Part shown: piece by piece, positions 1 to 64,000 of the stretch
Layout: each line of letters begins with the position of its first letter
How positions within the stretch are numbered: the stretch's first letter is position 1
Origin: Candidatus Marinacidobacterales bacterium
GTDB lineage: Bacteria; Acidobacteriota; Vicinamibacteria; Marinacidobacterales; SMYC01
Direction: 5' to 3'
Assembly (NCBI GenBank): GCA_965237955.1
Contig: OZ250169.1
Coordinates: forward strand, 4,704,001 to 4,768,000
Length of the DNA: 64,000 nt
Position numbers and translations under genes: made by a program
Notes under the pieces: generated by a model
The model's input: only the letters and a program-made list of their open reading frames with translations
Databases searched by the model: none
What the model was told of the DNA's origin: nothing

Positions 1-1344
1 GATACGCCTGGCCACGAAGCGTTCACCATGATGCGGGCCCGTGGCGCCGGGGTGACCGATCTCGTGGTTCTCGTCGTGGCGGCGGATGACGGCGTCATGC
101 CGCAAACGCGAGAGGCGATCGACCACGCGCGTGCCGCCAAAGTCCCTGTCCTCGTCGCCATCAACAAGATCGACAAGCCAAACGTCAACCCCGATCGGGT
201 CAGACAGCAGCTCAACGAGCTCGAGCTCGTGCCCGAAGATTGGGGCGGTAACACCGTGTTCGTCGAGGTCTCAGCGAAGAAGCGGGAGGGTTTGGATCTC
301 CTGTTGGAGATGATCCTTCTCGTCGCGGACCTCCGTGAGCTCAAAGCGAATCCCGAACGCGCGGGCATGGGCACGGTGCTCGAAGCCAAGCTCGACAAGG
401 GCAAAGGTCCGGTGGCTCACGTGCTCATCCAGAACGGAAGCGTCGAGATCGGCGATCCGTTCATCGCGGGGGCGGTTCACGGAAAAGTTCGCGCCATGCT
501 GGACGATCGCGGGCACAAGGTCAAAAAGGTCGGGCCTTCGTCTCCAGTGGAGATCCTCGGGCTGACCTCGCTTCCCCAAGCCGGCGATCAGTTCCAGGTC
601 TTCGGCGACAGCTTCAAGGCGCGACAGATTTCGGAGTTGCGCCAACAGAAGCTCCGCGAGCGTGAATTGGCGTCGTCGGCGCGCCTAACCCTGGACCACC
701 TGCACCAGCAAGTCCAGGAAGGTAATGTTAAGGACCTTCCGATTATCGTCAAGGCGGACGTGCAAGGCTCGGCCGAGGTTCTAACCAACACTTTGCAAAA
801 ACTCTCCACCGAAAAAGTGAAGATCAAGATCATTCTTGCCGGCGTCGGCGCCATCACCGACAACGACGTCACCCTCGCGCTGGCTTCGAACGCCGTCATC
901 ATCGGTTTCAACATCCGGCCCGAGCGCTCGGCCGAGGAGCTGGCCGCCAAAGAGAACATCGATATCCGTCTGCACACGGTCATCTACAACATCACTGACG
1001 AGCTCAAGAAAGCCATGGAAGGTCTTCTCGAACCTACGTTCACAGAGGTCACGTTGGGCCGCGCCGAAGTTCGCGACACCTTCAAGGTGCCCAAAATCGG
1101 TGTCGTCGCTGGCTGCTACGTGTCGGACGGCAAAGTGCTGCGCAACGCGGACGTTCGGCTGCTTCGCGACAACGTCGTCGTGTTCGAAGGCAAAATCGGA
1201 AGCCTCAGGCGCTTCAAGGACGACGCGGGTGAGGTCAAAGAGGGCTTCGAGTGCGGTATCGGTCTTGCCGGCTACAACGACATCAAAGTCGGTGATGTGA
1301 TTGAAGCCTTCACGATGGAGAAGGTGCAGCCTACGACTGCGTAA
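1..1344 (+). CDS. infB: Translation initiation factor IF-2 (5' truncated by window edge)
   Basis: Frame open from base 1: DTPGHEAFT (G3), NKID (G4), [11 protein letters not shown]-terminal [15 protein letters not shown]; followed by DUF503-rbfA-truB. Confidence 0.98.
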
Positions 1345-1345
1345 G

Positions 1346-1494
1346 ATTCGGCATCCAGCATTCAGTATCCAGCATTCAGTTCAACTTGCGCGGTGCCGGT
1401 ACTAATCGGGTTCGCTTACCGGCAGGGACGGTGGTCAATTGACAGCGCTACCCACCAGCAGGGCTTGATGTGAACTGAATGCTGGATGCTGAAT
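1346..1494. repeat. Inverted heptamer-repeat element (CATCCAG/CATTCAG)n with internal hairpin
   Basis: Left arm 1346-1383; right arm 1471-1494 is the reverse complement of 1360-1383 at 23/24; internal TGCCGGTA...TACCGGCA stem. Confidence 0.85.
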
Positions 1495-1513
1495 TCCAAT
1501 GCAGCGAAGCACC

Positions 1514-1831
1514 ATGAGCAGCAAAGCATCCAAAGAAGCAGGACGCCCCATCATCGGCCTGCTTACAGTCGAGCTTCATTTCCCGGAGGCGCAGTCGTTG
1601 AAGACGAAGCGCATGGTGGTCAAGTCCATCAAAGACCGCATCCGGCGAAAGTTCAACGTATCCATCGCCGAGACGGGCTATCTCGATTTATGGCAGCGGT
1701 CCGAGCTCGCGGTGGTCTCGGTGTCGGGAGCGCGCCCGGTGCTGGAATCACAGCTCGAAGCGGTCACCCGCGATCTCGAGGTCGAATTCAGCTCCGAGCT
1801 CGTTAAGACGAGCTTTGAGCTCATCGAGTAG
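1514..1831 (+). CDS. DUF503 (YlxP-like) protein
   Basis: IGLLTVELHFPEAQSLKTKR..KFNVSIAE..DLWQRSEL; conserved position between infB and rbfA; start uncertain. Confidence 0.9.
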   Translation: MSSKASKEAGRPIIGLLTVELHFPEAQSLKTKRMVVKSIKDRIRRKFNVSIAETGYLDLWQRSELAVVSVSGARPVLESQLEAVTRDLEVEFSSELVKTSFELIE

Positions 1832-1837
1832 AACCGA

Positions 1838-2254
1838 ATGGCTAGGCAGCGCGGCGAGAGAATCCGACCCGGACGGGTGGCCGAACAACTACGTATGGAC
1901 GTTGCGGATATTCTCCAAAACGATCTGAAGGATCCACGGCTTGGTCTCGTGACTTGCACGAGAGTCGACCTGACGAACGATCTTCGTCACGCAAAGGTTT
2001 ACGTGAGCGTGCTCGGCGAGGAGAAGGACAGCTCGATGCAGGCGCTCGAAAGCGCGACCGGATACGTTCGGCGCCAACTCGCCGGGCGCCTGGGACTGAG
2101 AGTGTCCCCCGAGATCGTCTTCGTGTTCGATCCTTCGGTAGAGTACAGCATCCGACTCGAGGGGCTGATCGAAGAGACCAAACGACGGAGTCCCTCCGAC
2201 GATGATTCGCCCGCGCCGGAGTCGCCCGACGACGGCTTCGCCGAGGAAAGCTGA
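1838..2254 (+). CDS. rbfA: Ribosome-binding factor A
   Basis: LKDPRL..V.LT.DLRHAKVYVS..LRVSPEIVFVFD. Confidence 0.97.
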   Translation: MARQRGERIRPGRVAEQLRMDVADILQNDLKDPRLGLVTCTRVDLTNDLRHAKVYVSVLGEEKDSSMQALESATGYVRRQLAGRLGLRVSPEIVFVFDPSVEYSIRLEGLIEETKRRSPSDDDSPAPESPDDGFAEES

Positions 2255-2280
2255 CGGTCCCTCGCGGCCGATGACGCTGA

Positions 2281-3198
2281 ATGAATGGCGTTCTGCTAGT
2301 CGACAAGCCGTCCGGACCGACGTCGTACGATATCGTGGCACGCGTCCGGCGCATTCTCGATGAGAAACGTTGCGGTCATACCGGCACCCTCGATCCGTTC
2401 GCGACCGGACTCTTGATTTTGTGCCTCGGCCGTGCAACGCGGTTGTCTCGATTTCTCACGGCCGCTTTCAAGAGCTACGTGGCGACGATCCGATTCGGCT
2501 ACGCGACCGATACGTACGATCGCACGGGCACGCCGCTCGGTGATGTCCGCGACTACGAGCCCGAGCGGGACGTCCTCGTGCGCGCACTCTCGAGCTTCGA
2601 GGGCCGCCAGATGCAACGTCCGCCGGCGTTTTCCGCCAAGAAACTCGGCGGCAAACGCCTGTATCAGCTCGCACGGGAAGGCGTCCCGGCCACCGCGCGT
2701 CCCGTCGAGGTCGAGATCCGGGAGCTCGAGCTTCTCGATGTCGAAGGTGCCGAGGCTCGCATCCGGGTAACGGTTTCGAGCGGGACCTATATCCGCTCGC
2801 TGGCGCACGACGTCGGTGAGAAGCTCGGAGCCGGTGCTCATCTCAAAGAGCTCCGGAGGACCGCTATTGCGTCGTTCTCCGTGTCCGAGGCGGTCGATAT
2901 GGAGACGCTCGAGACATTCGGGACATTCGGGACAGGGGGCGCGGTTGCGTCGCTGCTATCGCCCGAAGACGCTTTGAGAGATCTACCCAGCGTCCACGTC
3001 GGGCCCGATGCCGCCCGACGGCTCGTGAACGGCCAACCCCCACGATGGGACGAGATTGGCTCGACTTGGGACGTCCAGGCTGCGCCCCGCCATATTCGCG
3101 TGCTCGGTCCCTCGGGCGAGCTGTTAGCGGTGGGTGGGCCCGATGAACGGGGCATTCGCCCGCTGGTCGTTTGGGGGCAAAGCGCGAAAAACACCTAA
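2281..3198 (+). CDS. truB: tRNA pseudouridine(55) synthase
   Basis: DKPSGPTS, GHTGTLDPFATG, PPAFSAKK..GKRLY, SGTYIRSL. Confidence 0.98.
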   Translation: MNGVLLVDKPSGPTSYDIVARVRRILDEKRCGHTGTLDPFATGLLILCLGRATRLSRFLTAAFKSYVATIRFGYATDTYDRTGTPLGDVRDYEPERDVLVRALSSFEGRQMQRPPAFSAKKLGGKRLYQLAREGVPATARPVEVEIRELELLDVEGAEARIRVTVSSGTYIRSLAHDVGEKLGAGAHLKELRRTAIASFSVSEAVDMETLETFGTFGTGGAVASLLSPEDALRDLPSVHVGPDAARRLVNGQPPRWDEIGSTWDVQAAPRHIRVLGPSGELLAVGGPDERGIRPLVVWGQSAKNT

Positions 3199-3208
3199 AA
3201 CGTAACTC

Positions 3209-3237
3209 TTTACAGCCCTTTGGCGCTGTGCTACGAT
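3209..3237 (+). promoter_or_regulatory. Sigma70-type promoter of rpsO-pnp
   Basis: TTTACA-17 bp-TACGAT with extended -10 TG at 3229-3230. Confidence 0.65.
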
Positions 3238-3288
3238 GCCGGAGATAGTATAGGAAAGGAAAAAGAGTAGAATCGCGGAGGACCTTAT

Positions 3289-3558
3289 TTGACGCTCACC
3301 AAGGACAAAAAGACCGATCTGATCGGAGAATACCAGCTTCACGGCTCGGACACAGGCTCACCAGAAGTACAAATTGCCATTCTAAGTGAGCGCATTGGCT
3401 ACCTCACCGAGCACTTCAAGACCCACAGCAAAGACCATCATTCGCGTCGCGGCCTCTTGAAAATGGTCGGCCAGAGGCGCCGATTGCTGGACTACCTGAA
3501 GAAGAAAGACGTTAGCCGCTATCGAGGCGTTATCCAGCGGCTCGGAATCCGCAAATAA
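3289..3558 (+). CDS. rpsO: 30S ribosomal protein S15
   Basis: [34 protein letters not shown]; GGAGG RBS, TTG start. Confidence 0.99.
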
Positions 3559-3812
3559 AATGGATTCATCACCTGGCTCGATTGCCATGTGGTGTCGTTT
3601 GACTTCGGGCGGACTCTTAGCCCGCTCCCGTGCGCCGGTCTTCGTTTATCCGATATACCCTCGGTCCTCCGGTCCCTGCTAACTGGCGAGACCATCCTTG
3701 GTTTGGACGTCGTCCCGATGACGATGCCCCCCGTCCCAGCGTGGCGCTTCCTGTGTAATCGCCTCGTGCCATTTTCGGCGGGGCCTCCGATTGGATTCGA
3801 GAGGAGAATTAA

Positions 3813-6029
3813 ATGATTCATCGAAAAGAGGTGGAGATAGGCGGAACCACCGTGTCCATCGAAATGGGCAAACTCGCCAAACAAGCCAACGGTGCAGCCG
3901 TCGTGCGCATGGGCGACACGGTCGTGCTCGTCACCGCCTGTATGTCCAAAGATGCACGGGAGGGCGTCACCTTTCTGCCGCTCACCGTCGACTACCGCGA
4001 GAGCTTCTATGCCGCCGGCAAGATCCCCGGCGGTTTCTTCAAACGGGAAGGGCGTCCGAACGAAAAAGAGGTCTTGACCAGCCGTTTGATTGATAGACCG
4101 CTCCGACCCCTTTTCCCGGACGGATGGCACTACGAGACCCAGGTCATTGGGCTCGTGCTTTCCACCGACAAGGAGAACGACGCCGACGTTCTCGCGCTGA
4201 CGGGTGCATCGACGGCTCTCTACTGCTCGGACATCGCGTTCACGACGCCGATCGCGGCCGTGCGAATAGGTATCATCGGCGGTGAGTTCGTTGCCAACCC
4301 GACGTTCGAACAGGTCAAGAGCAGCGATCTCGACCTTATCGTCGCGGGCTCCAAGGAAGCGATCGTCATGGTCGAGGCCGGCGCGAACGACGTGTCCGAA
4401 GCGAAGATGGTAGAAGCTCTCGGTTTCGCGCACGAGGAGATCAAGAAACTCGTCACGCTCCAGGAAGAGCTCTATAAAGCCATCGCTCCGGTAAAGCGGG
4501 AAGTCGCGCCTCGGGAGCAAAACGTTGCTCTGGAAAAAGAGATCGAAGAAAAACTCTACACCAAGCTCCAGGAAGCGATGCGCACGGAGGGCAAACTTGC
4601 TGCCGAGAGTGCCGTCGATGTCATCAAGGCCGAGCTGAAGGAAGAATTTGCGGAGAGGGAGCCCGAAGAGCTCGCCCTGGTCTCTGGGATCTTCAAGGGG
4701 CTTCAAGAGAAAGCGCTACGGCAAGAAGTCCTCGAAAAGCGTCAGCGGCTCGATGGGCGCGCGTTCGACGCGGTGCGCGAGATCACGTGTGAGGTCGGCG
4801 TGTTGCCGCGAACCCACGGCTCCTCGGTGTTCACCCGCGGGGAAACGCAAGCGCTCGTCACCGTGACTTTGGGAACGTCGGACGATGCGCAGCGTATGGA
4901 CTTCCTCGAGGGAGATTTCCAGAAGCGCTTCATGCTCCACTACAATTTCCCTCCTTTTTCCGTCGGCGAAGCGCGCTTTCTGCGCGGGCCCGGTCGCCGG
5001 GAGATTGGGCACGGCGCGCTCGCCGAACGAGCGCTGGTTCCGGTCATTCCGTCAGACACGGATTTTCCTTACACGATCCGGATCGTGTCGGACATTCTCG
5101 AGTCGAACGGCTCGTCCTCGATGGCGTCGGTCACCGGCGGGTGTCTCGCGTTGATGGACGCGGGTGTTCCCCTCAAGGCTCCCATTGCGGGTATCGCCAT
5201 GGGTCTCGTCAAAGAAGGTGACAACTACGCCATCCTGACGGACATCGCCGGCGCCGAAGATCACTACGGCGATATGGATTTCAAGGTGGCGGGAACGGTG
5301 AACGGCATCACCGCGCTCCAGATGGACATCAAGATCACCGGTCTGACGCAAGTGCTCGTGGCGGAGGCGCTCGAGCAGGCACGTCAAGCGCGCATGTTCA
5401 TCCTCGAGAAGATGGCGAGCGCTCTTCCGGCGCCGCGGGAGGAGATTTCGACGTTCGCGCCGCGCATCTTCACCCTGCAGATCCCTACCGACAAAATCCG
5501 CGACGTCATCGGACCCGGCGGCAAGATGATTCGGAGCATCATCGAGCGAACCGGTGTGAAGATCGACGTCGAGGACAACGGCACGGTGTCGATCGCTTCG
5601 TCGGACGGAGACGCCGCGAAAAAAGCGATCCAAATCATCGAAGAGCTCACCGCTGTCCCCGAGGTCGGCAAGAAATACTTGGGCAAGGTGGCGCGGATCG
5701 TCGACTTCGGCGCGTTCGTCGAGATCATTCCGGGGACGGATGGGCTGGTTCACGTCTCGGAAGTCGCCGACTACCGCGTCAACGACGTCCATGACGAGCT
5801 GTCCGAGGGAGATCAGATCCTGGTCAAGGTCATCAACATCGATCCCCAGGGGAAAGTGAAGCTTTCGAGGAAAGCGGTGATCCGTGAGCAGGCCGGTTTG
5901 CCGCCGGAGCCTCCTCAAGAGCCGCGACCGCGACGCGATCGTGACGGTCGGGATGGCCGAGGCGATGGTGGCGGAAGATCGAGGCGCCGTCGCCCAGGAG
6001 GCGGAGGCGGCCGCGAAGGTCGAGCCTAA
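3813..6029 (+). CDS. pnp: Polyribonucleotide nucleotidyltransferase (PNPase)
   Basis: FLPLTVDY, SRLIDRPLRPLF, FTRGETQ, SNGSSSMAS, GDMDFKVAG, KH and S1 domains. Confidence 0.99.
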   Translation: MIHRKEVEIGGTTVSIEMGKLAKQANGAAVVRMGDTVVLVTACMSKDAREGVTFLPLTVDYRESFYAAGKIPGGFFKREGRPNEKEVLTSRLIDRPLRPLFPDGWHYETQVIGLVLSTDKENDADVLALTGASTALYCSDIAFTTPIAAVRIGIIGGEFVANPTFEQVKSSDLDLIVAGSKEAIVMVEAGANDVSEAKMVEALGFAHEEIKKLVTLQEELYKAIAPVKREVAPREQNVALEKEIEEKLYTKLQEAMRTEGKLAAESAVDVIKAELKEEFAEREPEELALVSGIFKGLQEKALRQEVLEKRQRLDGRAFDAVREITCEVGVLPRTHGSSVFTRGETQALVTVTLGTSDDAQRMDFLEGDFQKRFMLHYNFPPFSVGEARFLRGPGRREIGHGALAERALVPVIPSDTDFPYTIRIVSDILESNGSSSMASVTGGCLALMDAGVPLKAPIAGIAMGLVKEGDNYAILTDIAGAEDHYGDMDFKVAGTVNGITALQMDIKITGLTQVLVAEALEQARQARMFILEKMASALPAPREEISTFAPRIFTLQIPTDKIRDVIGPGGKMIRSIIERTGVKIDVEDNGTVSIASSDGDAAKKAIQIIEELTAVPEVGKKYLGKVARIVDFGAFVEIIPGTDGLVHVSEVADYRVNDVHDELSEGDQILVKVINIDPQGKVKLSRKAVIREQAGLPPEPPQEPRPRRDRDGRDGRGDGGGRSRRRRPGGGGGREGRA

Positions 6030-6040
6030 ATCAAGACGTC

Positions 6041-6160
6041 CCCGCGAAGCGGGGACATCCGAACACCCCTCTCCCCGATGGGGAGAGGGTCCCGAGCGCA
6101 AGCGAGGGGGGTGAGGGGTGCCCCCCCAAAACTCCGCGCTTCCCGGCACAACGGGGAAGC
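6041..6160. repeat. REP-like palindrome cluster between convergent pnp and groES (probable bidirectional terminator)
   Basis: CCCGCGAAGCGGG hairpin, CCCTCTCCCC-GAT-GGGGAGAGGG hairpin nested in CACCCCTC...GAGGGGTG, GCTTCCC...GGGAAGC. Confidence 0.7.
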
Positions 6161-6169
6161 ACCTGGCCT

Positions 6170-6463
6170 TTACTTACCGACGACGGCGAGGATATCGTCC
6201 TCGCGCAAGATCAAGTATTCGTTCCCCTCGATCTTGACTTCAGTGCCGGCGTACTTGCCGAAAAGCACCTTGTCGCCTTTTTTCACTTCGAGCGCGACCC
6301 GAGTCCCGTTGTCCAGGGTCGTGCCGTTTCCCACCGCGGTGACTTTTCCGCGTTGGGGTTTTTCTTTGGCGGTGTCGGGAATGATGATGCCGCCTCCGGA
6401 CTTCTCTTGGGTTTCCTCGAGACGTTGCACGAGGATACGATCGTGCAGTGGCCGAACCTTCAT
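6170..6463 (-). CDS. groES: Co-chaperonin GroES (no adjacent groEL)
   Basis: [44 protein letters not shown]; AGGAGG RBS. Confidence 0.98.
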
Positions 6464-6526
6464 CGAACCTCCTTTCGTGAGCGAACGAACTGAAGACTAT
6501 AGTAGGAATTGGACTAAGGATCAATT

Positions 6527-6640
6527 CTGCCTTCAGCCGTCGGCCATCAGCTAGCCTTCGCTTTGGCTGTCGTGCCGTGCCGGTACCGGCGAGGGCGTCC
6601 CAACGCCTCAGTCCCGCTGATGGCGGATGGCCGATGGCAG
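6527..6640. repeat. Inverted heptamer-repeat element (GCCATCA)n/(TGATGGC)n
   Basis: Arms 6527-6551 and 6616-6640 are reverse complements at ~21/25; interior has GCCGGTACCGGC and GGCGT...ACGCC stems. Confidence 0.8.
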
Positions 6641-6642
6641 AT

Positions 6643-6846
6643 CTAACGACGTATCTTCAATTCCTGAAGCTTCTTACTCAACGTGTTTCGGTGAATATGC
6701 AACACCCTTGCGGCGCGGGAGAGGTTGCCTTTCTCGCGTTCGATGACTCGAGAGAGAAATCGCTTTTCGAACTCGCGTTTGGCTTCGGGATAGCGGATGC
6801 CGCCTTCGATCATCTCCATGATCAGCTCGTCCAGCTTCTGCTTCAT
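6643..6846 (-). CDS. Small Fis-family (HTH_8) DNA-binding protein
   Basis: EFEKRFLSRVIEREKGNLSRAARVLHIHRNTLSKKL; alternative start 6882. Confidence 0.88.
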   Translation of the reverse strand: MKQKLDELIMEMIEGGIRYPEAKREFEKRFLSRVIEREKGNLSRAARVLHIHRNTLSKKLQELKIRR

Positions 6847-6886
6847 CGAAGCTCTGCCGTCGGTGGACTTCCGGCTACCCATTTTT

Positions 6887-7789
6887 TTACAAGTCGCTCT
6901 TGCCCGTCAGAGAACGGTAGGCGTGCAGGTAGCGTTCGCGTGTGCCCTCGACGACGTCGGCGGGGAGCTCGGGTCCGGGAGGCTTCTTGTCCCAATCCAA
7001 CGTCTCGAGGAATTCGCGCACGAACTGCTTGTCGAAGCTCGGCTGGTCATGTCCCGGTTCGTAGTCGACCCGCGGCCAAAAGCGCGATGAATCAGGTGTG
7101 AGCACTTCATCGATGAGATAGAGCTCGCCGGTATGTGGATCGCTTCCGAACTCGAACTTGGTGTCGGCGATGATGATGCCCTTGTCCGCGGCTTCGCGCC
7201 GCCCGAGCTCATATAGTTGTAAAGAGATGTTTTTGAGCCGCGCGGTGAGCTCTTCGCCCAAGGCGTCCGCCATGACGGTCTCACTGACGTTGACATCGTG
7301 CCCCGACGTCGCTTTGGCCGCGGGCGTGAACAACGGCGCTTCGAACTTGTCGGCGAGCCGCATGCCCTCGGGCAGCGAGATACCGCACACGCTCTGTTTC
7401 TGCTGGTACTCCTTCCATCCCGAACCGTAGAGATAGCCGCGGACGACACATTCGAACGGCACCGGTTCGAGCTTCGCGACCAACATCGAGCGGAGCGCGA
7501 GCTGTTCGCGGTAGGGTGCCAGCTCGTCCGGGTAGGCGTCGACGTCGCTAGTGACGACGTGGTTTTCGACGAGGTCACGACTCTTGTCGAACCAATACAT
7601 CGAGAGTTGGTTTAGTACTTTTCCTTTGTCGGGAATCCCGTTAGGGAGCACGACATCGAACGCGGATATGCGGTCGGTGGCGACGAGTAACAGATGCTTC
7701 CCGATCTCGTAAATGTCTCGAACCTTGCCCCGCGCGCGCGGAACGAGCCCGCCCAAGTCTGTTTCGATGACAACATTGGCTACCGCCAC
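6887..7789 (-). CDS. purC: SAICAR synthetase
   Basis: RGKVRDIY, ATDRISAFD, ECVVRGYL, IIADTKFEFG, DEVLTPDSSRFW, SFDKQFVR. Confidence 0.98.
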   Translation of the reverse strand: MAVANVVIETDLGGLVPRARGKVRDIYEIGKHLLLVATDRISAFDVVLPNGIPDKGKVLNQLSMYWFDKSRDLVENHVVTSDVDAYPDELAPYREQLALRSMLVAKLEPVPFECVVRGYLYGSGWKEYQQKQSVCGISLPEGMRLADKFEAPLFTPAAKATSGHDVNVSETVMADALGEELTARLKNISLQLYELGRREAADKGIIIADTKFEFGSDPHTGELYLIDEVLTPDSSRFWPRVDYEPGHDQPSFDKQFVREFLETLDWDKKPPGPELPADVVEGTRERYLHAYRSLTGKSDL

Positions 7790-7965
7790 GATAGAATCGA
7801 CGCCTTCTTAGTAGGTTCAGTTGGCTCAGGCGGCTATTTCGAGCCGCAGCGACCCGGTGTTCTCCAATCCAGAGACGCCGACGACTGTACCCCCGACCCC
7901 TCGAGCTGAGGCGGCGTATTGTAGGGAACGTGCGCGAGGACGTCAAGTACTTGTGTGGATCAGTG

Positions 7966-8156
7966 CGGCATACGGCATACGGGTCAGACCAAGGCTTCGC
8001 CGCTAAGAAACGACGCGTTGTCGACAACCACGTCGCCGATCAGGCACGTTGTTTCGGTCGGAGTTCGTGCGAAACGTTGCCGAAGACGGGCACGGTAAGC
8101 ACCGGCGTGCCTTTCCTTGACGGCAAGGCGCGGTTTGACCCGTACGCCGTATACCG
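7966..8156. repeat. Inverted heptamer-repeat element (TACGGCA)n
   Basis: 7966-7986 CGGCATACGGCATACGGGTCA pairs with 8136-8156 TGACCCGTACGCCGTATACCG (19/21); right arm abuts stop codon of 8158 ORF. Confidence 0.75.
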
Positions 8157-8157
8157 A

Positions 8158-9057
8158 CTAAGACTCCTTCAGCACGATCCTGCCATCCATCGTCGTTACC
8201 AAAATAAGTCGACCGCCGGTGCCAAGGGTTCCTTTCACGCGGTTTCGATGTTCGGTACCTTCGAAATGGGAGAGGTTGTTGATGACGCGGCCGTCGCCCG
8301 TGGTCGCGTCGAGCTGCGCGCCAAGGCTTGCGGGGAGGGCGAGCTCGATCGAGCCATCCGATGTGCGAATGCTCCAGTCATTCGAGATCGTCGTGATGTC
8401 GCGCCCGCTCACGCGAACACTGCCATCGGCGGACACCACCCTCAACTGCCCGAAGGTTCCGCCGAGCCGGATGCGGCCATCGCCAGAGAGGACGTCGAAA
8501 TCACCGGCGAGGTTCCTACCGGTGATGGAGCCGTCGCGCGTCCGGAGTCTCACGGTGCCTTCGACGTCCGTAATCCGAATACGACCGTCTCCAGTCTCGG
8601 CGACGATCGTTCCGGAGACACCTCCGATCTCGATGCGGCCGTCCTCGGTGCGGATATCGAGCTCCGTCGACTCCGGTGGAACTCGAATCGCGACGTCGGT
8701 CCAGACGTTTCCACCGAGCGTTACCGCGCTGCGGCCGGTGCGAGCCTTCACCCGCACGACATCGCCGTGTTGAACCGCCTCGGCCCGGATGTTCTCGAGA
8801 AGCGACCGGGCCCCCGCACTATCGGCGGCGCGCGCCCGGTTCTTGAAAACGACCTCGACCACACCCGGTGCTCCGCCGACGACTTCCACGCGTCCATCGT
8901 CGATGCGTACTTCTACGACGGTGCGCTCACCGGTGTCGAACCGAAGCTTCTCGGTCGTGGACTCCTCCACCCGCTGGTGGTCACAGCCGAAGGCGATGAA
9001 CGCGCCGAGGGCCCCGAACAAGACGACGAGCGCCATGGAATCACGCATTTGCCTCAC
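8158..9057 (-). CDS. DUF4097 (beta-helix adhesin-like) exported/lipoprotein
   Basis: Hydrophobic N-terminus ending AFGC (possible lipobox); repeated T.DG.I.I beta-helix turns. Confidence 0.85.
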   Translation of the reverse strand: MRQMRDSMALVVLFGALGAFIAFGCDHQRVEESTTEKLRFDTGERTVVEVRIDDGRVEVVGGAPGVVEVVFKNRARAADSAGARSLLENIRAEAVQHGDVVRVKARTGRSAVTLGGNVWTDVAIRVPPESTELDIRTEDGRIEIGGVSGTIVAETGDGRIRITDVEGTVRLRTRDGSITGRNLAGDFDVLSGDGRIRLGGTFGQLRVVSADGSVRVSGRDITTISNDWSIRTSDGSIELALPASLGAQLDATTGDGRVINNLSHFEGTEHRNRVKGTLGTGGRLILVTTMDGRIVLKES

Positions 9058-10670
9058 CTGGGACCAACCCGCGTCAGAACGATGTCACCGTAGCTGGTGA
9101 CGATCGTCAGCGGATGCGTCCCCGATCCGAGAACGCCTTCCCACCGTTGTTGCCGCAGCTCGGCGCCTTCGGTGCTCGTGAGGGATTGAAACTCGGAGCG
9201 GAGCTCCCCGTCTCGTGTGCTCGCGGTGATGCGCGCCGAGGCATCGGCCGGCAAGCCGATCGTCACATCTCCGCGTGACGTCTCCACCCGCACGGTGTCG
9301 GTGAGTCGTTTTGCAGTGACATCGACATCCGCGTCCGATGCCCGAATGTCGAGGCTTGCGCTGAGCTCCGAAACCAGGATGTCATCATGCGTGGTCGTGA
9401 TCGTGATCGCGCCGTCGACGGCGTCGACCTCTACTGAACACTTCTCGCCGGTCACGGACACGCTCCCGCGGACATCGGCAACGCTCACCGGCCGGTGAAG
9501 GTTCTCAATCGAAACGTCTCGTGCGACACCGCGCACGATGACGCGCGCGTATCGCGACACGAGGTCGAGACGTCCTCCGACGTCGTGCACGAAGACGGGA
9601 CGATGGCTCGACGCGATCGTCACACTTCCCCCGGCGCGCTCCACCGATACTTCGGAGTAAGGGCTCTCGATGTCGACGCCGCCGGTAATGTTGGTTGCTC
9701 GCACGGTGCCGTGCTCGGTTTTGAGAGCGACGTTACCGGTGACGTCCTCGATGGTTATCGAGCTGTGCTCGGTTTCCGCCGTCACATCTCCGTCGACACC
9801 GACCGCGCGCACGGCCCCGTGCTCGTTCCTCGCTACGATCGATCCTGAAATCCGTTCGAGACGAATCGTCGCGTGGCTCGTCTGGACTTCGATGCCGGAC
9901 GACAAGTTAGAGACCTCCACGCCTCCGTGTGTGGTGCTGACGTCCGCCGGCGCGTTCAGATCCTCGAGACGAACGGCGCCTCTGCGATTGGCCACTCTCA
10001 CTGACATCGTTCGGGGGACTCTGATTTCCAGATGCGTGAGCACGGCGCGTCCTCCCTGTCCCCGTGACGTGTGTAACTTGGCTTCGTCACCCGACTGGAG
10101 CTCAAGACTCACCTGCGACAGGGCGCGCTCCGCACCGGCTGCGGAGAAACTGTGAATTTGCTTCGTCATATTGACTTCGAGGTCCGGGTTATCGGAACCG
10201 ATGACGACGACTTCGCCACGTTGGTTCTCGATGATGAGAACCGAGGCTCCGTCGAGGTCGAACGATTCGGTCTCCACGACGCGGTGCGCCGGGCCGAGAA
10301 GATCGGGGCCCAGCACGAAAGCGAAGCCGTCGAGCGAAACTTCCGTCGCTATCTCTTCCATTGCCCGCTGCGCACCCCGAATGACGAGGCCGGAGACGAG
10401 GATCCAGGCGAGTACGACGATCTCGGCGGCGGTGACGTAGGAACGCTCCGGATGCACGATACGCTGGTACACCTTGTAGATGCCCCACGCGACCAGGAGT
10501 AGCGGCCAATAGGCCCCGAACCAGATGAGCACTTGCGTTCCCACTCGAACGGGAGAAACGCCGATGAAGCTCAACACGTTGTGCGCCAAAAAAAGCGAGC
10601 CTACCGCGATGAGGAACACGCCGGACACAACGGCGCATCCGGTTCTCGGCGGGCTCGGCGCTCTAGCCAT
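9054..10670 (-). CDS. Membrane protein with LiaF/DUF5668-like TM region and long DUF4097 beta-helix
   Basis: GVFLIAVG.LFL..YWPLLLVAWG TM motif followed by repeats of T.HG.V.V..V.G. Confidence 0.82.
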   Translation of the reverse strand: MARAPSPPRTGCAVVSGVFLIAVGSLFLAHNVLSFIGVSPVRVGTQVLIWFGAYWPLLLVAWGIYKVYQRIVHPERSYVTAAEIVVLAWILVSGLVIRGAQRAMEEIATEVSLDGFAFVLGPDLLGPAHRVVETESFDLDGASVLIIENQRGEVVVIGSDNPDLEVNMTKQIHSFSAAGAERALSQVSLELQSGDEAKLHTSRGQGGRAVLTHLEIRVPRTMSVRVANRRGAVRLEDLNAPADVSTTHGGVEVSNLSSGIEVQTSHATIRLERISGSIVARNEHGAVRAVGVDGDVTAETEHSSITIEDVTGNVALKTEHGTVRATNITGGVDIESPYSEVSVERAGGSVTIASSHRPVFVHDVGGRLDLVSRYARVIVRGVARDVSIENLHRPVSVADVRGSVSVTGEKCSVEVDAVDGAITITTTHDDILVSELSASLDIRASDADVDVTAKRLTDTVRVETSRGDVTIGLPADASARITASTRDGELRSEFQSLTSTEGAELRQQRWEGVLGSGTHPLTIVTSYGDIVLTRVGPR

Positions 10671-11181
10671 TGTCGGATTCGGTAGTACCGTCCGGCGTAT
10701 CGTTTTGTGACGGGGTTGCATCGTTTTGTGACGGCAACGGAGGTCCGATCGCTGGTGGCGCCGACGCTGGCTTCTTCAAAATGTAGACACCCATCGCGAT
10801 GATGGCGACCGGCCATAGGTCCAAAATCCAATCGATTTCGAACCATCCGTAGTTGTCGACGGTGAACACCACCCCGACGACGATGAGCGCCCATCCCCAC
10901 CCCTTGCTGAACGCGAAGACCTCGGTTTGGGTCGGCAGCGGCTGGCCAGTATCCACGAGGTGGTTGAGCTCGACTGCGCTGCGGTGCGCGTCGATCATCG
11001 AAAAGATCCACAGAAACGGAATGATGATCCCGACGAAAGCACCGGCTCCCTCCGACGCGAGATACATGGCGCTCGCGACGGACACGATGAGCACGAGACC
11101 TTTCGTGGGTTGACCGACATAAACATGCCCGGCGCCTGGAAGCAAAGACAGCCAGAAAGCCGCGGCGGGAGAGCGTTTCAT
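10663..11181 (-). CDS. TM2-like/DUF5668 membrane protein
   Basis: SPAAAFWLSLLPGAGHVYVGQ (TM2-like), LWPVAIIAMG; overlaps neighbouring genes. Confidence 0.75.
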   Translation of the reverse strand: MKRSPAAAFWLSLLPGAGHVYVGQPTKGLVLIVSVASAMYLASEGAGAFVGIIIPFLWIFSMIDAHRSAVELNHLVDTGQPLPTQTEVFAFSKGWGWALIVVGVVFTVDNYGWFEIDWILDLWPVAIIAMGVYILKKPASAPPAIGPPLPSQNDATPSQNDTPDGTTESDNG

Positions 11182-11873
11182 AAAAGACTCCTTGAAGAAC
11201 GTTCTGAAAGGAAGCCGAGGTCATTCCTCGTTGCCATGGGGTGCGAGCCAGATTCGCCCTCGGGTTCGCCCTCGGTTTCTAAATGACGCCTCGAGTGTTC
11301 GTCGTCGTCTTCGGTGGACCGGCGGCCCGCGTTCTCCAGGTCACGCAGCTGTTCGTTGAGCTGGTCGAGGCGATCTTCGAAGGCCACGCCGACGGTCATG
11401 CGGAGCACGTTCAAATCCTCGATCCACCGTTCGGTTTGATCGTGAGTCCGAATCGCGAAACTGTAGATGTGGCGCGCCGTTCGTGATGTCTTCCGGTACA
11501 CCTCCGATGCGAGCTCCGGTGGAGCGAACAAGAGCACCATCGCGAGAACTGCCGCAACGGCGAGCCAACTCGTGCCCGCGACGAGCCGTGGAGAAGGTAC
11601 GGTGAAACGTGTCCCTTCGCGTGTCGTTCTGAGCGCCGTCGGCTCGGTCCGGGCGCTCCGGGCAAAATCGACGACGAGCTTTCCCGTGAGCGCGTCAGGC
11701 GTAGCGGGAACCGACATCGCTCCGAGTGCGTCGGTTACCTCTTGAAACGTCTGGTACAGGCCCCGGCACTCGTCGCAGGTATCGAGATGCGCCGAGAGCT
11801 CCCGCTCGATCGGCGGCGTGAGCACGCCCTCGCGCTCGTCCGAAAAAAGCTCCTCCGCCCGCCGACAGTTCAC
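11178..11873 (-). CDS. Zinc-binding (ZAS, zf-HC2) transmembrane anti-sigma factor
   Basis: C..(x)..HLDTCDEC motif, single TM; GTGA overlap with sigma stop. Confidence 0.88.
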   Translation of the reverse strand: MNCRRAEELFSDEREGVLTPPIERELSAHLDTCDECRGLYQTFQEVTDALGAMSVPATPDALTGKLVVDFARSARTEPTALRTTREGTRFTVPSPRLVAGTSWLAVAAVLAMVLLFAPPELASEVYRKTSRTARHIYSFAIRTHDQTERWIEDLNVLRMTVGVAFEDRLDQLNEQLRDLENAGRRSTEDDDEHSRRHLETEGEPEGESGSHPMATRNDLGFLSERSSRSLL

Positions 11874-12481
11874 CGATCGCCTCCCTCGAGATTTTCCCGA
11901 AAACGATCGCTCCACTCCGCTCTTCGCCGCTTCAGCCGGCGCGCGAGCGCGACGCGCCCGCGGTTGATACGCGATTTGACAGTACCGAGCGGAACGCTGA
12001 GCTCTTGTGCCATGTCTTCGTAGCTCATCTCTTGAAGATCGCGAAGGATGACGGCTTGGGCGAGCTCGACGGGAAGTCTGTCGATGGTGTCACGGAGCCA
12101 GCCGGACAAGTCCTTTTGTTCGAGAGCGCGATGAGGGTCCGCGGTTGCATCTGCGTCTTCGGTAAAACGCACGGCGTTGTCGAACTCTTCGCCGTCGGTG
12201 ACGAGAGAGCGCTCCCTGCGTCGGCGCCGATAGTGATCGATCGCGTAGTTGCGTGCCACGCGCTGAATCCATGCCGGCAAGCTTCCCGAGCTGTCGAAAC
12301 TCTCGAGCGCGGCGAGGAGGTGCAAGAAGATCTCCTGAGTGAGCTCTTCTGCTTCGTCCGCTCGTCCGGTGAACTGGTACGCCACATGCCAAATCCTCCG
12401 CTGATATCGCTCGACGAGCACCGTCCAGGCACGCTCGTCGCCCTTCGCGCAGCGACGAGCCAGATCGGCTTCCTCTACCAA
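11870..12481 (-). CDS. ECF RNA polymerase sigma factor
   Basis: Region 2 AEELTQEIFL..WIQRVARNYAIDHYR; region 4 SYEDMAQELSVPLGTVKSRINRGR. Confidence 0.96.
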   Translation of the reverse strand: MVEEADLARRCAKGDERAWTVLVERYQRRIWHVAYQFTGRADEAEELTQEIFLHLLAALESFDSSGSLPAWIQRVARNYAIDHYRRRRRERSLVTDGEEFDNAVRFTEDADATADPHRALEQKDLSGWLRDTIDRLPVELAQAVILRDLQEMSYEDMAQELSVPLGTVKSRINRGRVALARRLKRRRAEWSDRFRENLEGGDR

Positions 12482-12522
12482 CTCGCCTGGTCTCCGCTCT
12501 TTCTCTCTAACTCACACCCCGA

Positions 12523-12548
12523 AACGCACTTCGTCCACGGAATGTTCC
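12523..12548 (-). promoter_or_regulatory. ECF-type (probably autoregulatory) promoter
   Basis: Minus strand GGAAC-17 nt-CGTT about 40 bp upstream of the sigma start. Confidence 0.7.
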
Positions 12549-12748
12549 ATCTGTCGCAGCGTCTTGGATCGGTATTCGAGTAATTCCTCTAAATCGTAGC
12601 GACGGTTGACTTTCGGCCTGTATTCTAGTAAATCTAGCATCCCGTAGGGCACCGCCTAGTGCGTAGTGCGCCGACGTCGCGGTTTCTGGCTCACCGGAGG
12701 GGGGGCGATGAAACGACCTCGACCTCCACAGCATCCTTGAACTGAAGA

Positions 12749-13777
12749 GTGTCCGACCGACCGAAGCTCTCGTCTGCGACCACGCAGGCCCTCCTGGGTG
12801 CCGCGCTTGCGGCGGTGCTGATGTGGCTGTTTTTCCGTGGCACCGATTTGGGCGCCATCTGGCAACACCTTGCCGAAGCAAAACCCGCCCTCCTTCTTGC
12901 CGCGGTGGCGATGACGCTCGTGACCAACCTGTGGCGCGCGCTACGGTGGAAGGTGCTTCTCGCCCCACTCGGCCGGGCCGGACTTTGGAATTGTTTTGCA
13001 ATGACCATCATCGGCTTCATGGTCAACTTTCTCGTGCCTCCTGGTCGGCTCGGCGAGATCGCGCGTCCGTATCTGTTGGCACGCAAGGAGGGTTTTTCCG
13101 CTTCGAGCACCTTTGCCACCATTTTTCTCGAGCGCATCCTCGATTTGGTCACGGTCGTTCTGTTGATTGGATTGTGGCTCGTGGTCGCGGATCTTCCGTC
13201 GTCGAGCGAGGAAGTGATGCTCGGCCTGAAAACCGGCGGGTTGGTGGGCTTCGTCGGAGCCGTGGGAGCTCTGGGGGTGATGTTCTCTCTCGCGCGGGAT
13301 CGCTCGCGGGCAAAACGGTTGTTCGAGCGAATCTTTCGTATACTGCCCGCGAAACTCGAGGCCAAAGCGACGTGGTTCGCGGAGACCTTCACTGCGGGTC
13401 TCGCGGTTCTCGTCGACGCGGCTAGTTTTCTGAAAGCCATCGTGTTATCGATCTGCGTGTGGTTCAGCATCGGGGCCGGGTTCTACTTCGGGGCGCGCGC
13501 CCTGGGCGTCGACTACCCGTTTGGAGACACGTCTCTCATCATCGGATTTCTCACTGTAGGTGTCGCCGTCCCGACGCCGGGCGCGGTAGGTGGCTACCAC
13601 TACATGGCCGCGTTGGCGCTCACGAAACTCCTTGGTGTCGAGCCCAGCGTAGCCGGGGCGGTCGCCCTGGTGAACCATGCCATCGCTTATCTGCCGGTCA
13701 CGGTGATCGGTATTTTTCTGTTTCCGGGCTCGGCCGGAAGCTTCCGTCAGCTGAAGACGATTTCCAGTGAAACTTGA
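12749..13777 (+). CDS. Lysylphosphatidylglycerol synthase TM-domain (UPF0104) flippase-like protein
   Basis: RALRWKVLL, GRLGEIARP, ERILD, VPTPGAVGGYH; multi-TM. Confidence 0.88.
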   Translation: MSDRPKLSSATTQALLGAALAAVLMWLFFRGTDLGAIWQHLAEAKPALLLAAVAMTLVTNLWRALRWKVLLAPLGRAGLWNCFAMTIIGFMVNFLVPPGRLGEIARPYLLARKEGFSASSTFATIFLERILDLVTVVLLIGLWLVVADLPSSSEEVMLGLKTGGLVGFVGAVGALGVMFSLARDRSRAKRLFERIFRILPAKLEAKATWFAETFTAGLAVLVDAASFLKAIVLSICVWFSIGAGFYFGARALGVDYPFGDTSLIIGFLTVGVAVPTPGAVGGYHYMAALALTKLLGVEPSVAGAVALVNHAIAYLPVTVIGIFLFPGSAGSFRQLKTISSET

Positions 13778-13792
13778 ACAGGAGTAGCAAGG

Positions 13793-14260
13793 GTGAAATG
13801 TCCGTTTTGTGGTCATTCGGCAGACAAGGTGGTCGATTCGAGAGAGAGCAAGGAAGGTGAGGCAATCCGCCGCCGCCGCCAGTGCCTGAAGTGTGGGCGT
13901 CGTTTTACCAGCTACGAGCGCATCGACCGCATCGACTACCGCGTCGTCAAAAAAGACGGCTCCCGCGAGCGCTTCGACCGCGAGAAGCTGATGAACGGAA
14001 TTCTCAAGGCGTGTGAAAAGCGAGCGATTCCTCTCACCCGACTCGAGGCGATCGTGGACCAAATCGAGCATCGACTCCACGACACCTCCGACAAAGAGGT
14101 GTCGACGACCGAGGTCGGAGAGCACGTGATGTCGGAGCTCAAAGCGCTCGATCAAGTCGCCTACGTACGGTTCGCTTCGGTGTACCGGGAGTTCAAGGAC
14201 GCCAATGAATTCGTCGAGACCATTCGCTCACTTCTGGGACGGCAAGAACCCGCGGAATGA
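13793..14260 (+). CDS. nrdR: Transcriptional repressor NrdR
   Basis: MKCPFC..VVDSR..IRRRRQCLKCGRRFTSYE, ATP-cone, DQVAYVRFASVY. Confidence 0.98.
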   Translation: MKCPFCGHSADKVVDSRESKEGEAIRRRRQCLKCGRRFTSYERIDRIDYRVVKKDGSRERFDREKLMNGILKACEKRAIPLTRLEAIVDQIEHRLHDTSDKEVSTTEVGEHVMSELKALDQVAYVRFASVYREFKDANEFVETIRSLLGRQEPAE

Positions 14261-14814
14261 AACGTCGAGTGCCAAAGACGATTGCCGGATGCGCTGTCGC
14301 GCTGGCGTTGTCGTTTACGATATCGGCGACGATCTCGGCCGCCGAGATCGTCGAGCTCGTCCCCGTGATCCGGAGCGAAGGGATTCTCGTCAGTTTTCGC
14401 GTCGAGGAAGCTTTCGACGAGGATATCGTGCAAGCGATCGAGACCGGGCTCGAGGTCAGCTTTCGCTACAATGTGGAGTTGAGGCGGGTTCGGCGTGCCT
14501 GGTTCGACGACAAAGCCGCGTCGCGTCAGATCCAGACCACCGTCGCTTATGACAACTTGACGAAACGCTACAGCCTGACGCGCGAGATTGATGGTGAGAT
14601 CGACGCCACCGAGGTCGCCGATAACCCGGATGCGATGAGACGCTTCATGACGTCGTTCGAATCACTCCTGCTGTTCGACGTTTCGTTTATGGAGCCGAAC
14701 GAGGAGTACTATCTGCGAGCGAACGGTGTCATGAGAGATCGCAACGTGTTGCTCCTCATTCCATGGAACGTCGGCGCCGATTGGCGCGAGGCGCACTTCA
14801 CGTATCTACCGTAG
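14257..14814 (+). CDS. DUF4390 periplasmic protein
   Basis: Signal peptide, AIETGL..F.Y.VEL.R.R..WFD, YDNLTKRY; typical position upstream of ntrY. Confidence 0.82.
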   Translation: MKRRVPKTIAGCAVALALSFTISATISAAEIVELVPVIRSEGILVSFRVEEAFDEDIVQAIETGLEVSFRYNVELRRVRRAWFDDKAASRQIQTTVAYDNLTKRYSLTREIDGEIDATEVADNPDAMRRFMTSFESLLLFDVSFMEPNEEYYLRANGVMRDRNVLLLIPWNVGADWREAHFTYLP

Positions 14815-14824
14815 GCCTCGCACC

Positions 14825-17128
14825 ATGAGTGATAACGGGAGCTCGTCTTCAAACAAAGGGAAAAAAGCGAAAAAAGAGTCCAGGGGCAACCTCCGTCTTG
14901 TTGCGGTCACCGTACTTCTGCTGCTTTCGGTGACGCTGGTGAGCACGTATCTCATCGGCAAGGCGGAGTCGTTCAAACCGGACTACATGGCCCGCGCCTT
15001 TCTCTTCGGCTTCACCCTGGTGATTTGGGCTTTGCTCCTCGTCCTGGCGTTCGTTCTCGGAAGAAACCTCATCAAGCTCTTCCTGGAGCGAAAGCACTCG
15101 GTGAGAGGTGCCAAGCTCAAGACGAAGCTCGTTATCATTTTTATCGGCTTCGCCCTCCTTCCCTCCGCGCTGATCGTTCTAATAGGGAGCCGCTTGATAT
15201 CGGCGTCGGTGGATCGGTGGTTTTCGCACCCTGTCGAAGAAGTTCTCGTCGGAGCCCAGGAGGTGGTGGAGCACTATTTTCAGGAAAAACACGCGAGCGC
15301 CACGTTCTACGCGCGCAGCCTGTCACGCGAGATCGGAGAATCGAGGCTTCTCACCCCGGCGCGGCTTTCACGTTTGAGCCGCACGATGAACGACCGGCTC
15401 ACTCGGTATCGTTTGGATATGGTGACGGTGCTTTCGGCCGACGGGCCGCTGTGGACGTCCGCTCGGCCGGGCCTGCCCCAATACAACCCCGACTCCACCC
15501 TTCGTCTCGCGGAGACGGGTCTCGGTGGAGAGGAAACGTTGCTTCAGGACTCGCTCGGTGACGGAACGCTGGTGCAATACGTTTCACCCATCTATCGAGC
15601 CGGAACTCGCGAAGTGCCCGAAGTGGAAGGCGCCGTCGTGGTGTCGTACTTCGTGCCCAAGAACTTGGCCACGATCCTGGACGACGTGAATCGCCAGGCC
15701 AACGTCTATCAACAGGCCGAGGCGCAGAAGGAGCCGATTCAAGACCTCTATCTATCGTTCTTCGTGATGGTGTCGTTGCTCCTTTTGTTGTCGTCGACGT
15801 GGATCGGGCTCTATCTCGCCAAGCGCATCACCGGTCCCGTGGGCCAGCTCGTCGAAGCGACCGAGCGCATCATGGCCGGGGATCTCGATCATCCGGTGTC
15901 GGGGGCCGCGGTCGACGACCTTGGATTGTTGATGGAATCGTTCAACCGCATGACTGCCCAGGTGAAGGCCAGCCAAGAGCGGCTGGAGTCGTCCCGTCAG
16001 GATCTCGAGATGAAGAACCTCGAGTTGGACCGCCGCCGCGGCTACATGGAAACCGTTCTCGAGAACATCACCACCGGGATCATCTCGCTCGGTCGCGAAG
16101 GGTTCGTCACCCGCATCAACCAGGCGGCGCTCAAAATGCTCCAACTCGACGCGACCCTCGTGGGTCAACACTATCGCGAGCTGTTCCGGGACGAAGAGCT
16201 GTCCGCGCTTCGTTTGTTGCTCGATGAGATGGGCGGCATCGACTCTCGCGCTCCCCTCGAAGAAGAGCTCGATGTGTCCGTTCAAGGACGTGAGCTCCAC
16301 CTGTCGGTCTACATCACCACGCTCACCGGCGTCGACGATGTGCCGTCGGGGCTCCTGATGGTCTTGGACGATTTAACGCAGCTTCTGCGTGCCCAAAAAG
16401 TGGCGGCGTGGCGCGAAGTCGCGCGCCGGCTCGCGCACGAGATCAAGAACCCGCTCACCCCCATTCAGCTCTCGGCGCAGCGGATCCGCAAACATTTCCG
16501 CGAGCGCTCCAAGGATCTCTCGCGGGTCGTGGAAGAAGGTACCGGCACCATCATCGAAGAAGTGGACTCGTTGAAGAATCTCGTGGACGAGTTCTCGCAG
16601 TTTGCACGGATGCCCACCGTGTCCCCGGAGCCTCAACCTCTTGTTCCTCTCGTCCGGGGGACGCTCGAGCTCTACGATGGCTTGTTCGACGGGCTCGTCA
16701 TCACCAGACGCTTCGCGGACGACATTCCCCGTGTGCTCGTGGATCCGGAGCTCATCCGGCGCGTCTTTATCAATATTATCGACAACGCCATCGAAGCGAA
16801 CGGCGGCAAGGGTGAGGTCATCGTCGAGACGAGCTACCAGCCGGAGCTCAACCTGGCGCGGGTGGCCGTGGCCGACGACGGGCCGGGGGTCTCGCCGGAA
16901 GAGCAGGACAAGTTGTTCATGCCGTACTACTCGACGAAACGACGGGGGAGTGGTCTCGGCCTCGCCATCGTCAAACGCATCGTCGCCGAGCACCGCGGGC
17001 ACGTCCGTGTCGAGAAGAACCAACCCCGAGGCGCGCGCTTCATCGTCGAGCTCCCAGTAGAGACCGGAGACACCCCCACCGGTGACCGTGACGAAAAGCA
17101 CGTAACGAGCAGGACATCGAGTGCTTAA
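14825..17128 (+). CDS. ntrY: NtrY-like HAMP/PAS sensor histidine kinase
   Basis: 3 N-terminal TMs, SVDRWF, HAMP, PAS, AWREVARRLAHEIKNPLTPIQLS, GSGLGL. Confidence 0.92.
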   Translation: MSDNGSSSSNKGKKAKKESRGNLRLVAVTVLLLLSVTLVSTYLIGKAESFKPDYMARAFLFGFTLVIWALLLVLAFVLGRNLIKLFLERKHSVRGAKLKTKLVIIFIGFALLPSALIVLIGSRLISASVDRWFSHPVEEVLVGAQEVVEHYFQEKHASATFYARSLSREIGESRLLTPARLSRLSRTMNDRLTRYRLDMVTVLSADGPLWTSARPGLPQYNPDSTLRLAETGLGGEETLLQDSLGDGTLVQYVSPIYRAGTREVPEVEGAVVVSYFVPKNLATILDDVNRQANVYQQAEAQKEPIQDLYLSFFVMVSLLLLLSSTWIGLYLAKRITGPVGQLVEATERIMAGDLDHPVSGAAVDDLGLLMESFNRMTAQVKASQERLESSRQDLEMKNLELDRRRGYMETVLENITTGIISLGREGFVTRINQAALKMLQLDATLVGQHYRELFRDEELSALRLLLDEMGGIDSRAPLEEELDVSVQGRELHLSVYITTLTGVDDVPSGLLMVLDDLTQLLRAQKVAAWREVARRLAHEIKNPLTPIQLSAQRIRKHFRERSKDLSRVVEEGTGTIIEEVDSLKNLVDEFSQFARMPTVSPEPQPLVPLVRGTLELYDGLFDGLVITRRFADDIPRVLVDPELIRRVFINIIDNAIEANGGKGEVIVETSYQPELNLARVAVADDGPGVSPEEQDKLFMPYYSTKRRGSGLGLAIVKRIVAEHRGHVRVEKNQPRGARFIVELPVETGDTPTGDRDEKHVTSRTSSA

Positions 17129-17222
17129 TGCTCAAGATGCAGAGCTCTTCGCTCATTCGCTCGGCCTCTCGTCGGTGCACTCATCAGTGGGCGCTCTCTC
17201 TTCGTACTGCCGAGCGCCCCGT

Positions 17223-17285
17223 CCTCCGCTCGCAGGCTCGCTGCGGACGGCGGCTGGAAGCTGGCGACTGGTGACTGGCGACTGA
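17223..17285. repeat. REP-like 34-bp motif plus (CTGGCGA)n heptamer arm
   Basis: CCTCCGCTCGCAGGCTCGCTGCGGACGGCGGCTG (17223-17256) recurs at 41528-41562; followed by CTGGAAG CTGGCGA CTGGTGA CTGGCGA. Confidence 0.75.
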
Positions 17286-18637
17286 TGAGCCAGGAGCGGA
17301 TTCTCATTGTCGATGACGAGGCCGGGGTGCGGTCGTCGCTTCAGGGGATTCTCGAGGACGAAGGGTACCGTGTCGACACGGACGCGAGCGCCGAAGGTGC
17401 GCTCAGTCGTCTCGCGCACGACGAATACGATCTCGTCCTCCTCGACATCTGGCTTCCCAACATGGACGGTATGGAGGCCCTCGAGAAGATGCGCGACGAG
17501 GATCTCGATACGCCCGTCATCATGATCTCGGGCCACGCGACGATCGAAAGCGCGGTGAAAGCGATCCAGCTCGGCGCGTACAATTTTGTGGAAAAACCGC
17601 TGTCGCTCGCCAAGACCGTCATCGCGGTCAAGAATGCGCTCCGCCAAGGAAAGCTTGAGCAAGAGAACCGCGACTTGCGCGAGCGGGTCCAATCACGTCA
17701 GGCGTTGATCGGTGAAAGCCCGGCGATGCACGAGCTGAAGAAGCAAATCGGGATCGCCGCCCCGACGAACGGACGTGTCCTCATCTTCGGGGAGAACGGC
17801 ACCGGTAAGGAGCTCGTCGCGCACGCGGTGCACGCGCAGTCGCTTCGGAGCAAAGGCGCGTTCGTCGAAGTCAACTGCGCCGCCATTCCCGAGGAGCTCA
17901 TCGAAAGCGAGCTGTTTGGTCATATGAAAGGCTCTTTCACCGGCGCCGTCTCCGACAAGGAAGGTAAATTTCGGGCGGCGGATGGGGGCACACTCTTTCT
18001 CGACGAGATCGGGGACATGAGCCTCAAGACACAGGCGAAGGTTCTCCGCGTGCTTCAAGAGCAAAAATTCGAACCGGTGGGAAGCACCCAATCCATTGGA
18101 GTCGATTGCCGCGTTATCGCTGCCACCAACAAAGAGCTCGCGGAAGAGATTCGCGCCGGGAATTTCCGCGAAGACCTCTTCTTTCGATTGAACGTGATCC
18201 CGTTCCAAATGCCGCCCCTTCGCGATCGCCGCGAGGACGTACCGCTTCTGGCGACGCACTTCATCGTTGCCTTCTGCGCCGAGTATGGCAAGAAAGCGAA
18301 AGAGATGAGCCCGTCGGCTTTGGATCGGCTCCTCGCCTATGGGTGGCCGGGCAACGTGCGCGAGTTGAAAAACGTCATCGAGCGGTTGGTGATCATGGTC
18401 CCGGGGGACGTCATCGAAGCCGACGATCTGCCCGTCGCAGTGTCACCGACGGATGACGAGGGATTCGAAGCTTTCAATGACTATCCGAGCTTGTCGAGTG
18501 CGCGCGAGGCTTTCGAAACGCAGTACATCGTCAACAAGCTCCGTGCCAACAAAGGCAACGTCTCGAAAACGGCGGAAGCGCTCGGGATCGAGCGCTCGCA
18601 TTTGTATAGGAAGATGAAGGCATTCGGAATCAGGTAG
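17285..18637 (+). CDS. ntrX: NtrX-like sigma54-dependent response regulator
   Basis: REC (LLDIW), GENGTGKE, GSFTGA variant of GAFTGA, LFLDEI, Fis HTH. Confidence 0.93.
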   Translation: MSQERILIVDDEAGVRSSLQGILEDEGYRVDTDASAEGALSRLAHDEYDLVLLDIWLPNMDGMEALEKMRDEDLDTPVIMISGHATIESAVKAIQLGAYNFVEKPLSLAKTVIAVKNALRQGKLEQENRDLRERVQSRQALIGESPAMHELKKQIGIAAPTNGRVLIFGENGTGKELVAHAVHAQSLRSKGAFVEVNCAAIPEELIESELFGHMKGSFTGAVSDKEGKFRAADGGTLFLDEIGDMSLKTQAKVLRVLQEQKFEPVGSTQSIGVDCRVIAATNKELAEEIRAGNFREDLFFRLNVIPFQMPPLRDRREDVPLLATHFIVAFCAEYGKKAKEMSPSALDRLLAYGWPGNVRELKNVIERLVIMVPGDVIEADDLPVAVSPTDDEGFEAFNDYPSLSSAREAFETQYIVNKLRANKGNVSKTAEALGIERSHLYRKMKAFGIR

Positions 18638-18639
18638 CT

Positions 18640-18781
18640 GTGGCCATCGGCCGTTGGCCATCAGCCATTGGCAGGGCTGAGCTGCTCGCGCTTGACGGAA
18701 GGTCCTTGTTGCTTGCCCATGTCCGCACCGCCGGAGCGCGAGCGACTCGAGCCTGCTGATGGCCGATGGCTGATGGCTGAA
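18640..18781. repeat. Inverted heptamer-repeat element forming ~140-nt hairpin
   Basis: GCCATCG/GCCGTTG/GCCATCA/GCCATTG arm, GCTCGCGCT...AGCGCGAGC inner stem, (TGATGGC)n right arm. Confidence 0.85.
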
Positions 18782-18971
18782 TCAACCCCCCCTTCAGCTC
18801 GCCCCAACCTTTTTCAGACGTTCTTCCAGAATCCCGGGCTCCTCTGTCAATCTCAGTCTACTGACCATGATGTTGGGTATCGCTTCAATCAACATTTGCA
18901 ATGTCATTCCGGCAAAATCAGGCAACACACTACCATTCGGCCTCGTTTGGCAGTATATTTCTTGAGACGCC

Positions 18972-19931
18972 ATGGGAGGCGAGAGCACTACGGACTTGGA
19001 TCGAAAAGAGAAAGAGCTCGGCAAGGACGGTAAAGCCACCGCCGAAGCCGTCTCTCCCGGCGTCCCCCAACCCGAAGTAAGCCCCACAAAGAAACCACCG
19101 AAAAACGACGAACTGTTTCGCCAAGGCGAAAATCTCTATGCGCTGGGAATGTACCAGCAGGCGATACACGTCTGGACGCGCATTCTCTTCCTCGAGCGAG
19201 GGGACACACGCGCCAAGAGCGCTATCGAACGGGCGAAACGTGCCGTCTCCGAGCGTCAGCGTGAGCTCGATGTCGAGCTCGCCGCGGCAGCGGAGCTTCT
19301 CGATACAGGCGATATCGAGGCGGCAGCCAGCGGAGTCCGACACGTCCTTTCCATCGACCCTCGGTATGCGGAAGGCCATCAACTAGCGGAGCGCATCGCC
19401 GCGCGGAACCGGCGGAACGATGTGATTCCGACGAACGCGGTCGTGGACGAGGACGCGAGCGAGAGCCCCCCGTCAAAAAAACGCGGTCTCCTCCTGCGGG
19501 TCTCCCGCAAGGCGCCACCAACTCTGCGCCCGAGGAGCAACGCGTCGTCTAGCAAGATGGCGGGGTTCAAGATGGGGGGCTTCGGGCTGGGTGTGATCCT
19601 CGTGTTCGCGTCGGGTGCTCTCTACCTACATCTCAATTGGGAGTCCATCGTCAGCGACGGTGCGTTCGTCACTGGGAGCGCGCTCGCTCCGGGCGGTCGA
19701 GGGCCGACGGATGCCAGCGTGCCCGGGGCTTCGGAGCTCCGTTACTACAACGGGGCGAGGCTCTACGCGAAAGGCCGCTACCGTGAGGCCCTGGCTGAGC
19801 TCAGCCTCGTCGGGCGGGACGACGCCGTTTTTGAACGAGCGCGGAGTCTCATCTTGCGAATCGAAGACCGGCTCTTGCGCGGTGGAGAGTTTCCGCCGAG
19901 CTCCGACGATACGGTACAACCAGGGCAGTGA
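18972..19931 (+). CDS. TPR-containing single-pass membrane protein
   Basis: TPR-like GENLYALGMYQQAIHVW and GARLYAKGRYREAL; TM FGLGVILVFASGALYL. Confidence 0.7.
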   Translation: MGGESTTDLDRKEKELGKDGKATAEAVSPGVPQPEVSPTKKPPKNDELFRQGENLYALGMYQQAIHVWTRILFLERGDTRAKSAIERAKRAVSERQRELDVELAAAAELLDTGDIEAAASGVRHVLSIDPRYAEGHQLAERIAARNRRNDVIPTNAVVDEDASESPPSKKRGLLLRVSRKAPPTLRPRSNASSSKMAGFKMGGFGLGVILVFASGALYLHLNWESIVSDGAFVTGSALAPGGRGPTDASVPGASELRYYNGARLYAKGRYREALAELSLVGRDDAVFERARSLILRIEDRLLRGGEFPPSSDDTVQPGQ

Positions 19932-19943
19932 GGTAGCGTCACC

Positions 19944-20933
19944 GTGGTTTGCGAAAGCTGTCAGTCCGAGCTCGAACCGGTCATGGTTATCTGCCCCGCT
20001 TGCGGCGTTCGCGTTCAGCACGGGCGCGAAGACGTTCATTGGCGACAGCAAGTCAGAGAAACCGTGGAGCGCCACAAAGCGAAGCGAAGACGCGAGCAAA
20101 CGAAACACGACGACGAGGCACGTCAACTCACGATTTTTCCGGAAACTTCGGAGCAAGACGAGGAAGACCGAGCAGCACGAGCGCGCCGGGCCGAGATCCG
20201 AGCGCGTGTCGAAGAGCGGATGTCGAAGCGACATACCCGGTCTCTCGACGCTCGTTCTCATGCTGGCGAAGTCCCTTCGCGTGGGGGAGCGGTCGCTGCC
20301 CGAGCGCTTTCTAGATCGGCGCATGCTCATTCCGCTCAATCGGATCCGGTGGCCCGCATGGAATCGACGGCGGACGTCGCGGTCGAGCGCGCAATCGATC
20401 CTACTACCCTAGAGTTCGGTTCTGACGAGCTCGCCCGGGGAGCTGATTTCGAGATCGCCCGCGACGCTCCCATGCCCGATTTATCGTCACCGTCTGCCGA
20501 GCCGTTCATCGCCTTTGGACTCGCCTCGCCGGGTGAACGGGTGCTCTCCGGGTGCATCGACATGGCGTTCGTTTCGCTCATTCAGCTCATGCTCTTCTAT
20601 CTCACCACGCACCTCGTCGCGCAGCGCCTCGGTGCTCTTCCTACGTCGGCGCTCGTAGCCATGGGTCTCGTGGGAGCCGTACTCGCGGCGGGCTACTTCT
20701 TGTTCTTCTGGAGTCTTTCGGGACAGACGTTGGGAAAGCTTCTCACGGGTGGCCGTGTCGTCGACTGCAGTGGCGGCGGCGGCGCGCTCGGTGCGAGCCG
20801 CGCGGCGCTCAGACTGGTTGGTGCTGTTCTCTCGGCTGTGCCTCTCGGTGCAGGCTTTCTCGGTTTGTGGACGGATACGGAGCGGCGCGGCTGGCACGAT
20901 CGTCTCGCGGGCACCAAAGTCGTCCGCGGCTGA
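19944..20933 (+). CDS. Zinc-ribbon + RDD family membrane protein
   Basis: CxxC...CPACG; RVLSGCID, GQTLGK, RGWHDRLAGTKVV. Confidence 0.88.
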   Translation: MVCESCQSELEPVMVICPACGVRVQHGREDVHWRQQVRETVERHKAKRRREQTKHDDEARQLTIFPETSEQDEEDRAARARRAEIRARVEERMSKRHTRSLDARSHAGEVPSRGGAVAARALSRSAHAHSAQSDPVARMESTADVAVERAIDPTTLEFGSDELARGADFEIARDAPMPDLSSPSAEPFIAFGLASPGERVLSGCIDMAFVSLIQLMLFYLTTHLVAQRLGALPTSALVAMGLVGAVLAAGYFLFFWSLSGQTLGKLLTGGRVVDCSGGGGALGASRAALRLVGAVLSAVPLGAGFLGLWTDTERRGWHDRLAGTKVVRG

Positions 20934-20975
20934 ACGCGCCGCTATCCGTCGTCATCTTTTATTTGGCCAGTCATC

Positions 20976-22736
20976 GTGGATCGTCTCTTTCTAGCCGGGC
21001 TCGTGCGTGAGATCGATTCTGCGGTTGCCGGGGCTCGTGTTCGCGGGGTTCGAGTCGATAGCAACGGGCGGTCGCTGACGCTGTCGTTGAACAAGTCTGG
21101 GAACAAGTCTGGGAAGAAATCTGGAGCGTCCTCAGAGCTCGAGCTACATCTGGGTCCGGGAAGCGCGGGCGTGTTCATGCGACCGAGCGAGATCGCACGA
21201 AAAACAGGTCGCGCTCGGCCGCGTGAGGCGAAACTCGAAAAGTTACTGGCGTCGTCGGTGATCGTATCCGTCGACATGTCGGAGCTCGATCGCGTCGTCA
21301 CCATCGTCCTCGAACAAACACGTCTCAGCGGAAAGAAGCGCCATCTTGCGCTCGTGCTCGAGCTCATGGCCGTGCGCAAGAGCGTTTATGTCATCGACGT
21401 CGACTCGTCGAACGTCGTCGATTGTTTGTCGACGGGAACCGCACGTCTCAACCCAGGCGATCGTTACCGTGCGCTCGATCCGCCGCCGTACGCGTCCTTG
21501 CCCGCGGCGAATGCCGACGAGCTCGAGCGGCGGATTGCGGAAGCGACGCCAGAAGGGCCGAATAAGCCGAATAAGCCGAATAAGGAAGACGAGCTCGACA
21601 ACGCCACGCTCTTGTCCGCGACCGGATGGACGCCTCTGCTCGTGAAAGAGATGCAGTTCTTGATCAAAGAAAAAGGCGAGTCGCCGGCCTCGGCCTTCGA
21701 TAATTTGCAGAATCGACTCAGGGCGTCCCGGCCGGTGATGTACGTCAATCCCGAGCGAACGTCTATTGTGCTGTTGTCGCCAATCACTTTGGAGAGCGAG
21801 ACCGAGCTCGAGCCACGCCCGATGGCAAGCTTCGATGCGGTGATGGCGGAGGCGGTGCGACTCACCGGCGACGCCGAGCGATCACAGGCTCTCGGTCAAC
21901 GGCTCGGTTCTGCTGTTTCGCGACGCGACAAGAGCTTGCGCACGCTTCGGCAGAAACTCGTTAGGCAGCAAGGCCAGCTGCTACAGCCGGCCGAGCTCCG
22001 CCAAAAAGGCGAGACGCTACTCGCGGGGCTCCGACAAGCGGAGCGCATCGATGACACTCACGTTCGCTTGCCGGATCCGTTTCATCCCGAAGGGCGTCCG
22101 ATCGAAATGGAGATCGATCCGAGGCTGGGCCTGCCCGAAAACGCCGAGCGCATGTTCCGTCGCTCGCGCAAAGTCGAAAGAACAGAGATCGAGCTTCGGA
22201 GGCGACTCGAACAAGTGGAGCAACAGTTGACGTACGCCGAGGGCGTGCGCGTGAGTCTCGACGATGCGACCGCGCTCGACGAGCTCGAGTCGATTCGGCG
22301 AGAAATGGAAGAGCAACATCTCCTCGCTCCGGAGAAAACCCGCGTTCGTTCAGACGATGGCACCAAGCGGCTTCCACCACGGAGCTTTACCACCCATCGC
22401 GGGAACGTCGTTCTCGTCGGACGATCGGCGCGCTCGAACGCCGAGCTCACCTTTCGCTTGGCCAAGCCGGACGACTTGTGGCTGCACGCATCGGGCATGC
22501 CTGGCTCCCACGTGGTGTTGAAGCGCTCGGGGTCCATCGAACCCGACGAAGAGGAGATCTCAGAGGCTGCCGGCTACGCGGCCTACTTCAGCAAGGGACG
22601 AAACGACACTTACGTCGATGTCATGGTCACCGCGCGTCGCAACGTGAGCAAGATCAAAGGCGCGCCACCCGGTCTCGTCAGAGTATCCAACATGAAGACG
22701 GTGCGTGTGCGCCCGAAACCGCCTCCTGCTTCGTGA
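20976..22736 (+). CDS. rqcH: NFACT-family ribosome quality control protein RqcH (FbpA-like)
   Basis: NFACT-N with DRVV and LELM motifs, coiled coils, ENAERMF, NFACT-R VGRSARSNAELT..DLWLHA..GSHVVL. Confidence 0.9.
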   Translation: MDRLFLAGLVREIDSAVAGARVRGVRVDSNGRSLTLSLNKSGNKSGKKSGASSELELHLGPGSAGVFMRPSEIARKTGRARPREAKLEKLLASSVIVSVDMSELDRVVTIVLEQTRLSGKKRHLALVLELMAVRKSVYVIDVDSSNVVDCLSTGTARLNPGDRYRALDPPPYASLPAANADELERRIAEATPEGPNKPNKPNKEDELDNATLLSATGWTPLLVKEMQFLIKEKGESPASAFDNLQNRLRASRPVMYVNPERTSIVLLSPITLESETELEPRPMASFDAVMAEAVRLTGDAERSQALGQRLGSAVSRRDKSLRTLRQKLVRQQGQLLQPAELRQKGETLLAGLRQAERIDDTHVRLPDPFHPEGRPIEMEIDPRLGLPENAERMFRRSRKVERTEIELRRRLEQVEQQLTYAEGVRVSLDDATALDELESIRREMEEQHLLAPEKTRVRSDDGTKRLPPRSFTTHRGNVVLVGRSARSNAELTFRLAKPDDLWLHASGMPGSHVVLKRSGSIEPDEEEISEAAGYAAYFSKGRNDTYVDVMVTARRNVSKIKGAPPGLVRVSNMKTVRVRPKPPPAS

Positions 22737-22762
22737 GGCGGGGCGAGATAAGATGATCGGCG

Positions 22763-24001
22763 ATGACAGCCGCCATTCTCGCGATCGGTGACGAGCTTTT
22801 CGCTCCCGGGCGCGTCGAGTCCAATTCCGTTTTCTTGACCGAGCAGCTCGCGCGATACGGAATTCCGGTGGGTTTCCGCGCGGTTGTCGGTGATGACGAA
22901 CAAGCCATCGCGCTTGCGACCGAGAGCGCGCTGAAGGCGAACGACCTCGTTTTTCTTACGGGCGGGCTCGGGCCGACGTCCGATGACTTGACTCGGGATG
23001 CGGTGTCGCGCGCGCTCGAGCTCGAGTTGTCCCTCGACGAAACGATTCTCGACGGCATCCGCGCCCGCTTCGAGCGGCGTGGCATCACCATGCCCGAGGT
23101 GAATCGGTGCCAGGCGATGGTGCCAAAAGAAGCCACCGTACTCCCGAATCGTCGCGGCACCGCGCCCGGGCTGTGGATTCCAATAGGATCGGGCAAGGCC
23201 GTGGTGCTTCTTCCCGGACCTCCCCCCGAGCTCGAACCCATGTTTCGGGATCACGTCGCACCGCGGCTTAACCCGTTCTCGTCGGGGGCGGTGTACGAGG
23301 TGAAAAAACTCCGGGTGGCTGGGCTTGCCGAGTCTTCGGTGGAACAGAAGATCGCATCTACTTACCGGAGTGTAGCGAACCCGTCGACGACGATCCTCGC
23401 GTCGGCGGGACAAGTCGAAATTCGGCTGACGGCGACCGATCAAACTTCCGAAGCTGCAGCCGCGAAGAACGAAATCTTGGCGTCGAGCCTGCGAGAGATC
23501 CTCGGAGATGCGATCTTCACCGAGAACGAGGAAGAGCTAGAGGACGTCGTAGGATCTCTGCTTGTGTCGAGCGGGAAACGCATCACCGTCGCCGAGTCTC
23601 TAACGGGCGGACTCATTGCTGAGCGTATCACCGACGTGCCGGGCTCGAGCCGATACTTCGATGAAAGCTTCGTCACCTACAGCAACGAAGCGAAGAGCGC
23701 GCTCCTCGGCGTGCCGGCGGAGCTTTTCGAGCGCGTCGGAGCCGTCAGTGAGGAAGTCGCGCGCGCGATGGCAACGGGTGCATGGGAGCGAAGCGGGGCC
23801 GACATCGCTGTCGCGGTCACCGGCGTCGCCGGCCCGACCGGTGGAAGCGAGCGAAAACCGGTCGGCCTCGTGTACATCGCGCTCGCGGCCGAAAATGGTG
23901 TTCACGTCGAGCGATTCCAATTCCCCGGCGCCCGCCGCCAAGTCAAACGCTGGACGTCCCAAGCGGCCCTCAACATGGTCCGCCTCGCGTTGCTCCGGTG
24001 A
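22763..24001 (+). CDS. cinA: Competence/damage-inducible protein CinA (MoCF-biosynth + PncC)
   Basis: IGDEL, GGLGPTSDDLT, GTAPG, LPGPP.E, AESLTGG, TYSNEAK, TGVAGP. Confidence 0.96.
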   Translation: MTAAILAIGDELFAPGRVESNSVFLTEQLARYGIPVGFRAVVGDDEQAIALATESALKANDLVFLTGGLGPTSDDLTRDAVSRALELELSLDETILDGIRARFERRGITMPEVNRCQAMVPKEATVLPNRRGTAPGLWIPIGSGKAVVLLPGPPPELEPMFRDHVAPRLNPFSSGAVYEVKKLRVAGLAESSVEQKIASTYRSVANPSTTILASAGQVEIRLTATDQTSEAAAAKNEILASSLREILGDAIFTENEEELEDVVGSLLVSSGKRITVAESLTGGLIAERITDVPGSSRYFDESFVTYSNEAKSALLGVPAELFERVGAVSEEVARAMATGAWERSGADIAVAVTGVAGPTGGSERKPVGLVYIALAAENGVHVERFQFPGARRQVKRWTSQAALNMVRLALLR

Positions 24002-24012
24002 CCGCTTTTTTT

Positions 24013-24113
24013 CAACGCAAAGGCGCAAAGGCGCAAAGGCGCAAAGGGCGCAAAGATCTGGGTTCGGATGCTCGTTTTTCTTTGCGTCTTTGCGCCTTAG
24101 CGTCTTTGCGTTG
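24013..24113. repeat. Inverted octamer-repeat element (CGCAAAGG)n/(TCTTTGCG)n
   Basis: Five CGCAAAG units 24016-24055 opposed by four CTTTGCG-like units 24079-24113. Confidence 0.9.
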
Positions 24114-24122
24114 TTCTTTTCG

Positions 24123-24698
24123 ATGATGAGAGTTTTCCTCGCGGTTGAGCTTTCCTCGACCGTGCGAGACCGTATCGCAGCGTTTCAGGATGAATGGAAG
24201 CCCCGGATTCAGTCGGCCCGGTGGGTTCGTGGGGAGAATCTGCATCTCACGCTTCGTTTCCTTGGGGAGGTCGAGCCGTCGGTTGTGGCGGCGCTCGTCG
24301 CCACGCTTCCACAAAGTGTCCGTGGCTGTCAGCCGTTCAGCTTCTCGTTGCGAGGCGGCGGGTGTTTCCCCAACGCGAAGCGTCCTCGGGTCGTTTGGGT
24401 TGGCGTCGATCCCGTTCCCGACGAGCTCCACCGCCTGCAGCGAGCCGCGGACAAGGCGGTGCAACCGCACGGGTTCGGGCCGGAAGGCCGTGGTTTCGAG
24501 CCGCATCTCACCATCGCCCGATTCAAAACGTCCAAACCGTCCAAACCGCCCGAAAAGTCAGTGGCACCTCTCATGAAGGCGCTCGAGGGGCGCGATTTCG
24601 GCGAGACTCGCGTATCCGAAGTCGTTCTCTTCGAAAGCCGGCTTTCCCCACGAGGCGCCAGCTATCACGCCGTCGAGCGATTCAGATTGGGTCCTTAG
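24123..24698 (+). CDS. thpR: RNA 2',3'-cyclic phosphodiesterase (2H family, LigT)
   Basis: MRVFLAV, HLTL and HLTI 2H motifs, PRVVW.G. Confidence 0.94.
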   Translation: MMRVFLAVELSSTVRDRIAAFQDEWKPRIQSARWVRGENLHLTLRFLGEVEPSVVAALVATLPQSVRGCQPFSFSLRGGGCFPNAKRPRVVWVGVDPVPDELHRLQRAADKAVQPHGFGPEGRGFEPHLTIARFKTSKPSKPPEKSVAPLMKALEGRDFGETRVSEVVLFESRLSPRGASYHAVERFRLGP

Positions 24699-24714
24699 GG
24701 CCCGCAAGAATAGC

Positions 24715-24723
24715 TGGTATAAT
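24715..24723 (+). promoter_or_regulatory. Extended -10 promoter of cyclase operon
   Basis: Perfect TGGTATAAT ~40 bp upstream of the ATG at 24765. Confidence 0.6.
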
Positions 24724-24764
24724 ACGAAGTTACAGGGATCTGTCGTTTCTAACCATCGCGCCAT

Positions 24765-26354
24765 ATGTACGAGTTAGCGTTTCACGAGGACGGGAGTGAG
24801 CAAGTAGTACCCATCCGTCCCGCGGGCGTCGTGATGGGCCGCTCGCCGGATTGCGACGTCGTGATCAAGGATTTCGGCGTTTCGCGCCGTCACGCCGAAG
24901 TCGTCGTCGACGGCCAGAGCTGCCGGCTCGTCGACCTCAAGAGCAAAAACGGCACCCAGGTCAACGGGGTGCGGGTGCCAGAGGCACTTCTCGCCGACGG
25001 CGACCAGATTCTTCTCGGGAAGTTCCTGGTCTATTTTCGAAAGACACTCGACGAAAAGGTCGTCCTCGACGAAGAGAAACCGATGCTCGAGGAGGCGGGG
25101 ACCATCATCCGGAGCGTCGGCGAGCTCTCGAAGTTTTTTCTCGATGAGAAGCCACCCAAGGACGAGACCAAGCCGCGCGCTCCTTCTCCCAAGGAAGACG
25201 ACGAGCTCGCCAAGATCAATCGCGTTCTCAGAAGCTTGTCCGAGCTCGCGAAAGCTCTGATTTCGGCTCAGCCCGAGGAAGTGCCGGCCCGCGTGATGGA
25301 CGCCGTGTTCGAGCACATACCCGCGGATCGTGGTTTCCTCATGCTGTACGACGACGAGGGCAACTTGAAGCCGCGCGTGGTCCATCATCGTCACGGTGAC
25401 GATGAGAAGATCACGATCAGCAAGACGATTGCCGACCGCGTCGTTCAGGATCGCGTCGCGATTCTGACGTCGGACGCTCAAGTCGATCCGCGATTCGCCT
25501 CCGGCGACAGCATCCGCTTCCACGGCATTCGCTCCGCCATGTGCGCGCCCCTGTGGAAGGGCGACGCGGTCATCGGCATCATCCATGTAGATTCGCCAAT
25601 GCAGACGAAGACGTTCACCCCAGACGATCTCGAGCTACTGTCAGCGCTTTCGAACTACGCGGCGGTGGCAATCCAACAGGCGAGCTTGAACAAGAAGGTT
25701 CAGGAAGAAAGAGTGGCGCGCGAGCGGCTCGAGAAATACTTTTCGCCGAACGTCGCGACCCGGATTCTTTCGGAAGGTGAAAAGGAAGTTCAAGAGCTCG
25801 AAGTTTCGGTGCTGTTCGCGGATATCGTCGGCTTCACGCCGATGGCGGAGAAGATGAGCCCGCCGTCGGTGGCCAAGCTCTTGAACGAGTACTTCTCACG
25901 CATGGAAGAGCCGATCTTCGAGCACGAGGGAACGCTCGACAAGTTCATCGGCGACTGCATCATGGCGGTGTTCGGCGCTCCGTACCCTCAAGAGGATCAC
26001 GCCGTACGGGCGGTGCAAGTGGCTCTCGATATGCGCCAGCGGCTGAACGAGCTCAACACCGAGCGAGGTGGCAGTGCCCCCATCCAAATGCGGATGGGTA
26101 TCCACAGCGGCCGGGCCGTGTCCGGGCCGATGGGCTCGGAAAAACGCCGGGAGTTCACCGTGCTCGGCGACACCGTCAACATCGCTTCCCGCATCGAGTC
26201 GATGGTCGCGAAGAAGGGGCAAATCGTCATCGGTGCTCGTACCCACGATCTCGTGGAGGGCAAGTTCGAAATGAACGATCTCGGCGAGGTGACGCTGAAG
26301 GGAAAGAGCAAGACCGTTCAGGTCTACGAAGTGGTGTCGGAGAAAACCCATTGA
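24765..26354 (+). CDS. FHA-GAF-class III adenylyl cyclase
   Basis: FHA (GRS..D..I...VSRRHA..SKNGT), GAF (IRSAMCAPL), cyclase FADIVGFT, DKFIGD (K), EFTVLGDTVNIASR (T,N,R), indicating ATP specificity. Confidence 0.93.
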   Translation: MYELAFHEDGSEQVVPIRPAGVVMGRSPDCDVVIKDFGVSRRHAEVVVDGQSCRLVDLKSKNGTQVNGVRVPEALLADGDQILLGKFLVYFRKTLDEKVVLDEEKPMLEEAGTIIRSVGELSKFFLDEKPPKDETKPRAPSPKEDDELAKINRVLRSLSELAKALISAQPEEVPARVMDAVFEHIPADRGFLMLYDDEGNLKPRVVHHRHGDDEKITISKTIADRVVQDRVAILTSDAQVDPRFASGDSIRFHGIRSAMCAPLWKGDAVIGIIHVDSPMQTKTFTPDDLELLSALSNYAAVAIQQASLNKKVQEERVARERLEKYFSPNVATRILSEGEKEVQELEVSVLFADIVGFTPMAEKMSPPSVAKLLNEYFSRMEEPIFEHEGTLDKFIGDCIMAVFGAPYPQEDHAVRAVQVALDMRQRLNELNTERGGSAPIQMRMGIHSGRAVSGPMGSEKRREFTVLGDTVNIASRIESMVAKKGQIVIGARTHDLVEGKFEMNDLGEVTLKGKSKTVQVYEVVSEKTH

Positions 26355-26384
26355 CGTTAACCACTTGGATATCGAGGTGAAGCC

Positions 26385-28265
26385 ATGAGGCCGAGCGGGA
26401 CGACTTCGCCCACGCGCGTGAGACGACGAGGGAAGATTCTCTACTCGCTGATGGGCGTCATGCTCGCCGCCGGTCTCATTCCTCTCGTGCTGATGACGAT
26501 CTGGATTTTCGGGCGAAACCGCGACGCGCTGGAAGCGTCGGAGAGACTCCTCCAAATCGACCAGACACGCTCCATTGCGCAGCAGGCGCGTCTCTATTTG
26601 CAGTCGATGCACGATCAGATCTCCGCGATCGCCGAGACGCTCGAGCTTGCATCGAGCCCCGGAGCGGTGCAGGCGCGCATCGCGTCGGTCACTCCCGAGG
26701 CGCTTGCAGATTTCGTCGAAGAAGACCGGGTTCGCTCCATCACCGTGTTCGATCGCGAAGGACGATTTGACGTCGCCGGCTACACGCTCGACGACCAGGC
26801 CATCGAGAACTCGCTTCATCAATCACTCGTGGAAGCGCTTCAAGGCAACTCATGGGTGTCGGAGCCTCACATCTCCGAGCCGCTTCTCGACACCGTCGTC
26901 ATCATGTCGGCGCCGGTACGCGCCTCCTACGGGGGAGAGGGAGAGCCGATCGTCGCCGGTGTCGTCTCCGCCGTGGTCAGCCTGAAGCCGATCGAGGAGA
27001 TCGTTCGGCAGAAAGGCAACGATCGGCGCTCGGTGTATGTGGTCGACGCGAGCGGACAGCTGGTGACGCACTCGGACCCCGAGACCCTCTATGAAGGGGT
27101 CGACGTCTCGAACACCGCGATCGTGAAAGCGTTTCAAGACTCTCGCGGCCAGGCGAGCGGTTCGGTCAACTTCGAGCTCACCCAGGACGGCCGGGTCCAA
27201 CGACTCTTGGGCACGTATACACCCATCGGGGATCGGAACTCCTCGGTCTCGTTTCTGACGACGCTCGGCTGGGGCGCGATCGTGCAAGCCGAGGAGGAAG
27301 CGGTGTTTTTCTCGGTGCGCGAGATCATGACCGACAGTATCGTCATCGCCGTGATCGCGGCTGGGTTTGCCGTGTTCTTGGCGGTTCTGTCGGCAGGCCG
27401 ACTCTCACAGCCCGTCGCCGAGCTCGCCGAAGGCGCGCGCCGTATCGCATCCGGCGACTTCACTCAGAACATCGACGTTACCAGTGGCAACGAGATCGGT
27501 GAGTTCGCCGAGACGTTCAACTTCATGATGCTCGAGATCCGCCGTTTCATCGAGCGTCTCCGCAAAGCCGCCGAGGAGAACAAGCAAATGTTTCTCGGTG
27601 CGGTGAGCTCGTTGGCAGCGGCGATCGACGCGAAGGACCCTTACACCGCAGGCCACTCCGAGCGCGTTGCGCACTACTCGGCGACGATCGCAGCCATTCT
27701 CGACCTTCCGGAAGAGGACGTCGAGAACGTCCGCGTTTCGGCTCTGATGCACGATGTCGGGAAGATCGGTATCGAGGACAGCATTCTCCGCAAGGCAGGC
27801 CCGCTCACCGACTCAGAGTTCGAGATCATGAAGACTCATCCGTCGGTCGGCGCTGCGATCATGGATCACGTTCCCCAGCTGGAAGCCATGATGGCTGGCA
27901 TCAAGTGCCACCACGAAAACGTGAACGGCACGGGCTATCCCGACGGGCTCAAAGGAGATCAGATCCCGCTACAAGCGAAGATCGTGAGCGTCGCCGACAC
28001 GTTCGATGCGATGACGACGAATCGTCCCTATCAGAAAGCCATGGAGATTACCTACGTGTTCGCACGCATGCGGAGCTTCATCGGCAAGAAGTTCGACCAG
28101 AGGATCGTCGAAGCGCTGATCACCGCCTACGAAGAGGGACTGGTTCGGCCGAACATGAAGGTCAAGAGCGTCATCAAAACGTCGCCCACGGTCGCCAAAC
28201 AGCCGCCACCGCCGCCGGACGATCTTCCGGGCTCCCTCGTTTCAATCCCCGACGGGCGGTGGTGA
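26385..28265 (+). CDS. Membrane Cache-HAMP-HD-GYP cyclic dinucleotide phosphodiesterase (PmxA-like)
   Basis: 2 TMs, Cache-like periplasmic domain, HAMP, DAKDPYTAGHSERV, HDVGKIG, HHE..NGTGYP, DAMTTNRPYQ. Confidence 0.92.
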   Translation: MRPSGTTSPTRVRRRGKILYSLMGVMLAAGLIPLVLMTIWIFGRNRDALEASERLLQIDQTRSIAQQARLYLQSMHDQISAIAETLELASSPGAVQARIASVTPEALADFVEEDRVRSITVFDREGRFDVAGYTLDDQAIENSLHQSLVEALQGNSWVSEPHISEPLLDTVVIMSAPVRASYGGEGEPIVAGVVSAVVSLKPIEEIVRQKGNDRRSVYVVDASGQLVTHSDPETLYEGVDVSNTAIVKAFQDSRGQASGSVNFELTQDGRVQRLLGTYTPIGDRNSSVSFLTTLGWGAIVQAEEEAVFFSVREIMTDSIVIAVIAAGFAVFLAVLSAGRLSQPVAELAEGARRIASGDFTQNIDVTSGNEIGEFAETFNFMMLEIRRFIERLRKAAEENKQMFLGAVSSLAAAIDAKDPYTAGHSERVAHYSATIAAILDLPEEDVENVRVSALMHDVGKIGIEDSILRKAGPLTDSEFEIMKTHPSVGAAIMDHVPQLEAMMAGIKCHHENVNGTGYPDGLKGDQIPLQAKIVSVADTFDAMTTNRPYQKAMEITYVFARMRSFIGKKFDQRIVEALITAYEEGLVRPNMKVKSVIKTSPTVAKQPPPPPDDLPGSLVSIPDGRW

Positions 28266-28374
28266 GCAAAGTGCCCCCGCTGGCCAGCCAGTCTCGAATC
28301 GGATTCGGCAGTAGTATCTAAGTCCTTGTTTGCGCTACAATACGGCCTTCTTGAACAGCACAAGGAGGTCATGG

Positions 28375-29148
28375 ATGGCGTCACGGAAGGTTTCCGCCCT
28401 CGTCGTCTTGGGTCTTTGGTTGGGTCTTTGGGCGACGACCCTCGCTCAGGCTCAAACCGACGCTGAGATCGAGGAAGCGATCTCGATCTTCAATCGGTGG
28501 AAAACGCTTCACCAAGAGAAGCGATACGCGGAAGCGATTTCGGAGTATCGAGCTTCGCTCAAGCTCGACCCCGAGAGTCCGTTCGCTCATAACGCTATGG
28601 GACTCGCGCTCGCTGCCGTTGGTGACTTGAAGGGAGCGCTGAAGGCCTTCAACAAAGCGCTCGCGCTCAATCCGGATTTGACCGATGTCTACAACAACAT
28701 TGGCGTGGTCTACAATGAGTTGGGCGAACGCGACAAGGCGTTCGAAGCGTTCGGCCGTGCCGTCAGAAACCCGACCTACCTGACGCCGGAGAAAGCGCTC
28801 TACAACATCGGCAACTTGTATCTCGAAGACGGGAACGCCGAGCTCGCGATGATGCACTTCAAACGCGCCGTCGAGAAGAAGCCGAAGTTCAGTCTAGGCT
28901 ACCGAGGCCTTGGTAAGGTCCATCTCATGATGAACGATCCCGACTTGGCGATGCGGGAGTTCCATAAGGCTATCGAGATCACCGAAGATGATACCGAGAG
29001 CCTCTATCAGCTCGCCCGTTTGCACCAAGAACGCGGCGAGTCCGCCGAAGCGTCCGAGTTCTATCGACGTGTGGTGGAGGTCGACCGCTTTTCTCCGATT
29101 GGAGAGCTGGCGCTCGCTCGTCTGGACTCTTTGAAAAGCGGCAGTTAG
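28375..29148 (+). CDS. Exported TPR protein, Tgl/PilW(PilF)-like secretin pilotin candidate
   Basis: Signal peptide (GGAGG RBS), ~6 TPRs incl. VYNNIGVVY and NPTYLTPEKALYNIG typical of PilF/Tgl; no lipobox Cys seen. Confidence 0.7.
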   Translation: MASRKVSALVVLGLWLGLWATTLAQAQTDAEIEEAISIFNRWKTLHQEKRYAEAISEYRASLKLDPESPFAHNAMGLALAAVGDLKGALKAFNKALALNPDLTDVYNNIGVVYNELGERDKAFEAFGRAVRNPTYLTPEKALYNIGNLYLEDGNAELAMMHFKRAVEKKPKFSLGYRGLGKVHLMMNDPDLAMREFHKAIEITEDDTESLYQLARLHQERGESAEASEFYRRVVEVDRFSPIGELALARLDSLKSGS

Positions 29149-29150
29149 AA

Positions 29151-29182
29151 CAGCCATCAGCCATCAGCCGTCAGCCATCGGC
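29151..29182. repeat. (GCCATCA)n heptamer arm
   Basis: CAGCCATCAGCCATCAGCCGTCAGCCATCGGC filling the intergenic space. Confidence 0.85.
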
Positions 29183-29184
29183 AG

Positions 29185-30054
29185 TTGCACTTGGTAGCCT
29201 CCGGGACCTTTCGCGAGCGGTTGAAGGCTGGTCTTGCTCGGACCAGGGAAGTCCTTTCCCTTGGGGTTTCCGAGACGCCGGATTGGGACGCTCTCGAGGA
29301 ATCTCTTGTTCTTGCGGACGTTGGGATTCCGGCGACTAAGGAAATCCTCGAGCGGTTGCGGGCTCGCGGTAGCGCCGAGGGTCTTCGGGACGAGTTGCTT
29401 GCCATTGTAAACGGTCCCGCGCGCGCGGCCAAGCCCGCTGCTCCGCCGCGGGTCACCATGATCGTGGGCGTCAACGGGGTCGGGAAGACGACGACGGTTG
29501 CGAAGCTCGCAGGATTGGTCGTCGGGAGCGGCGCGAGTGCGATCGTCGTGGCCGCCGATACGTTTCGCGCGGCCGCGCAAGAGCAGCTCGCGACCTGGGC
29601 CGGAAGAGTCGGTGTGGACGTCATCGGCGGCTCGTCTGGACGCGACCCGGCGTCCATCGTGCACGACGGTGTTCAAGCGGGCCTCGCTCGCGGTATCGAC
29701 GAGGTTTTTGTCGACACCGCCGGGCGACTCCACACGAAACAACCGCTCATGGACGAGCTCGCCAAGATCGAGCGCGTCGCGACCCGCGTGGTCCCCGAAG
29801 CCCCTCACGAAACGTTCCTCGTCATGGACGCCACAATAGGAAGCAACGGTCTGATGCAAGCCCGCCAATTCGCACAGGCACTGAACCTTACCGGGATCAT
29901 CCTCACCAAGATGGACGGCACCGCGAAGGGCGGGGTGGTGCTCGCGATTGCGAAAGAGCTGGAGCTCCCGGTGCGTTATGTGGGCGTGGGAGAGAACGTG
30001 GATGATTTGTTGGAGTTCGACGCGGAGGAATTCGTAGACGCGTTGATAGGCTGA
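29185..30054 (+). CDS. ftsY: Signal recognition particle receptor FtsY (NG domain only)
   Basis: GVNGVGKTTT, DTFRAAA, DTAGRLH, TKMDGTAKGG; start uncertain (29185/29191). Confidence 0.96.
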   Translation: MHLVASGTFRERLKAGLARTREVLSLGVSETPDWDALEESLVLADVGIPATKEILERLRARGSAEGLRDELLAIVNGPARAAKPAAPPRVTMIVGVNGVGKTTTVAKLAGLVVGSGASAIVVAADTFRAAAQEQLATWAGRVGVDVIGGSSGRDPASIVHDGVQAGLARGIDEVFVDTAGRLHTKQPLMDELAKIERVATRVVPEAPHETFLVMDATIGSNGLMQARQFAQALNLTGIILTKMDGTAKGGVVLAIAKELELPVRYVGVGENVDDLLEFDAEEFVDALIG

Positions 30055-30062
30055 GTAAGATC

Positions 30063-30209
30063 CGCCATCGGCCATCAGCCGTCGGCCATCAGCCCTCCGG
30101 TATTGACTTCACCTTCGGGTGAAGCGACGGAGTCGATAGCGAAGGTGTTCCTTCCGAGGCGCGGGCGACACGATTCTGCTGATGGCTGATGGCTGATGGC
30201 CGATGGCTG
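30063..30209. repeat. Inverted heptamer-repeat element
   Basis: (GCCATCR)n 30063-30093 vs (TGATGGC)n 30178-30209; interior CTTCACC-TTCG-GGTGAAG tetraloop. Confidence 0.87.
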
Positions 30210-30228
30210 CAGTACTATCCGGATCGAA

Positions 30229-31323
30229 ATGCACACTGACGAAAAACACATGCGGCGCGCCCTCGCTCTCGCGACGCTGGGGCGAGGGACGACGACGCCG
30301 AACCCGCTCGTCGGTGCGGTCGTGGCGCGCGGTGCGCGCGTGCTCGGCCAGGGGTATCACCGGCGTCCCGGCGAGCCTCATGCCGAGGCTCTCGCCCTGG
30401 GGCAAGTCAAAAGTGCGCACGGGGCCACCCTCTACACGAATCTCGAGCCGTGCTGTCACACCGGACGAACACCGCCGTGCGTGGACGAGATCGTCCGCTC
30501 ACGGATTAGCCGTGTGGTTGCAGCGATGCGGGATCCGAACCCACGGGTGAACGGCGGCGGCTTCCGAGCGCTCAGAAGCCACGGCATCGAAGTCGAGATC
30601 GGGCTCCTGCGGGATGAAGCGTCCCAACTGAACGAAGGGTTCACGAAGCGAGCTAAGACGGGGCTTCCGTTCGTGACGCTCAAGGGAGCTCTCAGCCTCG
30701 ATGGGCGCATTGCGACGCGCACCGGCGATTCCAAGTGGATCACTTCGCTCACCGCTCGACGACATGCACGGGTGCTGCGAGCAGAAAACGACGCAATCGT
30801 GGTCGGTATCGGCACTGCGTTGGCCGACGACCCGAGGTTGAATCGTCGACCACGCCTTCCGGGGGCGGCACCGTTCGTGCGGGTGGTGCTCGACGGATCG
30901 TTGCGCCTGCCGCTCGGCGCCAGGCTGGTCACGACCCTTCGGGAAGGACCGGTGGTGGTGTTTTGCGGGCCCAACGGGGCGCCGTCGAAGCGCCGCCGGC
31001 TGTCGGCCGCCGGTATCGACGTCGAGACCGTCGGCCGTCGGCGAGGAAAACTCGACCTCGAAGCGGTTTTGCGGAAGCTCGCCGAGCGCGGTTTGACCAA
31101 GGTTCTCGTCGAAGGCGGGGGAGAGGTCCACGCGAGCTTTCTCGAGCAGGGCCTCGCGGATCGTTTGGTCCTCTACGTAGCGCCGCGCCTCATCGGTGGG
31201 ACGTCGGCGCGGGCGCTCATTGGCGGCCACGGCGTCGGAGGCGTCGGCGAAGCGTCGGTGCTCCGGCAGGCTCGGTGTACGCGCGTGGGAGACGAGTGGA
31301 TGATCGAAGGAGAGCTCGGCTGA
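30229..31323 (+). CDS. ribD: Riboflavin biosynthesis deaminase/reductase
   Basis: PNPLVGAV, HAE, LEPCCH.GRTPPC, SLDGRIA..SKWIT, VEGG. Confidence 0.97.
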   Translation: MHTDEKHMRRALALATLGRGTTTPNPLVGAVVARGARVLGQGYHRRPGEPHAEALALGQVKSAHGATLYTNLEPCCHTGRTPPCVDEIVRSRISRVVAAMRDPNPRVNGGGFRALRSHGIEVEIGLLRDEASQLNEGFTKRAKTGLPFVTLKGALSLDGRIATRTGDSKWITSLTARRHARVLRAENDAIVVGIGTALADDPRLNRRPRLPGAAPFVRVVLDGSLRLPLGARLVTTLREGPVVVFCGPNGAPSKRRRLSAAGIDVETVGRRRGKLDLEAVLRKLAERGLTKVLVEGGGEVHASFLEQGLADRLVLYVAPRLIGGTSARALIGGHGVGGVGEASVLRQARCTRVGDEWMIEGELG

Positions 31324-31964
31324 TGTTCACCGGACTGGTGGAGGCTATGGGAACCATCGAGAGCATCGAGCGCACCGAGCTCAATGAGCCCGATGAGCCC
31401 AACGACAAAGTCGAGCTCGTCGAGCTAACGATCGAAAGCCAAGAGATAGCGCCCTTGCTGAACCTCGGTGATAGCGTCGCCGTTTCCGGGGTCTGTCTCA
31501 CTGCGACGCGTATCGAACCACCCCGGTTTCGAGTCGACGTTGCTCGGGAGACGCTTCGGCGCAGCACGCTCGGCCAGCTGGCCCTGGGTGACGCTGTCAA
31601 TCTCGAGCTTCCGCTCTGTTTCGATGCCCGCCTCGGTGGTCACTTCGTTCAGGGCCACGTCGATGCCCCCGGTCGGGTGACGCACGCGGGTCCTCGAGAC
31701 GGGGACTACGTGCTTTCGATCGAGCACGCCGAAGAGGCGGACCCTCTCGTCGTCGAGAAAGGCTCGATCGCCATCGATGGTGTCAGTCTCACCGTGACCG
31801 GCTGTGGGCCGTCGTGGCTAGAGGTGATGCTCATTCCTCATACACTCGACGTGACCACCCTCGGGCTGCTCACGCCTGGCGACGGCGTCAATCTCGAGTA
31901 CGATATACTGGCAAAATATATGGTTCGGCTCGCGGAGCCTTATCTGGGGAAGCGGTCCGAGTGA
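31323..31964 (+). CDS. ribE: Riboflavin synthase
   Basis: [42 protein letters not shown]; TGATG overlap with ribD. Confidence 0.97.
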
Positions 31965-31986
31965 CGTTTTAACGGGGGTTGCTTTC

Positions 31987-33216
31987 ATGGAACCGCAGAA
32001 GGACGACCGATCGAAGCAATTCGCTTCCATCGAAGCTGCTCTCGAGGAGCTCCGTGCCGGCAAGATGGTGATCGTCGCCGACGACGAAGACCGCGAGAAC
32101 GAGGGCGACCTCACCATCGCGGCCGAGAAAGTTACGCCCGACGTCATCAATTTCATGGCTGTCCACGGGCGCGGTCTGATTTGCATGCCGATGACCGGCG
32201 AGCGACTCGATGAGCTGCGCGTCCCGCTCATGGTCTCCGAGAACACCTCGAGCTATGGCACCGCCTTTTGTGTCTCCATCGAGGCGAAGGCCGGTGTCAG
32301 CACCGGCATCTCCGCTGCCGATCGCGCCCGGACGGTGCTCGCTGCGGTCGACCCGCAGACGACGCCGTCCGACCTCGTTCGCCCGGGCCACATGTTCCCG
32401 CTCCGCGCGAAGGTGGGAGGTGTCTTGCAGCGCGCCGGTCAGACGGAAGCGGCGGTAGATCTCGCCCGCATCGCCGGCCTGTATCCTGCGGGTGTGATCT
32501 GCGAGGTCATGAACGAAGACGGCACCATGGCCCGTGTTCCCGACCTCGAGCGCTTCGCGAAACGCCACGACATCAAGCTGATTACCGTCGCGGATCTGAT
32601 TCGATACCGGTTGCAGACCGAGCGGCTGGTCAAGCGTGTGTCCGAGGCACGTCTTCCCACTGATTTCGGCGAGTTTCGCATCGCGGCTTTCGAAAGCGTC
32701 AACGATGGCACGACGCACATGGCGCTCATTCTCGGCGATATCCGGCCCGAGGACGATATCCTCGTGCGCGTGCACTCGCAATGCATCACCGGGGAAGTGT
32801 TCCATTCCAAACGCTGTGACTGCGGACCGCAGCTCGACGCGGCGCTTAAGCAGATCGGCAAAGAAGGGCGCGGTGTCTTGCTATACCTGCATCAAGAGGG
32901 CCGCGGCATCGGTCTCGTGAACAAGATCCGGGCCTACGCTCTCCAGGACGAGGGCCTGGATACCGTCGACGCGAACGAACGGCTGGGGTTCAAAGCAGAT
33001 CAACGCGAATACGGCATCGGCGCGCAGATCCTGACCGAGATCGGTGTGCGCAAGCTCCGGCTTTTGACCAACAATCCGAGGAAGTTCGTCGCTCTCGAGG
33101 CGTACGGGCTTCGCATTGCGGAACGGGTGCCGATCGAAGTACCCGCAAACGAGGTTTCGGCTTCGTACCTGAAAACCAAGAAGGAACGCCTGGGCCACCT
33201 GCTCGAGAAGGTTTGA
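31987..33216 (+). CDS. ribBA: DHBP synthase / GTP cyclohydrolase II
   Basis: [41 protein letters not shown]. Confidence 0.98.
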
Positions 33217-33223
33217 CGCTTCC

Positions 33224-33688
33224 GTGATGAACCCCGAGCTCCTCAAACGGGTCCAGCTGTTCGAGGGGCTGTCGGACCCGGAGCTTGCCGAGATTCTCAT
33301 GCTCGGGGCCGTCAAGGAGTACGCCAAAGACGACGTTATTTTCGAAGACGGCGCGCCCGGCGACTGCTTCTACGTGATTTACGCGGGGTCGGTGCGCATC
33401 AGCAAGTTGTTCGAGAACATGGGCGAAGAGGCGCTGACTGTGTTGGGCGCTGGGGATTTTCTGGGCGAGATGTCGTTTTTCGACGACGAGCCACGCTCTG
33501 CGCGCGCGGTCGCTCACGAAGATGCCAAGCTTCTCGAGATCCGAAACCAAGCGCTCAAAGAACATCTCGAGCGACGGCCCGATGTAGCGTTGAAGTTCCT
33601 CTGGGGGTTCGCTCGAACGCTGTCGCAGAGGGTCCGCGACACCAACGAGAAGTTTTCAGCCCTGTTCGCGATCTCCAGGGTTTTTTAG
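33224..33688 (+). CDS. Stand-alone cyclic nucleotide-binding protein (no HTH)
   Basis: VIFEDG.PG..FYVIY.GSV, GDFLGEMS..PRSA phosphate-binding cassette. Confidence 0.88.
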   Translation: MMNPELLKRVQLFEGLSDPELAEILMLGAVKEYAKDDVIFEDGAPGDCFYVIYAGSVRISKLFENMGEEALTVLGAGDFLGEMSFFDDEPRSARAVAHEDAKLLEIRNQALKEHLERRPDVALKFLWGFARTLSQRVRDTNEKFSALFAISRVF

Positions 33689-33770
33689 GTCGGTCGCAGC
33701 TTTCCCTCCCGAAGCCTCAAGTAATGTCTTAGCTCCGGGCACGTACCGCCTCGAACGGCCGGAATCCTCC

Positions 33771-33799
33771 TTGACTTTGACCATGCGGTCTTCTAACAT
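33771..33799 (+). promoter_or_regulatory. Sigma70 promoter of ffh operon
   Basis: TTGACT-17 bp-TAACAT. Confidence 0.6.
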
Positions 33800-33852
33800 T
33801 AGCTGTTGCACTACTTAAAGGGGAGATCCGTCTCCCGAGCCACACTTTAGCC

Positions 33853-35193
33853 ATGTTCGAGCAGCTTTCAACAAAGCTTCAGGGTGCCTTCAAAAAGCTC
33901 CGGGGGCAAGGGCGACTCAAAGAGGAGCACGTCGACAATGCGTTGAAAGAGATCCGCCTCGCGTTGCTCGAAGCGGACGTCCAGTTCGGTGTAGCGCGGG
34001 ATTTCGTGAAGCGCGTGCGCGATCAAGCGGTCGGTGAGGAGATCCTCGGCTCGCTAACGGCCGCCCAGCAAGTGATCAAGATCACGCGCGACGAGATGGT
34101 GCAGCTCCTCGGGGGGCGCCAAGCCGGTCTCGAGCTCAACGATCGGTGGCCCGCGGTCGTGTTGATGGCCGGGCTTCAAGGATCGGGCAAGACGACGACG
34201 TCCGCCAAGCTAGCTCGACTCCTCCGGGAGTCGGGAAAGCATCCGGCCCTGGTGTCGGTCGACGTTCGGCGTCCCGCGGCGCTCGAACAGCTCAAAGTGC
34301 TCGGCGCCACACTCGAGTTACCCGTCATCGAGCCGGAGACACTGGATCCCGTCGCGCGTGCGCGAGAAGCGATGCGCTCCGCCAAAGATCATGGCCGTGA
34401 CGTGCTCATCGTCGACACCGCGGGTCGCATGCACGTCGACGACGAGCTCATGGAAGAGCTCGTCGCTCTCGCCGCTATTACCGAACCCTCGGAAACTTTG
34501 TTCGTCGCCGATGCGATGACCGGACAAGACGCCGTCAAGAGTGCTACCAGCTTCGGGGCATCGGTACGGTTGACCGGGCACGTGCTGACGAAGCTCGACG
34601 GCGACGCGCGTGGTGGCGCCGCGCTCTCGATTGCTGCCGTCACCGGTGTACCCATCAAGTTAATAGGCGTGGGGGAGAAGCTCGACGAGCTCGAGGTGTT
34701 CCACCCCGATCGCATGGCGTCCCGCATCCTGGGGATGGGCGATGTGCTCAGCCTCATCGAGCGTGCGGAGAAATCGTTCGAAGAGAAGGACGCGGTGGAG
34801 CTTGCCCGCAAGATGCAACGGGACGAGCTCACGCTCGAAGACTTCCGCATCCAGCTTCGTCAGATGAAGCGCATGGGGTCGATTCAAGAGCTCATGAGGT
34901 TTCTTCCTGGAGCATCGCAGCTTCCTGCACAAGTCGATGAAGGTGAGCTCCAACGGTTCGAGGCGATCCTCGATTCGATGACGCTCGACGAGCGGAGCCA
35001 TCCCCAGGTCGTCAACGGCTCACGCCGGCGGCGGATTGCCCGCGGCAGCGGTACTGCGGTCTCCGACGTCAACCGATTACTCAAACGGTTTGCCGAAGCC
35101 CGCAAGATGGTTCGGAAACTTTCTCGAATCCAAAAGGGCGGCAAAGGGAGCTCGAAGAAGCTCGCCCAGATGCTCGGTGGATTTGGAAGATGA
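33853..35193 (+). CDS. ffh: Signal recognition particle protein
   Basis: ALLEADV, GLQGSGKTT, DTAGR, TKLDGDARGG, RILGMGD, M domain. Confidence 0.99.
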   Translation: MFEQLSTKLQGAFKKLRGQGRLKEEHVDNALKEIRLALLEADVQFGVARDFVKRVRDQAVGEEILGSLTAAQQVIKITRDEMVQLLGGRQAGLELNDRWPAVVLMAGLQGSGKTTTSAKLARLLRESGKHPALVSVDVRRPAALEQLKVLGATLELPVIEPETLDPVARAREAMRSAKDHGRDVLIVDTAGRMHVDDELMEELVALAAITEPSETLFVADAMTGQDAVKSATSFGASVRLTGHVLTKLDGDARGGAALSIAAVTGVPIKLIGVGEKLDELEVFHPDRMASRILGMGDVLSLIERAEKSFEEKDAVELARKMQRDELTLEDFRIQLRQMKRMGSIQELMRFLPGASQLPAQVDEGELQRFEAILDSMTLDERSHPQVVNGSRRRRIARGSGTAVSDVNRLLKRFAEARKMVRKLSRIQKGGKGSSKKLAQMLGGFGR

Positions 35194-35233
35194 ACATCAA
35201 TAGCGAAACGAAAGGGAGGTGAGTGAGAAATTC

Positions 35234-35473
35234 ATGTTGAGGATACGGCTAGCACGCAGGGGAAGTAAAAAGCGCCCTCATTATCGCATTGTCGTCTCGG
35301 ATTCCACGATGGGCCGCGGCGGCAATATCGTGGAAAGCGTCGGCACTTATGAGCCGAAACCCGCCGAAGCGAAAGTCGAATTGAAGCGGGAACGCATCGA
35401 GTACTGGCTCTCGAAGGGAGCGTCAGCGACGGATACGGTGAAGAGTCTCATCAAGAAGCACAATACTACTTGA
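35234..35473 (+). CDS. rpsP: 30S ribosomal protein S16
   Basis: MLRIRLAR.GSKKRPHYRIVV..YWLSKGA. Confidence 0.97.
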   Translation: MLRIRLARRGSKKRPHYRIVVSDSTMGRGGNIVESVGTYEPKPAEAKVELKRERIEYWLSKGASATDTVKSLIKKHNTT

Positions 35474-35524
35474 AACGCCGGACGGTTCCACGACTCGCGG
35501 GTGCGCTAGCAGGAGGAAGCGGCT

Positions 35525-35755
35525 ATGAAGGAACTGTTGGAGCTCATTGCGAAAGCGCTCGTTGACGATCCGGACGAAGTCTCGGTTTCTGTGGTGGAAG
35601 GAGAACAAACGACCATCCTTGAGCTGCGTGTAGCTCAGGACGATTTGGGTAAGGTCATCGGCAAGCAAGGGAGGACGGCACGGGCGATTCGAACGTTGCT
35701 GTCTGCAGGCGGCACGAAATTGGGAAAACGCTTTCATTTGGAAATCATCGAGTGA
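35525..35755 (+). CDS. khpA: KH-domain RNA-binding protein KhpA
   Basis: [17 protein letters not shown]; position between rpsP and rimM. Confidence 0.95.
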
Positions 35756-35766
35756 GACCATGCGCG

Positions 35767-36348
35767 ATGCCGACCAAGGCGACAAAGCCGATCATGCCGA
35801 TCATTGAAGAGGAACTTCTCGAGTGGGCCGAGCTCGTCGCAATCGGCGTCATCGCGAAGTCCCAGGGACGCGAAGGCGAAGTGGCAGTGAACCCGCTGAC
35901 CGATTTCCCGGAGCGTTTCATCGGCCTTACTCGTGTGTTCATCGAGGGCGCGGGTGGCGAGCCCGTGCCTTTTACCGTGGAAGCCGCCCGCGTGCACAAG
36001 GCTCGCCCGGTCGTGAAACTCGCCGGCGTCTCGGGTATCAGCGAGGCACAGGCGCTAGCCGGGAAGGAAATGCGCATACCGACATCCGAGCTCATCTCGC
36101 TCCCCGATGGGAGCTTCTATCACTTCGAAATCTCGGGATTGCGTGTGGTCGACCGAAACCACGGCTTCATCGGTACTGCCGAGGAAGTGCTGAGAACGGG
36201 CGGGACGGACGTTCTCGTCGTGAGATCGCCCGACGGCGAGGAGCTGCTGCTGCCGTTTTGCTCCGAGATTTGTTGCCGCATCGACCCCGATGCCGGGTGC
36301 ATCGAGGTGGAAGCGCCCGAAGGACTGATTGACGTAAATGCGAATTGA
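35767..36348 (+). CDS. rimM: Ribosome maturation factor RimM
   Basis: IG.I...QG..GEV.V..LTDFPERF, FY..E..G..V, PRC barrel; start uncertain. Confidence 0.93.
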   Translation: MPTKATKPIMPIIEEELLEWAELVAIGVIAKSQGREGEVAVNPLTDFPERFIGLTRVFIEGAGGEPVPFTVEAARVHKARPVVKLAGVSGISEAQALAGKEMRIPTSELISLPDGSFYHFEISGLRVVDRNHGFIGTAEEVLRTGGTDVLVVRSPDGEELLLPFCSEICCRIDPDAGCIEVEAPEGLIDVNAN

Positions 36349-37015
36349 CATCATCACCATCTTCCCGGAGATGTTTCGCGAAGTGTTCGATTTCGGCATC
36401 GTGCGCCGTGCCCGCGAGGCGAACCTCGTGGACGTCCACGTGCATGATCTCCGCGACTTCACGACGGACAAGCATCGCTCGACGGACGATGCACCCTATG
36501 GTGGTGGTCCCGGTATGGTGATGAAGGTCGAGCCCCTGGTCAACGCAGTGGAGGCGATTGCCGCCGCCGAGGGCCGCCTCGTTCTGCTCTCACCGCGCGG
36601 CGTGCCGTTTTCGCAAGATAAAGTCAAAGAGCTTTCTACGGTCGAGCAACTCGTTCTAATAGCGGGCCGCTACGAAGGCGTGGACGAGCGTTTCGCGGTG
36701 GCCACGGGTGCCGAAGAGCTCTCGATTGGAGACTACGTGCTGTCCGGTGGTGAGATTCCGGCGATGGTCGTGGTCGATGCGCTCGTACGTTTGCTCCCGG
36801 GCGCGATCTCCGATCCCGAATCGGCCGAGCAGGATTCGTTCAGCCACGGAGTGCTCGATTGTCCGGACTACACGCGGCCCGAGGAGTTTCGAGGCTTGCG
36901 CGTTCCAGAGGTTTTGCTCTCTGGCAACCACGCCGCCATCCAAAAATGGCGACAACAACAAGCTCTCACCGACACCAAAGTGCGAAGGCCAGAGCTACTG
37001 ACTACAAAAAACTAA
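36338..37015 (+). CDS. trmD: tRNA (guanine37-N1)-methyltransferase
   Basis: DDAPYGGGPGMV, GRYEGVDER, SIGDYVLSGGE. Confidence 0.98.
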   Translation: MRIDIITIFPEMFREVFDFGIVRRAREANLVDVHVHDLRDFTTDKHRSTDDAPYGGGPGMVMKVEPLVNAVEAIAAAEGRLVLLSPRGVPFSQDKVKELSTVEQLVLIAGRYEGVDERFAVATGAEELSIGDYVLSGGEIPAMVVVDALVRLLPGAISDPESAEQDSFSHGVLDCPDYTRPEEFRGLRVPEVLLSGNHAAIQKWRQQQALTDTKVRRPELLTTKN

Positions 37016-37036
37016 ATTAGTGAGAAGGAATCTTCA

Positions 37037-37384
37037 ATGAACGTCATCGATAAATTGGACGCCCGCGAGCTCAAGAGCGATCTCCCCGAGCTCCGGCCTG
37101 GCGACACCGTCAAAGTACACGTCCGCGTTACCGAGGGAGACAAGGAACGCGTTCAGATTTTCGAAGGCATGATCATTGCCCTCAAGGGTAGTGGGCCGCG
37201 CGCCACCATGACCGTTCGCAAGACGTCTTTCGGTACCGGCGTCGAGCGAATCTTTCCGCTTCATGCCAAAACCGTCGATAAGGTCGAGGTCCTGCGCTCA
37301 CACCATGTAAGGCGAGCAAAGCTCTACTTCATGCGGCAGCGCAAAGGTAAGGCAGCCCGGCTTCGGGAGAAGAGAACGTCTTAA
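37037..37384 (+). CDS. rplS: 50S ribosomal protein L19
   Basis: GDTVKVHV..EG.KERVQIFEG, GVERIFP, VRRAKLY. Confidence 0.98.
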   Translation: MNVIDKLDARELKSDLPELRPGDTVKVHVRVTEGDKERVQIFEGMIIALKGSGPRATMTVRKTSFGTGVERIFPLHAKTVDKVEVLRSHHVRRAKLYFMRQRKGKAARLREKRTS

Positions 37385-37403
37385 TGTCTCACTCGGGGAT
37401 GGT

Positions 37404-37946
37404 TGAAATCCCTCGCCTTTAGGAGGCTTGGGGTACGATCCCCAGGTGAAAGGATATCGTAAATCATCGCACACGACGTACCAGTTAAACTATCACTTCG
37501 TATTTATCACGAAGTACCGCAAGCCGGCCTTGAGAGGGGATGTAGCGGTTCGTCTCCGGGATCTCATCCGGGAGATCTGTGCTCGGAACCAGATAGAAAT
37601 ACTGAAGGGTCATGTGCGGCCTGAGCAGTTGCATCTGTTACTGAGCGTGCCGCCGAATTTGTCGCCGAGTCGAGTGATGCAGTTGATCAAGGGTAAGACG
37701 TCGAATCGTCTGATGCGAGACTTTCGGACGATGCGGAAGGAGTTCTGGGGTCGGCACCTATGGGCACGGGGTTACTTCGTGGTGACGACGGGCAACGTGA
37801 CGGATGAGGTGATAGCGAAGTATATAGAGTTGCAAGGTGCCGTGCCCCAGGACGACGATTCTTTCAAGGTTAGCGAGTAGTGAAACGAGGCAAGGACAAG
37901 CCGACTTTAGTCGGCGACGTGAACCCATCGCCTTTAGGCGATGGAG
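37404..37946 (+). mobile_element. IS200/IS605-family element (tnpA only)
   Basis: TTTA-loop hairpins: imperfect left CCCTCGCC-TTTA-GGAGG (37410-37426), right GCCGAC-TTTA-GTCGGC (37900-37915) and CCATCGCC-TTTA-GGCGATGG (37925-37944); exact ends approximate. Confidence 0.88.
37446..37880 (+). CDS. tnpA: IS200-family Y1 transposase (HUH altered to QLH)
   Basis: YHFVFITKYRK, KGKTS, HLWARGYF, YIELQ; codon usage differs from neighbours. Confidence 0.93.
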   Translation: MKGYRKSSHTTYQLNYHFVFITKYRKPALRGDVAVRLRDLIREICARNQIEILKGHVRPEQLHLLLSVPPNLSPSRVMQLIKGKTSNRLMRDFRTMRKEFWGRHLWARGYFVVTTGNVTDEVIAKYIELQGAVPQDDDSFKVSE

Positions 37947-38040
37947 CGCACGCGCTCAGTCAGCATCCAGCATGCAGCGTCCAGTCGTTTTGGAATGTCA
38001 GTCAGGAGTTTTTCGTCGTCTCCGTTGAGCGTATAGACCG

Positions 38041-41000
38041 ATGGCCCTGAACAAGGACAAGATCTTCAAAGCCGCAGACAAGTATATCCGCGCCAACAAG
38101 ATCGAAAAAGCCATCAACGAGTACGAGTCGTGGCTGAAGAAGAATCCCAAGGATTGGAACACCGTCCGCGTCGTCGGCGACCTGTACCATCGGATCGGCC
38201 GGAACGACGAAGCCATTAAGAGCTACTCCCTCGTTGCCGACGCCTACAAGCGCGACGGCTTCAACGTGCGCGCCATCGCGACCCACAAGATGATTCTGCG
38301 ACTCGATTCGCAGAACGAAACGGCGATGCGGAACCTCGCCGAGCTGCAGACGGAAGAAGGCCTTCTCATGGAGGCCAAATCGCACTACCAGACGCTGGTC
38401 GAGCTCTACAACAAGCAAGGCCACAAACGCCGCGCGTCTGAAGTCTTCAAGAAGCTCGCCGACATCGACCCTCAGGACGTCAAGGTCCGCTACAAGTACG
38501 CGGAATTCCTCAGCAAGCAGGGTAAGTCCGACGAGGCCTCGCGCGAGTACGTCGGAATCGCAGACCAGTTCATCGGTCAGGGACTCGTCGACGAAGCAGT
38601 CAAGATTCTAGAGCAAGGTCGCTCGCTCGACACTGCCGACCCGGCGCTGAAGATCAAGCTCGCACAAGCGCACACGTTGCAGGGTAACCACGCGCAAGCG
38701 GTGCGCATGCTCGAGGAGGTTCGGCAATCCCATCCGGTCGATCCGAACGTGCTTGGTCGTCTGGGCGAAGCGTACCTTGCTTCCGGAAACACCGCCGAAG
38801 CCGAGACCGCGTTCCAACAGCTGAACGAGGCCGAGCCCGGCAATCCGGACAACGTCATGCGTCTCGCCGATCTGCGGATCGCCCAATCGAAGTTCGACGC
38901 GGCGCTCGAGCAGTTGACGCCGCTCGTCGACAAACAGGTGGCGGACAACGAAGGCGGCAAAGCAGCTGAGTTGCTTCAAAAAGTGCTGGCCAAAGAGCCG
39001 TATCACGTCAAGACGCTCCTCAAGCTGGCCGAAGTTCATACGATCCTCAAACAAGACTCGGCTCGTTTGACCGCCTACGACGGCTTGTGCGAGGCGTACA
39101 ACCGCTCTGGAGACGTCGAGAAGGCCGTTCAAGTGGCTGAGCAGCTCGTCGAGCTCGAGCCGGAGAACGCGCAGCACAAGGACCGGCTGAACTTCCTAAA
39201 ATCGAAGCTCATCGGGCCGAAACCGGCAGCAACCGCACCGCCCTCCGCGGTTTTCGCTCCGTCTCCTGAAGTGCAACTGGATCAGGATCTGCCTGCCCTC
39301 GATGATCTCGGCGTGATCAAGGACGACGAGGTCGATCTCGGCCGAGCGGTTGCGGATAGTTTCGAGGCCGAGCTCACGCTGGACGTCGATGATCAGCCGG
39401 CGAGCGCCTCCGCTGCCGCGGCAGCCGACCTCGGCGACGTTATCGAGCTGACCCAAGAAGACGAAGAGAACATCAAGGAGAAGCTCACCGAGGCCGAAGT
39501 TTTCGTTCGCTACGGCTTGGTGGACAAGGCGATCGCTCAGCTTCTGGACGTCCTAGAGAGCTTCCGGTTTCACACCGAATCGCGGGAGAAGTTGATCGAG
39601 ATCTACAAAGACCAGGGCATGTCGGGCGAAGCTTCCGAGCAGCTCATGCAGCTGTCCCAGGTCTACGACAAGCTGGAGCGCCGTGACGAAAGCGTCCAAG
39701 CGCGCGAGGAAGCGACCCAGCTGAACCCGTCTCTCGCGGCGCAGGCCGCGAGTGCCGAGCTAGCGGCGCAGGAGGAGATCGAGCTGACGCTGTCGCCGGA
39801 AACGGATTCGGATCTCGGCGATGTGGACATCGATCTCGGAGCGCCTGCCGTCGCTCCCGAAGTGGCGATTCCGATCGCGGAGGCCGCGCCCCCCGTTGCC
39901 GAGGCGCCCGTCGAAGAAGAGATCGACATAGTCGTCGACGACGCTCCCGAAATCGTCATCTCGCTCGAGGAGAGCGCGGTGGAAGTTTCCGTCGACATCG
40001 AAGAAGAAATCCCGGTCGAGGTGGATCTCGGCGCTGCGGACGTCGACATCGCCAGCTCGGATATCGATTTAGGCGTCGTCGCTAACCTCGAAGAGCCCGA
40101 AGCGCCCACCGTTGAGCCCGACGAGCCCAGCCTCGATCTCGGTGATGCCGATGGTCTGGAAATCGAGATCGATCTCGACGTGTCCTCCGACGAGATTTCG
40201 TTCGACGTGGCCGGTGATGCCGGTGATGTTGTTGTCGAGGAAGACGCAGCCGCTCCCGTCGAAACCATAGGTCTCGGTGAGGCCCTCGGCGAAGAGCTCG
40301 ACATTTCCATGGAGCCTGATGAGCCTGACGCGGCGGACGAAGAGTTCTCACTGGAGATGCCGGTGGAGCCGCCCGCGGCGCCCGAGCTTCCGGAGATCCC
40401 TGAAATTCCTGAAATTGAAGACGAGATCGTGTCTCCGGATCTAGGAGGTCCCGCGGACGCTTCCGACGACATCGAGATCGACATCCCGTCGGCTCCGCGG
40501 CCGGCTCAGCCGCGTCAGGCCGCTAGTCCGCTCGCAGCGGAATTGGAAGAAGTCGACGAGTACATAGCCCTCGGGTTATACGAGGACGCGCAGGACACGC
40601 TCGGCGAGCTCTTGAAACAGCACCCAGGCAACCAGGATGTGCTTGCGAAGATCGAAGAGCTGGGGTTCTCCGCAGAGCAGGTTCAAAAAGGTCACGCGGC
40701 ACCCGCGAAGGCACCGACGTTCGCGATCCCGGTTGCGCCCGAACCTGTTCAGGACGAGTCCCCGCCGCAGGCTGAATTCGTGCCAACGGCGCCGCCTGTT
40801 GACGACGAGCCAGATCCGCTCGCAGCCGCACTATCGGACGCGCCGCTCACCGACGATGAGATCGGCATCGAGGCGCTCGTGTACGCACCGTCGCCGGAGC
40901 CGTCGCCGGCTCGAGCCGCCGCATCCGGGAAGCAGTTCATCGATCTCGCGTCCGAGCTCTCGGACGAGATCTTCGGGACCCAGAGCGTCATCGACGATGA

Positions 41001-41463
41001 AGAGGACGAGCCAGAAGGCCCGCTCACCGATCCCGGTCTCGATCAGATCTTCAAGGAGTTCCGTAAGGGCGTCGAAAAACAGCTCGGGACGGAAGACTAC
41101 GACACCCGCTACAATCTTGGGATCGCCTACAAGGAGATGGGGCTTCTCGACGAGGCGATCGCAGAGTTCCAGCTCGCGAAGAAAGACGAGCTCCGGGGGC
41201 TCGAGTGTTGCAGCATGCTCGGGTTGTGCTTCATGGAGAAGGGCATGCCGGACATCGCCATCAAATGGTTCTCCAAGGGTCTCGTGCTTCCCGGCCGCCG
41301 GGATGAGGAGTACCACGGCCTTCGATACGACCTCGCGCAGGCGCACGAGGCTGCAAATCAGCTCGAGCATGCGCTCGAGCTGTACATGGAAATCTTCAAA
41401 GACAACGCCCGGTTCCGGGACGTGAAGGACCGGGTAAGTGCGCTCCAAGCGACGCGAAAGTGA
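38041..41463 (+). CDS. Large TPR protein with acidic disordered linker, SgmX-like
   Basis: N-terminal TPR array, EAEVFVRYGL and EVDEYIALGL modules, long D/E/P-rich linker, C-terminal DYDTRYNLGIAYKEMGLLDEAI TPRs. Confidence 0.8.
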   Translation: MALNKDKIFKAADKYIRANKIEKAINEYESWLKKNPKDWNTVRVVGDLYHRIGRNDEAIKSYSLVADAYKRDGFNVRAIATHKMILRLDSQNETAMRNLAELQTEEGLLMEAKSHYQTLVELYNKQGHKRRASEVFKKLADIDPQDVKVRYKYAEFLSKQGKSDEASREYVGIADQFIGQGLVDEAVKILEQGRSLDTADPALKIKLAQAHTLQGNHAQAVRMLEEVRQSHPVDPNVLGRLGEAYLASGNTAEAETAFQQLNEAEPGNPDNVMRLADLRIAQSKFDAALEQLTPLVDKQVADNEGGKAAELLQKVLAKEPYHVKTLLKLAEVHTILKQDSARLTAYDGLCEAYNRSGDVEKAVQVAEQLVELEPENAQHKDRLNFLKSKLIGPKPAATAPPSAVFAPSPEVQLDQDLPALDDLGVIKDDEVDLGRAVADSFEAELTLDVDDQPASASAAAAADLGDVIELTQEDEENIKEKLTEAEVFVRYGLVDKAIAQLLDVLESFRFHTESREKLIEIYKDQGMSGEASEQLMQLSQVYDKLERRDESVQAREEATQLNPSLAAQAASAELAAQEEIELTLSPETDSDLGDVDIDLGAPAVAPEVAIPIAEAAPPVAEAPVEEEIDIVVDDAPEIVISLEESAVEVSVDIEEEIPVEVDLGAADVDIASSDIDLGVVANLEEPEAPTVEPDEPSLDLGDADGLEIEIDLDVSSDEISFDVAGDAGDVVVEEDAAAPVETIGLGEALGEELDISMEPDEPDAADEEFSLEMPVEPPAAPELPEIPEIPEIEDEIVSPDLGGPADASDDIEIDIPSAPRPAQPRQAASPLAAELEEVDEYIALGLYEDAQDTLGELLKQHPGNQDVLAKIEELGFSAEQVQKGHAAPAKAPTFAIPVAPEPVQDESPPQAEFVPTAPPVDDEPDPLAAALSDAPLTDDEIGIEALVYAPSPEPSPARAAASGKQFIDLASELSDEIFGTQSVIDDEEDEPEGPLTDPGLDQIFKEFRKGVEKQLGTEDYDTRYNLGIAYKEMGLLDEAIAEFQLAKKDELRGLECCSMLGLCFMEKGMPDIAIKWFSKGLVLPGRRDEEYHGLRYDLAQAHEAANQLEHALELYMEIFKDNARFRDVKDRVSALQATRK

Positions 41464-41527
41464 GATTTCCCTGAGGGTCCTGAGGGCTATTAGCATTGTT
41501 CCAGTTCGGCCGCTGGCGCGGCCTAGC

Positions 41528-41562
41528 CCTCCGCTCGACAGGCTCGCTGCGGAAGGCGGCTG
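41528..41562. repeat. Second copy of REP-like motif
   Basis: CCTCCGCTCGACAGGCTCGCTGCGGAAGGCGGCTG vs 17223-17256 (1 indel, 1 substitution). Confidence 0.75.
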
Positions 41563-41568
41563 CGCGCG

Positions 41569-41916
41569 GTGACCGTGGGAGACAGACAATGGTTCGTTCT
41601 CTACGTTCTCGTGTGTCTGGAGGTAGGTTTCTTCTTGATGCTGGTTCCGTGGTCGGCGATCTGGGAGCACAACTATTTTCTCGAGGCGTTCCCGGAGTTG
41701 AGGCCGTTTCTCTTGTCACCGACGCTTAGGGGTGCCGTCTGTGGGCTCGGTCTCGCAAACGTCTATCTCGGCGTTGCCGAGATTCTCAATCGCTTGCGCG
41801 CCGTGAGCGGTGGGCGCGCGGCTTACAACGCAACGAGCGAGCACGAGCACACTGGCCACAACCGTGACGCCGGCCCGTCCAAGCACGATGTCCTCGCCGC
41901 CCCCGAAGAGCGGTAA
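41569..41916 (+). CDS. Small 2-TM hypothetical membrane protein
   Basis: LYVLVCLEVGFFLMLVPWS.IW..NYF..RGAV.GLG..N. Confidence 0.72.
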   Translation: MTVGDRQWFVLYVLVCLEVGFFLMLVPWSAIWEHNYFLEAFPELRPFLLSPTLRGAVCGLGLANVYLGVAEILNRLRAVSGGRAAYNATSEHEHTGHNRDAGPSKHDVLAAPEER

Positions 41917-41918
41917 GA

Positions 41919-42050
41919 GCAGCATCCAGCATTCAGGTCAGTTCGCGGCGTCGCCGGTAGCGGGCGTTTTGCTTGCCGGCATGCCGAGCCCGACGAGCGA
42001 TGCGCCATTTACGGGCTGGGCGTGGTGTGGGCTGAATGCTGAATGCTGAG
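41919..42050. repeat. Inverted heptamer-repeat element, same family as 1346-1494
   Basis: CAGCATCCAGCATTCAG ... CTGAATGCTGAATGCTG; internal GCCGGTA...GCTTGCCGGCA. Confidence 0.8.
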
Positions 42051-42056
42051 TGTGCG

Positions 42057-42797
42057 ATGAACCTGCGTGAGATTCTCGACTCGTTGGGGCCGCATAGCGC
42101 TGGCAGCGACGCCGCGCGGCTACTCGATCATGCGGAAGCCGACGAAGCGCACATCCTTGCCTTGTTGAGGAAACGCGAGCTGGCGACGCCCGTGATCGAG
42201 GCGGTGGCCCGCCATGATCGCTGGAACAAGCGTCACGTCGTGCGATGCGCGATCGTCAACCACATGAAGACGCCGCGCACGTTGGCGCTCCGACTGCTAT
42301 CTTTGCTGTTCTGGAGGGAGCAGCTCCGCGTCGCCGCCAACATTCGTCTCCCCATGCCGCTCCGTTTTGCCGCCGAGAGTCGACTCAAAGAACGACTGCC
42401 CGAGCTCGAGCTCGGCGAGAAAATCTCCATCGCACACTCGGCGCCGCCCGGCCTGATTCCCGCGCTCGCCGCCTGTAACCATGCGCGGGTCATTCAATCG
42501 CTCTTGCGAAACCCGCGCATGCGCGAGCAAGAGGTTCTGGCACTCGTGAAACGAGACACGACCACGGGATCCGTCTTGCGGGTAGTCGCTCAGAGCGAGC
42601 GATGGGTCGTCCGGCCTCCGGTAAGGACCGGGATCGTGTCTCATCGAAACACGCCCGTTCACGTGGCGCTGACACTCGTCTCTCGCATGACACACCGAAC
42701 GCTGCGTGCTCTCATCAAGAACAACGAGCTGCGCCCAGTCGTCGCGATCCGCGTCCGTAAGATCCTTTCTGGCGAGGAGATAGCGTCCCCTCGTTGA
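42057..42797 (+). CDS. Conserved hypothetical helical-repeat (LRV/HEAT-like) protein
   Basis: Repeats of AIVNH.KTP / LLRNPRM / IVSH.NTP; LELGEKISIA. Confidence 0.72.
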   Translation: MNLREILDSLGPHSAGSDAARLLDHAEADEAHILALLRKRELATPVIEAVARHDRWNKRHVVRCAIVNHMKTPRTLALRLLSLLFWREQLRVAANIRLPMPLRFAAESRLKERLPELELGEKISIAHSAPPGLIPALAACNHARVIQSLLRNPRMREQEVLALVKRDTTTGSVLRVVAQSERWVVRPPVRTGIVSHRNTPVHVALTLVSRMTHRTLRALIKNNELRPVVAIRVRKILSGEEIASPR

Positions 42798-42822
42798 CAG
42801 GAAATTCCACGTCTGACACAAT
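42794..42822 (+). promoter_or_regulatory. Sigma70 promoter upstream of rodZ-like gene
   Basis: TTGACA-17 bp-CACAAT. Confidence 0.6.
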
Positions 42823-42915
42823 AGCCCTGTTAGGAGCGTAGCAGCAAGAAGGCCCCAGTCTGAGGGGGATAGCGGCATTCGGTCTCTTCCAAGCCAAAGA
42901 CTGGCCCCAATTCCC

Positions 42916-43782
42916 ATGGCGTCGCTTAGCGAGAAGCTGAGGCGCGAACGCGAGCTTCGCGGCATCAGTTTGAAGCAGATTTCCGACGATACGAAAATCG
43001 GAGTCCGTTTTCTCGAGGCTCTCGAAGAAGACAGAATCGAGCTCATACCGGGCGAGTTCTACCGCCGCTCCTACCTCCGCGCGTACGCACGGTATCTCGG
43101 ATTGGACGAGGACCGGGCCGTCAACGCGTATGCGTTTGTCCATCAGCAGAAAGACAGAAACGACGAAAGCCACGAGGGCCAAAACCGTCCTGGGATGGTT
43201 GCGTGGCTCCCCTGGGCTGTCGCTGCTTGCGTTCTCGCTCTCATTGCCGTGTTCTTCGCCCTCTCGAGCTCAGACCCCGCGGAGTCGGCGCAGAGTGCCG
43301 CGCCGCGCGCCACCAAACCCGGGGCGCCGGTGACGCATGACGCCAACGTTGCCACCGCCGGCGCGGGATCCTTGTCCTCCGATGGAAACGCCGATGCGGC
43401 CGCGAGCTCCTCGTCGTCGGCTTCCCGGAGCTCGTCGCCAGCCACCCCAAGTAACAATGTCCCGATGCTGACGCCGTCACGCGAAGGAGCGCCGGCCGAC
43501 GGAGCACTCCGCCTCGTCGTGGCTGTCGGTGAGTCTTGCTGGCTCGAGATTGAAGCGGATGGCGAGGTGGTTACCACCGGACTCAAAGAAGAAGGGTTTC
43601 GACAAGAGTTCACCGCCGATACCGAACTGCGGCTTTGGCTCGGCAATGCCGGCGGAGTGTCGCTCTGGGTCAACGATCAGCCGCTCAAGCCGTTGGGCCG
43701 TGCGGGACAAGTTCGCAAGGATCTGTCGATCACGCCGGACAACTTCATGGACTTCGTGAGCGCGGAGTCGGGGTCGTCATGA
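42916..43782 (+). CDS. rodZ: RodZ-like HTH_25 + TM + DUF4115 protein
   Basis: LRRERELRGISL..IS..TKI..FLEALE..SYLRAYARYLGLD; C-terminal CWLEI..DG..LGNAGGV. Confidence 0.88.
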   Translation: MASLSEKLRRERELRGISLKQISDDTKIGVRFLEALEEDRIELIPGEFYRRSYLRAYARYLGLDEDRAVNAYAFVHQQKDRNDESHEGQNRPGMVAWLPWAVAACVLALIAVFFALSSSDPAESAQSAAPRATKPGAPVTHDANVATAGAGSLSSDGNADAAASSSSSASRSSSPATPSNNVPMLTPSREGAPADGALRLVVAVGESCWLEIEADGEVVTTGLKEEGFRQEFTADTELRLWLGNAGGVSLWVNDQPLKPLGRAGQVRKDLSITPDNFMDFVSAESGSS

Positions 43783-44756
43783 GCTCGCCCCTCGTGACTC
43801 TGTTCTTGCTCACGCGTGACCGCGACGACGAGGTGAGCCAGCAAGCGGAGACGAGTCTCCATGTGCTGGACGAGGCGTCGCTCGTGAGCGTGCTGAAAGA
43901 GGAGGCCACTTCGGTGGACGTGCTCGCTTTTTTCGGCACTCGGGCGAGCTCCGACGAGGTCCAACAGGCGCTCGTCCGCAACGCGTCGACCCCCGACGAG
44001 ACGGTTGCGATACTCGTCCCCAAGCTCACCGAGACCAATCTGGAGTTCGTCGTTGTCAACCAGATGCGCCTTCTGAGGCACGCTCCCGTCCTCGCCGCTC
44101 TCGACGCCAACGAGAATCTCAACTTCGACCAGGAGCGGCGCATCAAAGAGCTCAAGTTCGACTTCAAGCTCGACCGCCCCGCCGAGGAGACCGAGCCGCC
44201 GCGGCCGGAACCACAAGCCCCACAGAAACTGGATCTGGGCGCGGGACCGGCCGAAGAAGAGAAGCCCCCGCCCCGCTCGACCGAGGAAGCGGCAGAGCTC
44301 TACGGCGTATCAGATGATACGGAGGCCACCGAGGAAGAGCAGGCGGAGAAGAAGAGCTTGGTGGCCGAGCTCGTCACCATGACCGCCGCCGAGAAGATGA
44401 TGAAGGCTCTGAAAGGCGAGCGCGAGGCGCGGATGATGCTCATCCGCGATCGAAACCGTACCGTGTGGAGTGCCGTCCTCTCGAGCCCCAAGATGAACGA
44501 ATCCGACGCCGAGCAGATTGCCAAGATGCGCAACGTCGCCCCCGACGTGTTGCGAGAGATCGCGAAAAACCGTCAGTTCGTGAAGCGCTACATCGTGGCG
44601 CACGCGCTCGTCAAAAACCCGAAGACCCCGCACGAGGTGTCTTCCAAGCTCCTGGCAAGACTCAAAGATCGCGACTTGAAGCGACTGATTAAGGACCGTA
44701 ATGTCTCTGAGCAGGTCCGTCGTCTCGCGCAAAAGCGTACGCGTACAAACAAATAG
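43779..44756 (+). CDS. Conserved hypothetical helical-repeat protein
   Basis: ALVRNASTPD, MT.AEK..AL.G.REAR..LIRD.N..V..AVL.SPK, LVKNPKTP; ATGA overlap with rodZ. Confidence 0.78.
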   Translation: MSSPLVTLFLLTRDRDDEVSQQAETSLHVLDEASLVSVLKEEATSVDVLAFFGTRASSDEVQQALVRNASTPDETVAILVPKLTETNLEFVVVNQMRLLRHAPVLAALDANENLNFDQERRIKELKFDFKLDRPAEETEPPRPEPQAPQKLDLGAGPAEEEKPPPRSTEEAAELYGVSDDTEATEEEQAEKKSLVAELVTMTAAEKMMKALKGEREARMMLIRDRNRTVWSAVLSSPKMNESDAEQIAKMRNVAPDVLREIAKNRQFVKRYIVAHALVKNPKTPHEVSSKLLARLKDRDLKRLIKDRNVSEQVRRLAQKRTRTNK

Positions 44757-44770
44757 CCGAGCTAGGATCG

Positions 44771-45372
44771 ATGACCGACGACTACTACGCAATCCTCCGC
44801 GTGGCCAAGACCGCGTCCACAGGAGAGATCAAAAAAGCCTACCTGCAGTTGGCCCGGGACAACCATCCCGATCGATTCAAGGATCCGGCCGAACGCGACG
44901 AGGCCGGTCAGCGGTTCCAGCTGATCACCGAAGCGTTCAACCAACTACGTGATGAGAAAAACCGTAAGGAGTATGATAGGGATCTCTCGAAAGTGACGAA
45001 GCCCCCCGAGGAGGAGGCTCGTCTGTATTTCAAGAACGGGGAGTTGCGTGAGCAAGCTCAAGAATACGACTACGCCTTGAAGCTCTACTACGAAGCGATG
45101 CGCCTGCAGCCGGACAACGTCGACTACATTCTCGCGGGGCGGGGCGTTTGTTGGCCAAGGACAAGGCCAAGCAGCGCCAGGCGGTGGACCTCTTCAACCA
45201 GGCGATGCAGAAGGACCCGACCTCACCCGAGCCACATCTCGAGCTCGGCGCGCTCTACTCGAGAACGGGTATGCTCGTCCGCGCCAAGCGGGTCTACGAA
45301 AACGCGTTGAAGCAGTTGCCGAATCACCCCGAGCTCAAGCGCCGCTTTGCGCAAGTCAAGGAGGATAAGTAG
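44771..45372 (+). pseudogene. J-domain (DnaJ) + TPR protein, frameshifted at ~45135
   Basis: DDYYAIL..EIKKAY..HPD; TPRs continue in another frame (LLAKDKAK..) after CGGGG CGGGG; may be a sequence error. Confidence 0.82.
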
Positions 45373-45380
45373 AGCTGACA

Positions 45381-46130
45381 ATGGTCGAATCACGTTCTCT
45401 CAGCGATGTGGGCCTCAAGCGCCCCATCAACGAAGACAGCTTCTGCTCGAACGATGACGAAGGTCTGTACGTGGTTGCCGACGGGATGGGTGGTCACGCT
45501 CATGGTGAAGTCGCTTCGCGCATTGCCGTCGACACCATCGCGGACTTCATCAAGCTCACGTCGGGCGACCAGGAGATCACCTGGCCGTACGGAATCGACG
45601 AAGGTCTCACCCTCAACTCGAACCGCCTCAAGACGTCGATTCGATTCGCCAACCAGAAGCTGCTCGAGCACACCCAACAAGAGTCGGACTGCGAGGGCAT
45701 GGCGACGACGGTGGTGGCGGTGCTCGTCGAAGAGGGCGTGGCGGACATCGCGCACGTTGGTGACTCTCGCGTGTATCTGGTTCGAAGCGGTGACATTCGA
45801 TGCCTTACGAGCGATCATTCCTGGGTGAACGAGCAGGTGATGTCGGGAGTCATCGACAGCGACCAGGCGCGCACCCATCCTCTGAAAAATGTCGTAACCC
45901 GCGCGCTCGGCGGCAAGTCGGATCTCGAAGTCGACGTCCAGACGCTCGAGCTCGAGACCGACGATCGGATTTTGTTGTGTTCGGACGGACTGACGACGAT
46001 GCTCGACGACAGTCAGATACTCGACATCGTGCTCGATGGAGGAGTCGAGGCGGCCGACCGACTCGTCGAGGCTGCAAATCGAAACGGAGGGGAGGATAAT
46101 ACGACGACGATTTTGCTCCGGGTTCCGTGA
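45381..46130 (+). CDS. PP2C (Stp1/PrpC-type) Ser/Thr phosphatase
   Basis: NED, VADGMGGH, HVGDSR, DHS, TRALG, CSDGL, GGEDN. Confidence 0.96.
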   Translation: MVESRSLSDVGLKRPINEDSFCSNDDEGLYVVADGMGGHAHGEVASRIAVDTIADFIKLTSGDQEITWPYGIDEGLTLNSNRLKTSIRFANQKLLEHTQQESDCEGMATTVVAVLVEEGVADIAHVGDSRVYLVRSGDIRCLTSDHSWVNEQVMSGVIDSDQARTHPLKNVVTRALGGKSDLEVDVQTLELETDDRILLCSDGLTTMLDDSQILDIVLDGGVEAADRLVEAANRNGGEDNTTTILLRVP

Positions 46131-46230
46131 TTTTGGGTTTTGCCGGCTTGCTCGAAAGCTCCGCCCCCCCGGACGTTTCGGGCATGCTGTTGGGGTAGGG
46201 GTCTCGATCATTAAAATGTACCGGTGAGCA

Positions 46231-48442
46231 ATGACGGATAAAGATACAGACGTTCGCATCGGCAAATCCACCATCATCCGCCGTCTCGGGCGAGGGGGGA
46301 TGGGGGCCGTTTACGAGGGGCACGATCCGGCGCTCGATCGCAGCGTGGCGATCAAGACATTGACGGCCGATGTCATCGCCGACAAGGACTCGCGTAGTCG
46401 CTTCGAGCGCGAAGCCAAAGCAGCGGCGAAGCTGCAACACCCCAACATCGTCACGATCTACGAGCTCGGGAACTTCGGCGGCAACGAAAAGCCGTATATC
46501 GTGATGGAGTATCTTGAGAGTACGGACGTCTCGACGTTCATCGGCAAGAAGGGTATGCCGATTGCCGAGGCCCTCGATATCACGGTTCAGCTGTGTCGTG
46601 CTCTCGATTTCGCTCACCAAAATGGTGTCGTGCACCGTGACGTGAAGCCGGCCAACCTGCGCTATCTCGACAACGGTCAAGTCAAGATCATGGATTTCGG
46701 CATCGCTCGCATGGAGGGCGGCCACCAGATCACCAAGAGCGGGGTGATGATCGGGACCCTGCACTACATGTCACCCGAACAGATTCGAGGTCAGAAGCTC
46801 GACGGCCGCACCGATATCTTCTCCGCCGGTTGCATCCTCTATGAGCTTCTCACCGGTGAGCGACCCTTCCCCGGTGAATCCGCTACGTCGATTCTCTACA
46901 ACATCGTGAACGAGACGCCGACGCCGATCGTCGAGAAGAATACGGACCTTCCTCAGGAAATCCAGGACGTTGTCGATCGTGCGATGGCCAAGAATCCCGA
47001 TGATCGGTTCAAGGCCGCCGGAGAAATGGCTCGCGAGATCGAGAAGATCGTCAACGTTTTTCGCAAGACGCTACCTCGCACCACGCAGGTGTTGCAGCAG
47101 AGTCTGGACGAGCTCTCCGCTCTGAGCCGCGCGAAAAAGTGGCAGGAGCTCGTGCCCAAAGCGCGGGAGCTCCTCGAGCGCCATCCGCAGCTCGACGAAG
47201 CGCGGCGCCATCTCCGACGGGCCCTACGTGAGCTGCGCCACCAAGAGACCGAGCATCAGCTGACGGCAGAGGACCGGACCCGTCACCTCGAAGAGATCCA
47301 GCACGAGCTCACCGACCTCTACGGCTCCCGCTCAGCCACGATGCGCGGTGTGTCCGACGAAACCGAGCTCGCCACCGCGACGCCGACGAGGAGCTCGCTC
47401 GAACCGCTCCCGGCCGGTGAAGCCAAGGAAGGAAGCGGAGAGCCCGAGTCGACAGCAGCAGTGCGCGCTCTCGCCGCACCGATCTGGGCGCTGGTTATCG
47501 TGGTTTTGCTGGGTCTCGCCGGAGTGTTGTACTGGCTGTTCCTGCGCGAGCCACCCGGACCACAACCGGTGTCGCACACGATCCAAGTTCGCTCAGAGCC
47601 GCCGGGTGCCGCGGTCTACCTGAACGGAGCCGCCACCGGACTCGTGACCACTAGGACGACGACGGCGTTGAGCTGCTCCTTTCGGGCATGACCGAGGAGT
47701 CGCACGCGATCGAAGTCCGGCTCGAAGGTTTCGAGTCGGCCTCGAACGACGTCACGTTGATGATCGACCCGCCGGCGCCGCTCGAGTTCGTGTTGACATC
47801 GACGATGCGGCTTTTCGAGCTAGGAACCGCACCCCAAGGAGCGACTGTTACGCTCGACGGGGAAACCATCGACGGCGTCACGCCGATGACCCTGGAGCTT
47901 TCGGACGATGACCACGAGATTCGGCTTTCACGAACGGACTATCGCTCGGCCACGGTCGAGATCGCCCGAGGCCAGCCGCGTCCCTCGGGGCCGGTCCAGC
48001 TCACACCGCTGGGGCGGCCAGGGACGTTTCAAGTGCAAGCGAGCTATCCCGTCGCGATCCTCCCGTCGCGATCCTCCGAGGGGAACGAGAGATGGCCGCC
48101 GCGTCGACGAGCCCGAGCGTGCAGCTTCGGCCGGGGAGTTATCAGCTTCGGCTGTTGGCGCCCGACAAGTTCTTGAACCGCTCGGTCCAAGTGACGATCC
48201 GTGAGGCCAACGTGACCACGCACCAGGCGCCACCGCTCGGGCGCGTCAACGTCCGCGCCAACCCCGGCAACTGTACCCTGACTATCGACGGCATGCCGGC
48301 CGGTGCGCCGCCGTTCATGAACCGTGAGGTGGTGACGGGGGAACACGAGTTCGTGTTCACCTGGCTGGGCGACGTTACCGATGTTCACACCGTCACGGTG
48401 GGCGCGGCGCAGCCGGCTTATGTGATCGGGCAAAGACCATGA
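46231..48442 (+). pseudogene. Hanks-type Ser/Thr kinase, TM, extracellular PEGA domains; two frameshifts (~47652, 48047-48074)
   Basis: GRGGMG, VAIK, HRDVKPAN, DFG, YMSPE; TM; PEGA SEPPGA.VYLNG, TAPQGA.V.LDG; ORF pieces 46231/47688/48092 are collinear. Confidence 0.88.
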
Positions 48443-48444
48443 TG

Positions 48445-48473
48445 CGCCATCAGCCATCGGCCATCAGCCATCG
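48445..48473. repeat. (GCCATCR)n heptamer arm
   Basis: GCCATCA GCCATCG GCCATCA GCCATCG right after the kinase stop. Confidence 0.85.
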
Positions 48474-48505
48474 GTTGGGCGGCGTGCCTTTGAGGAGGAC
48501 TTGTT

Positions 48506-50016
48506 GTGAGTGATCGGTTGAGACTTCGGGTGGTTTTGCTTGGCTTCTTCTTGTGATTGCGGCAACTGCTTTTGCTCAGGGGCCGCCGACGGATTTGGCG
48601 CGTCAGCATCTCGAGAGCGGCACTCAGTTTTATGAGCAGGGTCGTTACAAGCAGGCGTTGAACGACTTCCAGATTATCGTGACCTCGATGGCCGATACCG
48701 AATACGCGGACGACGCCCTGCTCCTCATCGGACGCTACTACCTCGATATCGAAGAGGATTTCGACGAGGCCAAGGAGAGCTTTGACGCGGCGCTGCGCGG
48801 CTACCCGACGGGCAATGCGGCGCCGGGCGCGTACTACTACCTGGGCGAGGTGGTGTTTCGCTCGGACCGGACCGGTGGCGCGATCGACGATGCGCTCGCG
48901 AACTATCAGCGTGTGTTTCTCTATGCGGGCAATCCTTGGATTCCGGCCGCGCTGTACTCGACCGGCCGTGCGCTCGAGCGCCAGGGCAGGTTTCAGGACG
49001 CCGTGGACGCCTACTTTCAAGTCATCGTGGACCACTCCCGATCGGATTGGTCGGCCGGTGCACAGCTCGGGGTCGGGCGAAGCTCGGTGAGGCAAGGCGA
49101 GCCGCTGGGGGCCATGGCTCAGTTCCAGGAAGTGAGAAACAACTATCCGGATACGGCTGAGGCCGACGTGGCGCTCGACTGGCTGACGCTCTTGTACCGC
49201 TTCTACGGCGCACCGATGCTGGGAAAGTCGGTCTCCTTCCGGAAGGACTCGAGCTTCAAGCCAGCGCTCCGGGACAAATTCAAAGACGTGAGAGCACTGC
49301 GGGTGTCCGACAGCGGAATCCACGTCCTCGAGCGAGGGCGCAAGCGCGTGATCACCTTCGACCGAGCCGGCCAGCTGGCGGGAACGATCGCCGCCGCCAA
49401 CCCGTACGGGTTATCCGTCGACCCGCGTGGCCAGCTCGTCATCGCCAGCGAGAAGGGTCTCATCCTCGATGGAGCACCCAGGAGCTACACCGTGCCGGCG
49501 AAGGACGGACCCGAGCCCCTCGAGAAGATCCGCTGGGCGGCTCGCGATCGATTGGGCGAAGTCTACGTCTATGACGAGAAGCAGAAAAAGATCTTGAGGT
49601 TCGATGAAACCGGGCAACTGCTCGGCCCGTTCCCGGACGCAACACCGCGCGAGGTGTTGGCCATCGAAGTCGACCAGCTCGGCAATCTCGTGCTGCTGCT
49701 GAAGAAGGATCGCGACGTGATCGTGTACTCTCCCGGGGGCCGGGCGCTCGCGAGGATCCCGACGAAGCGCGGTGGCCCGGTGACGCTCAAGAAAGCGACC
49801 GACATCGCCCTCGATCCGGCAGGCTATCTTTACATTCTCGACCAAGACCGAGCGCAAATCGCGGTGTTCGACGCCGCTTACCAACACCTCACGACGTTGA
49901 CGGCTCAGAGCCTCGGCTCTGGTGCTCTCCAAAAGCCCGTTACCATGGACGTCGACGCTTCCGGAGCTCTCTATGTTTATGATGACAAGGCGAAAGCGAT
50001 TATCCGGCTTCATTGA
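48506..50016 (+). CDS. Exported BamD/YfiO-like TPR + NHL beta-propeller protein; signal peptide frameshifted at T-run 48534-48537
   Basis: GAGGAGG RBS then GTG 48506 (MSDRLRLRVV) joins FAWLLLVIAATAFA only if one base is added; TPRs (YADDALL, AYYYLGE), NHL (DIALDPAGYLYILD). Confidence 0.8.
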
Positions 50017-52258
50017 GCCCGTTCAGGTTGTCCATGTTGTTCTCGGCTGCCTGCTAGCAGCGACTGCATTCGCGCCCGGACAAGCTCAAGCTCGAGCTCA
50101 GCAGGCGCCGGGCTTTGGGCAGGCCGAGCAGCTTGAACCAGCGAGGGGCGCGCTGACGCTCGAGGAGCAGGAGCTCCTGTTCCGGCTCTCGCAGCAGTTC
50201 CAGGAAGCGCTCGAGCTCTTCGAGGATCCGCAGCGGCAGTCACAGTCCATCTACTTTTTCACCCAGATCGTCGATGCGGTGAACGATGAGCGGCGTACCC
50301 AGGAGGAAGTGGCCTCGGAGATCATCGCTCTCCAGCAGCGTTCGCTCGAGCATCGAGCGCGGTCTTTTTTTACGGCAGGACAGCTCCAGGGTGCCACCGA
50401 CGATTTCCGCCAGCTCCTGCTCGACAACCCTCGCTACGGACTCGATACCGAGGCGCTGTCGCCACGGCTCGTCGACTTCTTCGAAGATCTGAAAAAGCAG
50501 CTCATCGGCTATGTCGCCGTAACCACCGAGCCCGCAGGCGCGCGGGTGATGGTGAACGGTAACTTCATCGGGATCACCAACTTCTTTCCGATCGAGGTGC
50601 ACACCGGGATCGCACGGATCGAGGTCACGCTCGAAGGACACGAAACATACGCCGATGACGAAATGAGGATTGGTCCGGGAGAGATCACGACGCTGGATCT
50701 CGCGTTGACGCGCACCAGCGCCCGACTCCCGATCATCACCGATCCGTCCGGTGTCGAGATCGTCGTCGACGGGGAAGTCGTCGGCGCGACATCCGGAACG
50801 TTACCTCCGGATCTTCGAAGCTTCATGCCCGCGAACATGGATCCGAACCGGCTTTCGGCTCCGTACGAGCTCGGGGCGCTTCCCCTGGGACAGCATCAGA
50901 TCGAGCTGCGCTTGGATTGTTACCGGTCAGTCTCGTTTCCGTTCAACGCGGACGAGCCACGGGATTACACGGCGCAAATCGTCAAGCTCGAGGACTCGAT
51001 CGGAAGCTTGACCATCACCTCCAATCCGTCGGAGGCGAGCGTGTACATCGACGGAGAGCTCCGGGGCACGACACCACTCGATCTGAAGCGGGTGTGCTCG
51101 GGTCCGCACCATCTCGAGGTGAAACACGTCACCGGGAAGTACGTCGAAGACATCGACGTCGGTCCGGACGAATCCCTCTCGTTCGAGTGTCCGATTCGAC
51201 CTACGCTCGCCATCGTCGGCATCGTCGCCGATGAAGAGGTTTCTGCGCGCGATGTGGCCGATATCCGGCAAAAGCTCCGGGAGGAGCTCAAAAACCTCGA
51301 GCGAATGAACCTCGTGTTCGCCGAAGACGAGCTGGTAAGGACCCAAATGGGAGCGGCGGGGTTGACTGCTTTCGTCCCGGCGCGATCGGACGCTGATGTC
51401 AGCACCGATCAGGTCCGCGAGCTCTCGGAAAAACTCGGAAAAGCACTCGAAGCCGAAGCGCTTCTCGTCGCCTACGTCCCGTCACAGCGGTTGGTCAAAG
51501 ATATCGTGCTGCACTTTATCGCCGTGGGCTCGACCGTTCCCGACGTATACCCGCTCAACTACCTCGACCCGCAAGCGTTCCCAGCGTTTCTGGACGAGCT
51601 GTCGACGCCGACGCCGCTTCACGGAAGCTGGGCCGGATTTCTCGCCGTCGACACCCGTATCAACGACGGGCCCATCGTCCTCGCGGTCGGTGCCGGCGGA
51701 CCGGCCGAGGCGTCAGGTCTACAACCAGGTGACGTCGTCGTCGCCGCAGACGGGAATCCCGTGACCCGAGCGCTCGATCTCCTGGAGGCGGTCCGCGCGG
51801 CCGAGCCAGGCGCGAGCGTGGCCCTCAACATTACCCGAGGCGGCTCGAGCTCCTCGCTCTCGCTCAATGTCGGCACCACACCGCTCGAAGTCCCGTTAGG
51901 CGATCCGAGCTTTCTTTACAACAAAGCGATCGTCGACTTACGCCATCGGATGGTGACCGAGCCCGAGAACGAGAACCTTGCTCGTTTGAACGTGGGTTTG
52001 TGTCACATGGAGCTGGGTGACTACGAGACCGCTCTCAAGGAGTATTTGCCTCGGGTGGTGCTGCCGGAGACGACCGGGATCTCTCAAGGGACGGTTTTGT
52101 ACTACACGGCGCTCGCCTATTTGAAACTCGGCGAGAGGGCCGACGCGGCACGCCTGTTCCAACGAGCACTCGGCTTTCCGGACGCGACCCTCCACTCGAA
52201 CGACGGCCCGAGAGTCGCACCACTGGCCCAACGCCGCCTCCGCGAGCTCGGCCAGTAG
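49982..52258 (+). CDS. Exported protein with 3 PEGA domains, PDZ and TPRs
   Basis: Signal-like N-terminus; TEPAGARV.VNG, TDPSGVEI.VDG, SNPSEASVYIDG..GTTP; PDZ GPAEASGLQPGDVV..DG; C-terminal TPR; start uncertain. Confidence 0.85.
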   Translation: MTRRKRLSGFIEPVQVVHVVLGCLLAATAFAPGQAQARAQQAPGFGQAEQLEPARGALTLEEQELLFRLSQQFQEALELFEDPQRQSQSIYFFTQIVDAVNDERRTQEEVASEIIALQQRSLEHRARSFFTAGQLQGATDDFRQLLLDNPRYGLDTEALSPRLVDFFEDLKKQLIGYVAVTTEPAGARVMVNGNFIGITNFFPIEVHTGIARIEVTLEGHETYADDEMRIGPGEITTLDLALTRTSARLPIITDPSGVEIVVDGEVVGATSGTLPPDLRSFMPANMDPNRLSAPYELGALPLGQHQIELRLDCYRSVSFPFNADEPRDYTAQIVKLEDSIGSLTITSNPSEASVYIDGELRGTTPLDLKRVCSGPHHLEVKHVTGKYVEDIDVGPDESLSFECPIRPTLAIVGIVADEEVSARDVADIRQKLREELKNLERMNLVFAEDELVRTQMGAAGLTAFVPARSDADVSTDQVRELSEKLGKALEAEALLVAYVPSQRLVKDIVLHFIAVGSTVPDVYPLNYLDPQAFPAFLDELSTPTPLHGSWAGFLAVDTRINDGPIVLAVGAGGPAEASGLQPGDVVVAADGNPVTRALDLLEAVRAAEPGASVALNITRGGSSSSLSLNVGTTPLEVPLGDPSFLYNKAIVDLRHRMVTEPENENLARLNVGLCHMELGDYETALKEYLPRVVLPETTGISQGTVLYYTALAYLKLGERADAARLFQRALGFPDATLHSNDGPRVAPLAQRRLRELGQ

Positions 52259-52375
52259 CGCTCGCGGCGAGAACGATCCATACTTGCCGCAGCAGTGCGT
52301 GACGAACCGCCGCTTTTCACGCGCCGGCGGGCGGATCGCAAGGACGTGCTATCTGTTGGGGGGGACGAGGTTTCT

Positions 52376-53863
52376 GTGAACAAGCTCATCATTCGACACG
52401 GCGAGCGCGTGACCGAGCATCCGATCGATGACCATCCGCTCGTCGTCGGCCGCGACCCGCAGTGCGATCTTTTTTTCGCCGACAAGAAGCTCTCGCGGCG
52501 CCACGCGCGCTTCGAGCGAGACGGTGACGGCATCCGGCTCGTGGACTTGGGAAGTCGCAATGGCTGCTGGGTCAACGAAGAGAGGGTCGAGAAGAAACTT
52601 CTGACACCGTCCGACGCCGTTCGTCTCGGCAGCCTATCGGTCACTCTGGAAGCAGAGCCGGAACCGGCCGAGCGCGACGACCAGGAGTCGACGGTATACC
52701 TTTCGGCGGAGCCCCCGTCGGACGATAGCGGGACCATGGTGTTGTCCAGCAATGATTTGCCGGATGCCGAGCCACCGCGGGACGCGGGCACGGTCATCCT
52801 CCCCCCGCCCGACACGCCCGACGCGAACGCCCCGGCGCAGGACTCGACGACGCGCAGGGTAGAAGTGGGCCACGAAGACCCGACGTTGAGAAAGCCCGAC
52901 ACCGTCGCTCGAGAAGCCCGAGAAGGAAGCTCCGAGCAAACGATCATGCTTCAAGGGAACGCACCTCGAGCCGCAACCGATACCGGGACCGTCATCTTTC
53001 GAGGCAAGACCGCTCCCGCCATGGACGATGCGACTCGACTCGCGCCCGCCGGCGGTGCCGCCGAAACGAAGATGCAGGCCCCCGGCGCGCCTCGGTTGCC
53101 CGAAGCGTCGCCCGATACATCGGTGCAGCCGGGCGAGCAATCCTGGGACTTCGAGCCCCCCGTCCGGGCGGCACGTCCACTTCAGGCGAGCACTCTCCGG
53201 TTCGTGGGCTTGGTCGCGGCGATCGCGGCGCTTGCGTTCGTCGTTCTGGCCATGCCGTTGCTGCGCACGCTCGGGAGCGCCCTTGCGGCGGAGTCTTCGC
53301 TTCGAGGCCGGGCCCTCGTCGATCTGCTGGCGGCAACCAACGAAGAGGCGTTGCGTGAGAATCGTCCGGAGACGCTCTCCACCGAACGCGTCGCCGGTGA
53401 GCCAGGCGTGGTCGGGGCGTACATTCTCGATCCGATGGGGCGGGTCCTCGCCCCCGCGGCGATGCCCGGTGAGTCGTCGGGACCACTCCTTTCGAATCTC
53501 GGCTTCGACGTCGAAGCGAAGGACATCCGCGCGTTCCGCGAAAGCCGAGCCGGGGACGACACCACCGTGTACGCGTTACCGGTTCGCGCCCAGGGGCGAC
53601 GGCTCGGAGTTGCCGTGTTGCACTACCGCGTCGGCGCCGCGGTTTCCAGGTGGACCGTGGTGATGCTCGTGCTCGGATCGCTTCTCCTTCTGATGGGGGT
53701 GGCTGCGGCGGTGTTGGTGGCGAGGCGATGGACGCTCCTGCCGGTCCAGGAGCTCAAAGACGATGTCGAAGCTCTCCGGCGCGGGTTCGTCGAAAGCCTC
53801 GCCGAGGACCGGCCGTACTCGGATCTTGCTACCATCGCACGCAACTTCAACGAGCTCGTGTAA
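52376..53863 (+). CDS. FHA - Thr-motif array - TM - periplasmic domain - TM - HAMP membrane protein
   Basis: FHA VGRD..CD...LSRRHA..DLGSRNG; two TMs; HAMP P..EL...DL..IA.NFN; frame continues past TAA to 53962. Confidence 0.82.
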   Translation: MNKLIIRHGERVTEHPIDDHPLVVGRDPQCDLFFADKKLSRRHARFERDGDGIRLVDLGSRNGCWVNEERVEKKLLTPSDAVRLGSLSVTLEAEPEPAERDDQESTVYLSAEPPSDDSGTMVLSSNDLPDAEPPRDAGTVILPPPDTPDANAPAQDSTTRRVEVGHEDPTLRKPDTVAREAREGSSEQTIMLQGNAPRAATDTGTVIFRGKTAPAMDDATRLAPAGGAAETKMQAPGAPRLPEASPDTSVQPGEQSWDFEPPVRAARPLQASTLRFVGLVAAIAALAFVVLAMPLLRTLGSALAAESSLRGRALVDLLAATNEEALRENRPETLSTERVAGEPGVVGAYILDPMGRVLAPAAMPGESSGPLLSNLGFDVEAKDIRAFRESRAGDDTTVYALPVRAQGRRLGVAVLHYRVGAAVSRWTVVMLVLGSLLLLMGVAAAVLVARRWTLLPVQELKDDVEALRRGFVESLAEDRPYSDLATIARNFNELV

Positions 53864-54164
53864 CAGCGCGACCCTGACACCTCAGGAAGTGGCTCGGCCA
53901 CGTTCGAGCCAATGCTCGATCCCACGCTGGTGCCGGAAGAACACGAGCAAGCCGATCGCTAACCTCGGAGCTCGGGACGTACACGGCGGCGAGGATTTGG
54001 GGCGTGTCCCTGCAGAGAATTGGACCGAGGCGCGAAGCGCCGAGCACCACGAGCTGATGGCTGATGGCTCGCGGCGGTCAATGGGTTGCGGCTCCGCCGC
54101 GCCGTGATCCTGTGGTAGTCTTGTCTTCGGTGTTTTTCTATTCCCCGCGAGTGCTATTCCAGCC

Positions 54165-54506
54165 ATGAAGATACGAACCCATCCTGAATACCCCTGTTTG
54201 CTGGTTCCCAACAAGAACGGGAAACAAAAACGGTTTCCCATCAAGCTGCGTGAGGCGAGCGTCGGGCGTGATCCGTCGAACGACATCTGTATACCCGACC
54301 ATTTGGTGAGCAAGTTTCACGCGAAGCTTCTCGTCTCCAATCAGAGCGTCACCGTCGTGGATCTCGAGAGCGCGAACAAGACCCGGGTCAACGGTCAAAT
54401 CGTCACCCACTCGGCCGTGGGCTTCGGAGACGAGCTGCAGTTCGCGCGGGTCAAGTGCCAGCTCGTGCTCCACGCCAGCGAGTACCGCCCGAGTAAGATC
54501 GGATGA
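54165..54506 (+). CDS. Stand-alone FHA domain protein
   Basis: VGRDPSNDI.I.D..VSKFHA..DLESAN.T.VNG. Confidence 0.88.
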   Translation: MKIRTHPEYPCLLVPNKNGKQKRFPIKLREASVGRDPSNDICIPDHLVSKFHAKLLVSNQSVTVVDLESANKTRVNGQIVTHSAVGFGDELQFARVKCQLVLHASEYRPSKIG

Positions 54507-54955
54507 GCCTTTCTGAACGTCTCCAAAAAGATCTCGTCGAAGCGATGAAAGCCCGTGAGACCACGCGGGTGAGCGTGCTGCGCCTCATCAAGTCCGCGAT
54601 CCAGAACAAAGAGATCGAGCTCGGCGAGGCACTCTCCACCGAGCAGGAGATCCAGCTGCTCCAGGCGACGGTCAAACAAAGAAACGAGTCCATTGCTACG
54701 TTCGAGAAAGCGGATCGCCAGGACCTCGCTGCCAAGGAAAAAGAAGAGCTGACCTTCGTGCGGGCCTACTTGCCCGAGGAGGTTTCCCTTGACGAGGTGG
54801 ACCAAGTGGTCGCTGCGGTCGTCGACGAGCTACAAGCCAGCGCCCCCAAGGACATGGGAAACGTCATGAAGGAGACCATGGCTCGCCTCAAGAAGACCGG
54901 AAAGACGGTGGACGGCAAAGTCGTCAACCAGATCGTTCGCTCGAAGCTATCTTGA
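54503..54955 (+). CDS. yqeY: GatB/YqeY domain protein
   Basis: L..AMKA....LRLIKSAI, KQR.ESI..F..A.R.DL, YLP, KDMG.VMK. Confidence 0.93.
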   Translation: MSLSERLQKDLVEAMKARETTRVSVLRLIKSAIQNKEIELGEALSTEQEIQLLQATVKQRNESIATFEKADRQDLAAKEKEELTFVRAYLPEEVSLDEVDQVVAAVVDELQASAPKDMGNVMKETMARLKKTGKTVDGKVVNQIVRSKLS

Positions 54956-54975
54956 GCTCACCTCGAAAGAAAAAC

Positions 54976-55020
54976 TCACCGCAGAGGCGAATCTCTGCGT
55001 CCTCTGCGTCTCTGCGGTGA
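54976..55020. repeat. (CTCTGCG)n hairpin repeat
   Basis: TCACCGCAGAG...CTCTGCGT CCTCTGCGT CTCTGCGGTGA. Confidence 0.75.
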
Positions 55021-55028
55021 TTTAGGCC

Positions 55029-55937
55029 GTGTTGAAGCCACCAGCTGTTCGAGACGGGGCTGTTGTCGGCGTCATTGCTCCTGCAAGTCCGGTACGGCGG
55101 GATTTCGTCCAGCGTGGTGTGGAGGAGCTGTCACGGCTCGGGTTTCGGCCGCAGCTCGGTGCGCATCTGTACGACCGGGGCCGCTACACCGCGGGGAGCT
55201 GGCAAGATCGCCTCGACGATCTCGTCACGTTGTGGGATGATCCGGAGGTCGAAGCGATCTTCTGTGCCCGCGGCGGCTACGGCAGCATGGAGCTACTCTC
55301 ATCGCTAGAGCCTGAGCGGTTTCGTGAGCGACCGAAGGTGTTTGTCGGGGCGAGCGACATCACCGCCGTGCACGGCTTTCTCGGCGCCCGTGCGGGCGTG
55401 GTCGCGTTTCACGGCCCGATGGTCGCCCAAAAGATCGCGCGCGGGAGCTACGACGCCGAGGGTTTGCTTCGCCTGATTCAATCCAAAGAGCCTCTGGGCG
55501 CCTTGGTTGCAACCGGAACGGAAGTGCTGCACTCGGGCTCTGGGGAGGGGACTCTTTTTGGCGGCTGTCTTTCGATCGTCGCCTCTCTCGCGGGTACGCC
55601 TTTTTTCCCTCCGTGCGAAGATGCGATCCTGTTTCTCGAAGACACGCTCGTCAAACCCTACCAGATCGATCGAATGTTGACGCAGCTGCGACTCGCCGGT
55701 TGCCTCGATTCCATTCGCGGTTTCGTCTTCGGCCAAATGGCGAACTGCGAGCAGCAGCCGGAGCAAGGCTACACGCTCCAAGAGATGGTGCGGGATTGGA
55801 CGGCTCCTCTTGGAGTGCCGGTGCTGTATGGCTTTCCATCGGGACACACCGTAACCGACGCGATGACGCTTCCGCTCGGTGTCCGCGCGCGCCTCGATGA
55901 GGATGGACTCCATCTCCTCGAAGGGGCCGTCGCTTGA
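55029..55937 (+). CDS. ldcA: LD-carboxypeptidase (S66)
   Basis: ARGGYG, G.SDIT, HGP, LFLED, GH catalytic motifs. Confidence 0.93.
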   Translation: MLKPPAVRDGAVVGVIAPASPVRRDFVQRGVEELSRLGFRPQLGAHLYDRGRYTAGSWQDRLDDLVTLWDDPEVEAIFCARGGYGSMELLSSLEPERFRERPKVFVGASDITAVHGFLGARAGVVAFHGPMVAQKIARGSYDAEGLLRLIQSKEPLGALVATGTEVLHSGSGEGTLFGGCLSIVASLAGTPFFPPCEDAILFLEDTLVKPYQIDRMLTQLRLAGCLDSIRGFVFGQMANCEQQPEQGYTLQEMVRDWTAPLGVPVLYGFPSGHTVTDAMTLPLGVRARLDEDGLHLLEGAVA

Positions 55938-57355
55938 TCCCGGCGATCGGGGAGTGTGGGGTTCACCTTCTCGGCGTTGGTGGCACCGCCATGGCGTCGT
56001 TGGCCGGTCTTCTGATCGAGGCGGGGCATACCGTCACCGGCTCGGACGAGAACGTCTACCCCCCGATGTCCGACCTTCTCGCGGAGCTCGGAGTCGACGT
56101 GCGCTCTCCCTATCGAGCCGACAACGTACCCCACGATTGCGATCTCGTCATAATAGGGAACGCGATCTCCCGCGGCAACCCCGAGCTCGAGGCGGTTCTC
56201 GCGCGGCGCGTCGCGTATGCGTCGATGCCGGAGGTTCTCAAGGAGCTCTACCTCCGCACCCGCACCCCGGTCGTCGTGTCGGGTACCCACGGCAAGACCA
56301 CGACGAGCTCGATCGTCGCCTGGCTGCTGGAAAGCGCCGGGCACGATCCCGGGTTTCTCGTCGGTGGCATCCCCCTCAATTTCGGAGTCAGCTATCGGAG
56401 TGGCTCGGGAGAGGCGTTCGTCGTCGAAGGCGATGAGTACGACACCGCGTACTTCGACAAAGGTCCCAAGTTTCTTCACTATCTTCCCCAAGTCGCGATT
56501 ATCGGAAACGTCGAGTTCGACCACGCCGATATCTATCGCGACGTTTCCGACGTCGAGCGGGCGTTCCGCTTGTTCGCAAACCTAGTGCCCCAAAACGGTT
56601 TGTTGGTGGTGGGCTACGAGAGCGAGTTGGCGATGACCATCGCTTCCAACGCTCCGTGTCCAGTGACGACGTTTGCGTTGGCCGGAGACGCCGACTGGAG
56701 GTTGGAGGTCTTGTCGAGCGATGCGAGCGGGACTCGTTTCCGCGTACTCCACCACGGCGATACCGTCACCGAGACCGAGGGCCCGTTTGGGGGCGACGCG
56801 GCGCTCAGAAACGCACTTGCCGCCATCGCCGCCACCGAGCCCTTCGGTGTCACCGGTGACGAGCTCGCGAGTGCCCTGACATCGTTTCGCGGCGTGCGGC
56901 GGCGTTTCGAAGTGCGCGGCGAGGAGGGAGGCGTGGTCGTCGTAGACGACTTCGCGCACCATCCCACCGCGATTGGTGAGACGTTACGAAGCGCGCGTTG
57001 TTGGTTTCCGGGGCGGAGGATTTGGGGTGTTTTCGAGCCGAGATCGTTTACCGCGCGAAGCTCGGTGTTTCAGAAAGAGCTCGCGGTCGCGTTGGCGTTC
57101 GCCGATTCGGTAGTCGTTGCCGGAGTGCTGACAACGTCACGCCTTCCCGAGGAGAACGAGCTAGCCGAAGAGACGCTGGTTGCGGATTTGCGCGCGTCGG
57201 GGACACCGGCCTCGTTCATTGCCGCGCCCGACGACATCGTGCGTTTTCTCGAAGGTGACGTGCGACCAGGCGATGTGGTGATGGTGATGTCGAACGGAGG
57301 ATTCGGCGGGCTGCATGAGAAGCTTCTCGACGCCTTGAGTCGCTCGTCGGGCTAG
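55934..57355 (+). CDS. mpl: Murein peptide ligase (MurC-like recycling ligase)
   Basis: GVGGTAM, YPPMS, GTHGKTTT, EGDEYDTAYFDK.PKF.HY, DDFAHHPTAI, MSNGGFGG. Confidence 0.93.
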   Translation: MIPAIGECGVHLLGVGGTAMASLAGLLIEAGHTVTGSDENVYPPMSDLLAELGVDVRSPYRADNVPHDCDLVIIGNAISRGNPELEAVLARRVAYASMPEVLKELYLRTRTPVVVSGTHGKTTTSSIVAWLLESAGHDPGFLVGGIPLNFGVSYRSGSGEAFVVEGDEYDTAYFDKGPKFLHYLPQVAIIGNVEFDHADIYRDVSDVERAFRLFANLVPQNGLLVVGYESELAMTIASNAPCPVTTFALAGDADWRLEVLSSDASGTRFRVLHHGDTVTETEGPFGGDAALRNALAAIAATEPFGVTGDELASALTSFRGVRRRFEVRGEEGGVVVVDDFAHHPTAIGETLRSARCWFPGRRIWGVFEPRSFTARSSVFQKELAVALAFADSVVVAGVLTTSRLPEENELAEETLVADLRASGTPASFIAAPDDIVRFLEGDVRPGDVVMVMSNGGFGGLHEKLLDALSRSSG

Positions 57356-57375
57356 TCGCCCCTTGCCCTTGCCGC

Positions 57376-58602
57376 TCAGTCAGCGGTGTTGGCAGCAGTG
57401 GCTGCGATCGCTTTTTCGGAGACGCTTAGGGGAAGCTCGAAGCGGACGCGCGTGCCCACGCCCTCTTCGCTTTCGACGGCGATGGCACCGCCGTGTTCTT
57501 CGGCAATCTTGCGCGCGATCAGCATCCCGAGCCCGATTCCCTCCGACTTGCCATGCGAGAAAAACGGCTCGAAGATGCGGTGACGCACCTCCTCGGGAAT
57601 ACCGGTACCTTCGTCTTCGATCGAGATCATGACCGAATCATCCTTTCTGTGGACGCGGATTCGAAGCACGCCTCCGTCGGGCATGGCCTGGCACGCGTTG
57701 GTGGCGACGTTCCAAAGAGCCCGGTCCATCCTGTCTTTGTCGACGAAGATCTCCTCGGTGTCGTCGAGGTCGAGCTCGACGCGAACGCCACGTCCCCCGA
57801 AATGCGCGCGCACGCGACCCGCGAACCCTTCGATGAACGGACGTACGTGGATTGAAGCGGGCTCGAGCTCGAAGCTTCCGCCGCGCGTGAACTCGAGGAG
57901 CTCGCTCACCATATAGTTGAGCCGGTCGCACTCTTCGATCACATAGCGACCGTACGCCGCGCGTTCACCATCGTTGAGCTTCAGGTTGGTGAGCATGCCG
58001 GCGTAGCCGCGTAGCGCGGTCAGTGGACTTCTGAAATCGTGCACCACCGATCCGATCATTCTCCCTATCGCGGATAGGCGCTCGAAATGAATGCGTTCCT
58101 GGGTCAAATGGATGTTGCGGAGCGCGGTTGCCGCTTGAAGCGTCAAGATCGAAAGCAGCCGCTCGGCCTCAGTATCCACGTCGGCATCCGAATCCTTGGC
58201 GGGCGCCACGAACAGGCATCCGAGTCGCTCGTTCTGGTAGCTGAGTGGCAGACACCGATGTTTTCCGTCTTCGAGCTCAATGGGCCCGTTGAGCCCGTTG
58301 AGCTCGTCCGGCGAGGCCTGTAAACGGGCGAGGATGTCGTCGCGAACCGCCTGGGTGAGACCGGATACCGACGGCGCGGCGGGATACCACATCGGCCTGG
58401 AGTTGATGGCGACCCAGCCGACGTAGAGAACATCGACGGCCGCGGCCTTGGCTAGCCGCGAGGCGGCATCATGTGTCGTCGTGAGAATGGCGCGGATGTC
58501 GAAACTTCCGGCGAGCTCGACGCCCACGTCGCTGAGCGACTCCAAAAGCTCGTTGCGCTTCTCGAGCGCGCGGAGCTCGCTGGCTTTGCCGGGCTTGTGC
58601 AT
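57376..58602 (-). CDS. Cytoplasmic GAF-like sensor histidine kinase
   Basis: VHDFRSPL (H-box), NACQAM, DEGTGI, GIGLG; no TM. Confidence 0.92.
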   Translation of the reverse strand: MHKPGKASELRALEKRNELLESLSDVGVELAGSFDIRAILTTTHDAASRLAKAAAVDVLYVGWVAINSRPMWYPAAPSVSGLTQAVRDDILARLQASPDELNGLNGPIELEDGKHRCLPLSYQNERLGCLFVAPAKDSDADVDTEAERLLSILTLQAATALRNIHLTQERIHFERLSAIGRMIGSVVHDFRSPLTALRGYAGMLTNLKLNDGERAAYGRYVIEECDRLNYMVSELLEFTRGGSFELEPASIHVRPFIEGFAGRVRAHFGGRGVRVELDLDDTEEIFVDKDRMDRALWNVATNACQAMPDGGVLRIRVHRKDDSVMISIEDEGTGIPEEVRHRIFEPFFSHGKSEGIGLGMLIARKIAEEHGGAIAVESEEGVGTRVRFELPLSVSEKAIAATAANTAD

Positions 58603-58829
58603 GAGGCCGATATGAGGCTCGGGCGCGAGCGAGCCGCGTCCATGTTTCGCAATTCGTGTTTCTTCTATTTATGATCGATGGAGAAGTTCATTATACACGA
58701 TCGAGCTCTGCCCGATCCATGCAGGACACTAGCCGCGCGGCATGCCCGCGCCTTCCGCGCTTTAAAACATGCTATCCTGGTAACTGGTTGACTACACTAG
58801 CCTAGTTTTTACGGCAGGGGTATCTCGGG

Positions 58830-60215
58830 TTGCCCCAGCGCACTGAATTTCTGCTCGGCCAAATGTCCCATTGGGTCGGTGGACTCTCTCAGACCGGTCG
58901 GACGGAGTTCCTGTTCGAGCTCGAGATGTGGCTTCGAAGCTTCGAGCGCTATTTCTTAATCAAGAACCAACCGCTGTCCGAAGAGTCAACGCGTACCCTC
59001 GCCATCCGCAGCTTCTATGAGGAGATCGGACTCGTCGCCCATGCCATCGACCGGGTGACGAAGCTTTGTGCTCTGCTATCGAGCGAAGATCAGGTCTCTC
59101 AGGAGCGCTTCGAGAAGTACGTCGAGAACTTCCTCAAAACCGACGACATCGCAGACCCCTACGTGGCGCGTTTGCTCCGGCAAAGTAGCCCCCAGGCGGG
59201 GCTGACGCTCCTTCGAGAGAGCTTCGAGGACCTCATCCTCCTCCTGAAGGAGCTGTCGAAACTCTCGCGCATACCGTACGGCACGTTCCAGAGCATCGGA
59301 CGCCTCATCTATCGCGAAATCCGGCGGAACGACTACTTGAGCTTGCTCATGGACAAGAAGTTCAAGCCCGCGTACGACCGTATCTCCGCGGAGCCTATCG
59401 CCGAGGTGATTCAGCGCATCGACGACCGCGCGCGACGACGCCTCATCGCCAACATTTTTCTCCAGTTCTTCCGCCTGCTGCACTACCTCGAGTATGCGGA
59501 CCCCAGGCGACGTCACTTGGACGAGCTCCGTACGAGTGTCTTGATATTCTCGCTGATCGCGTCCGAGACCCGGGCGCTCGTCGACTATATTCAGCAGGAA
59601 CAAGAGCGTCTCGGAAGTGACTCCGCCTTTCCGGCCACTTTCGGAAGCTTCGTCTACTGCGTGCCGCTCGAGCTTCGCAAGGTGATCAACACCGAGCTCA
59701 CCGAGCTGACGTCGTTCAAGCAGGCCGACACCATCTACATGCGGATTGAGAACTCTCACGGCATCCTTCGAGACTGCTTCCAACAGAGCGTGATTCAGTT
59801 GGCGCAAGGCTTCGATCCCGAAATCGAAGGCAAGCGGATCTTCCCGCAGTACCAGACGCATCTGGAACAATCCCAGCTCTTGAAGCGCGATCTCCTTGCG
59901 CTCATCGGCGCTGTGCACAAGTTCGCGGTCGAGCCGAGCGAGGACCGCGCCGGCTCGATGAAGCGGCTGATCTCACATTTTTATGATCGATCCCTGCGGT
60001 TTCTGATGTACCGGGATTGGTCGAGCTTCGAATCGTTTGCTGCGGAGCTTCTGAAGTGCGACAACATTCCCGGTCTCATCCAAATCGCGCACCGCTTCGA
60101 GACCTACCTCAAGACCCTTTTGCGCGAAGTGAGCAAGCGCGGTGTTCTGCATGCGAGCCGCGACGGCGAGACCGACGAAGCGGCTGGTGACGAATCCCGC
60201 GTGGGTTTGTCGTAG
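58830..60215 (+). CDS. Hypothetical all-helical cytoplasmic protein (461 aa)
   Basis: Long ORF with host-like codon usage; TGCTATCCT extended -10 at ~58770; no recognised domain. Confidence 0.75.
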   Translation: MPQRTEFLLGQMSHWVGGLSQTGRTEFLFELEMWLRSFERYFLIKNQPLSEESTRTLAIRSFYEEIGLVAHAIDRVTKLCALLSSEDQVSQERFEKYVENFLKTDDIADPYVARLLRQSSPQAGLTLLRESFEDLILLLKELSKLSRIPYGTFQSIGRLIYREIRRNDYLSLLMDKKFKPAYDRISAEPIAEVIQRIDDRARRRLIANIFLQFFRLLHYLEYADPRRRHLDELRTSVLIFSLIASETRALVDYIQQEQERLGSDSAFPATFGSFVYCVPLELRKVINTELTELTSFKQADTIYMRIENSHGILRDCFQQSVIQLAQGFDPEIEGKRIFPQYQTHLEQSQLLKRDLLALIGAVHKFAVEPSEDRAGSMKRLISHFYDRSLRFLMYRDWSSFESFAAELLKCDNIPGLIQIAHRFETYLKTLLREVSKRGVLHASRDGETDEAAGDESRVGLS

Positions 60216-60252
60216 TAGTTCCCCTGCACCTGCCGTTGCCGATGGGAACGCT

Positions 60253-61359
60253 CTAGTTGCCCGGCTTGGCAGGAGGGGTCGACTTTTTCTCGATCGTGTC
60301 TTGCTCCGAGATGCTCGTCTTCAGCGCGTCGACGATCTCAGGGTCGAATTGCGTTCCTGCGTGCGCTTCCAGCTCGCGAATCGCCATGTCGTACGGCAGC
60401 GGAGATTTATACGAGTTCTTGGCGGTGATGACGTCGAAGGCTTCACACGCTCCGATAATCCGGGCGCCCTTGGGAATGGCCGCGCCCTCCAGTTTTTAGG
60501 GGTATCCGCGCCCGTCCCAACGTTCGTGGTGGTGCAGCACGATTCCGGCCAGGTCTTTCCAAAAGATGATGTCTTTGATCATCTCGTAGCCCAAGAGCGG
60601 GTGGAGCTCGATACGCTCCCGCGTCCACTCCTCGGTGGCGTCGAGCTTCAAGAGCCCGATGTCGTGCAGCAGACCCGCGAAGTAGAGGTTTCTCTGCTCG
60701 TCATCCGACAGGCCGAGCCCCTGCGCCACCAGCCGCGCGTAGCGGGCCACTCGGCGCGCGTGTCCCGACTTGATGGGAACGTGGGTGTCCATCGCGCCGA
60801 TTAGGATCTCGCTCACGTGAGTGAAGTAGTTGTTTTGCGCGTCGGTCAGCCGAACGTGGTCGATGGAGATGGCGGCCTGGTCGGCGAGAGAGAAAAGCAG
60901 TGATTGATCCTCTGCGTCGAACTCGCCGTTTTTCTTTTTGTTCAGCAGCTCGATCACCCCGATGACTTTGTCTTCGAACGTCAGGGGAACACAGAGAATG
61001 GATCGGGTTTGGAAGCCGGTCTCCCGGTCGAAACGACGTTCGAAACGAGGGTCGGACTCGACGTCGTTGACGATCGCAGGCTCGCCGGTATCGGCGGTCC
61101 ACCCCGCGATGTCCTGTCCAGGCTCGACTGCCATCGGTTTGACCGTGCTGGCCGCGCGTCCGGACGCCGTGTGGAAACGGAGCTTCCCCTCGTCGTCGTA
61201 GAGCAGAATCGAGCCCGCCTCGGCGCCCACCGTTTCCGCGGCGGTTTCGACGATCGTCGATAGCAACACATCGAGATGGATGATGCTTCGATAGGCCTTG
61301 GTGACTTCCAGGACCGCTTTCAGCTTGTCGATATATTCAGATGGATCGCTCAGCTTCAT
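60253..61359 (-). pseudogene. GAF + HD-GYP protein with in-frame TAA at 60496-60498
   Basis: GAF (TRSILCVPL), HDIG, HHERWDGRGYP* then in frame KLEGAAIP.GARII..AFD..GTQFDPEIVDA to TAG 60253. Confidence 0.85.
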
Positions 61360-61486
61360 CTTTCGCAGAACCACTGAGACGGAATGAGGAAACGACGCTG
61401 TCGCAATAAGTTGGGGGTAAGGCTACCACGGCTTCGGGCGAGACGTCAAACTCGTAGGTAAATTATGCGGCAGTTCACACCAAATG

Positions 61487-61516
61487 TTGACAGGGTTTGG
61501 GGGGGCGTGCTATCTT
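61487..61516 (+). promoter_or_regulatory. Sigma70 promoter with G7 run in spacer
   Basis: TTGACA-18 bp-TATCTT, extended -10 TG. Confidence 0.6.
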
Positions 61517-61564
61517 CCTCTAGTACAAGGACGTAGCCCATCTAACCAGAAAAAACCGCAGAGA

Positions 61565-62408
61565 ATGTCAGGCAAAGAAAGCCCGTTTGCCAAGTTCCTT
61601 ACCAAGTTCAAGAAGGGCGACTTCATCTTCCGACAAGGCCAGGAAGGCGATGAGATGTACATCGTCCAATCCGGACAGGTCGCGATCCGCAAAACGATCG
61701 GCAACAAGCGGACCACCGTCAACGTTCTCGAAAAAGGCGATTTTTTCGGCGAGATGTCCGTTCTCGAGCGTTTGCCGCGCACGGCCGACGCCGAGGTCGA
61801 GGAGGATGCCGGCGTCATTACCATCAACAGCGCGACCTTCGGGGAGATGATCCGCTCCAACCCCGAAATCGCGGTGCGCATGCTCCGCAAGTACTCGATG
61901 CGCATGCGCGAGTACTCGGAGCAGCTCGAAAAGCTGATGACCGAGCAAAACGTCGTCGAGAAGGGGGATCTCCCCGATGTCGACGAGCCCTCTAAGGGTC
62001 CGGAAGGTACCGTGCCTTCGACGGCGACCGCTCGCGCTTATTTCGTCGCCAAAGAGAGTGGCAAGATCTACCCGGTCTACAAAGACGAAGTTCTCATCGG
62101 CAGGTCCCGAGCAGAGTGGCAAGATCTACCCGGTCTACAAAGACGAAGTTCTCATCGGCAGGTACGATTCGGTCACGGGACACCCCGAGGTCGACTTGAC
62201 CGACGAGGACGACAACCGCAACGTCAGCCGGCGCCACGCCCGTCTGTTGTACAAGGACGAAACGCACTACATCGCCGAAGAGATTGGAACGATGAACGGC
62301 ACTTACATCAACGGCAACCGCATCCCTACCGGTGTCCTGACGCCGGTCAAAGACGGTGATGAAATTACTCTCTGCCGCGTACCGGTTATCTTCAAGATTG
62401 CAGAGTGA
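61565..62408 (+). pseudogene. cNMP-binding + FHA protein split by a 58-bp duplication/insertion
   Basis: GDFFGEMS..PRTA cNMP domain; FHA IGR.D..VSRRHA..TMNGT in shifted frame; 62055-62105 duplicated at 62113-62163. Confidence 0.87.
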
Positions 62409-62422
62409 GCGCTGAATTGTCC

Positions 62423-64000
62423 TCAGTTTCGCGGGGGTCTTTCGCCTTGTGTGGGATCGCGCCTGGGGATAGGTGGCTCGTACAACAAGTTGCCGCCAGC
62501 GCCGACGCCGTCGATTACGTACGGTAGCAGATCGTCCAGTGTCACGTCGGTGTTGCGGATGATCCGCGGGGTCAGCGTCAGGACGATGTCGGACTCCTCG
62601 ACCTCTTTCTTGTTGGCCGAGAACATGCGACCCAGGAGCGGGACGCTCGCAAGCCCCGGCGTTCCCGCGAGGCTGATTCGCTCGACGTCGTTGATGAGCC
62701 CTGCCAGCAAGCTCGTTTCTCCGTCGCCGAGGCGCAACACCGTATTCACGGATCGATTTCCGAACGTGGGAAGACCTCCGAAGCCGGTTCCTGAAATCGT
62801 GCTGAGACGCACTTCGAGGGCGATGCTCACCTGATTGTCGTGATGCACTCGCGGCGTCACGAGAATGTTGACCCCGATGTTCTCGTACTGGAACGTCGTC
62901 ACCGGTTGCTGGGGAAGGCCGCCGGTCGCGATCGGGGTGAACGTCGTAATCGGAACCGGCACGCGCTCGCCGAACTCGGCCTGCGCGGTCTCTCCGTCGA
63001 CCGCCCGCAGCTTGGGACTCGCGAGAACGCGGGTGTCGCTGTCGGCGCGCAGCAGGCTCAAAACGGCTCCCGGGAGCCCGACAACCGTGAGGTTACTGGC
63101 ACTGTAAGGGGACTGGTCGGCCGTCGTGTCCAGGGCGAAAATGCCGGCACGGATGCCGCCTTCTTCGGCGGCCGAGCGGAGTTGAATTCCGTACTCCTCC
63201 ATGCGCCTGCGGTCTACTTCGAGCACTTCGACTTCGACGATGACTTCAGCGCGACCTTTGTCGACCGAGCCGATGATCCGCTCCGCCGCTTTCACGCGCT
63301 CGGGGGTGTCGACGATGGTCAAAGAATTGTTGGCGGTGTGGGGAGCGATTCGTCGGGCACCGAGAACGATTCGCAGCAGATCGATCGTCTCTTTCAAGTC
63401 CGCGGTCGACAGGTAGAACGTGCGCGTGACTTGCTGCTCGTATTCGCGGCGCTTGGCCTGTGTGTCGGGAACGATGGTTAACATGTTGCCACCTTCGACC
63501 CGATAGAAGTTTTGCGTCGTCGTGCACAGCGAGCGAAACGCTTCTTCGAACGTGGCGTCTTCCAAATCGATCGAGATGTCTTCGTCCCGGAAGTCGCTGT
63601 CGAAGACCACGTTCACGCCAGCCAACGTTCCCAGGGAAAGCAACACGTCACGCAGTCTCGCGTCCTGGAAAACGAACCCGGCCGGCGCGGCAGCGCCGGG
63701 CGCGATCTGAAGCCTCCCGAAGGGTGCGTCGCTGACTTGTTTCTTGAGAGCGTCGAGAGAGCGTCGTTCCGCCGCTTCACCTCGTTCGGCGATCGTCACC
63801 TCGAGCTCCCGCAATTGCTTCGCGATTTGCTCGTCGGTGGGGTTCAACGTCAGGGCGACCGCGTACTCCTCCTCGGCACCCGTGAGATCCCCGACCTGCA
63901 TGCGTCGCGCCGCCTTCAGTGCGTGAGCCGCCGATGCGCGCAGCTTGGCGCGGCCGAGGTCTTGCTGGATATGGCGATCGTCTGGTTTCTCGGTAAGTGC
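62423..64000 (-). CDS. TPR-containing secretin (GspD/PilQ family), 5' end beyond window
   Basis: TPR, STN/N domains, GERVP, YENIGVNI.VTP, LGDGET.LLAGL, PGLASVPLLGRMFS, LTPRII; frame open to 64000. Confidence 0.93.
   Translation of the reverse strand, partial: ALTEKPDDRHIQQDLGRAKLRASAAHALKAARRMQVGDLTGAEEEYAVALTLNPTDEQIAKQLRELEVTIAERGEAAERRSLDALKKQVSDAPFGRLQIAPGAAAPAGFVFQDARLRDVLLSLGTLAGVNVVFDSDFRDEDISIDLEDATFEEAFRSLCTTTQNFYRVEGGNMLTIVPDTQAKRREYEQQVTRTFYLSTADLKETIDLLRIVLGARRIAPHTANNSLTIVDTPERVKAAERIIGSVDKGRAEVIVEVEVLEVDRRRMEEYGIQLRSAAEEGGIRAGIFALDTTADQSPYSASNLTVVGLPGAVLSLLRADSDTRVLASPKLRAVDGETAQAEFGERVPVPITTFTPIATGGLPQQPVTTFQYENIGVNILVTPRVHHDNQVSIALEVRLSTISGTGFGGLPTFGNRSVNTVLRLGDGETSLLAGLINDVERISLAGTPGLASVPLLGRMFSANKKEVEESDIVLTLTPRIIRNTDVTLDDLLPYVIDGVGAGGNLLYEPPIPRRDPTQGERPPRN

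Follow-up and report, generated by a model that had tools for sequence, protein, structure and literature searches.

LbcA-CtpA and NlpI-Prc are pairs of a TPR adaptor with a PDZ protease, and HtrA and DegS are PDZ sensors. Apart from the T6SS, periplasmic partners are known for few receptor kinases of Gram-negative bacteria. The receptor kinase system of Mycobacterium tuberculosis PknD (PDB 1rwi) has an extracellular six-bladed NHL propeller. The TagQ/TagR-PpkA-PppA-Fha1 module of the Pseudomonas H1-T6SS comprises a membrane Hanks kinase, a PP2C phosphatase, FHA proteins and two exported accessory proteins; TagQ and TagR are proposed to dimerise the kinase (PMC13713981).

The locus described here, found in a window of 64,000 nucleotides (the whole stretch of DNA analysed) from a Candidatus Marinacidobacterales bacterium, resembles each of these in part. 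It includes the genes of a Hanks kinase with a PEGA stalk (K), a TPR and NHL protein (T) and a protein with TPR, PEGA, TolB_N-like and PDZ domains (P). Kinase, PP2C and FHA genes are clustered as in the T6SS threonine phosphorylation pathway, and T and P are two predicted exported proteins, in parallel with TagQ and TagR. Unlike the H1-T6SS module, there is no T6SS core here, T and P have TPR, NHL, PEGA and PDZ domains with no lipobox (by inspection), and the T/P pair outlives the kinase. The propeller is shared with PknD, but in all loci read it belongs to a separate exported TPR protein, and the kinase has a PEGA stalk. The HtrA-type PDZ (Z 15.3) and the TPR scaffolds in the periplasm recall HtrA/DegS, LbcA-CtpA and NlpI-Prc, from which P differs in having no protease domain, in carrying PDZ and TPR on one polypeptide and in its link to a kinase. 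The TolB_N/LpoB-type fold in P, with the propeller and CpoB-like TPR of T, resembles LpoB and the TolB and CpoB of Tol-Pal in a new order; however, separate TolB, CpoB and BamD genes are present and the T/P matches are at the level of the fold only.

An earlier note on this DNA had proposed an undescribed trans-envelope phospho-signalling module not linked to a T6SS, and this is supported, with gene order conserved in the two nearest families. No TssC/VipB match was found in the genome (98% complete; one marker, for which the E. coli control rang), and searches of open-access main texts yielded no description of a K-T-P module. The trio proteins have no family name beyond 'PEGA domain-containing protein'.

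The locus and its neighbouring genes

The seven genes that the earlier note had placed here are all present and all on the + strand, by ORF and profile checks. The co-oriented run is longer than was noted: it starts at 38041 with an SgmX-like TPR gene and ends at 57355 with mpl. The upstream block (38041-44756, + strand) encodes the SgmX-like TPR protein, a small membrane ORF, two related helical proteins without a family and a RodZ-like protein, and travels with J-PP2C-K-T-P in families f1, f2 and f7. Its first gene (38041-41463) was rejected as SgmX itself, matching NF052243 with E 4.7e-60 at 204 bits against a cut-off of 1800, the best stretch being the C-terminal TPRs. The downstream block (54503-57355, + strand, from Pfam matches) contains yqeY, an LD-carboxypeptidase (S66; ldcA) and a Mpl-type Mur ligase (mpl). 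It moves with the two FHA genes; in loci L235 and L236 FHA-HAMP, FHA, yqeY, ldcA and mpl lie together apart from the trio. An Rfam scan of the locus gave no matches, and promoter and terminator scans were at chance level.

The J-domain and TPR gene (J-TPR; 44771-45372, DnaJ E 9.7e-19) encodes a protein of 198-207 aa in a single frame in most relatives. The adjacent PP2C phosphatase (45381-46130) is of the Stp1/IreP family (NF033484, 245.4 bits against a cut-off of 230) and is the only full-length match of its profile in the genome, the others being partial or split. It appears in the sequence viewed around the trio in 13 of 99 phylum loci, as a frequent and not a fixed neighbour. J-TPR and PP2C are neighbours of the trio at the level of the lineage.

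The FHA-HAMP gene (52376-53863, FHA E 2.8e-17) encodes an FHA domain, an acidic linker with T-x-x-[ILVM] motifs, a TM segment, a Cache-like periplasmic domain, a second TM and a degenerate HAMP; the HAMP was matched in 3 of 10 copies and the Cache weakly. In this protein, earlier described as a receptor, no output domain follows the HAMP in any of 11 copies. The T-x-x-hydrophobic motif is in excess in the linker of 11/11 copies (p 0.001-0.039), and phosphorylation by K is therefore plausible for what is only a local neighbour. The stand-alone FHA gene (54165-54506, FHA E 3e-14) has a stop codon overlapping the start of yqeY. FHA motifs are intact. TagH/Fha1 was tried as an identity for an FHA protein here and rejected (TIGR03354, 35.9 bits against a cut-off of 120).

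Paralogues of FHA-HAMP sit in Tad-like operons of related genomes, and in L231-L234 and L240 the gene following the paralogue is matched by the stand-alone FHA in BLAST. Both FHA genes of the window are shortened paralogues of genes in a Tad-operon block. This is a likeness to the FHA-rich Kil clusters of Myxococcus and Tad clusters of Bdellovibrio (PMC8460266; bioRxiv 10.64898/2026.07.08.737194), from which the locus differs in that the genome has no Tad marker and the FHA copies are shorter and lie beside yqeY-ldcA-mpl. In genome G256 a Tad-like operon that contains three FHA genes comes immediately before the trio. Neither CpaB/RcpC nor the TadB/TadC platform of a Tad/Kil apparatus was found in the genome: RcpC/CpaB gave no matches while the control rang, and the T2SSF genes number only two, each close to a match of the PilB/PilT ATPase family. 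As a separate observation, the Tad cluster of G256 includes an MFS/spermidine-synthase fusion.

Domain structure of K, T and P

K (46231-48442, + strand) matches Pfam Pkinase with E 2.6e-54, with PEGA matched on pieces. The Gly loop, catalytic Lys, HRD, DFG and activation-loop motifs are all present in the window's copy and in 8/8 intact relatives, in which the protein has 723-763 aa. The kinase is followed by a helical linker, one TM at about residue 420 and an ectodomain of four PEGA-type domains, 180-377 aa long among the phylum homologues. By its motifs, TM and ectodomain K is predicted to be a Hanks-type receptor Ser/Thr kinase.

T (48506-50016, + strand) has a Sec-type signal peptide (by inspection), a CpoB/BamD-like TPR domain and a six-bladed NHL propeller. 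The NHL was recognised in 44 of 84 homologues, and the profile matches TRIM-NHL proteins and the PknD sensor 1rwi (E 1.3e-27). T was rejected as BamD (TIGR03302, 56.4 bits against a cut-off of 81.4), for which a true BamD is over the cut-off elsewhere in 5/5 genomes, and as CpoB/YbgF (TIGR02795, 85.6 bits against 90.1), for which there is a better match elsewhere in 5/5 genomes, adjoining TolB in 4/5; the G009 copy of T does reach 98.3 bits on TIGR02795. With full-length TolB matches also in 5/5 genomes, T and P are not replacement parts. A search for full-length T inside a longer protein found none among 7996 candidates, a weak test.

P (49982-52258, + strand) starts 35 bases before the end of T. 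Its order is a signal peptide (by inspection), a helical TPR-like domain, three PEGA domains, a TolB_N/LpoB-fold domain (approximately 405-545), an HtrA-type PDZ (547-634) and a YbgF-like TPR, and the whole model has a pLDDT of 85. The product had been read as 3xPEGA+PDZ+TPR; those domains stand, and the structure models add the N-terminal helical and TolB_N/LpoB-fold domains that were missed. The alpha/beta domain (pLDDT 92) matches TolB (E 1e-4) and LpoB (3e-4) in Foldseek, and CT253 (Z 9.4, rmsd 2.9, 125 aligned), TolB (Z 7.5) and LpoB (Z 6.7) on structural alignment (VIA). Residues 405-545 are thus modelled as a TolB_N/LpoB/CsgG fold, an assignment at the level of the fold only; because it recurs in envelope proteins of many kinds and gives no Z above 9.4, the fold names no function. 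Whole-protein Foldseek of P was filled by PDZ and pilin-like matches.

The PDZ aligns to 1y8t (Z 15.3, rmsd 1.2, 86 aligned) and the TPR to 2xev (Z 13.3). A trypsin-like protease domain is absent from the model, and of HtrA/DegS only the PDZ matches. W550 and G552 of the PDZ are invariant in 15 P sequences, and a strict carboxylate-loop pattern occurs at the aligned columns in only 56 of 115. The C-termini of K and T, inspected as candidate PDZ ligands, finish in beta-strands and have no free tail that is conserved. Of 115 P sequences, 102 retain two cysteines located in neighbouring PEGA domains, fitting an oxidising compartment.

Conservation of the trio and loss of the kinase

Of the testable phylum loci, 95 of 97 have T before P and 66/93 have K before T, with 27/93 having no K upstream; in f1 and f2 loci K precedes T, and T is unbroken, in 21/21. 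K-T-P adjacency spans approximately 20 families, and if K is not the neighbour, an ectodomain homologous to its own usually lies elsewhere (for example G084, E 8e-65; G053, 6e-61). The trio is mostly single-copy and occurs in many acidobacterial families, in genomes down to 1.9-2.4 Mb. P is present in 139 of 301 phylum genomes; because the other 162 gave no P match, the job of T and P is not universal. At strong thresholds the 301 genomes, which are related and not independent, divide into 110 with both K-ectodomain and P, 20 with P only, 4 with K only and 167 with neither. In a pattern scan of genome contigs, with patterns built from close relatives, full-length P was found only under Acidobacteriota titles; one homologue is labelled CSSED10-310.

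Gene order had been offered as the check on the locus. In the two nearest families it holds for PP2C-K-T-P in 15/15 loci and for J in 14/15; phylum-wide it holds only for K-T-P. J and PP2C lie directly upstream in 2/99 phylum loci and the C-terminal part of FHA-HAMP is near in 1/99, 59 of these 99 loci spanning about 8 kb or less. The proposal that the seven genes form one system is not supported, because phylum-wide conservation is confined to K-T-P; these three genes are the conserved core.

The kinase and J-domain genes are present, but in the window the K ectodomain and J-TPR are frameshifted and FHA-HAMP is clipped. Two extra bases near 45136 separate J from TPR. The K ectodomain is severed by the loss of seven bases near 47653 and by 14 duplicated bases at 48047, which leaves kinase and TM of 486 aa without the full ectodomain in this strain, and a premature TAA at 53861 trims the tail of FHA-HAMP. 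At all four lesions contigs of sequencing run X1 (share 0.96) align to the window with no gap, and run X2 agrees at both K breaks. Runs of other studies contain the intact forms: J-TPR at 45136 in X5 and X12; K at 47653 in X3, X5, X7 and X12 and at 48047 in X3, X5, X7, X11 and X12; FHA-HAMP at 53861 in X3, X7 and X11. Assembly error as the cause of every break is rejected for J-TPR, K and the 53861 stop from the run contigs. These are strain lesions, although X1 may be the window's own source. By contrast, a one-base break at 48541 in the signal peptide of T is an assembly error, because the extra base is present in all four runs compared, including X1. The sensing arm is decaying in this strain, in which T, P and PP2C are intact.

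The same order of loss is found elsewhere. Among near-complete relatives K is broken in 8/11, and T and P in 0/11 (Fisher p 0.001), in a set drawn by assembly type after part of the pattern was visible; among the other 10 assemblies two have a broken P, and one of these two is broken in 9/14 genes. Family f3 (genomes 91-95% complete) has P in 14/14 and no K-ectodomain match better than E 2e-15. There is no receptor kinase in 3/5 of its genomes (G026, G028 and G040, each with a single Hanks kinase without TM), and G032 has a PEGA receptor kinase elsewhere in the genome. The dN/dS ratios of three f3 pairs (T 0.16-0.33, P 0.09-0.22) indicate that both genes are under purifying selection. The loss order, kinase first with the pair kept, shows which part carries the selected function. 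T and P are kept where the kinase is broken or lost, and are therefore likely to form an undescribed cell-envelope complex.

A proposed mechanism and its alternatives

From the genes, domains, linkage and loss order, which are observed directly, we infer the following. T and P would form a periplasmic complex with its own job in envelope upkeep, whose state the neighbouring membrane kinase would read; we give this a little less than an even chance. T would bind P, as suggested by genes that overlap and are almost always adjacent. With its HtrA-type PDZ and three TPR grooves the complex would hold exposed peptides of envelope proteins, acting as an adaptor or chaperone scaffold that has no protease. 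The PEGA stalk of K would dock on P, for which the PEGA arm of P is the likeliest site, so that the kinase is clustered and activated. K would then phosphorylate T-x-x-hydrophobic motifs of membrane FHA proteins, with PP2C resetting the system, and the FHA proteins wired in would differ by lineage. More tentatively, T and P could be a new core envelope machine of about half of the Acidobacteriota, built of reshuffled Tol-Pal, LpoB and HtrA-type parts with the PEGA kinase as dedicated read-out. This would be a diderm envelope-stress pathway operating by Ser/Thr phosphorylation and not by regulated proteolysis, its sensing arm shed repeatedly in lineages with decaying genomes. In either case the trio is a concrete, testable envelope module in an abundant and poorly studied phylum.

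If T and P were instead co-receptors dedicated to the kinase, on the precedent of TagQ/TagR and PpkA (PMC13713981), and the seven genes one pathway ending on FHA-HAMP, the conserved order in f1 and f2, the co-occurrence of K and P and the T-x-x-hydrophobic arrays in the linker would all be expected. We consider this unlikely: nearly every phylum locus lacks the FHA genes, which are separate from the trio in G001, G002 and G014, and T and P are intact under purifying selection in G026, G028 and G040 with no receptor kinase. Because the pair persists in this way, the earlier suggestion that the exported proteins are dedicated kinase activators is not supported. Repeated loss or breakage of K has left no visible mark on T or P, and K is missing upstream in the 27/93 loci, as if T and P cooperate and the kinase is a co-regulated neighbour making no contact; yet a K-ectodomain without P is rare (4/114) and the adjacency extends over the approximately 20 families, so that this too is doubtful, a shade more so than the co-receptors.

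An input of the module into control of the cell pole and of type IVa pili, by way of the SgmX-like protein and MglA/MglB, is improbable. In f1, f2 and f7 the cluster does start with the SgmX-like gene, best matched in those C-terminal TPRs that bind MglA-GTP in Myxococcus SgmX (PMC7668184), and the genome carries mglB-mglA and three PilT. However, the SgmX-led block flanks the trio in only 2/40 wider phylum loci, and f3 keeps T-P with no SgmX-like match in 5/5 genomes (single-protein query). PilT is found in 276/301 phylum genomes whatever P does, and at least five P-bearing genomes are without it; because its presence does not follow P, the control of secretin and pilus genes that had been suggested is not supported, and no specific link to pili was found. 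Least probable, to the point of being remote, is that the trio serves a Tad/Kil-like apparatus as its contact sensor and acts on the FHA proteins of that apparatus in the way PpkA acts on the T6SS. The G256 arrangement and the paralogy of the window's FHA genes to the Tad block point that way, and FHA-rich Kil clusters have been proposed to be phospho-controlled (PMC8460266). Against this, the genome has no RcpC/CpaB and its only two T2SSF genes lie near PilB/PilT-family ATPase matches, Tad adjacency is found in 1/40 wider loci, and f8 genomes have a Tad-type FHA gene and no P.

We note some further comparisons between the trio proteins. Covariation of T with P gave no signal (maximum Z 5.8 against 5.6 shuffled). 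K and P are similar in hhalign (99.7%), which may be generic PEGA likeness. Their covariation reached a maximum Z of 7.0 against 5.1 shuffled, mostly at PEGA2 on the P side; with one shuffle and confounding by descent, we draw no support from this. In per-domain drift of P there was no PEGA2 drop in f20 or G050; in other kinase-less lineages PEGA2 and the alpha/beta domain drop by 2-3 SD (f3), as does PEGA2 in G229, which we take as a hint only.

Gene order and the conserved unit

The gene for a Hanks kinase with a PEGA stalk (K, 46231-48442) is followed on the plus strand by those for a TPR-NHL protein (T, 48506-50016) and a PEGA-PDZ-TPR protein (P, 49982-52258). The earlier note took these, together with J-TPR (44771-45372), PP2C (45381-46130), FHA-HAMP (52376-53863) and small FHA (54165-54506) genes, as one phospho-threonine module. 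The ORF listing, the sequence and family scans bear out all seven genes and their domains. They are co-oriented as described; the run reaches further, beginning with an SgmX-like TPR gene at 38041 and ending with mpl at 57355.

P is present in all 41 genomes of the order. In families f1 and f2 all 15 loci have the order PP2C-K-T-P; J is present in 14, and in 12 the FHA-HAMP gene comes next. Across the phylum, a P profile matched 110 of 301 genomes and a deeper profile 139, mostly as a single copy and by family mostly all-or-none. Of the 109 other genomes matched by the first profile, 97 supplied a total of 99 loci, those left out being mainly on short contigs. T is directly upstream of P in 95 of the 97 testable loci, and K or its ectodomain is upstream of T in 66 of 93; 40 of the loci behind both counts had served in profile building. 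J and PP2C lie immediately upstream in only 2/99. Clustering of 40 loci of 20 kb revealed no further steady neighbour of the trio, PP2C being the next commonest (9/40). At strong thresholds the K ectodomain and P occur together in 110 of the 301 genomes; 20 have just P, four just K, and 167 have neither. The tallies of 301 include the window's genome (G000) and G063, the latter counted solely as a P/K non-match and a PilT match. The linkage, neighbour and co-occurrence counts indicate that the conserved unit is K-T-P. Conservation of gene order thus holds for PP2C-K-T-P in f1 and f2, and phylum-wide for K-T-P only rather than all seven genes.

Among the best 150 library matches to P, clustered at 50% identity, more than 120 are full-length. 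Homologues that carry a name, as 'PEGA domain-containing' or TPR proteins, come from Thermoanaerobaculia, Vicinamibacterales and Polarisedimenticolia, with one CSSED10-310 record, and an Atlas search returned Acidobacteriota clusters without a name. A search of the openly accessible literature found no published description of the trio. K-T-P is a real, widespread and unnamed module that offers a clear test. In family f73 (G218, G227, G236, G263 and G317) the P homologues, at most three copies, align only from around position 110-135; these genomes gave no K-ectodomain match, and four of the five are listed without PilT.

Loss of the kinase before T and P

The window's genome is a single contig of 8.1 Mb from the phylum Acidobacteriota, and its copy of the module is damaged. 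J-TPR and K are single frames in most relatives (198-207 and 723-763 aa respectively), and both are split in the window. Contigs from sequencing run X1, which may be the source data of this genome, match the window without gaps at the J break, both K breaks and the stop at 53861. Run X2 agrees at both K breaks, and the intact form at the broken sites is carried by runs from other studies. The 7-base loss and 14-base duplication in K are best read as strain lesions because each recurs in two samples. The break in the signal peptide of T is an assembly error, since the missing base is present in all four runs compared. With K split by its lesions, the strain encodes a membrane kinase lacking most of the stalk. 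A 19-base intergenic repeat at 48448-48466 has 12 exact copies across the genome. Depth in run X1 is 240-fold at 53968-54298, in the gap ahead of the small FHA gene, so that this gap holds a multi-copy element.

Of 21 f1/f2 loci, nine have a broken K and two a broken P; T is unbroken in every one. In 11 near-complete assemblies (1-30 contigs, a group drawn after part of the pattern was known) K is broken in eight, and no break affects T, P, PP2C, ldcA or mpl; K and P breakage differ with a Fisher p of 0.001, the genomes being related. The K lesions vary among genomes, comprising frameshifts, insertions of ~1.5 kb and deletions. In family f3 (genomes of 2.7-4.2 Mb) T-P-FHA-ldcA-mpl is retained in all five loci read, and no K-ectodomain match better than E 2e-15 was found in 14 genomes. 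Three f3 pairs gave dN/dS values of 0.16-0.33 for T and 0.09-0.22 for P. In G026, G028 and G040 the only Hanks kinase lacks a membrane segment. A PEGA receptor kinase is encoded away from T-P in G032, and G020 and G032 have further kinases, some with hydrophobic segments. T and P are kept where K is broken or absent, with low dN/dS in f3, and the pair is therefore under selection for a function independent of the kinase. This is our main departure from the earlier note, which saw T and P as exported proteins that could activate the kinase.

All five small f3 genomes read retain a soluble kinase (L242-L246) that bears a CxxC..CxxC ribbon at its C-terminus, and in three of them it is the sole kinase. 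LD-carboxypeptidase and Mpl-type ligase genes (55029-57355) lie downstream of T-P-FHA, and still do so in the five reduced loci of f3; they are the only neighbours of known envelope role, and were not seen in the 40 wider phylum loci. G000 has 78 kinase loci (36 full single-frame, 10 split over several frames and 32 partial), and its remaining PP2C matches are split or partial, which suggests a decaying signalling repertoire.

Architecture of T and P and a possible mechanism

T comprises a CpoB/BamD-like TPR domain and an NHL propeller. The structure model of P (pLDDT 85, pTM 0.56) has a helical domain, three PEGA sandwiches, an alpha/beta domain, an HtrA-like PDZ (Z 15.3) and a final YbgF-like TPR (Z 13.3), with no protease domain. 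The alpha/beta domain, modelled alone from the G009 copy (pLDDT 92), resembles the TolB N-domain, LpoB, GNA1162, PelC and CT253 on structure comparison; this likeness is that of a common envelope fold, naming no function. Judged by eye, both N-termini resemble Sec signal peptides without a lipobox. Separate true BamD, TolB and CpoB genes lie elsewhere in all five genomes tested, TolB and CpoB each exceeding the curated cut-off in two.

Starting from the observed linkage, domains and order of loss, we infer a mechanism, including all its binding steps, ligand and substrates, that is the likeliest reading of the module, though given slightly less than an even chance. T and P would form a protease-less, peptide-binding scaffold in the periplasm with a role in envelope upkeep. 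The kinase stalk would dock on it, and the kinase would signal the state of the scaffold by threonine phosphorylation of the FHA proteins, which PP2C would reverse. The trio is proposed to work like TagQR-PpkA (PMC13713981) and, from a structure match, like PknD, while being a member of neither.

FHA and pilus genes

The FHA motifs of the FHA-HAMP protein are intact; HAMP is its last domain, and no output domain follows. The acidic linker of this protein carries 5-9 T-x-x-[ILVM] motifs, above shuffled sequences in 11/11 copies; such motifs are typical FHA ligands. Within the class, 30 of 151 genomes matched its membrane part. Among 11 loci around such matches, seven have a longer paralogue in a Tad-like operon, with two further FHA genes and a PilB-like ATPase gene downstream of it; two are partial; and two have the short form, with FHA-yqeY-ldcA-mpl, away from the trio. 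A genome search found no RcpC in G000. Together these point to the window's two FHA genes being likely co-opted paralogues from a Tad block, and their products plausible local phosphorylation substrates of the module rather than core members.

The Tad-like operons of relatives (L231-L234, L237, L239 and L220/L138) contain TadE, CpaB, a fused CpaE/TadA-type ATPase and platform genes, with three FHA genes and the second, PilB-like ATPase; L231 includes a secretin. They are FHA-rich, as are the Kil clusters; Myxococcus Kil and Bdellovibrio Tad clusters containing FHA proteins are covered in PMC8460266 and bioRxiv 10.64898/2026.07.08.737194. An FHA-GAF-adenylate cyclase, encoded ahead of a Cache-HAMP-HD protein at 24765-28265, is possibly another phospho-threonine reader.

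Genes for three PilT and two secretins are present in G000, as are mglB-mglA and the SgmX-like gene. PilT occurs in 276 of the 301 genomes, at least five P carriers are without it, and the SgmX block adjoins the trio in 2/40 wider loci; the suggested control of the window's secretin is thus unsupported. That secretin (62423-63901, minus strand) is a 682-aa frame continuing beyond the window end. The SgmX-like gene (38041-41463) heads the cluster, with an IS200-like transposase ahead (37428-37880). In Myxococcus, MglA-GTP is bound by the C-terminal TPRs of SgmX (PMC7668184). Two related helical proteins without a Pfam or NCBIfam family (42036-42797 and 43635-44756) are conserved in f1, f2, f7 and partly f21. 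With the recR-mglB-mglA run at C1:2515713-2517575 of G000, the SgmX-like gene gives this acidobacterium a polarity kit of the Myxococcus type.

Follow-up and report, generated by a model that had tools for sequence, protein, structure and literature searches.

The window, by which we mean the whole stretch of 64,000 nucleotides that was analysed, carries on its forward strand at 52376..53863 a gene for an FHA–Thr-array–TM–Cache–TM–HAMP protein, referred to here as the array protein. The GTG at 52376 is its likely start because the N-termini of orthologues read M/V-x-K-L-I-I, and the product is 495 aa in the source strain, or 528 aa if read to 53962. The N-terminal FHA domain (52376..52654, residues 1-93; Pfam PF00498, E 2.8e-17) is also the only part covered by a Yop-YscD_cpl Pfam match. 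All of its key residues are intact (G25, R26, S40, R41, H43, S60, R61, N62 and G63), and those that bind phosphate (G-R, S-x-x-H, N-G) are unchanged in 78 of 78 sequences. Structure comparison places the fold closest to GarA, OdhI and DgcB in the PDB, and by fold and residues the domain is predicted to be of the phosphothreonine-binding type. A disordered acidic linker bearing the threonine array follows (52655..53185, residues 94-270, from pLDDT and composition); in the structure model pLDDT is below 50 over residues 100-241 and 243-266, so that disorder runs from about 100 to 266. Hydropathy and the model place transmembrane helix 1 at 53201..53266 (approximately residues 276-297) and helix 2 at 53648..53725 (approximately 425-450). 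Between them lies an extracytoplasmic single Cache domain (PAS-like, 53267..53635) that contains residues invariant across homologs and resembles WalK in Foldseek (best matches WalK 9a5d, E 2.5e-6, and 7dud, E 1.5e-4). The last unit, at 53726..53860, appears in the models as two HAMP-like helices and is likely dimerising; PF00672 itself was reached only below threshold, in 3 of 10 homologs (P0020, P0028 and P0088). No sensor histidine kinase, cyclase or chemoreceptor output follows it. Pfam, models and homologs thus confirmed the layout proposed from the sequence-only reading, namely FHA, linker, membrane helices and HAMP without a catalytic output, and all of the motif peptides it had quoted were found in the frame-2 open reading frame. 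The precomputed annotation PF26769 falls on many of the homologs.

Several neighbouring genes, all on the forward strand, are candidates for a phosphorylation system. A PP2C phosphatase (45381..46130; Pfam, synteny), the candidate eraser, is followed by a Hanks-type Ser/Thr kinase with a TM segment and PEGA (46231..48442), the candidate writer. The catalytic motifs of the kinase are intact, with Ile at DFG+1, and its extracytoplasmic part is frameshifted twice in the source strain. The same conserved gene run includes TPR/NHL (YbgF/CpoB-like TPR) and PEGA/PDZ envelope proteins (48553..52258; Pfam, synteny). Downstream, a stand-alone FHA protein (54165..54506; Pfam) is a candidate reader; it is a trimmed relative of the FHA-TM-TPR protein of Tad clusters, with 46-56% identity to the FHA domains of same-order Tad FHA-TPR proteins versus 35-39% to another family's small FHA protein at this locus. 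Of 25 loci of the array family, 15 have a Hanks kinase within 8 kb on the upstream side, while L046, L053 and L065 have none in that interval. The array gene was present in 14/14, 6/6 and 0/27 members of groups f1, f2 and f3, and the kinase orthologue in 11/11, 5/5 and 0/24; a single loss could account for the co-absence in f3. In family f4 the kinase operon occurs without the array gene, so the kinase is not dependent on it. Every operon kinase printed has Ile at DFG+1, from which a preference for threonine is predicted by a rule derived from eukaryotic kinases (PMC3898841). However, this does not single out the kinase at 46231, because 13 of the 65 kinases of the source genome share the residue.

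The linker begins with three class-1 motifs (52679..52801), with threonine codons at 52691 (T106), 52733 (T120) and 52790 (T139) and Leu at +3 in each. A second stretch (52871..53044), whose threonines are also conserved in homologs, holds T170 (D-x-T-L-R/K class, codon 52883), T189 (class 1, 52940), the double site T203/T205 (52982 and 52988) and T220 (A-T-R-L class, 53033). Conservation was counted in 77 homologs, 11 of the 88 having been removed as frameshifted or partial (P0005, 10, 12, 13, 14, 69, 70, 72, 74, 78 and 88). Threonine was kept in all 77 at T189, in 75 at T106 and at T139, in 73 at T120, in 68 at T203, in 63 at T170, in 57 at T220 and in 53 at T205. It was poorly kept at T158/159 (2 and 6), T176 (3), T231 (5) and T248 (6). 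The sequence-only reading had listed about 11 linker motifs, which is too high; alignment of orthologues, the check it had proposed, bears out seven of the 11, five of these with a hydrophobic +3 residue, but not the other four.

The query linker has five T-phi-phi-phi motifs against 0.04 expected (20,000 shuffles, none of which reached five), and 78 homologous linkers hold 351 Thr-hydrophobic motifs against 7.7+-2.7 in shuffles, for a pattern picked after the sequences had been inspected. The serine version occurs once in the 78 linkers, although serine is commoner there than threonine. A subset of 21 linkers below 60% identity gave 94 motifs versus 1.8 in shuffles, and no serine version. The +3 residue, which has been stressed for FHA ligands (PMC6733907 section 9), is Leu in 81% and Phe in 19%. 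Sites number 1-12 per linker across the family, for example 1 in P0081, 3 in P0046, 5 in the array protein and 12 in P0021. Five of the 78 linkers, and also L038, have expanded in tandem to 6-12 copies, and a median spacing of 24 residues leaves room for one FHA domain per site. With a matrix trained on this protein's own family, one of 6,681 predicted proteins in the genome has at least three motifs. No linker array was found in 130 other FHA open reading frames, where the cases with multiple matches resemble strands of folded domains. Proteins with one strict-matrix match number 195 genome-wide versus 144-162 in shuffles, and enrichment in the genome's kinases and FHA proteins is weak or absent (five kinases out of 65 and two FHA proteins out of 13, one of the two being the array protein). 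The similar motifs noted earlier in the cyclase and the kinase are present as single or paired sites rather than as arrays, and in EEAGTIIR the +3 residue is Arg.

On these observations the enzyme-less inner-membrane protein is, on balance, probably a multivalent FHA scaffold that is switched by phosphorylation, comparable in action to Rv1747 or the MST2 linker, and its five to eight conserved threonine motifs are likely phosphorylated by the kinase encoded upstream. The idea of a multivalent phospho-scaffold had been put forward before; the retention of threonine at the motif, the conserved FHA residues and tandem copies up to 12 lend it inferential support. The clearest competitor is an intramolecular switch as in GarA, OdhI and DgcB, in which one phosphorylated motif would dock into the protein's own FHA domain, masking or re-aiming it, and further copies would serve as backup or grade the sensitivity without building a network. 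The fold matches named above speak for it, as do the single motifs that flank many FHA domains of the source genome, the position of the first motif 13 residues past the FHA domain, and the retention of the array where the small FHA gene is missing. We nevertheless consider it unlikely, given that one FHA domain takes one site yet the linkers have a median of five strict sites, a maximum of 12 and fresh tandem duplications; the DgcB paper itself prefers binding of the tail between molecules.

A ligand-sensing receptor, where ligand binding to the Cache domain shifts TM and HAMP and so alters the access of kinase or FHA reader to the linker, would fit the retention of a WalK-like Cache-TM-HAMP(-PAS) module over a wide family and the invariant Cache residues. 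We regard it as doubtful. Six orthologues have a TM hairpin only, the Cache domain being gone, and keep FHA, the full array and HAMP, so ligand sensing is not core to the protein and the earlier proposal of a ligand-sensing adaptor is weakened. Moreover, L035/L056 retains Cache without HAMP, the tail after HAMP is just 0-37 residues in 73 of 77 close copies, and the array precedes TM1 rather than following HAMP. The same six orthologues are without the small FHA gene, and the protein at 54165 therefore cannot be an obligatory reader. As for the suggestion that the array recruits the FHA proteins at 54165 and 61565 and the cyclase at 24765, only proximity ties it to the latter two.

There is a slim chance that the protein is instead a regulator or sink for the kinase, its FHA domain docking on juxtamembrane phosphothreonine of that kinase (compare FhaA on PknB) and its array buffering or timing kinase output as a decoy substrate of high capacity. 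Acidic threonine sites do precede the TM segment in all six operon kinases printed, and the docking of FhaA on juxtamembrane PknB and seven juxtamembrane threonines of StkP are on record (PMC12077195). For such a sink, however, kinase specificity alone would suffice, whereas the restriction of the +3 residue to Leu or Phe speaks for a reader; the idea is also compatible with a scaffold rather than exclusive of it. Very improbable is the notion that the motifs serve another partner as beta-strand docking sites irrespective of phosphorylation. T-V-V-L is strand-prone, similar strings occur in folded domains, and the DgcB tail was bound unphosphorylated in the crystal, but position 0 of the motif is threonine in 335 of 347 contexts, serine once and Val or Ile never, and the motifs adjoin an intact FHA domain near a kinase/phosphatase pair.

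The TAA at 53861..53863 is strain-specific, being a Gln codon in close relatives, and homologs P0001, P0005, P0363 and P0365 have Gln at this position. When the codon was checked in other runs, as had been advised, X1 (depth 25) matched TAA while X2, X4 and X6 read CAA. A plain assembly error is unsupported, as the X1 contig carries the T, although X1 is possibly the source sample. The stop costs only 33 residues, including a 32-codon tail (53864..53962, from the frame and homolog tails) with one extra threonine motif (codon 53924). The further motif LDPTLVP noticed beyond the TAA is thus real, and homolog tails show the pattern D[PA]T-phi-phi in 20 of 77 cases. We reject, as virtually without likelihood, the view of the gene as a pseudogene for a sensor enzyme cut short, with the catalytic domain lost to this TAA: the stop is indeed premature and the locus has further lesions in the source strain, but read-through ends after 33 residues, where the intact alleles (529-532 aa) also end, and catalytic Pfam domains are absent from 88 close and the 64 distant homologs scanned, as are GGDEF, HisKA and cyclase signatures from 150 distant homologs. 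The concern that orthologues carry a C-terminal enzyme was therefore not borne out, and no longer form of the protein was found, which is weak evidence. Close strains bear independent lesions in the array gene, and this suggests relaxed selection on it in this species; with the kinase ectodomain frameshifted and the tail of the array protein lost, the phospho-system of the source strain is probably impaired. RNA contigs of X15 and X16 overlap parts of the gene and give no expression evidence.

By homology the array protein is a member of a family with the layout FHA–TM–Cache–TM–HAMP(–PAS), which has not been described before. Alignment of A1 with the Bdellovibrionales-type homologs (A4) in hhalign covers FHA and TM-Cache-TM-HAMP (99.9%, E 1.8e-31, 455 columns). 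Among the distant representatives 92 of 150 have a C-terminal PAS-like domain, as do 4 of the 88 close ones; the window copy lacks it even on read-through. Elsewhere the gene order is tadC, DUF192, the family member and two FHA-TPR genes, a Tad relationship that had escaped the sequence-only reading; paralogues L022, L023 and L030 have this Tad-type position, after tadC(-DUF192) and before FHA-TPR and FHA2-TPR. The window copy does not, having the kinase operon upstream and the trimmed FHA gene downstream. The Ca. Marinacidobacterales copy has lost PAS, lies behind the Hanks kinase/PP2C pair and has up to 12 motifs; monophyly of the kinase-locus copies had a support of 42 in a quick tree. No CpaB was found in the source genome. 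The same Tad-FHA gene run is present in uncultured Acidobacteriota. In residues 96-190, 112 of 117 Bdellovibrionales homologs have no strict motif, and because these homologs work without an array, it is not needed for the ancestral job of the family. Four of 10 Vicinamibacteria regions examined proved to be histidine kinases rather than family members. An ESM Atlas search returned only sub-0.9 Cache/HAMP look-alikes, and a metagenome scan with P0147 as query had no match.

A three-step scheme for the multivalent scaffold can be proposed. The kinase at 46231, activated via its extracytoplasmic PEGA region, would phosphorylate several linker threonines, and PP2C would reverse this. A HAMP-linked dimer would then display two FHA domains and at least 10 phosphothreonine sites, to which FHA domains (its own, plus 54165 where present) would bind in trans, and once enough sites were filled the protein would condense into a membrane patch. 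The patch would recruit partners bearing FHA domains or phosphothreonine. For copies in Tad clusters these may be the FHA-TPR and FHA2-TPR proteins, helping to trigger pilus assembly, and for the window copy, in a genome without CpaB, the envelope proteins encoded in the kinase operon. Only a modulating role is envisaged for the Cache domain.

Multisite phosphothreonine/FHA platforms are a eukaryotic staple. A tentative extension of the scheme, which we put forward as a possibility well short of even likelihood, is that the output-free scaffold is their bacterial counterpart, its valency (1-12) tuned by gain and loss of threonine repeats so as to set the threshold at which the kinase triggers a membrane condensate. 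The scaffold would then have spun off from an FHA module arming Tad pili in predators, and Bd0472-0474 and the acidobacterial copies would together make up a single phospho-switch, so far undescribed, through which contact triggers assembly of the pilus; those Vicinamibacteria that bear Tad might themselves prey by contact. In Bdellovibrio bacteriovorus, the operon bd0470-bd0475 encodes TadC (Bd0470), DUF192 (Bd0471), two FHA proteins (Bd0472 and Bd0473) and an FHA-FHA-TM-TPR protein (Bd0474), and Bd0470–Bd0474 are listed as predation-essential in attack phase (PMC12034629, PMC6561027). Bd0472 (WP_011163055.1) is likely the counterpart of our family, judged by gene order only, as the distant homologs likewise lie behind TadC and DUF192 and ahead of FHA-TPR and FHA-FHA-TPR genes. 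The systems differ in that the Bdellovibrionales homologs keep the PAS-like domain and have no threonine array, whereas the window copy has no PAS. The papers found give no characterisation of Bd0472, and a 2026 preprint names the Tad–signalling link in Bdellovibrio as open; the family supplies a domain architecture and a motif for these uncharacterised predation-essential FHA genes beside tadC.

The FHA proteins of Myxococcus Kil (Tad-like) and PpkA-Fha of T6SS have also been placed in a proposed relay from contact-triggered phosphorylation to nanomachine assembly (PMC8460266). Our family, however, was not found in the genomes searched from the phylum of an Anaeromyxobacteraceae locus: none of five genomes had it, and 251 genomes gave 26 weak matches, of which the six inspected turned out to be other sensors, namely histidine kinases, cyclases or GGDEF proteins. 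A search of 12 of the 23 Kil supplement files gave no match. Whole-protein NCBIfam scores were below cut-off for GltG (44.5/650 bits), TagH, the T6SS Fha (35.9/120), and FhaB/FipA (52/125), and no model matched for SctD. The membrane half finds its best structural and profile matches in the TM-Cache-TM-HAMP-PAS input module of WalK, but the array protein is without HisKA or HATPase and has an N-terminal FHA domain instead. Like GarA, OdhI and DgcB (PMC6733907), it combines its own FHA domain with nearby threonine, an acidic residue upstream and hydrophobic +2/+3 residues; those proteins are soluble and enzyme-regulating with one N-terminal site, while its sites are multiple and C-terminal to FHA, and it scored 55 bits against a cut-off of 200 with their equivalog model.

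Another parallel is the human MST2 linker, where three of seven pThr-Met sites bind the SLMAP FHA domain at 0.16-1.1 uM (PMC5663475). It is likewise acidic with multiple threonine motifs in a near-identical acidic-G-T-M context, and its FHA binding is redundant, but the system is eukaryotic, the array lies on the kinase itself and the FHA reader recruits a phosphatase; common descent is not shown. The bacterial precedent found is Rv1747 of Mycobacterium tuberculosis, whose FHA-linker-FHA module clusters on phosphorylation (PMC11326607, PMC8339232). It too is a membrane protein with FHA and a disordered linker, in which phosphothreonine is written by a Hanks kinase and erased by a phosphatase. 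Homology is confined to the FHA domain, and Rv1747 has two FHA domains and two main sites on an ABC transporter, whereas the array protein has one FHA domain, 5-12 sites and no output domain. With 1-12 sites across the family and a likely writer, eraser and reader adjoining, these proteins would therefore offer a natural valency series for threshold and condensate behaviour.

The gene of the array protein, which joins an FHA domain to a threonine-rich linker (the array) and a membrane half, was placed on the plus strand in frame 2, from a GTG at 52376 chosen by orthologue N-termini to the TAA at 53861-53863 (495 aa). FHA was the sole Pfam match, and an AlphaFold2 model built on a 61-row alignment presented a confident FHA at residues 1-93, disorder at residues 100-266 (pLDDT<50) and, beyond this, TM1 as a long helix, a small extracytoplasmic domain of alpha/beta type, TM2 and a pair of HAMP-like helices. 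WalK was the best structural match of the membrane-half model (9a5d, E 2.5e-6; 7dud, E 1.5e-4; four matches at E<=0.001), and a HAMP Pfam score below the cut-off was obtained in 3/10 homologs. The FHA pocket residues are invariant in 78/78 sequences compared, and part of many homologs is already spanned by PF26769, one of the newer Pfam families. Six orthologues of taxonomic family f2 have a bare TM hairpin replacing TM-Cache-TM, retain FHA, array and HAMP, and also lack the small FHA gene next door; one further orthologue has the Cache and no HAMP. Because such Cache-less and HAMP-less orthologues exist, the conserved core is FHA, array and membrane anchor. One Cache-less orthologue (L038:8763-9746, genome G033) contains a 32-residue tandem repeat, recent and nearly perfect, which places a site every 16 residues, and is frameshifted 3' of the array in that assembly.

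A truncated enzyme was rejected, since read-through of the TAA adds only 33 residues and homologs have no catalytic domain: catalytic Pfam families were absent from 88 family-level homologs and from 64 distant matches scanned, and GGDEF, HisKA and cyclase signatures from 150/150 distant representatives, so that the absence of an output domain noted in the sequence-only reading holds. An EAL-like pattern matched 17 of these 150, where Pfam found no EAL domain, and a search for longer forms (868-2475 aa) returned none, as weak evidence. The post-HAMP tail has 0-37 residues in 73/77 homologs and is PAS-like, with 145-187 residues, in 4/77. Proteins 97-99% identical have Gln at the TAA position and end at the same place; run X1 has T at 53861, and runs X2, X4 and X6 have C.

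The locus is damaged in this strain. Lesions lie within 44771-48442 and 60280-61374: the DnaJ-TPR gene is frameshifted near 45140, the ectodomain (PEGA region) of the operon's Hanks-type kinase has two frameshifts, near 47652 and 48047, common to X1 and not in X2, and the GAF/HD-GYP gene has an internal TGA at about 60496. Close strains have other lesions in the array-protein gene itself: X2 and X6 share with homolog P0012 a one-base loss at 53156, and a minor X4 contig shares with P0005 and P0014 a 310-base deletion. A 58-base duplication at 62054-62112 breaks the cNMP-FHA gene (61565) and is likely an assembly artefact, because contigs of X1 and X2 skip it. The short intergenic element at 53982-54110 is probably a REP-like repeat present in many copies; in each of the four runs its contig depth is very high and its loose ends are numerous.

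The protein search gave 103 matches (88 family-level, 15 FHA-only), and removal of 11 frameshifted or partial homologs left 78 linkers including the query. These contain 351 T-[VIMLF]-[VIMLFY]-[LFIV] motifs (1 to 12 per linker, median 5; median spacing 24 residues) versus 7.7+-2.7 in 1000 shuffles (maximum 17), whereas with Ser in place of Thr just one such motif occurs, even though Ser is the commoner residue (1376 versus 1184 Thr). The 21 linkers below 60% identity hold 94 motifs versus 1.8 in shuffles, and no Ser equivalents. The pattern was picked after the data had been viewed, and the excess is far beyond the bias of such a choice. The motifs are acidic at -4 to -2, with G/S/R/A at -1, Val at +1 (84%) and, at +3, Leu (81%) or Phe (19%); +3 is the main position for FHA specificity (PMC6733907). 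Could strand propensity alone have produced them? Between upstream acid and a downstream hydrophobic triplet, position 0 is Thr in 335/347 contexts and never Val or Ile, which argues against this origin. About 11 motifs had been claimed; seven are conserved (T106, T120, T139, T170, T189, T203/205 and T220, Thr in 53-77 of 77 homologs) and the other four are not (2-6 of 77), these counts expressing presence and not strict positional orthology since the repeats align interchangeably. With a family-trained matrix, at least three sites occurred in 1/6,681 predicted proteins of the genome, the array protein, and single-site proteins were near shuffle level (195 versus 144-162). Among 130 other FHA ORFs at examined loci, 20 had at least two matches, which read as folded-domain strands rather than linker arrays.

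All relatives with a taxon label belong to Acidobacteriota, Vicinamibacteria, Ca. Marinacidobacterales. Of 25 array-family loci, 22 share a downstream LdcA-Mpl run and 15 have the Hanks kinase within 8 kb upstream; two are Tad loci, one is too short and three have unrelated upstream genes. The array family occurs in 14/14 of f1, 6/6 of f2 (some matches weak in the survey, presence confirmed separately) and 0/27 of f3, and the operon-kinase orthologue in 11/11, 5/5 and 0/24; f4 has the kinase operon and lacks the array-protein gene in the five loci reaching that far. The kinase has Ile at DFG+1, like 13/65 kinases of the genome, a residue that favours Thr in eukaryotic kinases (PMC3898841). Acidic Thr sites directly precede the TM of 6/6 operon kinases inspected, also in f4 (47300-47400 and orthologues), and are candidate PknB-like FHA docking sites. 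One or two such motifs adjoin FHA in other proteins of the genome (G000:C1 7091733-7092800, 6743133-6744842, 4933006-4933497, 6193283-6193867), among them an FHA-GAF-SpoIIE and two zinc-ribbon proteins, which are candidates for DgcB-like self-docking. Three proteins of conserved synteny (43779-44756, 42036-42797, 58830-60215) have no Pfam or NCBIfam match.

The membrane-half profile matched 1,603 representatives at E<=0.001, and the best 150 carried FHA in 106 and a PAS-like tail in 92. Six of ten Vicinamibacteria regions examined hold the array family, five in whole Tad clusters and one in a remnant, in the order TadZA-TadB-TadC-(DUF192)-array family-FHA/TPR-FHA2/TPR-PilB-like ATPase-(PP2C or kinase); at locus L138, kinase-TPR/NHL-PEGA/PDZ directly continues the cluster. 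Bdellovibrionales-labelled homologs gave a 455-column alignment (99.9%). TadC-small ORF-array family-FHA was found in 7/10 metagenome loci examined, the small ORF being DUF192 in 5/5 tested. This order matches B. bacteriovorus Bd0470 (TadC), Bd0471 (DUF192), Bd0472 (FHA), Bd0473 (FHA) and Bd0474 (FHA-FHA-TM-TPR), each of them listed as predation-essential in the attack phase (PMC12034629), and from gene order Bd0472 is the likely counterpart. A bd0474 mutant attaches and does not kill (PMC6561027). The array is missing from Bdellovibrionales-type proteins (112/117 with no strict site, 5/117 with one); strict sites number 0-2 in other Tad copies of Vicinamibacteria and 1-4 in same-order Tad copies. 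In a quick, midpoint-rooted tree the window copy lies in a 15-row clade (SH-aLRT 100) nested in a larger clade of 31 rows (99) that also holds same-order Tad copies, and deeper rows of known context are Tad-linked without exception. The small FHA at 54165 is 46-56% identical to same-order Tad FHA-TPR proteins versus 35-39% to the f4 small FHA. We infer that the gene pair was copied from a Tad cluster into the kinase locus, with loss of PAS and TM-TPR. CpaB was found in 0/1 for the own genome (12/41 in a search of relatives), which argues that the window copy's job is Tad-independent.

Vicinamibacteria Tad clusters (L136-L140, L145, L022, L023, L030, L033) encode three membrane proteins with FHA along with a second, PilB-like ATPase, ordered as in the Bdellovibrio tadC operon; in Acidobacteriota they are possibly a machinery for adhesion or predation that depends on contact. 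The Bd0474 partner Bd0075 has, right behind the N-terminal domain, an acidic motif, E-T-V-I, that resembles the array-motif class and is present in each of the six sequences displayed up to that point; the kinase Bd3148 appears in the same list of essential genes (PMC12034629). FHA/TPR/PAS genes near tadC were noted as unexplained in a 2026 preprint (10.64898/2026.07.08.737194), Kil FHA proteins have been proposed as signal relays (PMC8460266), and Bd0472 appeared in one paper of the literature searched, as a list entry.

The neighbours RodZ, YbgF-like TPR, LdcA and Mpl suggest envelope control, although they may be positional only. If the linker threonines were phosphorylated, the array protein would become a self-crosslinking membrane platform, because each chain has one FHA and at least five sites at 24-residue spacing, with HAMP-type dimerisation. 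The weakest link of this mechanism is the downstream target at the locus. In a less likely rival reading, the array acts as a kinase sink, backed by the seven juxtamembrane threonines of StkP and by the PknB-FhaA docking described (PMC12077195).

The self-crosslinking platform has a precedent in Rv1747, a phosphorylation-driven FHA platform (PMC11326607, a review; PMC8339232), and a second in the MST2 linker, whose reader is SLMAP (PMC5663475); GltG (PMC11761067) is a different protein. A literature search with thin coverage of subscription papers gave no description of the FHA-array-membrane architecture, and within the literature searched the array protein is a real, undescribed form of the known multivalent pThr/FHA principle.
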